Below are positions 1 through 32,000 of a DNA stretch of 32,000 nt, one piece after another. The stretch is taken from contig NZ_AP014945.1 in the NCBI RefSeq assembly GCF_001548275.1, positions 1,320,001 to 1,352,000 on the forward strand, written 5' to 3'. The position numbers were made by a program, and so were the translations under genes. The notes under the pieces are model-generated. The model did no database searches and was not told the origin of the DNA. It saw only the letters and a list, made by a program, of their open reading frames with translations. Origin of the DNA: Caldimicrobium thiodismutans. Its GTDB lineage: Bacteria > Desulfobacterota > Thermodesulfobacteria > Thermodesulfobacteriales > Thermodesulfobacteriaceae. Position 1 is the stretch's first letter, and every line of letters begins with the position of its first letter.

Positions 1-768
1 ATGGGAACCTTGTATGGAGCTTATTTGGTTTTTATGACTATAGAATTTATATTGCTTCTTCTCGAGCAACATAGATATGCTATGTTAGCAGGACTCCTTG
101 GATTGATCTCAGGAATAGCAGCTCATAGTAATCTTGGAGCAGTTTTTGGTATGCTCCATGGAAGAGAATTTTGGTATGGTCCTTATATGCCTATTTATTT
201 TATCGCCTCTGCTGCAGCTTCTGGGTGCACAGCCATAATTTTCTTTACCTATCTTGGTTATAAAATTACCGCTGAAAGAATGGACAGAGCTATGGAACTT
301 TCTTTACAGGCTGTAGGTAAGATTTGGGCCCTTTTTCTGGCAGTGCTGATGTTTTTTACAACCTGGAAGATTATAACTGGTCTTGCGGCAGGAGAGGGAA
401 AGGTTTTAGCTATCAAGGAGCTTACTACCGGTAAATATGCTCTTAATTTTTGGTTCTTTGAGGTGCTTCTCGGAATGGTTGGCCCATTCTTGTTACTTCT
501 GATTTCAGGTTTTAGAAATATCAATCAGATGTTTGTAGCCTCTGTGCTTGCTTTTATCGGGATCTTTTTCATGCGGGTGGATCTCGTTGTTATTGGCCAG
601 ATTGTTTCACACTATTTTGAATTTAATATAACCGATTTTCCGGTAATTTTGTCTTATAAACCCAGTATATATGAGATTATGGTTATTGTTGGAGCTATTG
701 CCTTTGCAATTATGGCCTTTCTGGTTGGGGAAAAGGTCTTTAAAGGGCATAAAACAGAAATTCATTAA
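1..768 (+). CDS. NrfD/PsrC-family polytopic membrane (quinone-interacting) subunit, 5' end outside window
   Basis: ORF open from the window edge. The product is strongly hydrophobic with multiple predicted helices. It is followed 15 nt later by a Tat-signal 4x[4Fe-4S] subunit and then a c-type cytochrome, the usual partners of NrfD-type subunits. Confidence 0.6.
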   Translation: MGTLYGAYLVFMTIEFILLLLEQHRYAMLAGLLGLISGIAAHSNLGAVFGMLHGREFWYGPYMPIYFIASAAASGCTAIIFFTYLGYKITAERMDRAMELSLQAVGKIWALFLAVLMFFTTWKIITGLAAGEGKVLAIKELTTGKYALNFWFFEVLLGMVGPFLLLLISGFRNINQMFVASVLAFIGIFFMRVDLVVIGQIVSHYFEFNITDFPVILSYKPSIYEIMVIVGAIAFAIMAFLVGEKVFKGHKTEIH

Positions 769-782
769 AGGAGGGGGAAATT

Positions 783-1541
783 ATGTTCAAAAACTTTAAA
801 GATTGGTTGCTGGGATTAAAGAATGAAGGAACAGAAAATATTCCTGATGAGACCAGAAGGGATTTTTTAAAGATAGGTTTAATTATAACCGGAGTTTTTG
901 CAGGAGGGAGCCTTTTTTCTGTAGTTTCAAGAGTAGCAGAGGGATTGGCAAGTCCTGAAGAATTGCATAAGAAGTATCCTTATAAACCTCACTATACTAT
1001 GGTTTTCAAGATGGATAGATGTATTGACTGTGAGCTATGTATGGAGGCCTGTGTGAAAACCAATCATGTTCCTGATTATGGTTGGAGAACTATGATCTTA
1101 AGAAGACATGATGAAACTGCAGTGGATCAAAAAACACTTTTTATGCCCATTCTTTGCAATCATTGTAATAATCCGCCTTGTGTAAGGGCATGTCCAACCA
1201 AAGCAACCATTAAGGATAAACAGACGGGAATTGTTAAGATGATCTCCTATAAGTGTATTGGATGTAAAACCTGTATGGTGGCCTGTCCTTATAATGCAAG
1301 GTATTTTAATGAGGAAAAACATGCAGTGGATAAATGTGATTTTTGCTGGGAATCCAGGCTTTCTAAAGGCGAAAAATTAACCGCCTGTGCAGCTGCCTGT
1401 CCAGCCGGGGTTAGAAACTTTGGTGATCTATCCGATCCGGGAAGTGAGGTTTATCAACTTGTGCATCAGTTAGCCAAACCTGTTTGGGTTTTAAAGCCTG
1501 AGACAGGGGCTAAGCCTAATGTCTTTTATACCATTAGCTAA
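783..1541 (+). CDS. Tat-exported 4x[4Fe-4S] ferredoxin-type subunit (NrfC/PsrB/DmsB/DsrO-like)
   Basis: Twin-arginine motif TRRDFLKIG followed by a hydrophobic stretch. Four cluster motifs: CIDCELCMEAC, CNHCNNPPCVRACP, CIGCKTCMVACP, CDFC...CAAACP. GGAGGGGG RBS upstream. Confidence 0.85.
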   Translation: MFKNFKDWLLGLKNEGTENIPDETRRDFLKIGLIITGVFAGGSLFSVVSRVAEGLASPEELHKKYPYKPHYTMVFKMDRCIDCELCMEACVKTNHVPDYGWRTMILRRHDETAVDQKTLFMPILCNHCNNPPCVRACPTKATIKDKQTGIVKMISYKCIGCKTCMVACPYNARYFNEEKHAVDKCDFCWESRLSKGEKLTACAAACPAGVRNFGDLSDPGSEVYQLVHQLAKPVWVLKPETGAKPNVFYTIS

Positions 1542-1553
1542 GGGAGGGAGAAA

Positions 1554-2006
1554 ATGCGCAAAGTGAAAATATTCGTAGGAACACTCACACTTCTTTTAGG
1601 TGTGGTTAGTCTTGCCTATGTTTCGGAAAAAAAGGAAAATCCTTCAAAGGAGGCAGAACTCCTTAATCAGGGTGTAGTTTATATGGAAAGTGAAGAGGCA
1701 GGGGGTCCTGAAATAGTTTATGCCAAGCCTGTAAGGGGAGTCCTTTTCAGCCATAAATACCATGCAAAGGAACTGGGACTTTCCTGTGAGTCTTGCCATT
1801 CCGGTATCTTTGAAATGCAGGCCTTAAAATCTCAAGAAAATCCTGACTTTAATATGGAGGCTCTTTATAAAGGAAAATATTGTGGAGCCTGCCATAATGG
1901 TCAGTCTGCTTTTGCTTCAAATACCAAGTGTGCAAACTGTCATATCGGGGTAAAGGGAATGAAAGAATATATCAAAAAGCTTGCGGTGAGTGAAAAGAAA
2001 AAATAG
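1554..2006 (+). CDS. Triheme c7/c3-type cytochrome c with N-terminal signal/anchor
   Basis: Three CXXCH motifs (CESCH, CGACH, CANCH) in the c7-like pattern FSHKYH...CxxCH...GKYCGACHNGQSAF...CANCH. N-terminal hydrophobic segment. GGGAGGGAG RBS. Confidence 0.8.
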   Translation: MRKVKIFVGTLTLLLGVVSLAYVSEKKENPSKEAELLNQGVVYMESEEAGGPEIVYAKPVRGVLFSHKYHAKELGLSCESCHSGIFEMQALKSQENPDFNMEALYKGKYCGACHNGQSAFASNTKCANCHIGVKGMKEYIKKLAVSEKKK

Positions 2007-2014
2007 GAATCTTA

Positions 2015-2035
2015 GGGGGCACAAGCCCCCTTTTT
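2015..2035. terminator. Bidirectional intrinsic terminator between convergent cytochrome genes
   Basis: GGGGGC-ACAA-GCCCCC stem-loop (2015-2030) followed by TTTTT on the + strand and preceded by an A-rich run for the - strand. Confidence 0.6.
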
Positions 2036-2037
2036 AT

Positions 2038-3003
2038 TTAACCACCCTGGTGGCAGGTTTCACAGTTAAAATTAGCTGATTTTCCCTCTCCATGACACAT
2101 GAAACAATACTGATCTTTTTTGTGAGTATCAAAGGTGATATTGCTTGTGCCAGCCTTCATCTTAAAAAGAGAGGGATGACAGGTATTACATTCAAACATC
2201 TGCACATGGAAGTTGTGGGAAAATTTGGCAGGATTTCCAGCCTTTGAAAGGATTATATCCCTCATCTGAATAGTTTCTTTGTTTTTTATATGGCAATTTG
2301 AACAAACTGTTTCTCCCTCACAGATATTGGCTGAAGCAAGATTTATAAATTCCCCTCCATGGGCTACCCTTCTATGACAGAAGACACAGTTGATGCCAGC
2401 TTTTATATGAGAGGCATGCTTTGGATCTATATCAGGATTTCGCCTCACAGGATCAGTCATGATATCTATCATGTTTTTAGAGGTTCTAAAAGCAGGATTT
2501 TTAACAGTATCAAGGGTTCTAAAGGTAATCCCTGCTAAAGTCATCATCCTGCTTGCGCGTATTTTCTGATTGTAATAATCGGTATGACAGAAAAGACAGG
2601 ACTCCATAGAAACCACTTTTGAGGCATATACTGGATCATTAAAGGCTTTATGAAGAATCTCAAGCATGTGCTTTTGACCCTTGAAGGCAAAATTGAAGGT
2701 ATCTTTTAAACCCTTCAATTTAGCCTGCATATAATTAAAAAATCCTGGTTCCCCGTGGCAGTCAAGACAGGCCACATTATTTTGGGAGTGAATGTTTTTA
2801 CCCCAAGTATAGACCTCAGCTAAAGGTCCTGTGCCTTCCTTGGGGTGACACTTAGCGCAAAACTGTGGGTTACTGGTAAAGTGTAGAACTTCTACATTAA
2901 TGTAAACAAAGGCGACCAGAAGACCAACCAGAATTAATAAAGTCAAAAGAGGCCTTCCTTGAATAAAGGCCTTGATTGAAGATACAATTCCTCCATTCCC
3001 CAT
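2038..3003 (-). CDS. Membrane-anchored octaheme cytochrome c, NapC/NirT-like N-terminal part fused to a c7-like triheme C-terminal part
   Basis: N-terminal TM helix. Eight CXXCH motifs (CAKCH, CLDCH, CLFCH, CVFCH, CSNCH, CNTCH, CFMCH, CETCH). The first two have NapC/NirT-type spacing. The C-terminal FSHNFH...CNTCH...CFMCHG...CETCH repeats the c7 pattern. Confidence 0.8.
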   Translation of the reverse strand: MGNGGIVSSIKAFIQGRPLLTLLILVGLLVAFVYINVEVLHFTSNPQFCAKCHPKEGTGPLAEVYTWGKNIHSQNNVACLDCHGEPGFFNYMQAKLKGLKDTFNFAFKGQKHMLEILHKAFNDPVYASKVVSMESCLFCHTDYYNQKIRASRMMTLAGITFRTLDTVKNPAFRTSKNMIDIMTDPVRRNPDIDPKHASHIKAGINCVFCHRRVAHGGEFINLASANICEGETVCSNCHIKNKETIQMRDIILSKAGNPAKFSHNFHVQMFECNTCHPSLFKMKAGTSNITFDTHKKDQYCFMCHGEGKSANFNCETCHQGG

Positions 3004-3287
3004 AAGCCCCCTCCTAAAATAAATTTATAAATTAATTAGGGTTTTTATTTTAAGCCAAAAAGATAAATTGACAAGTATCCGAATTGCCTCATTAAAAATC
3101 TATTCGAAATTTTATCGTTGCCTCATATAAAAAATCTCAGCTCCTCTCTTGAACCTTCAAGAAAAAACTATCTATTTCGCTCCTCTTGAATTTAAGAGCT
3201 TAGTTATTTCGCAAAGCTTATTTCAAAGGAAAGAGTGGGTGGGAAGGTAAAATAAAATCCTTTAGAAAATTAAATGAGGCATTATAG

Positions 3288-3399
3288 CGTATAAGTCCAT
3301 ATCTTTTGAGACTCCATAGGATTTTTTCTACTACTTCTCCTATTACCTCTCACCTTTTACCACCCTCCATTTCTCTTTGTAAGGATGTGAATTTATGCA
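3288..3399 (-). mobile_element. MITE-like short copy (112 bp) of the Rpn-associated TIR repeat family
   Basis: On the - strand it reads TGCATAAATTCACATCCTTACAAAGAG...GAGTCTCAAAAGATATGGACTTATACG. Both ends match the family ends seen at 8872, 10873, 12800, 16482 and 19283. Boundaries are good to a few nt. Confidence 0.7.
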
Positions 3400-3405
3400 C
3401 CCTTT

Positions 3406-4275
3406 TTATATTTGAGACAGGAGGTCATAGAGAAGACCTCCACCTATGGAGAGTATTAACCAGGAGAAAAGATAGTAAAGGACCACTTTTAGCGGTAAGA
3501 AGCGTAAGGAAGCTATTAAAGTAGGGACACAGATCCCACTCCCAGCCAGAACAAAGACCATGGCCTGCCCAGGGGTAAAACCAAGGTCAAGAAAGGCTTT
3601 TGCTAAAGGCACTTCCTCCCCTGAGCAAACATAAATAGGGATAGAAATGAGGGCTATCAAAAAATAAGAAAGGGAGCTTTTAGATAGAAAGGTCAATTTT
3701 TCAGGGGGTAAAAAGGTTACAAGTAGGGAGGCTATCAAGAGGCCAAGAAAAAGATATTTTCCTATCTCAAGCCCCTCTTCTTTGAAAGCAGACCACACCT
3801 TTTTAAGATTTTTTTTCTTTGGAAGGGGTTCACCTTCTGAATATTCAAGGGTCTTTTCTTTCTTTTTAAAAAGAAAAAGGGTCAAATAAGCAAGAATAAT
3901 AGAGATAAGAAAGCTAAAAATGAGTCGAAAAAGGGCAAATTTAGGCCCAAGTAATCCTAAGGTCAAAAAAATAGTTACAGGGGAAATAACCGGACCAATC
4001 ATGAGGAAGGCAAGGACTGGGGCAAAGTTAAAGGAAAAGTTGTGAATATAATAGGCTAAAGGAATCACAGAGCAAGAACAAACAGGCAAAAGGGCAGCCA
4101 GTGTCCCTGTTAAAAAGGGGGCAGATTTTTTAAGTCTTAGAACCCTGATAATAAGAGAGGTATCTAAATATACCTTTAAAAAACTTACTATAAAAAGGGC
4201 CAGAATAAAATAAGGTAAGATAGCTACACTATAATCCCAAAAATGCCATAGAAATTTAAAGAAGATTTCTTGCAT
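3406..4275 (-). CDS. Predicted permease of the ArsP/DUF318 (COG0701) type with CxC motif
   Basis: Polytopic membrane protein with the family-typical LLPVCSCSVIPLA motif. Its start abuts the stop of the upstream histidine kinase, so they share an operon. Confidence 0.7.
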   Translation of the reverse strand: MQEIFFKFLWHFWDYSVAILPYFILALFIVSFLKVYLDTSLIIRVLRLKKSAPFLTGTLAALLPVCSCSVIPLAYYIHNFSFNFAPVLAFLMIGPVISPVTIFLTLGLLGPKFALFRLIFSFLISIILAYLTLFLFKKKEKTLEYSEGEPLPKKKNLKKVWSAFKEEGLEIGKYLFLGLLIASLLVTFLPPEKLTFLSKSSLSYFLIALISIPIYVCSGEEVPLAKAFLDLGFTPGQAMVFVLAGSGICVPTLIASLRFLPLKVVLYYLFSWLILSIGGGLLYDLLSQI

Positions 4276-6825
4276 TTATTTTAAAACCTCAAGTACCTTA
4301 GATAGGGAAAAAGGTTTGTAAAGGATAGCATCCAAATTGAGGCCCTCAGCCTCTTTTTTAAGTTCTTCTTCAGTAAAGCCAGTAATTATAATACTTTTTA
4401 CTTTTCTAAGGTCAAAACCTATCTCCTGAAGTCGGCGTAAGAGGTAAATCCCACCTTTTCCCTTTGGAACGGTCAAATCAAGAATTAGATGGGTATAAGG
4501 ATTTCCCTCTCGTTCAGCAGATAAAATCATCTCAAAGGCAGTCTCCCCTTCTTCTGCAGTCTCAATCTGAATGCCCTGCTCACTTAAAAATTCTTTTAGA
4601 ACCTCTCGGATTTCAGCTTCATCGTCCATAACCAAGACCTTTAAAGTCCCCTTTGCTTTTTTAGAAGGCTCAACTTCAACACCCTTTAGGGATTTAACCG
4701 AGGGAAAGAAAAGTGTAACGCTTGTGCCTTCACCAGGATGGCTAAATATCTCAATTTTACCATTATACATATCCATAATTCTTTTGACCACATAGAGCCC
4801 AAGACCTGTCCCATGGGCCTTAGTGGTAAAACCTGGCTCAAAAATTTTATTTTTCACCTCTTCAGGTATACCTGGCCCTGTATCAGATACCTCAACCTTG
4901 ATAAAATTATCCACCTTTTGCGCTTTTATTCTCAATTCTCCGGAGTTTTCCATAGCCTCTCTGGCATTAAGAATAAGGTTTTGGATAATAGAAAGAAGAT
5001 GATTCTCCTGTAAATTAACAAAAAGATTTTCTTCAATATCCAGAGTTAAAGCCACAGATGAGCCTTTAAGATAAAAGGGAGCCCACTTCTTTAAGAATTC
5101 TCCTAAATTAATAAATTCTTCCCGTTTGAGTTCTCCTCTTGAAATAATAAAGAGCTCAGAGACAAGGTTTTTCATACGGTCAAAAGCCTCTTCTACTTTG
5201 GAAAGATAATTAAGTTCCTTTTCCCCATACTTTTTAAGTCTTTCTCCAAGGAGCTCAAGATAACCCTTTATAATCATGAGAAGATTATTTAGATCATGGG
5301 CAAGGCCTCCAGCTATCTTTTCAAGAACAATTTCTTTTTCCTCTCTGAAAAGTTTCTCCTCAATAAGTTTTCTTTCCGTTACATCTTGAATAATTCCTAT
5401 GAAAAGCCTTTTACCTTCAAAAATAAACTCGTCAAAATATACCTCTGCAGGAAAGAGCTCTCCTGTCTTTCTGCGGGCTTGAAATTCAATTCTCCTTTTG
5501 GCAAGCTTAGACTTTTCTCCCATAGAAATTTTTTGAAAGACCTCTTTAGCTCGTTTTCTTAAATTAGGATCAGCTACAAGGAGTTGGTGTAGATTCACTC
5601 CTTTAAGCTCATCTATGGAATAACCAGTAATCTCTGAAAGTCTTGAATTTACAAAAATTACCTTATCTTCTGTATCTATGACAGAAACTCCGATAGGTAA
5701 AAATTCAAGCACTCTCTGAATGAAATTAAAGGCCTCTTCTTTTAATCTTAAGTATTCTGTAATATCTTCAAAGGCTGAGTAGATAAGTTTTTTTCCATTT
5801 TCTTCATAAAGCCTTGATGAGATAAGGGCTGTATATGACTCACCTGAGAGTCTTTTATATTTAAACTCAAGATGGTTAATCTTTTTTTCCTTGATAAGTT
5901 TTTCTATAAAGGCCTTTCTGTCCTCGGGATTAAGCCAGAAGTCTTGATCCCTGTAATTTTTTAAAAGGGCAGGATCAGAGACCCCAAAAAGCTCCCTTGC
6001 CCTGCGATTTACTCTAAGAATTTCTCCCTCTGGTGTTGAAACTACAAGCGCAATTCCTGACTCTTCAAAAAGCCTGATCTGCTCAGTAATATCAGCGTAA
6101 AAAGTGATTTTGTAAATCTTTTCGGAATTTATCTTAAAGATTTTGAAATGCCTTATAAAATACTTGTCTAAGAGCGGGGAATAAACCTCCTTTTCTTCTT
6201 CAACTTTTCCCTCAATAAGGAGTGGACACTTTGAACAGGGTTTATCATTTCCAAAGATTAATTCATAACATTTGGGATGCTCAGTATTACAGAGTCTTTT
6301 GAGGTTTTCGTTCATGTAAAGGATGTTAAACTTCTCATCATTTACAAAGAATAAACCAGGATAGGTATCAACAACTGCTTCTAAAAGCCTTCTAAGTTCC
6401 GCTTTTTGGGTTTCATCTTCAATGAAATGAAGATATCCAATGGGTATATCTTCCTCATAGAGGGGAAAAAGGGTAACCCTGAGGTATTTTTTAAGCCTTG
6501 GCTCATAAAAGTCTTTAAAAAAAATGCCCTTAGATTTGGTTTTTTTATCTTCTGGGCAGATTTTACAAGTAGGGCAGAAGGCTGTATTAGTTTCACAGCC
6601 TGAAAGGAGACAGGGCTCTCCTTCCTTAAGAGGACAAAAATTGGGAAGCTCCTTTAGCCCATGCACCACTTCATAACAGTATTTTCCCTCAAGGTCTTCT
6701 CTTTTTTTATTTAGAAGCCTTAAAAAAGGCTCATTGACCTTAAGAATCTTATTATCAATACTTAAGAAAAAGGCCGGGAATCTTGATTCCTCAAGAACCC
6801 TTTCTACATTAAGATTTAATTTCAT
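4276..6825 (-). CDS. Multi-PAS hybrid sensor histidine kinase with C-terminal receiver domain
   Basis: H-box AGGLAHDLNNLL, N-box IIQNLILNAREAM, G-boxes VSDTGPGIP and GTGLGLYVV. Receiver VLVMDDE...ILDLTVPKGKGG...KPF. Several PAS-like repeats. N-terminal Cys-rich segments (CPLKEGEPCLLSGCETNTAFCPTCKICP and CYELIFGNDKPCSKCP). Confidence 0.9.
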   Translation of the reverse strand: MKLNLNVERVLEESRFPAFFLSIDNKILKVNEPFLRLLNKKREDLEGKYCYEVVHGLKELPNFCPLKEGEPCLLSGCETNTAFCPTCKICPEDKKTKSKGIFFKDFYEPRLKKYLRVTLFPLYEEDIPIGYLHFIEDETQKAELRRLLEAVVDTYPGLFFVNDEKFNILYMNENLKRLCNTEHPKCYELIFGNDKPCSKCPLLIEGKVEEEKEVYSPLLDKYFIRHFKIFKINSEKIYKITFYADITEQIRLFEESGIALVVSTPEGEILRVNRRARELFGVSDPALLKNYRDQDFWLNPEDRKAFIEKLIKEKKINHLEFKYKRLSGESYTALISSRLYEENGKKLIYSAFEDITEYLRLKEEAFNFIQRVLEFLPIGVSVIDTEDKVIFVNSRLSEITGYSIDELKGVNLHQLLVADPNLRKRAKEVFQKISMGEKSKLAKRRIEFQARRKTGELFPAEVYFDEFIFEGKRLFIGIIQDVTERKLIEEKLFREEKEIVLEKIAGGLAHDLNNLLMIIKGYLELLGERLKKYGEKELNYLSKVEEAFDRMKNLVSELFIISRGELKREEFINLGEFLKKWAPFYLKGSSVALTLDIEENLFVNLQENHLLSIIQNLILNAREAMENSGELRIKAQKVDNFIKVEVSDTGPGIPEEVKNKIFEPGFTTKAHGTGLGLYVVKRIMDMYNGKIEIFSHPGEGTSVTLFFPSVKSLKGVEVEPSKKAKGTLKVLVMDDEAEIREVLKEFLSEQGIQIETAEEGETAFEMILSAEREGNPYTHLILDLTVPKGKGGIYLLRRLQEIGFDLRKVKSIIITGFTEEELKKEAEGLNLDAILYKPFSLSKVLEVLK

Positions 6826-7033
6826 CCTCTTTGCAGCAATCCTTTATGCCAAGTTTTCTGTAAAGGCTCATAACAGGGCACCAATTGGTAAAAGCTGATT
6901 GAATATGATTTAGACTCATAAAAAGCAGGAAGGCCTTCCAGAACCAGTGAACATTTGAGCCCCATATGCCAAAAATAAAGAGAATTAACATGGCAATACC
7001 AGCAGTAAGCCTTAAGGCTCTATCCATGGTCAT
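6809..7033 (-). CDS. DUF2892 (YgaP-like transmembrane domain) small membrane protein
   Basis: Two TM helices and the characteristic C-terminal ...QSAFTNWCPVMSLYRKLG motif. Overlaps the kinase start by 17 nt. Confidence 0.7.
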   Translation of the reverse strand: MTMDRALRLTAGIAMLILFIFGIWGSNVHWFWKAFLLFMSLNHIQSAFTNWCPVMSLYRKLGIKDCCKEDEIKS

Positions 7034-7047
7034 GGCACAACCCCCCT

Positions 7048-8451
7048 TTAATATTCTTCTTCTGTCCAGAATTCTTTTCTAAAACGCATGACCTTATTTC
7101 TGCCTGCTTCTTTGGCCTTATAAAGGGCAATATCTGCAAACTTAATTGCCTCCCAGATGGCAGATGTATCTTGGGGGAATTCTGAAACCCCAATAGATAT
7201 AGTTCTTCTGATTATGCCCTTGGGTGTTTTAAACTCATATAACTCAATAGCCTTTCTCAATTTTTCCGCTACCTTTTCCGCCTCTCCCTCTTTGATATCC
7301 AAAAGTAACACCAGAAATTCCTCTCCTCCAAATCTTACCACAAGATCTGATTTTCGCACATTTCCTGCAAGTAACTGAGAAGTTTCTTTTAAGACAAGAT
7401 CTCCCACATCATGTCCGTATTTATCATTAATGGATTTAAAATAGTCAAGATCACACATTAAGACCCCAAGACCTGTCCCCCTTCTTAAGATCTGAGCAAC
7501 TAAATTGTCAATTATGCCCTCCAAGAATCTTCGGTTGTAAAGATTGGTAAGGGGATCTCTATAGGTCTGTTCTTTTAGGGCCTCAGCAAAGCGTTTGGAT
7601 TCTATGACCGGAGCAGTTTCATCTATATACCTGTGCACCAAATGAAGTTTTTCTCTAAACTTTTTAGCAGTCAAAGAAACTTCAGTTGCAGGAAGATGAA
7701 TTTCCACCACCCCAAGAACTTTGTTCCCTGATAATATGGGGATACAATAATGATTGGTTACATCTAAATATTCATAAAGTTTACATACATGAGGCGCATC
7801 AAGAGAGGTAACCACTTTTCCTGTTCTTTTAGCTCTGCATCTATCGGCATTAAATAGTTTTTCGGCATTAATCTCAAGCTCCTCATCAGATACATAAACG
7901 GGTTTCATGGTATTTTGAGAATTAGATACCTCGTAGATGACAAAGCTTGAAAAGGTAAGATTCTTGAGGTGTTCTCCCAGCCTTTCATAGACATCTTCTA
8001 CATTTTCATCATTTTCTATGAGGTGTCTAAAGGTTTGTAAGTGTGAAAAATTTTTTACCAAGATATTTACCTTCTCAGCAAGATCACCAATTTCATCCTT
8101 GATTTTAAATTTGAAAAAACCTTCTGCATTGAGACATTCAGGATTATAAATAAGCGTATCTAAAATATTTTTTATTCTATCTAAGGGCCTTTTGATCATG
8201 TACCAAAAGGCAATAGCTCCCCAGATAAGAAAGATAAAAATTAGAATTGTAAGAAAAAAAATAGCCCTTTTAAAATAAAAGGATTCATAGCTTGAAATAC
8301 CAGCTTGGCTTAAAAGATTCAGGGTCTCTGAATAAAAATAAAAAGTCAAGGTAAAATTGGTTATAACGCAAACTGCTATTATAAAGCCTACTTTCCAAAA
8401 GAGGCTCCGGTTTAATAAGAACTCAAAAAAGTTCTTTAATTTTGATCCCAT
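7048..8451 (-). CDS. Membrane-anchored diguanylate cyclase (TM-HAMP-GAF-like-GGDEF)
   Basis: Active-site RFGGEEFLVLL with an RxxD I-site (RKSD) five residues upstream. DPLTNLYNRR linker. N-terminal TM segments. Confidence 0.9.
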   Translation of the reverse strand: MGSKLKNFFEFLLNRSLFWKVGFIIAVCVITNFTLTFYFYSETLNLLSQAGISSYESFYFKRAIFFLTILIFIFLIWGAIAFWYMIKRPLDRIKNILDTLIYNPECLNAEGFFKFKIKDEIGDLAEKVNILVKNFSHLQTFRHLIENDENVEDVYERLGEHLKNLTFSSFVIYEVSNSQNTMKPVYVSDEELEINAEKLFNADRCRAKRTGKVVTSLDAPHVCKLYEYLDVTNHYCIPILSGNKVLGVVEIHLPATEVSLTAKKFREKLHLVHRYIDETAPVIESKRFAEALKEQTYRDPLTNLYNRRFLEGIIDNLVAQILRRGTGLGVLMCDLDYFKSINDKYGHDVGDLVLKETSQLLAGNVRKSDLVVRFGGEEFLVLLLDIKEGEAEKVAEKLRKAIELYEFKTPKGIIRRTISIGVSEFPQDTSAIWEAIKFADIALYKAKEAGRNKVMRFRKEFWTEEEY

Positions 8452-8871
8452 AAGGCCTTCCCCTTTGTAATTTTTACAAAAAAAATTATAATCTGCATTT
8501 TCATAAAGTAAAGAAAAAAAAATAGATAAATTTAAGATTTAATCTCTTGAGAAGATTTTTTTCTTGCAAAGGAATATATAATGGGCATATACATAGGTTA
8601 AATCAAAGAATTTATACAGGGGAGGCTTTACATTTAATGATAAAGGGAAACTCAAATTTATTTGCTTCCCTCCCCTCCTTTTAATTGTCAATTTTTCCCG
8701 GGAATAATTCCCTTTTTCTCTAAAAAGTCTCTCTCAGGCAATTTCTTATATTTCCGTATCTTTCTGTAAAGCTTCTTTCCTATCTACCCAGTTTTTCCTT
8801 TAATACGAGCTTTGCCAGGGGACTTAAAGTCTACCTCTCGTAAATTTAAGAGGAGCAAAATAACCTCTCTC

Positions 8872-9216
8872 TGCATAAGTTCAGATCCTTACAAGAAAAA
8901 GGAAGGGTGATAAAAGAGGAATTAGCTATCTTTACGAGGGAAGCTTTACAAGTCTGAAAGTAACACAGGCAATCTTGCCTGTGGAGGTAAATTACACTCC
9001 AATGTATGAAAGAAACACAGACAAGAATGTCTGTACTACAACAGACCCACAAAAAAATTCAAGGGGTATAAAATTTTAAACCCCTACTTAAGGAAAGATT
9101 TTGCAGATTTTTTATCCTTTCTTTCCGAAAGGGAATGGGTATGTGGAGAGATTTAATTTGTGTTCCGTCCTATGAAAAAAAATTTTTTTGAGTCTCAAAA
9201 GCTTTGGACTTATACA
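8872..9216 (+). mobile_element. MITE-like long copy (345 bp) of the Rpn-associated TIR repeat family, carries the three-hairpin cargo
   Basis: Left end TGCATAAGTTCAGATCCTTACAAGAAAAAGG, right end GAGTCTCAAAAGCTTTGGACTTATACA. The first ~215 bp are about 88-90% identical by eye to 19283-19500. Confidence 0.75.
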
Positions 9217-9222
9217 AACCTC

Positions 9223-9251
9223 TTGACTCTAAGAGAAATATTTGAAATAAT
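9223..9251 (+). promoter_or_regulatory. Putative sigma70-type promoter of the GYD gene (TTGACT-N17-AATAAT)
   Basis: -35 TTGACT at 9223-9228, 17-nt spacer, -10 AATAAT at 9246-9251, 32 nt before the ATG. Starts 6 nt after the repeat right end. Sequence-only prediction. Confidence 0.35.
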
Positions 9252-9283
9252 AATTATATAAAAATCAGGAAAGGAGGGAGGCC

Positions 9284-9571
9284 ATGGCTATTTATGTAAT
9301 TTTGAGTAAGTTAACGGATGATGGAAGGAAGACTATTAAGGAAAAGCCCCATCGTATTTTTGAAGTTAATAAGGAGCTTGAAGCTATGGGTATAAAGGTA
9401 CTTCAACAATATGCGGTTCTTGGTCCTTATGATTTTGTTAACATTGTTGAGGCTCCTGATAATGAAACGATTATGAAGATGTCTATTGAACTTGGAGCCA
9501 GGGGGACAGTTGAACTCATGAGCCTTCCTGCCCAGAGAGTGGATGACTTTTTAAAGATTATCAGTAAATAG
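9284..9571 (+). CDS. GYD domain-containing protein
   Basis: 95 aa with the family signature LGPYDFVNIVEAPD. AGGAGGGAGG RBS. Confidence 0.75.
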   Translation: MAIYVILSKLTDDGRKTIKEKPHRIFEVNKELEAMGIKVLQQYAVLGPYDFVNIVEAPDNETIMKMSIELGARGTVELMSLPAQRVDDFLKIISK

Positions 9572-9577
9572 AATTAA

Positions 9578-9612
9578 AGAGCAGGCCTCTCCTAACAGAG
9601 AGGTTTTGCTCT
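9578..9612. terminator. Bidirectional terminator hairpin between convergent GYD and helicase genes
   Basis: AGAGCA..CCTCTC-CTAACA-GAGAGG-TTTT-TGCTCT nested stems with a T-run after the inner stem. Confidence 0.5.
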
Positions 9613-9621
9613 ATGTATTTA

Positions 9622-10737
9622 CTAATCTCTACAGATTTCAATATTCCCCTTGGTTTTAAAAAGGATAGCCTTTAAGTGTCGTTCTTCTCGGGGTATCATT
9701 AAAGAGACCGCTGTTCCCTTTCTGCCAGCCCTTCCTGTGCGACCTATACGATGAATGTAAGAGTCTGAATCCTTAGGAAGGCCATAATTTATGACCAGTT
9801 CAACATCCTTAATGTCAAGGCCACGGGAGGCAACATCTGTAGCCACCAGGATGTTAAATCTGCTTTCCCTAAAGCCCTTTAAAACATTCTCTCTTTTTCT
9901 TTGAGAGTAATCTCCATGAAGGGCTGATACTCCAAAGCCAAGTTCTCTTAACTCCGAAGCAAGCTCCTCTGCTTCTTTTTTAGTATGAGTGAAAATAATG
10001 GTCTTAGTATCCTCTGCCACTCTTAAGAGATTGACTAATTTTTCAAATCTTCCCCTTTCACTGGTCTTATAAACCTTCTGGGTAATAGTGTTTAAAGTAG
10101 GTTCTTCGGGTTTGATTCTCACCTTAGTGTAATCAGGCTTTAAAAATCTTTCTGCCATGCTCAAGATTTCTCTGGGTAAAGTGGCTGAAAAAAGAAGGGT
10201 TTGCCTGTTCTCGGGAGTTGCCTGAATGATCTCTTCTATGTCTTCAATAAACCCCATTTCAAGCATCCTGTCTGCCTCATCTAAAACCAGATATTTAATC
10301 CTTTCAAGTTTTAGATGTCCCCTCTGCAGAAGATCCTTAAGTCTTCCTGGTGTTCCTACAAGGATATGGCAAAGGCCTTTTTTCAGGAAAGATACCTGTT
10401 TATCAATAGGTTTACCTCCATAAATACTCAGGACAAAAAGCCTTTTGAATTTCCCAAGAGCCTTTAATTCCTCTGTAACCTGCAGGGCAAGCTCTCTGGT
10501 AGGAACAATAATGAGAGCCTGGGGTTTCCTGATTTCTGCAGATACGCCCTCTGTAATGGGGATTCCGAAGGCTGAAGTCTTCCCAGTGCCAGTCTGGGCC
10601 TGAGCCACAAGGTCCTTTCCCGAGAGAAGTAATGGAATTGCCACTCTTTGAATTTCTGTAGGCTCTGAATACCTTAACAAATTAATCCCCTGCAAAACCT
10701 CTTTTGATACACCAAAATCCTTAAATTGTAACATCAC
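9622..10737 (-). CDS. DEAD-box ATP-dependent RNA helicase
   Basis: Q-motif (PTEIQ), AQTGTGKT, DEAD (VLDEADRM), SAT, HRIGRTGRAG. Confidence 0.95.
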   Translation of the reverse strand: MMLQFKDFGVSKEVLQGINLLRYSEPTEIQRVAIPLLLSGKDLVAQAQTGTGKTSAFGIPITEGVSAEIRKPQALIIVPTRELALQVTEELKALGKFKRLFVLSIYGGKPIDKQVSFLKKGLCHILVGTPGRLKDLLQRGHLKLERIKYLVLDEADRMLEMGFIEDIEEIIQATPENRQTLLFSATLPREILSMAERFLKPDYTKVRIKPEEPTLNTITQKVYKTSERGRFEKLVNLLRVAEDTKTIIFTHTKKEAEELASELRELGFGVSALHGDYSQRKRENVLKGFRESRFNILVATDVASRGLDIKDVELVINYGLPKDSDSYIHRIGRTGRAGRKGTAVSLMIPREERHLKAILFKTKGNIEICRD

Positions 10738-10872
10738 TCTTCCTCCTATTTTTTATTTTGAGGAGGGATTCTCAAGGAAGATAAAAGCTGAAAGAAACTC
10801 TGATCTTTTTGAGGATCACTCCTCTTATTGAGTTTTAATAAAATAATCTCTTTTTAAAATTTTAAAAGGGGG

Positions 10873-11049
10873 TATATGGGTCCATATCTTTTGAGACTCA
10901 AGAAGATTCTTTTTACTATTTCTGTTGTTGGAAAAGGCACCTGTATTTTGTAGGGGCAAACCTTTGTGTTTGCCCTCTTTTGGCTCTCCTCCTTCACCTT
11001 TCACCTTTTACCACTCTTCCTTTTTCTTGTAAAAATCTGAACTTATGCA
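10873..11049 (-). mobile_element. MITE-like copy (177 bp) of the Rpn-associated TIR repeat family
   Basis: The - strand reads TGCATAAGTTCAGATTTTTACAAGAAAAAGGAAGAGTGGTAAAAGG...GAGTCTCAAAAGATATGGACCCATATA. Flanked on both sides by GGGGG (10868-10872 and 11050-11054). Confidence 0.7.
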
Positions 11050-11054
11050 GGGGG

Positions 11055-11798
11055 CTATAAAATAAAACTTTCTTCTCTTTCCTTTACTTCTTTGCGAGGA
11101 AGTTTCGTGATATCCTCTTTAATGGCATAAAAGACCTTAAATTTCTTCTTAAGCTGATTGAGAAGCTCCTCAGATTTTTCCTTGGGTAATTCCTCTAAGC
11201 GAATAAAGACCATTCTTTTGTGTTCGGACTGAAGTTTTTTCTGGTCATCTTCAAGAGGGAAGGCCATTTCCTCTTTCCAAGTAAGAAGGCTATATAAAGA
11301 CACCTTGAAGTCTTTAATAATGGTGAAAAGTTCAAGGAGCTCGTGGGGATGATTGATAATAAGACTTATCTGATAGGGGCTATAATATATTCCTGTTATG
11401 TTAACAAAGAGTTTAAAGATGTCTGTTTGGGTGATAATACCAACCACATAGCCTTCTCTATTAATAACCGGAAGGCCAGAGATTTTATTTTCAAGCATAA
11501 GAACGGCTGCATACTCAACGGTGTCATCAGGATAAACTGTCAGAGGGTCCTTAGTCATGATGTCTTTTAGCTTAAGCTCTGAGAGAAGATAATAGAGTTC
11601 GTGAACTTCAAAGGTAGTGATTTTAGAGGGGGTTACTTCTTTAATATCCCGGTCAGTTATAATTCCTGAAAGTTTGCCATCACGGGTAACAGGGATTCTT
11701 CTGATTTTGTGCTCTTTTAAAACCTGGACTGCTTTCATGATGGAGGTATTTTCATCAAGGGTTATTACATGCTCTGACATCCAGTCTTTAACTAACAT
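11055..11798 (-). CDS. CBS-pair domain protein with C-terminal ACT-like domain (AcuB-like)
   Basis: Two CBS repeats (…IRRIPVTRDGKLSGIITDRDI… and …ISGLPVINREGYVVGIITQTDIF…). Confidence 0.8.
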   Translation of the reverse strand: MLVKDWMSEHVITLDENTSIMKAVQVLKEHKIRRIPVTRDGKLSGIITDRDIKEVTPSKITTFEVHELYYLLSELKLKDIMTKDPLTVYPDDTVEYAAVLMLENKISGLPVINREGYVVGIITQTDIFKLFVNITGIYYSPYQISLIINHPHELLELFTIIKDFKVSLYSLLTWKEEMAFPLEDDQKKLQSEHKRMVFIRLEELPKEKSEELLNQLKKKFKVFYAIKEDITKLPRKEVKEREESFIL

Positions 11799-11824
11799 CT
11801 GAACCTCCTTTGGAAAAGCTTATT

Positions 11825-12733
11825 TTAACTTAATCCGCCGTAACTATGTAAACCGGATAAAAGAAAGTTTACACCAAAGTAAGTGAAAAGGACTGCTATA
11901 AAACCAAGAATACTAAGCCAGGCAATCTTTTTGCCCTGCCAGCCTCTAATTAAACGGGCATGAATAGCCCCGGCATAAATAAACCAGGTAATGAGGGACC
12001 AAGTTTCCTTGGGATCCCAGCTCCAGTAATTTCCCCAGGCCTGATCAGCCCAGATAGCTCCTGTAATAATACCAAGGGTTAGCCAGAAGAAACCAAAAAG
12101 GATGGTCTTATACATAAAATTATCCAGAACTGCCTTTTCAGGTAAGTGTTTCTGAAAGGTGTTGGAGCCACTAAGAAGATAAAAGATACCAACAACAAAG
12201 GCAATTCCAAAGGCAGCATACCCGAGAAAACAGGTAATCACATGAGCAATCAGCCAGTTGCTTTTAAGAGCAGGTATAAGAGGTTTTATAGATGAGTCTG
12301 TAACAAAGCTTGCAAAGGCCATAATAAGAGCAGCTAAGATGAAGACAAGACTTCCAAAGACCTTTTTAGAAAGTTTAAGCTCCCAGAAAAGATAAATACC
12401 AGCTACAGAGAGACCAAAAAAGACTAAGGATTCGTATAAATTAGAAAGAGGCACATAACCAAAACCTGTTTGATGGGTTTGAATCCACCTGAAGACAAAG
12501 GCATAAAGATTGGCCACAAAACCAGCCCAACCTATTATAGAACCCAAAAAGGCCCCCTTTTCCCAGTTAAAAATCCAGTGTATCAGATATATTATGCCAG
12601 CTAAGAGATAGATGAAAGTCACAATGCTAAAGACTAAGGCATTGTCTGGAACAAGAGTCCTTTCATTAAAGGCAAGAAATCCATAAAGCAAAAGGGCAAG
12701 GATTATTCCAAGGCTTGGAATTTTAAGGGACAT
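11825..12733 (-). CDS. ccsA: Cytochrome c assembly protein CcsA/ResC family (heme-handling W-rich motif)
   Basis: Eight-TM-type protein with WADQAWGNYWSWDPKETWSLITW (the WGxxWxWDxxE motif). Confidence 0.85.
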   Translation of the reverse strand: MSLKIPSLGIILALLLYGFLAFNERTLVPDNALVFSIVTFIYLLAGIIYLIHWIFNWEKGAFLGSIIGWAGFVANLYAFVFRWIQTHQTGFGYVPLSNLYESLVFFGLSVAGIYLFWELKLSKKVFGSLVFILAALIMAFASFVTDSSIKPLIPALKSNWLIAHVITCFLGYAAFGIAFVVGIFYLLSGSNTFQKHLPEKAVLDNFMYKTILFGFFWLTLGIITGAIWADQAWGNYWSWDPKETWSLITWFIYAGAIHARLIRGWQGKKIAWLSILGFIAVLFTYFGVNFLLSGLHSYGGLS

Positions 12734-12766
12734 AAAAGACCCCCTTTTTCTAATTTGATCAAATAC

Positions 12767-12795
12767 AATATAAAACTAATTTTTAAAAATAGCAA
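12767..12795 (-). promoter_or_regulatory. Putative promoter of ccsA (TTGCTA-N17-TATATT on - strand)
   Basis: On the - strand: TTGCTA (12795-12790), 17-nt spacer, TATATT (12772-12767), 33 nt before the ATG. Starts 4 nt after the repeat right end. Sequence-only prediction. Confidence 0.35.
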
Positions 12796-12799
12796 CTCC

Positions 12800-12889
12800 T
12801 GTTTGCATCCATATCTTCTGAGACCTAATGAGGATTTTTTCCACCCTCTTTTTTTTCTTATAAAAACTTATAAAATTATGAACCTATGC
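12800..12889 (-). mobile_element. MITE-like minimal copy (~90 bp) of the Rpn-associated TIR repeat family
   Basis: The - strand reads (G)GCATAGGTTCATAATTTTATAAG...GGTCTCAGAAGATATGGATGCAAACA. This is the most diverged copy. It fills most of the rgy-ccsA intergenic space. Confidence 0.55.
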
Positions 12890-12899
12890 CCCCACACTC

Positions 12900-15800
12900 T
12901 TAAAAGGATGAGTTTAATTCTATCAAGGGTTTTAATTTCAGGCAAATTTCTTCCCATTCCTTTTCGCCCCGTTCAACAGCATCCATAAATTCTTCTAACT
13001 CCCGAGTGAAATCTTCAGAAATGTATTCCAGAAATCTTTTAGCTAAATAGGAGTAAACTTTTTTTCCCAGCGGGGTTGGCACAAGGCCTCCATTTTTGAG
13101 CTCGTATATATAGTAGCGTTGTAAAAGAGTAGATACAATTTCCGCGTATGTTGAGGGTCTTCCAAGGCCTCTTTTTTTCATTTCTTGAATTAGGCTTCCC
13201 TGATTGAAAAGAAAGACCTTGGGGACAGATCTAAGTTCTGGGTTCTCCGGGAGGCTTTCATCTTGAGGATTGAAGAGCTGGGGTTTCATCCAAAGAAGGT
13301 CAAATCCGCTTTCAAGAATTTGAAGACCTAAAGCCTCTTCCCAGCTAAAGCTTGGCACAGAAAATCTAAAGATTCCCTTTTGCAGTCGGAGAGGTTTACA
13401 CTGGGAGGCCATAAATCTCCGAAAGATGAGGTCATAGAGCCGAAAAGAGTCCTTAGGTTTTTGAAAAGTAAGTAACCCATGGGCTACTCTTAACTTTAAT
13501 TCTTTCACATCCCAGGGATAAGTTGGCCGAATGGCTTCATGCGCCCCTGTTGTTGACCACTCCCGGGGATAAAAAAAGCCTTCTCCCAGATTTTGCTCTA
13601 TATAAGGTTTAGCTACCTGATAGCGCCCTGTCTCTGAAACTCGCGTTGAGTCAGTGCGATGATAAGTTATAAGCCCGAGTTCAAAGAGTTCTTGAAGAAG
13701 GTTCATACACTGGGGGGATGAAAAGCGAAAATAATAATAAGCCTCTTCAAGGATAGTGTCTGTAGTGTAAGGGGGTGGAGGATTAATAACTTCTTCTATA
13801 CGAGAGATCTCTTCTTTTTTAAGAGAGGGCAGTTCCCTTAAGACCCTTTCTGCAAGCTCCTTATCTTCAAAGTCAAGGGCAAAGGAAAGCCCGCTAAGAG
13901 TAAAGGTCAAACGATACTTATGGGCTTTAGCCTCTTCAGCCCGTTTAATTACCCACCCAAGCACAGGGGTCTGCACCCTTCCAGCAGATAGATTTCTCTT
14001 CTTAAAGGCAGACCAGAGTTCTCGAGAAAGTGAAAAGCCTACCCATCTATCTGCAATTCTTCTGGCAAGTTGAGCCTTCACTCTGGAAAGATTAAAGGAA
14101 CCTGCTTCACTCAGGGCTTTTTTAAAAGCCCGGGGGGTAACTTCGTGAAACTCAATCCTCTTTATTTTTTTCTGAAAGGGTCTTAGATTTATATACAGGT
14201 CATAGGCAATCTTTTCTCCCTCTGAATCTGGATCTGAGGCAATAAAGGTTTCAGTGGCACAATAGGCTAAAGTGCGTAAATGTTTTATAATCTCCCCTTT
14301 ATCATAAAGTTCATCCTCTTCTTCAGTTTCTTCATCCACAATCTCATTTCCTGATTTTTTCCCAAGCTTTATAGTATCAAATAGGGGATAATAGTGTCCC
14401 TTTTGAGGGAGGACTCCAAAGATCCCCTCTTTGCGTGAAAGATTAAAGAGATGCCCTAAGGAGGCACAGACGGAAAGGAGGGTGCCTTCCATGGGAATTT
14501 CATAGACCCAGAGATTTTTAAGTCTCCTTCGGGCAGGTTTTCCAAAGAAACTGGCTATAGTTTTAGCCTTGTGAGGAGATTCTACAATAATGAGATAGTT
14601 CTTAAAATCAAGCTGACTCTCTTGAAGAGAGCTTCGCTCTTTAAGTATCCTTTGATTGATCTCTAAAACCCCATCAAGGGTAACCTTTTGAAAAGCTGGT
14701 TCCTCTCCAAGATAGAAACGAAGTCTCTTTTTAAGGCTTAAGAAGGCCTTGGGGTGATCAACAAGCATTAAGGAAATCCCGGGGAGAAGTCCTCTGGCGG
14801 TAAGTCTTGAGACCCTTCCTGAACCCTGTAAATAGACCTGAGCATTACCTACAACTACATAATACTTACCATCTTCCTTAACATCTAAAAAGACCTCATC
14901 TGACCTTTTAAGCCTTTCCATGAAGTCCTCATTGAGGAGTCGTTCTTGAATAAAATCCTTAATTTCGCTCACCCTTTTAACAAGCCCCTCATATTGGAGC
15001 AGGCTTTCTTCCTTAAGGGTTAAATATCTTTTGAGATAGTTAATGTAAGAGAGGGCTTTGAATCTCTCCTCTTCTTCGAAAAGGGGCAGTAAGTTCAAAA
15101 GTAAGTTGTGGAGAAATTGGGTGGAAAGAGGTAGTTCTAAGGTTTCACCCTTTTTACCCAGAGGAAAAAAATGCTTAGGGACTCCTAAAAAAAGGACATA
15201 ATGGAGGGCAAAGGGCAAATCAAGACCTCTTAAAAGGGGATTGCCAAGATGGGCAAGGCCAACAGCAAGATCAATCTCCTTTTCTTTTAGAAGTTCCAAA
15301 AGATCTGCTTCCTTTTCTTCCAGATAAGAGACAACCTTTAGACCTTTCTCTTTGAGATACTGAGTTGCCTTTTCGACCCCTTCTCTGCCTGCGTTTTCTT
15401 CTACAAAAAGAAGCCCCCCTGAGCCTATTTTTTGGATTATAGTATAGGCCCTTTCTAAAAGGGTCTCAAGGTTAGACTCTTCTGCCTCTAAATAGAGGTC
15501 TTCAACTCTCCTTAAGGTAGAGACAAAACGGGTAACTTCAAAACCAAGAAGGTTTTGGAAAAGAATTGTCCTGCTGGTTCTGGGTTTTAAAGTTGCAGAG
15601 GATACAATTAATCTCTTTAATTTTTTAGAGTGTTTTTCTTTAATTTTCCATAGCTTTGCATAGTCCTCCTCTTCTTTTTCCCTTTTTAGAGCCAGCTCAA
15701 TTTCTCTCTGAGAAAAACCAAGCATGTGAAAGAGGTGATCCACATTTTTCCCACTTTTTAAAAAGGAATCCACATCATCAACAAAAATAAGAGAAAAATC

Positions 15801-16394
15801 TGCCATTTTGAGAAGTTCATAGTTTTTATGGAAAAAGGCCTGGGTGCAAATAAAAATGTCAAAGCTCTTTTCTTCAAGGAGTCTTTTTTCCTGATTTGAA
15901 CCAGTATAGGAAAGGATCCGGCGAGTTTTTATCTCTTCAAAAGAGGTCTTTTCCTGTAAATCCTGAAGTCTTTCATAAAGATGATTAACAAGGACTTTGG
16001 TTGGGACAAGGATTAAGGATTTTTCTCTATGCAAGAGACAGGCTAAAAGTCCAAAGGTGGTTTTACCTGTTCCAGTAGGAGCAACAATGGCAAAGGATTC
16101 ACCAAGGAAAAACCTTTTGGCCCAGCTTAGTTGAAGAGAGGAGGGGGCTATTCCAAAAATCTCCTGAAAGACTCGGTGAAATTGATAAACCTCCTTTTCA
16201 ACTCTTCCAAAGAGTTTTAAATCTCTAAGCTTTTTATTTTTTTCTAAGGCCTGGATTGCTTCTTCAAGGGTAAGATCCCCTTTTAAAAAGGTCTTTTCAG
16301 ATAGACATTTTTCGCAAGGGAGCCCCAGAGAAAGCCTTTCATCAGAGATACGCCCCCCACAATTAGGACACCCATGAGCTATATAAAAAAGCAT
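12900..16394 (-). CDS. rgy: Reverse gyrase (helicase-like domain fused to type IA topoisomerase)
   Basis: N-terminal zinc ribbon CPNCGG...CEKC, Walker A APTGTGKTT, FVDDVD, Toprim IIVESPHKAKTIA and ASDPDSEGEKIAYD, topo IA active-site ITYHRTDS. 1164 aa. Confidence 0.97.
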   Translation of the reverse strand: MLFYIAHGCPNCGGRISDERLSLGLPCEKCLSEKTFLKGDLTLEEAIQALEKNKKLRDLKLFGRVEKEVYQFHRVFQEIFGIAPSSLQLSWAKRFFLGESFAIVAPTGTGKTTFGLLACLLHREKSLILVPTKVLVNHLYERLQDLQEKTSFEEIKTRRILSYTGSNQEKRLLEEKSFDIFICTQAFFHKNYELLKMADFSLIFVDDVDSFLKSGKNVDHLFHMLGFSQREIELALKREKEEEDYAKLWKIKEKHSKKLKRLIVSSATLKPRTSRTILFQNLLGFEVTRFVSTLRRVEDLYLEAEESNLETLLERAYTIIQKIGSGGLLFVEENAGREGVEKATQYLKEKGLKVVSYLEEKEADLLELLKEKEIDLAVGLAHLGNPLLRGLDLPFALHYVLFLGVPKHFFPLGKKGETLELPLSTQFLHNLLLNLLPLFEEEERFKALSYINYLKRYLTLKEESLLQYEGLVKRVSEIKDFIQERLLNEDFMERLKRSDEVFLDVKEDGKYYVVVGNAQVYLQGSGRVSRLTARGLLPGISLMLVDHPKAFLSLKKRLRFYLGEEPAFQKVTLDGVLEINQRILKERSSLQESQLDFKNYLIIVESPHKAKTIASFFGKPARRRLKNLWVYEIPMEGTLLSVCASLGHLFNLSRKEGIFGVLPQKGHYYPLFDTIKLGKKSGNEIVDEETEEEDELYDKGEIIKHLRTLAYCATETFIASDPDSEGEKIAYDLYINLRPFQKKIKRIEFHEVTPRAFKKALSEAGSFNLSRVKAQLARRIADRWVGFSLSRELWSAFKKRNLSAGRVQTPVLGWVIKRAEEAKAHKYRLTFTLSGLSFALDFEDKELAERVLRELPSLKKEEISRIEEVINPPPPYTTDTILEEAYYYFRFSSPQCMNLLQELFELGLITYHRTDSTRVSETGRYQVAKPYIEQNLGEGFFYPREWSTTGAHEAIRPTYPWDVKELKLRVAHGLLTFQKPKDSFRLYDLIFRRFMASQCKPLRLQKGIFRFSVPSFSWEEALGLQILESGFDLLWMKPQLFNPQDESLPENPELRSVPKVFLFNQGSLIQEMKKRGLGRPSTYAEIVSTLLQRYYIYELKNGGLVPTPLGKKVYSYLAKRFLEYISEDFTRELEEFMDAVERGEKEWEEICLKLKPLIELNSSF

Positions 16395-16460
16395 CTCCCC
16401 TCCTATTTTGATGTTGCCCCTTTATCTTAGAGGATTTTTTCTTTTTTCCAAGGGGATTAA

Positions 16461-17504
16461 CTCCTTATTTTTACAGGGAAATCTATAAGTTCATATCCTT
16501 ACAAGAAACCTCCCATTCCCTATGACCTTTTTGCCAAGGCCTTCCTCAAAGACCCTGAAAACTTAAAAGGCTTCCTCTTAACCTTCCTCCCTGATCACAT
16601 TAAAACTCATCTTGACCTTGACTCCCTTAAAATCATCCCTGAAGAACAAGTTTCTCTTTCAAGAAAAAAGCGAGAAATCCCGGACCTTGTTGCTGAGGTT
16701 AATCTTCTTAGTGAAGGGAAACCTTCAACCAAAGCCCATCTCTATATCCTTATTGAGCACAAAAGTGCACCTGATAAAAGGATTTATCTTCAGATTTTAA
16801 ATTACATAACCGCATTAAATGAGAGGTCTCTCAAGGAGGGGAAGGGGTATGTGCCTGTTTTACCTCTTGTGTTTTATGAAGGGGATAAGCCCTGGGTGTA
16901 TCCTGAAAGGATAGAGGAGATATTTTCAGTGCCAGAGGGGTTAAAGGGAGAACTTTTTAAGGTTCATGTGGTAGATTTAAAGAGGGTAGAGGATGAGAAG
17001 ATACTGGAGGTATTTGATATTTTAGCAGGGCTTGGGTGTTATCTTTATTTAATGAAGGTGGAAGCAGGTAATTTTGAAGAGATGATAGATATGGTGGTAA
17101 GAGCGGTAAATAGGTTAATTGCGATAGGGGAGAAGGGGAGGTGGGAGATAGGGTTTTTAATTACGATATCTGAAATAAAGTTTAGGGTTGACGGGGAGGT
17201 AATCTGGTTTAATATATTAGATAGGTGTGGAGAAGAGGGGGTAAAGATGGAGTTAAAGAGCTTTTGGGATAGAGTGGGAGAGAAGTTTTATAAGCAGGGA
17301 ATTGAGCAGGGGAAATATCAGGGGTTAATTGAGGAGGCAAGGGAGCTTGTGCTTGAGGCCATAGAGGTGAAGCTTGGGTATGTGCCTGAGGAAGTGAGGG
17401 AGAGGGTGGTAAGGGAAGAGGATAGAGGAGTTCTTAAAGCGTGGCATAGAGAAATAATTCTTGCCAAGGGTTCCGAAGATATCTTTAAACTCTTTGAAAA
17501 TTGA
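16461..17504 (+). CDS. Rpn family recombination-promoting nuclease / putative transposase (Transposase_31, PD-(D/E)XK N-domain plus DUF4351-like C-terminal helices); start codon unresolved, possibly a pseudogene
   Basis: The frame is open from 16461 (after TAA at 16458-16460). N-terminal PYDLFAKAFLKDPENLKGFL...PDLVAEV...YILIEHKS matches the Rpn motifs (HDxxFK; D...IEHQS). C-terminal FYKQGIEQGKYQGLIEEARELVLEAIEVKLGYVPEEVRERV is typical of the family. The first ATG/GTG/TTG in frame is GTG at 16851. Confidence 0.75.
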   Translation, partial: LLIFTGKSISSYPYKKPPIPYDLFAKAFLKDPENLKGFLLTFLPDHIKTHLDLDSLKIIPEEQVSLSRKKREIPDLVAEVNLLSEGKPSTKAHLYILIEHKSAPDKRIYLQILNYITALNERSLKEGKGYVPVLPLVFYEGDKPWVYPERIEEIFSVPEGLKGELFKVHVVDLKRVEDEKILEVFDILAGLGCYLYLMKVEAGNFEEMIDMVVRAVNRLIAIGEKGRWEIGFLITISEIKFRVDGEVIWFNILDRCGEEGVKMELKSFWDRVGEKFYKQGIEQGKYQGLIEEARELVLEAIEVKLGYVPEEVRERVVREEDRGVLKAWHREIILAKGSEDIFKLFEN

Positions 17505-17622
17505 TAATTTTATAAATTTTTTTAACCTATCTAACTTTATCTGCAAAAATCGGTGGCACTGATCTACCAAAAGAGATAGATTTGAGTTTCAAAAGATATG
17601 GACGCATACAGGCTATTGACAA
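16482..17622 (+). mobile_element. Full-length (1141 bp) member of the TIR repeat family, encoding the Rpn/YhgA-like PD-(D/E)XK protein
   Basis: Left end TCTATAAGTTCATATCCTTACAAGAAA and right end GAGTTTCAAAAGATATGGACGCATACA match the ends of the five short copies. The interior is the rpn-like reading frame plus about 90 bp. Confidence 0.6.
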
Positions 17623-17660
17623 AATATAAAAGGGGGGTTATTTTTTATATAATCTTTTGG

Positions 17661-17735
17661 GGCCGTAGCTCAGAGGGAGAGCGCGTGAATGGCATTCACG
17701 AGGTCGAGGGTTCAAGTCCCTCCGGCTCCACCATT
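17661..17735 (+). tRNA. tRNA-Ala (anticodon GGC), CCA encoded
   Basis: Cloverleaf folds by hand. Acceptor GGGGCCG/CGGCTCC with the G3:U70 alanine identity pair. Anticodon stem CGTGA/TCACG with loop ATGGCAT. T-arm GAGGG-TTCAAGT-CCCTC. Confidence 0.95.
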
Positions 17736-17749
17736 TAAGGAACTAATAT

Positions 17750-17953
17750 ATGTCTCAGGATAAAGTAATCCCCATAGAAAAAAAGTTTTCTTCAAACCCT
17801 CAGGCTAATCTATCCCCTTTAGAAGAAACGGTCCTTCGCACAACCAAGGAAATTGTCATTAAATTTATTGAAATGGGAAGATGCTCTCCAGCAACCTTTG
17901 AAGAGGTTTTTACCCTCGTCCATTCAGTTATTAAGAAAACAGTCCTTAAGTAA
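17750..17953 (+). CDS. Hypothetical small protein (67 aa), translationally coupled to the downstream flavoprotein
   Basis: AAGGA RBS. Its stop overlaps the next start (TAATG). No family recognised. Confidence 0.4.
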   Translation: MSQDKVIPIEKKFSSNPQANLSPLEETVLRTTKEIVIKFIEMGRCSPATFEEVFTLVHSVIKKTVLK

Positions 17954-18561
17954 TGAAAATTTTAGCTATTCATGGAAGTCCAAGACTTGGTGGAAATACA
18001 GATCATCTTTTAACCTTTTTACTGGAAGGCGTTAAGGCCTCGCAGGGAGAATTTGAAAGAATAAATCTTTATGAGCTTAAATTTTCACCCTGTATAGAGT
18101 GTGGTGAGTGTGATCATTTAGGTGAATGTATTTTGCAAGATGATATGCAGTTTCTTTATCAAAAGTACCTGGAAGCAGATTTGCTTGTTGTAGCAACTCC
18201 TATCTTTTTTTATTCTCACACCTCTATGGTTCAGGCCTTTTTTGAGAGATTTCAGGCCTTTTGGGCCAGGAAATACAGATTGGGCCTTCCTCATCCTCAG
18301 GGAAAGAATCCCCGTGGAATACTCCTTTCTCTTGGTGCTACAAAGGGGAAAAAGATCTTTGAAGGCGTTATCCGCACCTTTAAATATGTGATGGATGCAG
18401 GCTGGGGCGCCTATGTGGGAGGGCTTTTTTTTAGAGAGATAGATAAAAAGGGCGAGATCCTTAAATATCCAGAGATCCTTGATAAGGCAAGAGAGCTTGG
18501 AAAAGAGTTAATTCTCTTACCTGAAGATAAATGGTCTCTTGATAGGAACCCTACACCCTAA
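17953..18561 (+). CDS. Iron-sulfur flavoprotein / NADPH-dependent FMN reductase family (Isf-like)
   Basis: Flavodoxin-like N-terminus MKILAIHGSPRLGGNT plus a compact Cys cluster CIECGECDHLGEC, as in Isf-type proteins. Confidence 0.8.
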   Translation: MKILAIHGSPRLGGNTDHLLTFLLEGVKASQGEFERINLYELKFSPCIECGECDHLGECILQDDMQFLYQKYLEADLLVVATPIFFYSHTSMVQAFFERFQAFWARKYRLGLPHPQGKNPRGILLSLGATKGKKIFEGVIRTFKYVMDAGWGAYVGGLFFREIDKKGEILKYPEILDKARELGKELILLPEDKWSLDRNPTP

Positions 18562-19208
18562 ATTTTTCTATACTTTCTGAAAAGCTCAGTATAACCCCTT
18601 GCTCTATCTTCAATATCTCTGGCAAGCCAGATATCACTTATTACAGCTAAAAGATCAGCTCCAAGTTTTATCAGCTCTTCGGCTTGCTCAAGGGTTATTC
18701 CTCCAATGGCACACACCGGAATTTTAAGCTCTTTTTTGGCCTGAAGAAGGATTTCCTTTGAAACAAGCGCTGATGCTGGCTTAGTGGGAGAGGGGAAAAA
18801 ACTTCCAAAGGCTACATAACTTGCTCCAAGGGCTTCAGCTCTTTTAGCTCTCTCCAGATCACCGTAACAGGAGACCCCTATAATTTTATCAGGAAGAGCT
18901 ACCTTAACTCTTTCAAGGGCTTCATCTTCTATACCTAAGTGAACCCCATCAGCTTCTACCCCTTTAGCAAGTTTAACTCTATCATTGACTATAAAAAGGG
19001 CTTGGTATTGATGACAGAGTTTCTTTAATTGAAGAGCAACCTCCAAGAGCTCCTCATCAGTATGAGTTTTATCTCTAAGCTGAACTACCTTTGCTCCACC
19101 TTTCAATGCAGACTCAACACACTTAAAAATTTTTTCTCCCTCATAGGGGGTGAGTTTTTCATCAGTAATTACATAAAGGCCAAATAGTTTTGTTTTTTCC
19201 CTTTCCAT
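18558..19208 (-). CDS. thiE: Thiamine-phosphate synthase
   Basis: LYVITDE..., VVQLRDK, GVHLG, GGI motifs. Start reassigned to the ATG at 19208 (MEREKTKLFGLYVITDE), because the 47-aa upstream extension of the ORF track is a translation of the repeat element. Confidence 0.9.
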   Translation of the reverse strand: MEREKTKLFGLYVITDEKLTPYEGEKIFKCVESALKGGAKVVQLRDKTHTDEELLEVALQLKKLCHQYQALFIVNDRVKLAKGVEADGVHLGIEDEALERVKVALPDKIIGVSCYGDLERAKRAEALGASYVAFGSFFPSPTKPASALVSKEILLQAKKELKIPVCAIGGITLEQAEELIKLGADLLAVISDIWLARDIEDRARGYTELFRKYRKI

Positions 19209-19282
19209 GGGACTAATCTTAAACCTTATTCCCAAAAAAGAAAAGAGCTTTTTTCTAAAGTTATTCTTTATGGACAAACCGC

Positions 19283-19531
19283 TGCATAAGTTCAGATCAT
19301 TACAAGAAAAAAGGAAGGGTAGTAAAAGGGGAATTAGATATCTATACAAGGGAGGCTTTACAAGTCTGAAAGTAACACAGGCAATCTTGCCTGTAAAAGT
19401 TAATTACACTCCAATGTATGAAAGTAACACAGACAAGAATGTCTGTGCTACAAGAGACCCACAAAAAAATTCAAGGGGTTTAAAATTTTAAACCCCAACT
19501 ATTTAAGTCTCAAAAGACCTGAACGCATACA
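19283..19531 (+). mobile_element. MITE-like long copy (249 bp) of the Rpn-associated TIR repeat family, carries the three-hairpin cargo
   Basis: Left end TGCATAAGTTCAGATCATTACAAGAAAAAAGG, right end AAGTCTCAAAAGACCTGAACGCATACA. Close paralogue of 8872-9216. Confidence 0.75.
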
Positions 19532-19536
19532 AACCC

Positions 19537-19565
19537 TTGGAATTTTTGAGAGAAGGATTAATAAT
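19537..19565 (+). promoter_or_regulatory. Putative promoter of ribBA (TTGGAA-N17-AATAAT)
   Basis: -35 TTGGAA at 19537-19542, 17-nt spacer, -10 AATAAT at 19560-19565, 29 nt before the ATG. Starts 5 nt after the repeat right end. Sequence-only prediction. Confidence 0.35.
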
Positions 19566-19594
19566 TATTAAAAAAATTTAATGGAGGACATGGG

Positions 19595-20797
19595 ATGCCT
19601 ATTTCTACTGTTGAGGCAGCTCTGGAGGATTTAAAAGCAGGAAAAATGATAATTGTGGTAGATGATGAGGATCGGGAAAATGAAGGAGACCTTGTCTTAC
19701 CAGCGGAGAAGGTAACTCCAGAAGCCATTAACTTTATGGCTATGTATGGAAGAGGACTTATTTGTCTTGCCATTGCACCAGAGATTGCTGAACGCCTTCA
19801 GCTCCAGCTTCAACCCAGAAGAGGGATAGACCCCTATGGAACAGCCTTTACTGTCTCTATTGATGCCCGGGAGGGTATTACTACTGGTATTTCTGCCTTT
19901 GATAGGGCCCATACCATTAAACTTGTCATAGATGAAAGAAGCAAACCCGAAGATTTTGTAACTCCAGGTCATATCTTTCCTATTATTGCCAGAAAAGGAG
20001 GGGTTTTGGTTAGGGCCGGGCATACTGAGGCAGCGGTAGATCTTGCCAGAATTTGTGGAATGAAACCAGCAGGGGTTATCTGTGAAATCATGAAGGATGA
20101 CGGAACTATGGCCAGACTTCCAGATCTTGAAAAATTTGCCGAGACCTGGGGGCTTAAAATCACAACCATTAGGGATCTTATTGCCTACCGGTTGAGAAAG
20201 GAGACCATGGTTAAGCGAGAGGTTGAAACTATTCTACCTACACCCTATGGCACTTTCAAACTTATTGCCTATAGCAATCTTGTAGATTCCGCAACCCATG
20301 TGGCTTTGGTTCTGGGGGAAATCACAGATGAGCCTGTGTTAGTAAGGGTTCATTCTGAGTGCCTCACAGGGGATGTCTTTGGTTCCCTCAGATGTGATTG
20401 TGGCCCACAATTAAAAAAAGCTATGGAGTATATTGCCAAAGAGGGAAGAGGAGTTCTGCTCTATCTGAGGCAGGAAGGCCGTGGAATTGGACTTTTGAAT
20501 AAACTTAAGGCCTATAATCTTCAAGATCAGGGCTTAGATACAGTTGAGGCCAATCTTGCCCTTGGTTTTAAACCAGATCTCAGAGACTATGGGATTGGAG
20601 CTCAGATCCTAAGAGATCTGGGTGTTAAGAAAATTAGACTCATGACCAACAATCCCCGTAAGATTGTTGGCCTTGAGGGATATGGAATGCAGGTAGTTGA
20701 AAGAGTTCCCATTGAGGTTACCCCGGTTAGAGAAAACTGGAATTATTTGCGCACAAAGAAGGAAAAGCTGGGACACCTCCTTTCCTGTTTAAGGTAA
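19595..20797 (+). CDS. ribBA: Bifunctional 3,4-dihydroxy-2-butanone-4-phosphate synthase / GTP cyclohydrolase II
   Basis: DHBP synthase motif [13 protein letters not shown] and [11 protein letters not shown] cyclohydrolase II motif [21 protein letters not shown]. Confidence 0.95.
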
Positions 20798-20806
20798 TCC
20801 CTTTTT

Positions 20807-22390
20807 ATGCCACACTCCTTTAAGAGCCTTCTTAAGGAAAGAGATTTTCTCTTTACCTTTGAACTTGTGCCAGGCAGAAGTGTTCGCACAAGACATTATC
20901 AAGAAATCTTAAGATTTCTTGAGGAGAGCACGAATCTTAAGATCTTTCAGGCCTTTTCAATTACCGATAATGCAGGAGGGCATCCAGCCTTATCTCCTAT
21001 CCCTTTAGGAAGGACAATTAAAGAATTTGGCCTTGAACCTATCATTCATTTTTCTTGCAAGGATAAGAACCGAAATCAGCTTGAAAGTGAGCTTTTGGCC
21101 TTGGATAGGGAAGGTCTCCACAACCTGCTTGTCCTCACTGGTGATTATCCCTTTTACGGATACTTAGGCCGAGCTAAACCGGTTTTTGATCTGGACTCTG
21201 TTTTACTCTTAAAGATGATAACTGATATGGAGAGTGGGATAGAGCTTCCCAGAGGGGCTCCAGGGGGAGGGGTCAGACTCCCTGGTATCCCCTTTTTTAA
21301 AGGGGCAGTTGTTAATCCCTTTAAGCTAACTCTCTCAGAACTCTGGTGGCAATATCTAAAACTTTATAAAAAACTTCAGGCTGGAGCTTATTTCATTATA
21401 ACTCAGGTAGGCTTTTATCCAAGAAAATGGTTAGAATTGAAAAATCTCCTTGAACTTGGTATTACAAAAATCTTTTCCCAATTTCTTAAGGACCAGAGCC
21501 TTCATGAGCCTGAAAAGGATAAAACCTTTGAAAGGGTGCCTCTTATTGGAAGTGTTCTCTATCTTACTCCTCAGCTTTTAAGGGCCTTAAAAAAGGGGAG
21601 AATTCCAGGTATTTTTGTGACTGAGGATCTTTTGAGGAGATTGGAGAAAGCCTCTTCCTTTGAGGAAGGGGCTCTGGAGATCTCTGCTGAGCTTACAGCT
21701 ATACTTAAGGGCCTTGGCTATAAAGGGGTTCATCTCTGTGGTTTCCCCCTGGACTATAAGCTCATAGAGGCCTTTCTTGAAAAGGTCTCTAAGTATGAGA
21801 CTAAGTGGGAGGGCTCTTTTGAAGAGCTGGGAAATACCGCCCTTATTGAACTTCCTCAAGGGGTCTATCAAAGGGAGATACCCTGTTTACTGAAAAATGG
21901 CTTTGATTTAAGATTTGAAGGTAAAAAGAGCCTTTTTTACCTTTTTAATGAGGCTATGCATCGCCTTTTTTTTAACAGAGGAAACTTTCTTTATCCCTAT
22001 CTCCAAAAAGTAGCTCAATTCTTAGACAGATATCCCCGCTTAAAGGGCTATTTTACCTCCCTTGAATATTTCATTAAGAAACTTCTTTTTAATTGTCAGG
22101 AGTGTGGAGATTGCACCCTTTGGGAGTTCAATTATGCTTGTCCCCAGAGTGGATGTGCTAAGTATCTTTTAAATGGTCCTTGTGGAGGGAGTTTAGCTGG
22201 TTTTTGTGAGGTCTATCCCTTTGTCAAAAAATGTCACTTTGTAAGGGCAATGGAAAGAGCTCCCTCCCAAAGGGAACTTAAAAAATTTATAAAATCTTAT
22301 CTTCCCCCAAGGGACTGGGCCCTTTATAAAAGTTCCTCCTGGCTTAATTTTTTTCTTAGAAGGGATCACACTAAGGATGAAACAATTTGA
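20807..22390 (+). CDS. Methylenetetrahydrofolate reductase (MetF-like) fused to a MetV-type Cys-rich C-terminal domain
   Basis: N-terminal MTHFR pattern FTFELVPGRS...SITDNAGG...HFSCKD...LLVLTGDYP. C-terminal CQECGDCTLWEFNYACPQSGCAKYLLNGPCGGS, the NGPCGG signature of the MTHFR_C/MetV domain. Confidence 0.75.
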   Translation: MPHSFKSLLKERDFLFTFELVPGRSVRTRHYQEILRFLEESTNLKIFQAFSITDNAGGHPALSPIPLGRTIKEFGLEPIIHFSCKDKNRNQLESELLALDREGLHNLLVLTGDYPFYGYLGRAKPVFDLDSVLLLKMITDMESGIELPRGAPGGGVRLPGIPFFKGAVVNPFKLTLSELWWQYLKLYKKLQAGAYFIITQVGFYPRKWLELKNLLELGITKIFSQFLKDQSLHEPEKDKTFERVPLIGSVLYLTPQLLRALKKGRIPGIFVTEDLLRRLEKASSFEEGALEISAELTAILKGLGYKGVHLCGFPLDYKLIEAFLEKVSKYETKWEGSFEELGNTALIELPQGVYQREIPCLLKNGFDLRFEGKKSLFYLFNEAMHRLFFNRGNFLYPYLQKVAQFLDRYPRLKGYFTSLEYFIKKLLFNCQECGDCTLWEFNYACPQSGCAKYLLNGPCGGSLAGFCEVYPFVKKCHFVRAMERAPSQRELKKFIKSYLPPRDWALYKSSSWLNFFLRRDHTKDETI

Positions 22391-23681
22391 TTTAAAGATT
22401 GAGAAAATGGTCTTTGGTGGAGAGGGGCTGGGTAGATCCTCCTCAGGTAAAGTTGTCTTTGTGCCTTATACCCTTCCGGGGGAACTTGTAAGGGTTGGTA
22501 TTTATGAGGAATACAGGGACTACGCAAGGGGAATGGTGCTTGAGGTCCTTGAGGCCTCCCCTCATAGGATAAATCCTCCTTGTAGGTATTACGGACTATG
22601 CGGAGGCTGTCAATTTCAACATGCAACCTACGAGGAGGAGTTAAGAATCAAGGAAAGAGTCCTGAAAGACCTCTTTTTTCGTCAAGGCTATAAGAGGGAG
22701 ATCCCCTTAAGGGGTATTATACCATCTGAGAAAATCTATCATTATAGAAATAGGTTGAGACTCCATGTAGAGAATCATATTCTTAAGATGGGTTTTGTAA
22801 AAAAGGGCACTCACGAGGTCTTAAAGATTGAAGAGTGCCTTCTTGGAGAGGATATCCTGAATGAGCTTCTAAAAGAGCTATATGCAGAGTCCCCCTGGAT
22901 AAATATGGCTTTTTACATTAAGAGAATAAAGCTTGAGAGTTCTCCCTTAGATGGAAAGGCAACCCTTCTTTTCTGGACCTCCCTCTCACCCCGTAGAGAG
23001 GAGTTAGAGCAACTTTGTAAATTAAAAACCCTTAAAAGCATCTTTTATCTTATGAAAGGTGCTCGGCCTGTTGGCCCATTTCCTGAAGATGCTCCTTTTG
23101 CAGGAAGAAGACTTTTTGCCTCTCTTTCAGGCCTTATCTATTATATTCAGCCCGGGGTATTTACTCAGACCAACTGGGAAATAAATCTAAAGATTATGCA
23201 AAAGATTGGTGAGCTTACTCAAGGGACTGAACGAATCCTTGACCTTCACTCTGGTATGGGAAATTTTCTCATACCCCTGGTTAAGGGAAACCCATCAGCT
23301 AAGGCATTCTTAGGAGTTGATACAGATATTAGAGCCATTGAAGATGGACTTTTTACTGCGGAGAAAAACAATTTAGATGGAAGGCTTGAATTGAGAAGGA
23401 TGAGTGCTATGGAAGCCCTTTATGAAGCAGTTCAATCCGGGGAGAAATATGACCTTGTGCTCCTTGACCCGCCCCGAGGAGGCTGTAAAGAACTTTTGAG
23501 ACTCCTTCCTGATGTGGCTGAGGACAAAATCCTTTATCTCTCCTGTGACGCCCCCACCCTTGTTAGGGATATAATCCTTCTTGAAAAGGCTGGTTTTACT
23601 CTTTCTGAGATCTATCTTTTTGACATGTTTCCAAGGACTTATCATTTTGAGGTTCTTGCCCTTCTTCAAAAGATAAATTAA
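22377..23681 (+). CDS. 23S rRNA (uracil-C5)-methyltransferase, RlmD/RumA family (TRAM plus [4Fe-4S] plus SAM MTase)
   Basis: Cluster motif CRYYGLCGGCQFQH. SAM-MTase motifs LDLHSGMGNF, LLDPPRGG, YLSCDAPTLVRD. The start overlaps the metF-like stop by 14 nt. Confidence 0.85.
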   Translation: MKQFDLKIEKMVFGGEGLGRSSSGKVVFVPYTLPGELVRVGIYEEYRDYARGMVLEVLEASPHRINPPCRYYGLCGGCQFQHATYEEELRIKERVLKDLFFRQGYKREIPLRGIIPSEKIYHYRNRLRLHVENHILKMGFVKKGTHEVLKIEECLLGEDILNELLKELYAESPWINMAFYIKRIKLESSPLDGKATLLFWTSLSPRREELEQLCKLKTLKSIFYLMKGARPVGPFPEDAPFAGRRLFASLSGLIYYIQPGVFTQTNWEINLKIMQKIGELTQGTERILDLHSGMGNFLIPLVKGNPSAKAFLGVDTDIRAIEDGLFTAEKNNLDGRLELRRMSAMEALYEAVQSGEKYDLVLLDPPRGGCKELLRLLPDVAEDKILYLSCDAPTLVRDIILLEKAGFTLSEIYLFDMFPRTYHFEVLALLQKIN

Positions 23682-24429
23682 GAGGTTTGCCAAGGGCCCA
23701 GAGGAATTGCCTGCAGAATCCCATAATTATTTTAACTTCCCTGGATGTAAGTTCCCTTGAGGTTAGAAATCTTCTAATGTTTGTAAGCCAGAGAATAGGA
23801 TTTTGATGGGGCATATAGTCAATGACTTTTAAGGTAGCCTCAATGAGCTTAAACATGGTATTTATTTCTTTCTGGGTGGCAAGTTCAGGTTTTTTAAGTT
23901 TCAATCCAGAGGTAGCATCTTGAAAGATCTCATATAGAATTATAACTACCGCTTGGGAGACATTTAGAGAGGCCTTTTCTGTAGTGGGTATGGTGATAAC
24001 CTTGTCACAATAAAAGAGGTCTTCGTTACTAAGGCCTAAGCGCTCGTTTCCAAAAAGAATGGCTATGCGATTATTTAAGGAAAGCTCGCAAAGCTCCTTA
24101 GAAATCTCCTTTGGTGTATGATAAACCAATCTTCTTTTTCCAAGTCTGGCAGTGGTTCCTACAACTACATTGAAGTCTTTAAGGGCAGAGGGAAGATCCT
24201 TAAAGATCCGCATTTTATCAAGAATGTGCTTACCTGTATTGGTAGCCATAGCATACATAGGAAGAGGGGTTAAGTCTTCAGGATTTACAAGGAGGAGCTC
24301 TTCAATTCCAAAGTTTGCACAGGCTCTGGCTACAGAGCCTATGTTTTCAGGATAAAGGGGGTTAACTAAAATAACGGAAATATTTGTAAGATTTGCCCTT
24401 TTAGGCTTAGCAACCGGTCTTACTTGCAT
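23596..24429 (-). CDS. SpoU/TrmH-family RNA 2'-O-methyltransferase (TrmJ-like)
   Basis: Motifs ENIGSVARACANFG, ILFGNERLGLS, ITIPT...SLNVSQAVVIILYE. Confidence 0.85.
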   Translation of the reverse strand: MQVRPVAKPKRANLTNISVILVNPLYPENIGSVARACANFGIEELLLVNPEDLTPLPMYAMATNTGKHILDKMRIFKDLPSALKDFNVVVGTTARLGKRRLVYHTPKEISKELCELSLNNRIAILFGNERLGLSNEDLFYCDKVITIPTTEKASLNVSQAVVIILYEIFQDATSGLKLKKPELATQKEINTMFKLIEATLKVIDYMPHQNPILWLTNIRRFLTSRELTSREVKIIMGFCRQFLWALGKPLNLSFEEGQEPQNDKSLETCQKDRSQKE

Positions 24430-24516
24430 AATTAGGTTTCACGAATTTTATTCCCCTTTTTGTAGAAGTTAAAACTTAATTAATCATCTGGATAAAGTCA
24501 AGTCTGGGGGTCTTTT

Positions 24517-25218
24517 CCCAAATTTGCCGATAGAAATTTTAAAATTTAGATACTATCCAGCTTTGCTCTTCTTTTGCTCTTTCAGTTATCCATTGAGGGA
24601 ATTTTTATGCTCTTTTACCAGTCTTTTACAATGTTTTATCTCATCTAATCAGCCTCTACCCCTTTAATCTTCTCAATTTTGCCTGTTTTAAAAAACACTA
24701 CCCCCTCCTATTCCTTCCATCTCAATCTCAGTTCTTTGTTATTTATCCCTTTTATCCTGATAATTCTGCATGCCTGAGCCTTATCTTTTTATAAAGTATA
24801 AACTTCTCTACCTCTGCATATATCTTCAGACACAGCCTCCGGGCATGTTTTACTACCTTGCCAGCTACCTCTATGAAAATCCATCTTATGCTCTGAATTG
24901 TCTTTGTCCTCATAGACTCCGGTAATACAAAATACTTCTTCATGCCTGTGAGTTTCCTTAGTCCTCTATTATCTCCCTCAACTCTTCTATGTGTCTGCCA
25001 CCTCCTATAAGCATAAATAATATAGGCTCTATATAATGCCATGCCTTGTATCCCCTGTTTGAACCAGGCTCTGGCATATGCCTCTCCATGGCATCCTTTA
25101 TCCCAAAGGACCTTAAAAACTCTGACCAGATGGCTACTGGGTGATATTATATCATCCAGAAATCTAAATACAAAAGGAGGCTTTTGGATTTTTGATTGTT
25201 TCTATCGGCAAATTAGGG
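24517..25218 (-). mobile_element. Internally deleted IS remnant (IS1380-family-like) bounded by inverted repeats
   Basis: Perfect 16-bp inverted repeat AATTTGCCGATAGAAA at 24521-24536 and its complement at 25199-25214, extending to 19/20 as CCC(A/T)AATTTGCCGATAGAAA. The ends begin CC, as recalled for IS1380-family IRs. Only about 700 bp long. Confidence 0.5.
24752..25201 (-). pseudogene. Truncated DDE transposase fragment (C-terminal part, IS1380/IS4-like)
   Basis: The frame is open from inside the right IR. The C-terminal TIQSIRWIFIEVAGKVVKHARRLCLKI resembles the conserved C-terminal helix of IS1380/IS4-type transposases. It is far too short for an intact enzyme. Confidence 0.45.
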
Positions 25219-25329
25219 CTAAATACAGATCAGGTATGTTTTTATGTTGGCAATATACATTAGCAATATACATTGAGAAATAGGAAAAGGTTAGGAGATG
25301 GAGGATAAAAATATAAATGGAAGGTATGG

Positions 25330-25405
<76 letters not shown>

Positions 25406-25415
25406 AACCAGATTA

Positions 25416-25444
25416 AATATTTACCTATTTTATAAAAAAGTCAA
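25416..25444 (-). promoter_or_regulatory. Putative promoter of tRNA-Phe (TTGACT-N17-AATATT on - strand)
   Basis: TTGACT (25444-25439), 17-nt spacer, AATATT (25421-25416), 10 nt before the mature 5' end of the tRNA. Sequence-only prediction. Confidence 0.35.
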
Positions 25445-25446
25445 GG

Positions 25447-25464
25447 GGGCAAATCTATTTGCCC
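25447..25464. terminator. Hairpin spanning the hemerythrin stop codon, possible terminator
   Basis: GGGCAAAT-CT-ATTTGCCC. On the + strand it is followed directly by ATTTTTT. On the - strand a T-run follows after 7 nt. Confidence 0.35.
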
Positions 25465-25862
25465 ATTTTTTGCTGGAGGAAAGGCCCATATTTCTTATCA
25501 GTCCCCATGATGTGCTTTATCAACCACTCTTTCAAAAAGGTCATGACCTCAACAGATAAGGTGACATCCCCTTTAGCCTTCTTATCCAAAAAATCCTTGA
25601 TTTTAGCCTTAAAGTTTTCATGTTCCCGTTTATGACTGGCAAGTTCAGGATAACCATATTTTGTCATCAGGGTTTCTTCTGTGCTAAAGTGATACCCTGC
25701 ATATTTGACAAGCTCATCCAGAGCCTTATCAATCACTTCTTTACCCTTTCCCTGTTTCATGGCATCATATAACTCATTTATAAGGGCTACCAATTTTTTG
25801 TGCTGTTCATCAACCTCCCTTACACCTGTTAAAAGTTTGTCTGACCATTCCATGAAAGCCAT
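25455..25862 (-). CDS. Bacteriohemerythrin (hemerythrin-like metal-binding protein)
   Basis: Iron-ligand pattern EQHKKL..., YHFSTEE, HKREHENF, WLIKHIMGTDKKY. 135 aa. Confidence 0.9.
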   Translation of the reverse strand: MAFMEWSDKLLTGVREVDEQHKKLVALINELYDAMKQGKGKEVIDKALDELVKYAGYHFSTEETLMTKYGYPELASHKREHENFKAKIKDFLDKKAKGDVTLSVEVMTFLKEWLIKHIMGTDKKYGPFLQQKMGK

Positions 25863-25912
25863 GGGCCACCTCCTGTTAAGTTTATTTTATTTAAATTACC
25901 ATTCATTATGTC

Positions 25913-25941
25913 CTTGTCAATATAAAATTTTTATTTTAGAA
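25913..25941 (+). promoter_or_regulatory. Putative promoter of the 1408-aa activase fusion gene (TTGTCA-N17-TAGAAT)
   Basis: -35 TTGTCA at 25913-25918, 17-nt spacer, -10 TAGAAT at 25936-25941. GAGGAGGGG RBS before the ATG at 25984. Sequence-only prediction. Confidence 0.35.
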
Positions 25942-25983
25942 TAAAGGTCAGATAATAAAACTAAAAATTTTTGAGGAGGGGCT

Positions 25984-28900
25984 ATGCTCTATGTAGGTCT
26001 TGATGTGGGATCAGGGACTGCTAAAGCCGCTGTTTTAAACGAGGAAGCAGAGATTCTTTATTCTAATTATATCAGAACCCATGGCCAGCCCATAGAAACA
26101 GCTGAAAAACTACTTTCTGAGATAGAAGAAAGATTTGGAGGAGAACTTAGAGGTATTACCTGCACTGGCACTGCGGGAAAGACTATAGCTCAAATTCTTG
26201 GGGTAGCCTTTATTAATGAGGTCATGGCCCATGCTAAAGCTGCAACTTTCTTTCATCCTGAAGTCAGGACCATTATTGACATAGGAGGAGAAGACTCAAA
26301 GCTTATCTTTATAACCCATGAAAGGGGGGTTCCTGAGATTGAGGACTTTGCTCTGAATACCCTCTGTGCAGCAGGAACAGGATCCTTTCTGGAACAGCAA
26401 GCCGCTCGTCTTGGATACTCCATTGAAGAGTTTTCCCAGAAGGCTCTTCTTGCTAAAAATATCCCCAGAATTGCAGGACGCTGCACTGTATTTGCTAAAT
26501 CAGATATGATTCACCTTCAACAAGCCGCTGTCCCTGATGAGGAGATCATTGCCGGGCTCTGTTTTGCCATTATTAGGAATCTTAAAAGTAATCTTGCCAA
26601 AGGGCGACCTATTTTGCCACCTCTCATCTTTCAAGGCGGAGTTGCAGCAAACTTTGGCGTTAGAAGGGCGATAAAAGAGATCTTTCACCTCAAGGATGAA
26701 GAACTCATAATTCCTCAACATTTTAAGATTATGGGGGCTATTGGAGCAGGTCTTTATGGCCTTGAAGGTAAGGCTAAATCAGACTATGCTGGAGCGGAAA
26801 TTTTACGGGCTTACCTGAAGGAAAGAACCTATAATCCACCCAGGCATCCTGTTTTAATGCCCTTTGTCTCCCTTGAACTTTCTGAGAAAATAAAAAGGGA
26901 TGTGGAGCAAAAGTTTAAAAACCATGCTTCTCAAGAGGAAGAGGTAAGTCTTTATCTGGGTGTGGATGTAGGGTCTGTAAGCACAAAGCTTGTTGCCCTA
27001 ACTGAGGAAGGGGAGCTTCTTGCAAAGGTCTATATGTTTCATAATGGGAAACCCCTTGAAAGTATTAAAAAGGGCTTAAGAGAGCTTAGAAAAAGGCTTC
27101 CAGAAAGAATAAAAGTCAAAGGGGTGGGGACCACAGGCTCCGGAAGATACCTGGTAGGAGATTTTATTGGAGCAGATGTAGTTAGAAATGAGATTACTGC
27201 TCAAGCTTATGGGGCCTTATATCTTGATCCAGAGGTGGATACTATTTTTGAAATAGGAGGACAGGATTCAAAATATATCTCCCTTGATAAAGGAACCATT
27301 GCAGATTTTACTATGAATAAGGCCTGTGCAGCTGGGACGGGCTCTTTTCTTCAGGAACAGGGCGTTAAACTGGGTATTCCTATTGAGGAGTTTGGGGATA
27401 TAGCCCTTAAAAGTAAAGCCCCTTTAAAAATGGGGGAAAGATGCACTGTCTTTATGCAATCAGACCTTCTTCATTATCAGCAGAAGGGATTACCAAAGGA
27501 GGACTTAGTTGCAGGCCTTTGTTATTCCATTGTCTATAATTATCTAAACAAAGTGGTGGAGGGGAGAAAAATTGGTAAGAAGATCTTCTTTCAGGGAGCG
27601 GTTGCCTTTAATAAAGGTGTCCTTTCTGCCTTTGAAAAAGTTCTTGGGAGACCTATTATTGTGCCACCTAATAATGAAGTAACTGGAGCTATTGGTGTAG
27701 CTCTGCTGGCTAAGGCTGAAACCAGAGGCGAAAGCAGATTTAAAGGCTTTGACCTTGAAAAGGTAAATTATTTTATTTCTACCTTTGAGTGCAGGTATTG
27801 TCCCAATCAGTGTGAGATTCACAAGGTTACCATTGACCAATCCCAGCCTTATTTTTATGGGGGAAGGTGCGATCGTTATGAACTTGATCACCGAAAACCT
27901 GATGAAAGAGTCCCCAATCCAACTTTAGAAAGAGAGGCAAAACTTTTATCTTATTTAAAAAGCCTTCCAGAGGGAGAGGATTTATCTTCAGAAGATATAA
28001 TTGGTATACCCAGGGCCCTGCAGTTCTTTGAGTGGCTTCCCCTTTTTGCGACTTTTTTTCAAGAGCTTGGTTTCCAGGTCTTTCTCTCTCCCCCCACCTC
28101 AAAGGAGATCATTAAAAAGGGATGTGAACTTGCCCCGGCTGAACCATGTTTTCCTGTTAAAATTGCCTTAGGTCAGGTTAAGACCCTTTTAGACTTAGGG
28201 GTTAAAAACATCTTTCTTCCCCAGATTACTGATCTTCCACCAGAGGTGGAAGAGGCAAAGTTGGGAAAGATTTGCCCTTGGGTGCAGAGTCTTCCCTGGA
28301 TTAGTCCAGCCAGTATCAATTTTAAGGCTGTGGGGGCAAGAGTTATTGCTCCAGTCTTTCACCTTGGTAGACCTGGTTTTGTGCTGAATGAGGAAATAAA
28401 AAGGCTTGCTAAAATGCTGGGTGTCTCTGAAGAGAGGGCAAAAAGGGCCTGGAGACTTGCTGAATCTGCTCAAGAGGAATTTCATAATTGGCTTAAAAAG
28501 CGAGGTAAGGAGCTTTTGCAAGAGTTCTCAGGAGAAACTGTTCTTGTGATTGTGGGAAGACCTTATAATGCCTTTGATCCAGGGGCAAATCTGGCTATTC
28601 ATCACAAGATCCGTAAACTGGGACTCCTTGGCCTTCCGGTAGATATGCTTCCCTTGGAGGAGGTTAAAGATAGAGATATTCTTGAGGGAATGTATTGGGA
28701 ATATGGACAGAGGTTTTTGCTTGCGGCTCAGTTTATCCGGGAGACCCCTAATCTTTTTCCCCTTTATTTTACCAACTTTTCCTGCGGGCCTGATTCTTTT
28801 ATAGCCCACTTTTTTGAGGAATTACTGGCAGGGAAACCCTTTATTGAGATAGAGGTGGATGAACATAGTGCCGAGGCTGGTGTAGTTACAAGGCTTGAGG

Positions 28901-30210
28901 CCTTTGTGGATAGCCTGCAGGGTAAGAAAAAGATTTATCCTCTTGGTAGAACCTTTAATCGCCAGAAAATCATGCCCTCTGAAGGAAGGACTATTTATAT
29001 TCCTCACATGAGTGATCATGCAAGGGCTCTTGCTGCAGCTTTCAGGGCTTGCGGAGTAAAGGCTGAGGCCTTGCCTGAACCAGATGAGGAGTCCTTAGAA
29101 CTTGGAAGAAAGTGGACCTCTGGCAAGGAATGTTATCCCACCATTCTTACTACCGGTGATCTCTTAAAACTTGTTAATCGGCCAGACTTTGATCCGGAAA
29201 AGAGCGTCTTTTTTATGCCCGATGGCTCTGGTCCTTGCAGGTTTGGTCAATATAACAGGCTTCACCGCAAGATTTTAAGAGATCTTGGGATTACAAATCT
29301 TCCTGTCTATTCCCCACAGCAGGATGTGGAGTTTTATGACGATCTGGGTGTAGCTGGAAGGGACTTTACAAAGATTGCCTGGAAGGGTGTGGTTGCCGTT
29401 GATATTTTGGATAAGCTTTTAAGGAAAGTTAGGCCCTACGCCCTAAATAAGTCTGATGTTGAAAGGGTCTATCAAAGGGCCCTGTCTGAACTTGAAAAGG
29501 CTATTGAAGAGAGGAGGGACTTGATTCCTGTGCTTCTTGAGGCCAAGGAGGCCATGGCAAGAATTCCTCAAAAAAGTGAGGAACTGCCTGTAGTTGGCGT
29601 TGTGGGGGAAATCTATGTGCGAAATAACACATTTGCTAATGAAAATCTTTATCGCACCCTTGAGGACATGGGTCTTGAAGTGCTCCTTCCACCAGTTAGT
29701 GAGTGGATTTATTTTATAAATTATATCTCCAAAAAATGGTCAAAGAAAATGGGAATGATTGGAACTACCTTTAAGTTTATTATTGAGAATCAATTCCAGT
29801 TTAAAGAGGAAGAGCGCTTTATAAGACAGGTTGAGGATCTGTTAACAGACAGGGCTAAGGATCCAACTATTGAGACCCTTGAAAGATATGCTATGCGATT
29901 TGTTCATCCAGACTATGAAGGGGGGGAGGTCATGCTCTCCATTGGTAAAGCAGTTGAGTATATGGAAAAAGAGGTGTCTGGTATGATCAATGTAATTCCC
30001 TTTGCCTGTATGCCGGGCAATGTGCAGTCTGCTATCTTAAAGAGGATGCGCGAGGAGACCGGAGAGAGACTTCCCATCTTAACCGTGCCCTGTGATGGAC
30101 AGAGGTCTATGGGAGTAAGAATGAGGCTTGAGGCCTTTGTTGAACAGGTAAAGGAATATTTCAGGGTGAAAAGAGATGAAAAGCTACAAAAAAGAGTTGT
30201 AAATTTTTAA
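25984..30210 (+). CDS. Tandem BcrAD/BadFG/HgdC-type ATPase ('CoA-substrate-specific enzyme activase') domains fused to DUF2229 / dehydratase-like domains
   Basis: Two repeats of the activase fold: GLDVGSGTAKAAV / GVDVGSVSTKLVAL, IIDIGGEDSK / IFEIGGQDSK, and CAAGTGSFLEQQ twice. Then the Cys motif CRYCPNQCEIH...GGRCDRYE and about 750 aa of uncharacterised C-terminal domains. Confidence 0.85.
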   Translation: MLYVGLDVGSGTAKAAVLNEEAEILYSNYIRTHGQPIETAEKLLSEIEERFGGELRGITCTGTAGKTIAQILGVAFINEVMAHAKAATFFHPEVRTIIDIGGEDSKLIFITHERGVPEIEDFALNTLCAAGTGSFLEQQAARLGYSIEEFSQKALLAKNIPRIAGRCTVFAKSDMIHLQQAAVPDEEIIAGLCFAIIRNLKSNLAKGRPILPPLIFQGGVAANFGVRRAIKEIFHLKDEELIIPQHFKIMGAIGAGLYGLEGKAKSDYAGAEILRAYLKERTYNPPRHPVLMPFVSLELSEKIKRDVEQKFKNHASQEEEVSLYLGVDVGSVSTKLVALTEEGELLAKVYMFHNGKPLESIKKGLRELRKRLPERIKVKGVGTTGSGRYLVGDFIGADVVRNEITAQAYGALYLDPEVDTIFEIGGQDSKYISLDKGTIADFTMNKACAAGTGSFLQEQGVKLGIPIEEFGDIALKSKAPLKMGERCTVFMQSDLLHYQQKGLPKEDLVAGLCYSIVYNYLNKVVEGRKIGKKIFFQGAVAFNKGVLSAFEKVLGRPIIVPPNNEVTGAIGVALLAKAETRGESRFKGFDLEKVNYFISTFECRYCPNQCEIHKVTIDQSQPYFYGGRCDRYELDHRKPDERVPNPTLEREAKLLSYLKSLPEGEDLSSEDIIGIPRALQFFEWLPLFATFFQELGFQVFLSPPTSKEIIKKGCELAPAEPCFPVKIALGQVKTLLDLGVKNIFLPQITDLPPEVEEAKLGKICPWVQSLPWISPASINFKAVGARVIAPVFHLGRPGFVLNEEIKRLAKMLGVSEERAKRAWRLAESAQEEFHNWLKKRGKELLQEFSGETVLVIVGRPYNAFDPGANLAIHHKIRKLGLLGLPVDMLPLEEVKDRDILEGMYWEYGQRFLLAAQFIRETPNLFPLYFTNFSCGPDSFIAHFFEELLAGKPFIEIEVDEHSAEAGVVTRLEAFVDSLQGKKKIYPLGRTFNRQKIMPSEGRTIYIPHMSDHARALAAAFRACGVKAEALPEPDEESLELGRKWTSGKECYPTILTTGDLLKLVNRPDFDPEKSVFFMPDGSGPCRFGQYNRLHRKILRDLGITNLPVYSPQQDVEFYDDLGVAGRDFTKIAWKGVVAVDILDKLLRKVRPYALNKSDVERVYQRALSELEKAIEERRDLIPVLLEAKEAMARIPQKSEELPVVGVVGEIYVRNNTFANENLYRTLEDMGLEVLLPPVSEWIYFINYISKKWSKKMGMIGTTFKFIIENQFQFKEEERFIRQVEDLLTDRAKDPTIETLERYAMRFVHPDYEGGEVMLSIGKAVEYMEKEVSGMINVIPFACMPGNVQSAILKRMREETGERLPILTVPCDGQRSMGVRMRLEAFVEQVKEYFRVKRDEKLQKRVVNF

Positions 30211-30296
30211 AAAGAAAAGTTTAAACCCACTTATGCCAGATTATGTTAAAAAATGGACTTTGATTAATTTCTTAAAAGTCCATAAAATAGCTTACA

Positions 30297-30563
30297 TTGA
30301 AAAAACAGAAAGAAAGTAATTTAAAATTTTTGCTCACCGTTCTTGGTGAGAGTTTAACCATAGGGGTTGCAGTAATTGGTTCTATATTGGCAGGGGCTAT
30401 AACAGGCTGGCTTATAGAGGAGAAGCTTTTAAAGGGAAAAACTTCTCCCTGGCTTACAACTATTTTTATAATCCTTGGGGCTGTGGGAGGGATTAAAAAT
30501 CTTTTATATTACAGTAAAAGGCGCATGAAGGATGTTGGAAAAGACGAGAGAAAAGGGGAATAG
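30297..30563 (+). CDS. AtpZ/ATPase_gene1-like small membrane protein preceding the F-ATPase operon (TTG start as called; start uncertain)
   Basis: Two TM helices (LGESLTIGVAVIGSILAGAITGWLIE and WLTTIFIILGAVGGIKNLL). Positioned directly upstream of atpI/atpB. Confidence 0.55.
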   Translation: MKKQKESNLKFLLTVLGESLTIGVAVIGSILAGAITGWLIEEKLLKGKTSPWLTTIFIILGAVGGIKNLLYYSKRRMKDVGKDERKGE

Positions 30564-30963
30564 TTTTTTTAAAGAGCTTTCACTTTTTATGTTTCTTAGT
30601 TTAGCAACGGGATCCTTAGGGGTGCTCATAGTTTTTCAGGATTTAAAGCTTTTTTTGTCCTTTTTATTAGGCGCAGCCTTAGCATATCTTAATTTTTTAA
30701 CCTTAAAAAAAGAGGGAGGGGAGTTGCTGGCCCGGGTTTATCAAAATGTGATGAGTTGTCTTGATAGGCCATATCAAAGAGAGCGCACCCTTTTTCTGAT
30801 AAAAGTTTATTTACGACTCCTTGCCATAGGGATAATTTTTTATTTTTTAATAACAAGGTTAGGGCTACATCCTGTTTTTTTACTTCTGGGATTTACCTTG
30901 ATTTATTTTCAGATTTTTGTAGTAATGATAAGATTTTGGTTGAGAAAAAAAGAAAGTTTTTAA
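30532..30963 (+). CDS. atpI: ATP synthase protein I (AtpI-like)
   Basis: About 140-aa four-TM protein immediately upstream of atpB. Overlaps the preceding ORF by 32 nt, and an alternative start exists at 30589. Confidence 0.55.
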   Translation: MLEKTREKGNSFFKELSLFMFLSLATGSLGVLIVFQDLKLFLSFLLGAALAYLNFLTLKKEGGELLARVYQNVMSCLDRPYQRERTLFLIKVYLRLLAIGIIFYFLITRLGLHPVFLLLGFTLIYFQIFVVMIRFWLRKKESF

Positions 30964-30975
30964 AGGGGGTAAAAG

Positions 30976-31722
30976 ATGGAGCATCCCATTTTATTTCTCT
31001 GTTTGATTCTTGAAAAGCTTGGCCTCCCTTCCGGGTGGCACTATTATGAAGAGGCAGATAAGTATGGAGTGTTGGCACAACTTTTAGCTCCACATATGGT
31101 GCACAGCTATTTTGTGATTGGAATTATTTTGATTCTCGCCCTTGTTGCCAGATCCAAAAGGGATTTTCTGCCGGGAGCCTTTCAGAATGTATGGGAATTT
31201 TTGGTTGAAAATATTTATGAGTTTACCAAGAGCAATCTTCCTCATGATAAGTTTGATAAACTTATGCCTACGGTCTTTCCCCTGATCACCACCTATTCCC
31301 TTTATATCCTTTTCAGTAATCTTTTAGGGCTTATACCAGGATTTATGTCACCAACTGCCAATATCAATGTAACTATGGGATTAACTTTAATTACAATTAT
31401 TTATTATCATTATTTAGGCCTAAAATACAAGGGATTGGCTTATTTTAAGGATTTCCTTGGACCTATGCCCTGGCTCATTCCTCTTATGCTTCCTGCCGAG
31501 ATATTTAGTCATCTGGGAAGACTTCTTTCTCTTTCCTTCCGTTTATTTGGAAACCTTCTCTCTAAGGAAATACTTCTTGGAATACTCACCATGCTTGGAG
31601 GGAAATTTTTTGCTCCTCTACCGGTTATGATTCTTGGAGTGGCGGTAGGATTTATTCAGACCTTTATTTTTGTTCTTTTGAGCTTAGTATATTTTGCAGG
31701 AGCAGTGGAGGAGCATCACTAA
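30976..31722 (+). CDS. atpB: F0F1 ATP synthase subunit a
   Basis: Conserved LSLSFRLFGN (essential Arg) and overall subunit a topology. GGGGG RBS. Confidence 0.95.
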   Translation: MEHPILFLCLILEKLGLPSGWHYYEEADKYGVLAQLLAPHMVHSYFVIGIILILALVARSKRDFLPGAFQNVWEFLVENIYEFTKSNLPHDKFDKLMPTVFPLITTYSLYILFSNLLGLIPGFMSPTANINVTMGLTLITIIYYHYLGLKYKGLAYFKDFLGPMPWLIPLMLPAEIFSHLGRLLSLSFRLFGNLLSKEILLGILTMLGGKFFAPLPVMILGVAVGFIQTFIFVLLSLVYFAGAVEEHH

Positions 31723-31796
31723 TAAAGGATTTATCAGGGGGGTTGAGACCTTCTGATAAAAATATAGAAAAAATTTTAATTTTAAGGAGGTGTGGA

Positions 31797-32000
31797 ATGA
31801 GGAAGTGGTTGATTCTTTTAGCCATGCTTTTTGTTTCCCTTGCTTTGACTCATCCTGCATTAGCCGAGGAGGTTGCTAAGGTTGCAGGAGACAAGCTTCA
31901 GACTGGTTTTGGTATTTATTCAGCCATTATTTTGGCTGCAGGAATTGGTGTGGGACTTGGGGCTCTTGGATGCGGTATCGGTATCGGTCAGGCCACTGCT
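31797..32000 (+). CDS. atpE: F0F1 ATP synthase subunit c, 3' end outside window, with signal-peptide-like N-terminal extension
   Basis: AAGGAGG RBS then ATG at 31797. Translation is MRKWLILLAMLFVSLALTHPALAEEVAKVAGDKLQTGFGIYSAIILAAGIGVGLGALGCGIGIGQATA, and the Gly-rich helix 1 is typical of c subunits. Not in the ORF track because no stop lies in the window. Confidence 0.85.
   Translation, partial: MRKWLILLAMLFVSLALTHPALAEEVAKVAGDKLQTGFGIYSAIILAAGIGVGLGALGCGIGIGQATA

Follow-up and report, generated by a model that had tools for sequence, protein, structure and literature searches.

The family-1 repeat of Caldimicrobium thiodismutans is a non-autonomous, MITE-like transposable element family: it is mobile, it duplicates its target upon insertion, and its copies lie with a fixed polarity and at a fixed spacing upstream of promoters that are of host origin. 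This placement suggests a transposon that seeks out promoters instead of supplying them, and we consider it likely that insertion of the MITE is targeted, in a specific orientation, to the upstream edge of sigma-70-type promoters. The window, i.e. the whole 32,000-nt stretch of DNA that was analysed, holds the following family-1 copies and neighbouring features:

Family-1 repeat: 90-350 bp per copy, bounded by imperfect terminal inverted repeats (TG...CA), target-site duplication of 7 bp.
8869-9216, plus strand: copy A, 348 bp, a recent insertion according to the alignment with strains L124 and L125.
8862-8868 and 9217-9223: AACCTCT, the 7-bp duplication around copy A.
9223-9251, plus strand: host promoter-like site of the GYD gene, TTGACT-N17-AATAAT, 6 nt past the end of copy A at 9216.
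19280-19531, plus strand: copy B, followed by AACCC.
19537-19565, plus strand: promoter-like site of ribBA, TTGGAA-N17-AATAAT, 5 nt past the end of copy B at 19531.
3288-3402, minus strand: copy C, left end 3 nt past the permease stop codon, right end adjoining an unrelated MITE.
3406-3408: stop codon of the ArsP_1 permease gene (ORF list).
10873-11052, minus strand: copy D, left end 2 nt past the CBS gene stop codon.
11055-11057: stop codon of the CBS gene (ORF list).
12800-12893, minus strand: copy E, a degenerate short family-1 MITE between the reverse gyrase stop codon and the ccsA promoter.
12900-12902, minus strand: reverse gyrase stop codon; copy E starts 6 nt past it and its GCAT 10 nt past it.
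12795-12767, minus strand: promoter-like site of ccsA, TTGCTA (12795-12790), N17, TATATT (12772-12767).
16481-16508, plus strand: left-end fragment of F, 26-28 nt, joined to codon 4-5 of an Rpn-family gene.
17576-17610, plus strand: right end of F, followed by GGCTA.
17616-17644, plus strand: promoter-like site of tRNA-Ala, TTGACA (17616-17621)-N17-TATTTT, 5 nt past the end of F at 17610.
17659-17733: tRNA-Ala.

The repeat has the features of a MITE, being small, non-coding and present in many copies (24 right ends in ~140 kb). The ORFs called inside its copies are spurious only, and in the C. thiodismutans lineage the MITE repeats have given rise to several artefactual gene starts and small 'hypothetical proteins'; an Rfam search of the window returned two tRNAs and nothing else. 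Compared from the TG onward, TGCATAAGTTCAGATCCTTACAAG (left end) and TGTATGCGTCCATATCTTTTGAGA (right end, reverse complement) agree at ~15/24 positions, an imperfect inverted-repeat match that was aligned by eye. Copies of the A/B subfamily share 90-95% identity in a star-like pattern, as a transposition burst is expected to produce. Target-site duplications (6/7) were also found at copies G, H, N5 and D, and in old copies the left boundary of the duplication shifts by 0-4 nt. The degenerate copy E has three mismatches to the family at each end, and nhmmer matches both ends.

Copy A is absent from strains L124 and L125 (99.4-99.7% identical), and in the alignment with these strains it is the sole indel in 15 kb. 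The empty site reads ATAACCTCT directly followed by TGACTC, and in the filled site AACCTCT stands on both sides of the 348-bp insert; the comparison concerns this one site, and the insertion event is documented once. The empty site already holds the full, unchanged TTGACT-N17-AATAAT before the GYD gene, and, since copy A is lacking there, this promoter is the host's. The same comparison identifies the 4-6 nt gap past the right end as duplicated target.

The empty site bears directly on a suggestion of the earlier note, namely that the right end of the element contributes to outward promoter activity. In its full form, this explanation holds that the right end carries or completes a hybrid promoter, as in IS1, IS2 and ISAba1, and that copies are kept for driving the downstream gene. 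While the right end does always point toward a gene start, with a promoter-like site always next to it, and while the flanks of copies A and B are alike over ~50 nt (family D2), the suggestion is contradicted both by the complete promoter in the empty site and by the conservation profile of the right ends: conservation reaches as far as the terminal base of the element and is ~0 bits at positions +1 to +4, and a TTG appears at +6 to +8. The -35 hexamer thus lies outside, not inside, the conserved element end, the 5 nt past that end are unconserved, and hexamer, spacer and -10 box all vary between copies. Furthermore, tRNA and ribosomal-protein operons require promoters of their own regardless. 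Promoter supply is therefore a very improbable reason for the placement; the right end may nevertheless act as an upstream (UP-like) sequence on the promoter.

To quantify the spacing, we surveyed ~140 kb of the C. thiodismutans lineage, picked for Rpn genes or MITE-derived ORFs, which gave 24 non-redundant right ends and 16 left ends with outward flanks; the promoters in this survey are sequence predictions. TTG is found 4-6 nt past the right end in 20/24 cases (binomial P ~1e-19; the background frequency of intergenic TTG is 0.0185) and at exactly 5 nt in 17/24, and half of the right ends (12/24) are followed by TTGAC (P ~1e-23). A -10-like xAxxxT stands at a distance of 16-18 nt from 19 of the 20 right-end TTGs, while the rate among intergenic TTG sites as a whole is 29% (P = 9e-10). 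Five of the targeted promoters are located directly upstream of tRNA genes. For the window alone, TTG at 4-6 nt is seen in 4/6 copies (P = 1.2e-4): the four promoter-like sites pointed out in the earlier note indeed follow the right ends at 9216, 19531, 12800 and 17610 after gaps of 6, 5, 4 and 5 nt, respectively. The ccsA hexamer TTGCTA begins 4 nt past the right end of copy E, with the ccsA start at 12733. For the TTGACA before tRNA-Ala the 5-nt spacing holds, but the hexamer occupies 17616-17621 rather than position 17628. Overall, the observation made in the earlier note is confirmed as real and is stronger than was stated. A generic promoter scan of the window was uninformative on its own, with 43 sites against 35 +/- 5 expected.

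The polarity is also fixed. Each of the 24 right ends points toward the start of a gene or tRNA in the same orientation, including 8/8 copies in tandem intergenic regions, where the right end points toward the start of the downstream gene. In three divergent regions copies form back-to-back pairs (J/K, N8/N2 and N6/N10), with each right end on its own promoter. The left ends served as a control: only 2/16 outward flanks have TTG within 9 nt, with a -10 box in neither. The TTG rule is broken at 4/24 right ends (C, N3, D and Lp). A second MITE adjoins the right end of C and N3, whereas nothing of the kind accounts for D and Lp; in copy D the right end is followed by CCCCC and then TTTTAA, with no TTG.

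Could the same arrangement arise from random insertion followed by selection, the survivors being copies that disrupt no gene, promoter or UTR and thus occupy the stop-to-promoter slot of a compact genome? Purifying selection must purge insertions within genes, and intergenic space is scarce, with pre-insertion spacers of ~57-66 nt at copies C and E. While this helps rationalise the exclusion from genes, it does not explain why 17/24 right ends lie at exactly 5 nt, nor why there is a single orientation. Copies A, G and I sit at the ~5-nt position despite divergent regions several hundred bases long, and the young, polymorphic copy A already follows the spacing rule. We consider random insertion with selection unlikely and infer that the right-end spacing is due to the choice of target; selection against harmful insertions surely also shapes which copies survive.

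The left ends were likewise said to start just after stop codons, and this holds for the three copies concerned: the (T)GCAT starts are at 3399, 11049 and 12889 and the stop codons at 3406-3408, 11055-11057 and 12900-12902, respectively. However, the statement that the copy at 12800-12889 essentially is the intergenic region between reverse gyrase and ccsA goes too far, as copy E covers 94 of its 166 bases. Where genes of this compact genome follow one another in tandem, only ~7-30 nt separate the upstream stop codon from the -35 box. That left ends lie so near to stop codons is therefore secondary, a by-product of the element filling this gap. Among the three options that the earlier note had offered, targeting of the gap between terminator and promoter comes closest. 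Targeting of the gap stands; the terminator side does not, since half of the copies are in divergent regions without an upstream co-oriented gene and no terminators are involved.

Another of these options, that the repeat is kept as a 3' UTR or terminator structure of the upstream gene, draws on the three window copies that begin 2-6 nt past a stop codon and on the ability of the terminal repeats to pair in RNA (copy C, z = -3.3). It is at odds with the divergent upstream gene found at about half of the copies (e.g. A, B, G, H and I) and with the orientation of the hairpins: the five terminator-like hairpins in A, B and D are all antisense to the element, and the sense-strand hairpins lack a U-tract in every case. 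Moreover, copies E (z = -1.1 and -0.3) and I (z = -0.6) fold like shuffled sequence. With folding z-scores ranging from -0.3 to -3.3, the family shows no stable REP/ERIC-like hairpin on the sense strand, and we give this explanation almost no weight.

Targeted insertion at promoters would proceed as follows. A putative transposase would insert the element at the upstream edge of a sigma-70-type promoter through a staggered 7-bp cut. This cut would take in the stretch just before the -35 hexamer, 5 bases or in some cases 4 or 6, together with one to three bases from the start of the hexamer itself, usually TT. The right end would always be directed toward the promoter, with the -35 hexamer serving as the anchor at a fixed 5-nt distance, and the order after insertion would be right end, ~5 host bases and the host TTGnnn-N16-18-TAnnnT. 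As the core promoter would be left intact, such a site would be a safe landing place. Site-specific recombination at a TTGAC core was rejected: the left junction of copy A lacks TTGAC, and the duplicated bases differ between copies.

How might the target be read? A TTGACA-like sequence may be recognised directly, or the reading may go through RNA polymerase/sigma bound to the promoter. One possibility, which we put forward tentatively, is that the machinery recognises promoters as such, either via promoter-bound RNA polymerase/sigma-70 or through a DNA-binding module resembling sigma region 4, and takes this as the ruler for a cut made in a single orientation 5 bp ahead of the -35 box. The hexamers that were targeted are other than TTGAC in 8/20 cases, yet a -10 box follows, and this fits recognition of the promoter. 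So does the placement of a second, unrelated MITE family of the same genome, which shares it at one end:

3080-3287, no strand assigned: family-2 MITE, between the right end of copy C and the promoter-like site of the NapC/NirT cytochrome gene.
3074-3069 (hexamer): promoter-like site of the NapC/NirT cytochrome gene, past the family-2 MITE, GATAC followed by TTGTCA-N16-TAAAAT.

In three of the four family-2 copies, TTG hexamers lie 4, 5 and 6 nt beyond this end, and the fourth has TTTCTT-N16-TATAAT at 5 nt. If true, this would give bacteria a counterpart to promoter targeting of the Ty3 type.

Targeted transposition in bacteria is known at a few special sites, e.g. attTn7, dif, REP sequences and guide-RNA targets. 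Tn7 at attTn7 (through TnsD) and other selector-guided transposons insert in a specific orientation, at a fixed distance from a recognised sequence and in a harmless intergenic spot, with a duplication. Family-1 displays the fixed distance and orientation relative to a recognised site that mark such transposons, a likeness in mode of action and not a sign of kinship, and shares with Tn7 the harmless site and the duplication; however, Tn7 uses a single chromosomal site downstream of glmS with a 5-bp duplication, whereas family-1 uses a different promoter at each of its many sites. The yeast element Ty3 and TRE5-A of Dictyostelium read the landing site of the transcription machinery and insert shortly upstream of genes at a constant distance, in many cases beside tRNA genes, and the genes stay functional. 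The short upstream placement and the functional genes are common to family-1, but Ty3 and TRE5-A are eukaryotic retroelements guided by Pol III factors, and family-1 is a bacterial DNA element at sigma-70-type promoters.

The IS200/IS605 family and its MITEs, e.g. ISDra2 (target TTGAT), insert strictly orientation-specifically beside a short motif, as does family-1. Family-1 otherwise lacks IS200/IS605-type features: those elements carry no inverted repeats, insert without a duplication and end right at the motif, in contrast to the inverted repeats, 7-bp duplication and 5-nt offset seen here. REP/BIME, ERIC and Correia-type repeats are likewise short, abundant, intergenic and often just past stop codons, but form RNA hairpins in 3' UTRs; family-1 shows neither this bias nor this structure, and its anchor is the promoter. 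We know of no bacterial element that homes to ordinary -35 boxes with single-base precision, and a full-text literature search for one homing in this way to the -35 of ordinary promoters found none.

The ISAjo2-like insertion sequences of the IS1202 family, which target dif/pdif, are described as having imperfect terminal inverted repeats and as lying in one orientation at a fixed 5 bp from a defined protein-binding site (PMC10132070), all of which is reminiscent of family-1. Their target is the XerC side of dif, and they are autonomous 1.5-kb IS with a known transposase; family-1 differs in its promoter target, 7-bp duplication and the non-autonomous copies that alone were seen. With IS1, IS2, IS257 and ISAba1 family-1 shares an element end just upstream of the promoter of a neighbouring gene, but there the -35 box is within the element, while here it pre-exists in the host. 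If confirmed, targeting of promoters would be a new way for a genomic parasite to find a safe haven in a thermophile whose genome is very compact, and would turn the repeat into a natural promoter marker, with each right end indicating a -35 box 5 nt away. It would also raise the testable question of whether a transposase can read sigma-bound DNA, and could offer a tool for promoter-proximal integration.

No autonomous element or transposase gene with the same ends was found in the ~140 kb surveyed. A pattern search of a genome collection with the too degenerate ATAARTTCANATYNTTACAA gave 120 chance matches in unrelated taxa, and searches with two tighter patterns in a metagenome collection without relatives gave 0 matches and 20 unrelated matches. 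Rpn and PDDEXK_10 genes do lie between or beside element ends in F, N2 and P. Rpn (YhgA-like, Transposase_31) was rejected as the element's own transposase, as intact copies are not bounded by both ends: the intact copy X (L147 10001-10999, 332 aa) has neither a left nor a right element end, and in another Caldimicrobium species (P0007 locus, L149-L154) the Rpn gene is present with no repeat copy. F has both element ends, but its Rpn gene is without a start: the ATG is lost, and THC_1337 is annotated from an internal GTG at 16851. Rather than the 'full copy' of the earlier note and an autonomous element, F is more likely an Rpn pseudogene and a left-end fragment joined at the microhomology AAGAAA, with the right end more likely a separate one at the tRNA-Ala promoter. 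Similarly, locus L126, which looked like an Rpn gene between two right ends, has a complete MITE (H) in inverted orientation ahead of the gene.

The window holds six members (copies A–F) of a MITE-like repeat, family 1, whose differing interiors set its subfamilies and whose termini, (nnn)TGCATAAGTTCAGATCCTTACAAGAAAAAGGAAGGGTGGTAAAAGG on the left and GAGTCTCAAAAGATATGGACGCATACA on the right, form an imperfect inverted repeat beginning TG...CA.

Family-1 copies and surrounding genes in the window
8869–9216, plus strand, copy A
19280–19531, plus strand, copy B
3288–3402, minus strand, copy C
10873–11052, minus strand, copy D
12800–12893, minus strand, copy E, degenerate, the copy on which the earlier note centred
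16481–16508 (left-end fragment) and 17576–17610 (right end), plus strand, copy F, enclosing an Rpn-family gene
3406–4275, ArsP_1 permease
9284–9571, GYD protein
11055–11798, CBS protein
11825–12733, CcsA
12900–16394, reverse gyrase
17659–17733, tRNA-Ala
19595–20797, RibBA

ORF identification bears out the names given to the six protein genes in the earlier note, and the stop codons and left termini that it listed for three copies match our ORF list and end sequences. The four promoter-like sites that it placed after right ends are real, save that the TTGACA lies at 17616 and not at 17628. TTG follows the right end after 4–6 nt in four of the six window copies (P about 1e-4, for the window only). 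Small ‘hypothetical proteins’ gene-called within copies, such as THC_1342 and THC_0226 (window 19207–19491; L124 6073–6252; L156 2999–3970; L-numbers denote loci or contigs of the same lineage), are annotation artefacts of the repeat, as is the start of at least one genuine gene that has been extended into a right end.

We widened the sample with lineage loci holding Rpn paralogues and with contigs of predicted ‘proteins’ gene-called inside repeat copies, which, with the window added, brings it to about 139 kb and 24 right ends, both counted without redundancy. The placement reported for the window holds across this set: TTG lies 4–6 nt past 20 of the 24 right ends, at exactly 5 nt in 17 of those 20, and TTGAC follows 12 of the 24, as compared to intergenic backgrounds of 0.0185 and 0.0009 (binomial P about 1e-19 and about 1e-23, respectively).

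Right-end flanks (slash before the hexamer) and downstream genes
GGCTA/TTGACA, tRNA-Ala
AAAAA/TTGACA-N17-TATAAT, DUF488
TTATC/TTGACA, tRNA-Ser
ACCTC/TTGACA, tRNA-Met/Cys
TTTTC/TTGACA, rimP-nusA
TTTTC/TTGACA, serS
GGGGG/TTGACA, rplU
ATACA/TTGACA, bioY

An xAxxxT box follows the hexamer after 16–18 nt at 19 of the 20 targeted sites, against a rate of 29% for intergenic TTG sites overall (P = 9e-10), and eight targeted sites combine a hexamer other than TTGAC with a good -10 box. In the column profile the right end is conserved to its final base, after which come four zero-information positions, a weak C and the TTG. Left ends served as the control: only 2 of 16 outward flanks have TTG within 9 nt, neither with a -10 box. 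For rimP, serS and a radical-SAM gene, the right end is only 41–43 nt from the start codon (L147 15111–15152; L157 17116–17157; L156 10171–10214), which lies about 7 nt past the predicted -10 box, so their mRNAs would have no leader or almost none.

Among the exceptions, copy D is followed by CCCCC/TTTTAA and the TTGAAA beyond a partial L148 right end stands at 8 nt. At copies C and N3 (N-numbers denote copies elsewhere in the lineage) the right end is adjoined by an unrelated MITE, family 2, with ends CGAATTGCCTCATTAAAAA and CGTAATGCCTCATTTAATTT; past it stand GATAC/TTGTCA-N16-TAAAAT at C and TGACCT/TTGAAA-N16-TAATAT at N3, and both copies probably followed the spacing rule until the second MITE came in.

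Family-2 MITEs
3080–3287, window
8655–8862, window, relic
12147–12490, L147
10771–11090, L148
4456–4709, L157

In three family-2 copies the GGCAATTCG end is followed, after 5, 6 and 4 nt, by a TTG hexamer and a -10-like box, and in a fourth, after 5 nt, by TTTCTT-N16-TATAAT. Since family 2 often adjoins or interrupts family-1 copies, elements accumulate immediately upstream of promoters.

Two strains carrying the window region, retrieved via the CcsA protein from a JGI hot-spring metagenome (L124) and a Logan assembly (L125), are 99.4–99.7% identical to the window, the one indel over about 15 kb being copy A. Their empty site has the sequence ...GCAAAATAACCTCT/TGACTCTAAGAGAAATATTTGAAATAATAATT...ATG(GYD) and the filled site ...AACCTCT[348 bp]AACCTCT TGACTC.... 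The comparison shows that the element is mobile and duplicates a 7-bp target, that the bases between right end and hexamer are duplicated target, the last T of which is the first T of TTGACT, and that the host supplies the TTGACT-N17-AATAAT promoter. The proposal that the right end supplies outward promoter activity is not supported, given this whole promoter in the empty site and the unconserved bases past right ends.

Without exception, the 24 right ends point at a gene or tRNA start in the element's own orientation, and 8 of 8 copies in tandem intergenic regions are so placed; no copy lies between convergent genes among the 24 right ends in about 139 kb, and three divergent regions hold back-to-back pairs, one right end per promoter. 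Roughly one in three intergenic TTGACn-N16-18-xAxxxT sites of the sample is occupied, and so are the promoters of 5 of 6 tRNA transcription units. In the remaining unit, tRNA-Phe, the TTGACT-N16 site (25444, minus strand; within window 25406–25455) comes directly after a GC-rich hairpin (GGGCAAATAGATTTGCCC) that follows the hemerythrin gene. In tandem regions the element starts close behind the upstream stop (D 2, C 3, E 6, P, another lineage copy, about 6, and N4 about 27 nt), and in divergent regions 95–550 nt from the nearest gene. Without the element and one duplication copy, only about 7–32 nt separate stop and -35 box, and the original spacer at copy E, about 66 nt, is almost wholly promoter and leader; closeness to stops thus follows from the right-end rule and compact spacers. 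Retention as a terminator or 3' UTR, also suggested earlier, is not supported: hairpin-plus-T-run sites do occur in A, D and B (window 8964–9037, 10953–10976, 19376–19496), but all are antisense to the element, and the predicted folds of short copies are barely, if at all, more stable than those of shuffled sequence. Such antisense sites would stop transcription from the downstream-gene side, not from upstream.

The suggestion that the element targets the gap between terminator and promoter holds in essence when the target is narrowed to the upstream edge of the -35 box, with 5-nt spacing and one orientation. A transposase encoded elsewhere would bind the two unlike ends, and target capture would join the right end 5 bp upstream of the hexamer with a 7-bp stagger, the hexamer being found either by direct reading of TTGACA-like sequence or by contact with promoter-bound RNA polymerase/sigma. 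The eight non-TTGAC hexamers with good -10 boxes and the placement shared by family 2 favour a machinery that recognises promoters themselves, although selection could give the same bias. Selection alone cannot explain the one-base-sharp spacing and single orientation, nor a rule kept in long divergent regions and by a still-polymorphic copy. No TTGAC core stands at the left junction, and the duplicated bases are not constant, which rules out site-specific recombination at such a core.

Family 1, a probable targeted MITE, resembles in behaviour Tn7 at attTn7 and the eukaryotic Ty3 and TRE5-A, which insert at Pol III promoters, and is unlike IS with an outward -35 box, REP/ERIC-type RNA repeats and IS200/IS605-type elements. 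It shares one orientation and 5-bp placement with the IS1202 family, whose target, according to PMC10132070, is the XerC site of dif. In the literature we searched, there was no report of a bacterial element with -35 boxes as its target.

At copy F, the enclosed Transposase_31/Rpn gene (window 16461–17504) has had its first codons, the start codon included, replaced by the left-end fragment at the microhomology AAGAAA. Its paralogues begin MSKKKPPVPYDLF, while F has no ATG, GTG or TTG before 16851; the ORF 16851–17504 is 100% identical to THC_1337 of C. thiodismutans (Thermodesulfobacteria), and the gene is probably a pseudogene annotated from an internal GTG. Rpn remnants or genes lie 5' of right ends at two more loci (L148; N2 in L155); neither family-1 end was found at the intact paralogue X (L147), nor any at the Rpn gene of another Caldimicrobium species. 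At L157 15833–17116 (1.28 kb), a frameshifted coiled-coil/DUF3782/PDDEXK_10 nuclease gene is enclosed by a left end 6 nt past a radical-SAM gene stop and a right end with the serS -35 box 5 nt beyond it; this stretch could be a gene-carrying element or a gene flanked by two decayed MITEs. PD-(D/E)XK nuclease genes might be connected with family 1; as about a quarter of promoters are occupied, these juxtapositions may be due to chance.

On JGI contig 000531 (L126 1–11031), rpoB-rpoC-rpsO-tRNA-Ser-Rpn copy X continues into the DNA downstream of F (tRNA-Ala; window 16503–24516), whereas in the NCBI MAG (L147) an alcohol dehydrogenase gene comes after copy X; either the Rpn copies have recombined and rearranged the region or the assembly is a chimera formed at the repeat. 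In a strain-specific replacement, about 2.2 kb of the JGI strain (L121 1554–3740), comprising MITE copy G together with a DuOB and two DUF488 genes, stands in place of 363 unrelated bases of the window (24517–24879); the left end of G begins about 16 nt past the breakpoint. In the reverse gyrase/Rpn divergent region (window about 14000–17000), predominantly minus-strand genes give way to predominantly plus-strand genes and cumulative GC skew reaches its minimum, which may mark a replication landmark.

Follow-up and report, generated by a model that had tools for sequence, protein, structure and literature searches.

A family of small inverted-repeat elements inserted upstream of promoters in Caldimicrobium thiodismutans, and the decaying rpn gene that is probably a passenger in one of them

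Introduction

Caldimicrobium thiodismutans is a thermophilic, sulfur-disproportionating bacterium. In a 32-kb stretch of its DNA, referred to throughout as the window, six blocks share a common left end of about 50 nt (TGCATAAGTTCAGATCCTTACAAGAAAAAGGAAGGGTGGTAAAAGG) and a common right end of about 40 nt (...GAGTCTCAAAAGATATGGACNNATACA), and one of them, extending over 1.14 kb, encloses a gene of the rpn type. This arrangement raises the question of whether the nuclease encoded between the ends is what moves them. The first-pass annotation of this DNA had proposed exactly this, describing the 1.14-kb block as an autonomous Rpn-encoding parent, the short blocks as its internally deleted derivatives, and the whole as a candidate new mobile-element type; as a fallback it had allowed that rpn might be a passenger, or have landed by chance in a MITE. 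It is the fallback that fits the data. The six blocks are members of a small non-coding family of TIR transposons (MITEs, 90–348 bp), and rpn appears to be a passenger or chance insertion between MITE ends rather than the transposase of the MITE, an explanation that, taken as a whole, we consider highly probable.

A family of short, non-coding inverted-repeat elements

The members of the family in the window are as follows.

3288–3399, minus strand: MITE copy of 112 bp (left end E = 5e-14, right end E = 3e-9)
8869–9216, plus strand: MITE copy of 348 bp, an insertion specific to the window genome
10873–11049, minus strand: MITE copy of 177 bp with CCCCC at both flanks, its right end towards a DEAD-box helicase gene
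12800–12889, minus strand: short MITE copy of 90 bp with a 13-nt internal expansion
16482–16508, plus strand: MITE left-end fragment of 27 nt (nhmmer E = 1.7e-5)
17573–17610, plus strand: MITE right end (nhmmer E = 8.5e-9)
19283–19531, plus strand: MITE copy of 249 bp

Profile searches built from the ends recovered all six blocks, detecting five left ends at E ≤ 1.7e-5 and six of six right ends at E ≤ 1.2e-7 in the window. The left end of copy 12800–12889 is weak there (E = 0.36), whereas that of its orthologue in the related assembly L041, which lacks the 13-nt internal expansion, reaches E = 3.7e-6. Orthologous sites also hold copy 3288–3399 (in L041 and L042) and copy 19283–19531 (in L034 and L041), and the right end at 17573–17610 is identical in L034 and L041. 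Left and right ends together make up imperfect TG...CA terminal inverted repeats, for which earlier counts of 15/24 and 16/24 were about right: most copies match at 12–14 of 19 positions, against a chance level of 5.2 ± 1.9 and a P(≥14) of about 1e-4.

Some 80 kb of Caldimicrobium sequence yielded 11 distinct copies of 90–348 bp, with interiors that are variable in size and rich in hairpins; two of these, 8869–9216 and the copy starting at 19283, are 92% identical over 193 nt. No conserved open reading frame was found in the MITE copies, and an Rfam scan of the window returned two tRNAs only and no Rfam family for the MITE. Searches further afield for additional copies gave no matches to the left-end pattern in viral contigs, no BLASTN match of the 348-bp copy in plasmids and phages, and no candidates from a protein database search with a spurious reading frame read across the MITE. 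Four matches to the left-end pattern in marine metagenome contigs were set aside, as they extend over the pattern itself only and are about as many as chance would give for 21 fixed bases.

Mobility and target-site duplication

The MITE family is recently mobile in C. thiodismutans, as seen most directly at copy 8869–9216, the one copy with a demonstrable empty site. This copy, whose right bound stood as first annotated while its left bound moved from 8872 to 8869, is missing from L041, L042 and L043, where the flanks are otherwise near-identical. Occupied and empty sites differ by 355 bp, i.e., the 348 bp of the element and the 7 bp of a duplicated target.

8862–8868, plus strand: target duplication AACCTCT, left copy, from the empty-site comparison (L041, L042, L043)
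9217–9223, plus strand: target duplication AACCTCT, right copy

The empty state is seen in three assemblies that are independent of one another, among them the more divergent L041, and is most simply explained by a single insertion in the lineage of the window. Empty sites of this kind in sister strains had been named in advance as a test of the first-pass proposal, and together with the 7-bp duplication they support its description of the short blocks as TIR-bounded and MITE-like. Insertion of the MITE generates a 7-bp target duplication, as this single copy with its empty site demonstrates; at older copies traces of it are seen, with at least 6 of 7 bases matching in 3/10 pairs of own flanks as compared with 1/90 cross-pairs. 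The exact left terminus is uncertain, because 2–3 variable bases separate the duplication from the TGCAT of the left end.

Insertion upstream of existing promoters

Insertion is directional and precise, placing the right end 5–6 nt ahead of a sigma-70-type -35 hexamer (TTGACA) that was already there and belongs to a gene or tRNA. All 11 distinct copies point their right end towards the downstream gene or tRNA; in 9/11 a -35-like TTG hexamer begins 5–7 nt after this end, in 6/11 the sequence TTGAC is found there (P ~ 1e-10), and four copies lie 43–50 nt upstream of tRNA genes. The empty sites already carry AACCTCTTGACTC, so the -35 box is native and the promoter older than the insertion. At the occupied site the -35 box TTGACT (9223–9228) in the promoter of a GYD gene, TTGACT-17-AATAAT, begins with the last T of the right AACCTCT (9223). 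The right end of copy 19283–19531 lies 5 nt from TTGGAA-17-AATAAT of ribBA, that of copy 12800–12889 lies 4 nt from TTGCTA-17-TATATT upstream of a ccsA-like gene, and that of copy 3288–3399 faces a cytochrome c gene (2038–3003, minus strand). The rpn-bearing block follows the same pattern at a tRNA promoter.

17616–17733, plus strand: tRNA-Ala promoter and gene (-35 box TTGACA at 17616–17621; tRNA-Ala(GGC) at 17659–17733)

This block had been assigned the bounds 16482–17622, of which the left one holds, but its right end terminates at 17610 (...GCATACA), leaving 5 nt before the -35 box of the tRNA-Ala promoter. The remaining bases 17611–17622 comprise five spacer bases, the TTGACA box itself and one further base.

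A fixed position relative to the -35 box and a constant orientation would also be expected of immobile, conserved regulatory modules, selected for their place before promoters and composed of paired regulator binding sites, and an inverted pair of sites could indeed bind a dimeric factor. Such modules do not account for a site that is occupied in one genome and empty in others, identical apart from the copy and its clean 7-bp duplication, for 92% identity over 193 nt between interiors at unrelated loci, or for interiors that differ in size and are rich in hairpins. The empty site refutes them as the origin of the copies, and we regard this reading as extremely improbable. A secondary regulatory effect of inserted MITE copies is possible.

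As for the enzyme responsible, the MITE would depend on a transposase whose gene lies elsewhere and which acts in trans. This would most probably be a DDE enzyme able to tell the two unequal ends apart and to recognise either TTGAC or the promoter complex. No transposase gene with matching ends was found, and the approximately 80 kb of related sequence showed no candidate transposase besides Rpn. A DDE fragment at 24755–25042 in the window was considered for this role and rejected, since the 20-bp repeats that belong to it (CCCAAATTTGCCGATAGAAA) bear no relation to the ends of the MITE.

The rpn gene between the MITE ends

The interior of the 1.14-kb block is occupied by the following.

16503–17526, plus strand: rpn gene, RpnL-type PD-(D/E)XK nuclease (PF04754), without promoter, ATG and first codons
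17247–17504, plus strand: candidate RpnS (antitoxin-type) internal reading frame of 85 aa, its ATG preceded by GAGGGGG

The open frame at 16458–17504 matches PF04754 (Transposase_31; E = 4.6e-28, residues 20–189) and TIGR01784/RpnA (53.6 bits, above cutoff) and contains the motif PDLVAEV...IEHKS. The two family matches uphold the earlier reading of a single Rpn/Transposase_31 frame in this copy, but the DUF4351-like tail also described was not found by Pfam. Within the candidate RpnS frame, QGIE/QGIK four-residue repeats begin at residue 17, and their number varies among paralogues, which measure 332, 336 and 344 aa, the L036 copy having a 48-nt insertion. RpnS proteins are distinguished by just such four-residue repeats, located 8–20 residues after the initial Met and variable in number between homologues (PMC10400941). 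Judged by these sequence features, rpn is identified as an ordinary gene of the RpnL/RpnS toxin-antitoxin type of nuclease.

What is no longer ordinary is its 5' end. Homology to the paralogues starts at AAGAAACC and ends about 22 nt beyond the stop codon (17502–17504). The left end of the MITE lies inside the rpn frame, at a junction that reads ...CCTTACAAGAAA and then CCTCCC and joins it directly to codon ~4, so that MITE sequence replaces promoter, ATG and about four initial codons of the gene. Upstream of 16851 the rpn frame contains no ATG, GTG or TTG, and the GenBank annotation covers only a 217-aa tail from GTG 16851 (THC_1337). DNA upstream of the left end, compared with the rpn leader as a possible degraded remnant of it, is unrelated (P ~ 0.7–0.9). 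L041 and L042 have inherited this junction between left end and rpn at the orthologous locus, with one extra A that puts it out of frame; in the window genome the frame stays open through the left end. An intact full-length RpnL is found in neither lineage, as the start is missing in the window and the L041 orthologue is additionally frameshifted. The rpn gene at the tRNA-Ala locus is a decaying pseudogene, which may still express its small predicted RpnS part.

The paralogues in L034, L035 and L036 retain an intact 5' end with their own promoter and leader (TTGAAA-16-CAAAAT followed by ATG). These rpn genes, all from close relatives of the window genome, lack the left end, contrary to the expectation that every rpn paralogue would carry the MITE ends; L035 rpn also lacks the right end, and L036 rpn has only a 15-nt fragment of it. 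The absence of the ends from other paralogues, named beforehand as an outcome that would refute the first-pass proposal, is seen within one MAG, since L035, L036 and L041 all come from it. C. thiodismutans itself has the further paralogues THC_0837 and THC_0388. In genome contigs, P0002, an Rpn of the intact type, matched a relative with 49% identity (L001) and otherwise only distant Rpn genes. The 21-kb UBA6232 locus L001 has rpn and no MITE ends, and inverted repeats around its distant rpn gene amount to chance-level pairs only.

Is the rpn block an autonomous element?

The proposal that left end, rpn and right end form an autonomous transposon, with the Rpn PD-(D/E)XK protein as transposase and the short copies as internal-deletion derivatives, draws on the two ends flanking rpn in the orientation of a single element, on the frame that stays open through the left end in the window genome, and on Rpn being the only transposase candidate seen in the related sequence. 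Several observations oppose it. The gene has neither start codon nor promoter, its junction with the left end is inherited out of frame in L041 and L042, the L041 gene is frameshifted, and no left end is present on paralogues whose 5' end is intact. Local alignments of rpn to all MITE interiors score at shuffle level, which contradicts the derivation of the short copies from the long one, and no significant match to other MITE interiors was obtained for the 70 nt that separate the rpn stop codon from the right end. (A 19/21 AT-rich stretch common to these 70 nt and the copy at 12800 was taken as low-complexity chance.) Flanks of the rpn-bearing block match at 2/7 positions, i.e., there is no target duplication, and the unit of left end, rpn and right end is found only at the orthologous reverse gyrase/tRNA-Ala locus. 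Published work has found no sign that rpn genes transpose autonomously, regards other elements as their probable vehicles, and reports no known autonomous PD-(D/E)XK transposase (PMC10400941). An autonomous Rpn element is, in view of all this, scarcely credible, and the same evidence deprives a new mobile-element type driven by Rpn of support. This outcome agrees with the published view of Rpn proteins as toxin-antitoxin defence nucleases, not transposases.

Another possibility is that Rpn made by the intact paralogues acts on the MITE ends in trans, as a partner like that of RAYT and REPIN or as a TnsA-like nuclease subunit. MITE sequence is indeed found less than 200 bp from all three distinct rpn loci: in 2/3 the gene is followed, in the same orientation, by a right end or by 15 nt that match part of one exactly (those downstream of L036 rpn), and at the third a full MITE lies 95 bp upstream. 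This proximity is somewhat above the expectation from MITE density (P ~ 0.02, a rough and not a rigorous estimate), and with MITEs so common between genes the association is only marginal. Staggered duplication, here of 7 bp, together with TG...CA ends marks DDE strand transfer, a reaction beyond a PD-(D/E)XK nuclease on its own. While Rpn is a DNA endonuclease, the Rpn proteins assayed so far show no sequence specificity (PMC5350276), and the L001 locus has rpn with no MITE ends. We consider such a trans-acting role most unlikely, though rpn and the MITE may conceivably be linked in function in some way.

How the gene came to lie between the ends is a separate matter. Under the explanation favoured here, the 1.14-kb block would be one MITE at the tRNA-Ala promoter whose interior came to be occupied by rpn, arriving as a passenger or by insertion. 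Promoter, ATG and first codons would have disappeared later, a deletion between AAGAAA microhomologies in the left end and in rpn codons 3–5 being a plausible route. Alternatively, the ends could be remnants of two MITEs, or have been joined by recombination between rpn paralogues. The rpn DNA is a mosaic, its 5' third closest to L036 and its 3' half identical to L034, no target duplication surrounds the block, and the contexts of rpn copies differ between assemblies, all of which would suit this origin. Against it, both ends are oriented as in a single element and the right end keeps the usual 5-nt spacing to the -35 box. The reshuffled contexts may, moreover, be partly an assembly artefact. 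In L034 the order is rpsO, MITE, rpn, right end, tRNA-Ala, and this was at one point taken as proof of recombination at rpn; it was downgraded because contig L042, which derives from that sample too, stops inside rpn beside reverse gyrase, so that L034 may be a chimera created at the rpn repeat during assembly. Synteny arguments resting on L034 are weakened accordingly. On balance an origin from two MITEs or by recombination seems unlikely, if less so than the other alternatives.

Relation to known systems

In being non-coding, 90–350 bp in length, bounded by imperfect terminal inverted repeats, dispersed in many intergenic copies next to promoters, and in showing target duplication and strain-specific insertions, the family resembles bacterial MITEs such as Correia/NEMIS of Neisseria, RUP and the ERIC type. 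It is unrelated to them in sequence, its duplication is 7 bp rather than TA, and it differs in being strictly oriented and fixed at 5–6 nt from an existing -35 hexamer. In the Mutator-like group of TnGBS, ISLre2 and ISKra4, too, insertion just upstream of sigma-A/sigma-70 promoters is oriented, the right repeat lying on the promoter side, and the orientation has been ascribed to unequal left and right repeats (PMC3942029); the Caldimicrobium ends are likewise only ~70% complementary. Those elements insert 15–17 bp upstream of the -35 box with duplications of 8–9 bp (PMC3942029), as compared with a distance of 5–6 bp and a duplication of 7 bp here.

The gene itself has its counterparts in RpnL/RpnS (YhgA-like, PF04754; E. 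coli and others), with which it shares the D...ExK motif, a C-terminal small reading frame with its own ribosome-binding site (PMC5350276, PMC10400941), variable four-residue repeats, several paralogues per genome and no terminal repeats of its own; it departs from them in having lost its promoter and start codon and in its placement between MITE ends. A short repeat family near copies of a nuclease-type gene also recalls REP/REPIN-RAYT, but RAYTs are HUH (IS200-like) enzymes flanked by REPs while intact Caldimicrobium rpn copies are not flanked by the repeats, and the MITEs make target duplications where REPINs do not.

Implications

Through their position, MITE insertions may change the expression of the genes downstream. 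The unseen partner transposase could widen the known range of oriented promoter targeting, so far documented for Mutator-like elements, because these cases differ in both spacing and duplication size. For rpn, its position between MITE ends offers a concrete, if unproven, example of how such genes might hitch-hike. More far-reaching readings, which we rate as a long shot, are that the family may define a new transposase class that reads the -35 hexamer at a 5–6 bp offset and, separately, that rpn and the MITE are functionally tied, either through intact Rpn helping to cut the ends in a TnsA- or RAYT-like manner or through the ends carrying rpn as cargo. If true, MITE ends moving rpn as cargo would provide a concrete mechanism for the spread of rpn genes.

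A repeat family of short mobile elements

THC_1337 of Caldimicrobium thiodismutans matches the Rpn-like frame at 100% identity, and the 1164-aa product of the neighbouring gene is a reverse gyrase, consistent with a thermophile; the window also carries cytochrome, sensor kinase, GGDEF, DEAD-box helicase, ribBA and ATP synthase genes, together with tRNA-Ala and tRNA-Phe. All six blocks with common ends proposed in the first-pass annotation are present:

3288-3399, minus strand, short copy
8869-9216, plus strand, short copy of 348 bp (left boundary corrected from 8872)
10873-11049, minus strand, short copy
12800-12889, minus strand, short copy
16482-17610, plus strand, 1.14-kb block (left end, rpn, right end)
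19283-19531, plus strand, short copy

The right end of the long block stops at 17610, not at 17622 as first proposed. Orthologous regions of three related assemblies were obtained via exact matching of window proteins, L041 being the most divergent:

L041, MAG GCA_017880035.1 (also the source of contigs L035 and L036)
L042, JGI sample 3300038964
L043, Logan run SRR12784215

Profiles derived from the ends and searched against the window recovered left ends in five of the six copies (E<=1.7e-5) and right ends in all six (E<=1.2e-7). The weak left end, in copy 12800-12889 (E=0.36), is due to a 13-nt internal expansion, as the L041 orthologue without it scores E=3.7e-6. This expansion (window 12850-12880) creates TAATTTTATAAGTTTTTATAA, matching at 19/21 positions the 21 nt directly after the rpn stop codon (17505-17526, TAATTTTATAAATTTTTTTAA), which probably reflects AT-rich chance. 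Over their first 19 positions, the left end and the reverse-complemented right end share 12-14 bases in most copies, against a chance level of 5.2 +/- 1.9 (P(>=14)~1e-4), so that the imperfect TG...CA inverted repeats are real, though complementarity is only ~70%.

Mobility is recorded at copy 8869-9216, the other five window copies occupying the same sites in the relatives. At this locus all three relatives read ...CAAAAT AACCTCT TGACTC..., and the window reads ...CAAAAT AACCTCT [CTC TGCATAAG...TTATACA] AACCTCT TGACTC..., so that 348 bp have been inserted and 7 bp of target (AACCTCT) duplicated between otherwise almost identical flanks. Since even L041 is empty, a single insertion event in the window lineage explains the pattern most simply. 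Among older copies traces of target duplication persist, the best 7-mer flank match reaching at least 6/7 in 3/10 own pairs versus 1/90 mismatched pairs. The occupied/empty polymorphism and the duplication strengthen the original reading of the short copies as genuine mobile elements, and on every point that could be tested the family conforms to the bacterial MITE type.

The variable MITE interiors are composed of short GC-clamped hairpin modules (ACACAGGCAATCTTGCCTGTG, GGGCAAAC...GTTTGCCC, GGGGTTTAAAATTTTAAACCCC), some scoring terminator-like, and a promoter-like site (TTGAGA-17-TACTAT / TAAAAT) within the right end faces inward, its predicted transcription running toward the left end and diverging from the targeted promoter:

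8962-8983, 9014-9037, 9063-9085, 10953-10976, 19376-19395 and 19475-19496, hairpin modules (examples)
10891-10919, plus strand, inward promoter-like site
19513-19485, minus strand, inward promoter-like site

L035 14840-15111 carries a back-to-back pair of family members, of which the complete copy, on the minus strand, serves a tRNA-Leu promoter and the plus-strand copy, without left end, that of rimP; this suggests nested or overlapping insertion.

Two local features lie outside this family. A 702-bp insertion sequence remnant (24517-25218) has 20-bp terminal inverted repeats (CCCAAATTTGCCGATAGAAA / TTTCTATCGGCAAATTAGGG, 19/20) and a minus-strand C-terminal DDE_Tnp_1_4 fragment (PF13701, E=7.6e-4, below the Pfam cutoff); it coincides exactly with a synteny break against JGI contig L034/L047, which has instead about 2.7 kb comprising a MITE, two DUF488 genes, a DuOB gene and an 82-aa ORF. 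Between the cytochrome and ArsP genes, L041 (~4190-4300; window ~3220) is ~100 bp longer than both the window and L042, the additional segment being flanked by similar GGAAAGAGTG.GTGG.AAGGTAAA stretches.

The rpn block

The long block had been taken for an autonomous Rpn-encoded element and the short copies for its internal-deletion derivatives, a proposal that fails on a missing 5' end, an inherited junction, paralogues without ends and the lack of target duplication. A single open frame (16458-17504) does match PF04754 (E=4.6e-28) and, above its cutoff, TIGR01784, as proposed, but it has no start codon before 16851 and no match to the suggested DUF4351-like tail. Paralogues with an intact 5' end in related contigs L034, L035 and L036, whose proteins share 90-94% identity with the window frame, start with a conserved TTGAAA-16-CAAAAT promoter followed by ATG TCA AAG AAG AAA CCT.... 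They appear leaderless, with ATG 6 nt after the CAAAAT of a TTGAAA/TTGAAT promoter (16-nt spacer) and no ribosome-binding site before it (L034 9960-10003; L036 2330-2366). In the window the MITE left end replaces promoter, ATG and about four codons (junction ...CCTTACAAGAAA|CCTCCC), and for this reason the GenBank annotation is limited to a 217-aa tail; the rpn leader has no similarity to the DNA preceding the left end.

The same junction, with one additional A, occurs at the reverse gyrase/tRNA-Ala locus of L041 and L042, so the arrangement was inherited rather than transposed. In both, left end and rpn are in different frames, and frameshifts split the L041 gene into 75- and 108-aa pieces; the window frame through the left end is thus accidental, and the junction is old and decaying. 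Homology among paralogues is confined to the stretch between the -35 box and ~22 nt beyond the stop codon, and L034, L035 and L036 show no terminal repeats there. Neither MITE end adjoins the L035 rpn, and the L036 rpn is followed, ~165 nt downstream, by no more than a 15-nt exact right-end fragment; as one MAG is the source of L035, L036 and L041, paralogues without ends occur within a single genome, contrary to what an Rpn-borne element predicts. The MITE interiors hold no rpn-derived sequence, and the flanks of the 1.14-kb block match at 2/7, with no target duplication. The MITE interpretation is therefore supported, that of an autonomous Rpn element is not.

The literature concurs: rpn genes show no evidence of autonomous transposition, no autonomous PD-(D/E)XK transposase is known, and spread by recombination or hitch-hiking has been suggested (PMC10400941). 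Judged by sequence, the window gene shows the traits reported for RpnL/RpnS intragenic toxin-antitoxin pairs (PMC10400941; see also PMC5350276): a D...ExK motif (PDLVAEV...IEHKS), an internal ATG at 17247 just after GAGGGGG, and QGIE/QGIK four-residue repeats starting 17 residues past that Met, their number varying among paralogues (332, 336, 344 aa; a 48-nt insertion in L036). Full-length RpnL cannot be made from a normal start, but the candidate frame for the small C-terminal RpnS is intact.

Most likely, a MITE first inserted in the usual manner, 5 nt ahead of the tRNA-Ala -35 box, and came to contain an rpn unit; deletion between the left-end AAGAAA and the AAGAAA of codons 3-5 would then have removed the MITE interior, rpn promoter and start codon. 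The window rpn DNA is mosaic between paralogues, so that gene conversion or recombination also acted here. L034 joins an rpsO-MITE-rpn 5' context to a tRNA-Ala-side 3' context, and L042, from the same sample, ends within rpn beside reverse gyrase; the rpn repeat has probably led to a broken or chimeric assembly. L034 may thus be chimeric and was excluded as a basis for rearrangement claims, and synteny across rpn in metagenome contigs needs care. A complete MITE lies 95 bp upstream of rpn in L034 and L035, in opposite orientation and serving a tRNA-Ser promoter, and MITE sequence lies <200 bp from 3/3 distinct rpn loci (rough P~0.02, slightly above MITE-density expectation); a functional Rpn-MITE link, or rpn carriage by the MITE, has a small probability.

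Promoter targeting

Among 11 distinct copies (six in the window, five in L034, L035 and L036), every right end points toward the start of a downstream gene or tRNA. TTG starts 5-7 nt past it in nine (exactly +6 in seven), and TTGAC follows in six (binomial P about 1e-10 at the window TTGAC frequency), with a -10-like box 16-17 nt after many of the TTG hexamers; tRNA genes (Ala, Ser, Leu, Met) lie 43-50 nt downstream of four copies. Empty sites in relatives already have AACCTCTTGACTC, so the -35 box is the target's own and not element cargo.

Oriented, promoter-proximal targeting recalls the Mutator-like TnGBS, ISLre2 and ISKra4, whose right repeat lies next to sigma-A promoters, an orientation ascribed to unequal repeats, with insertion 15-17 bp from the -35 box and 8-9 bp duplications (PMC3942029). 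In contrast, the present family inserts 5-6 bp from the -35 box with a 7-bp duplication, so that Mutator-like membership is not supported and the likeness is confined to mode of action. The spacing from right end to -35 box is too exact for selection alone, and we infer a transposase that recognises either TTGAC or the promoter complex and handles the two unequal ends differently. In kind the element is ordinary; its promoter targeting is unusually precise.
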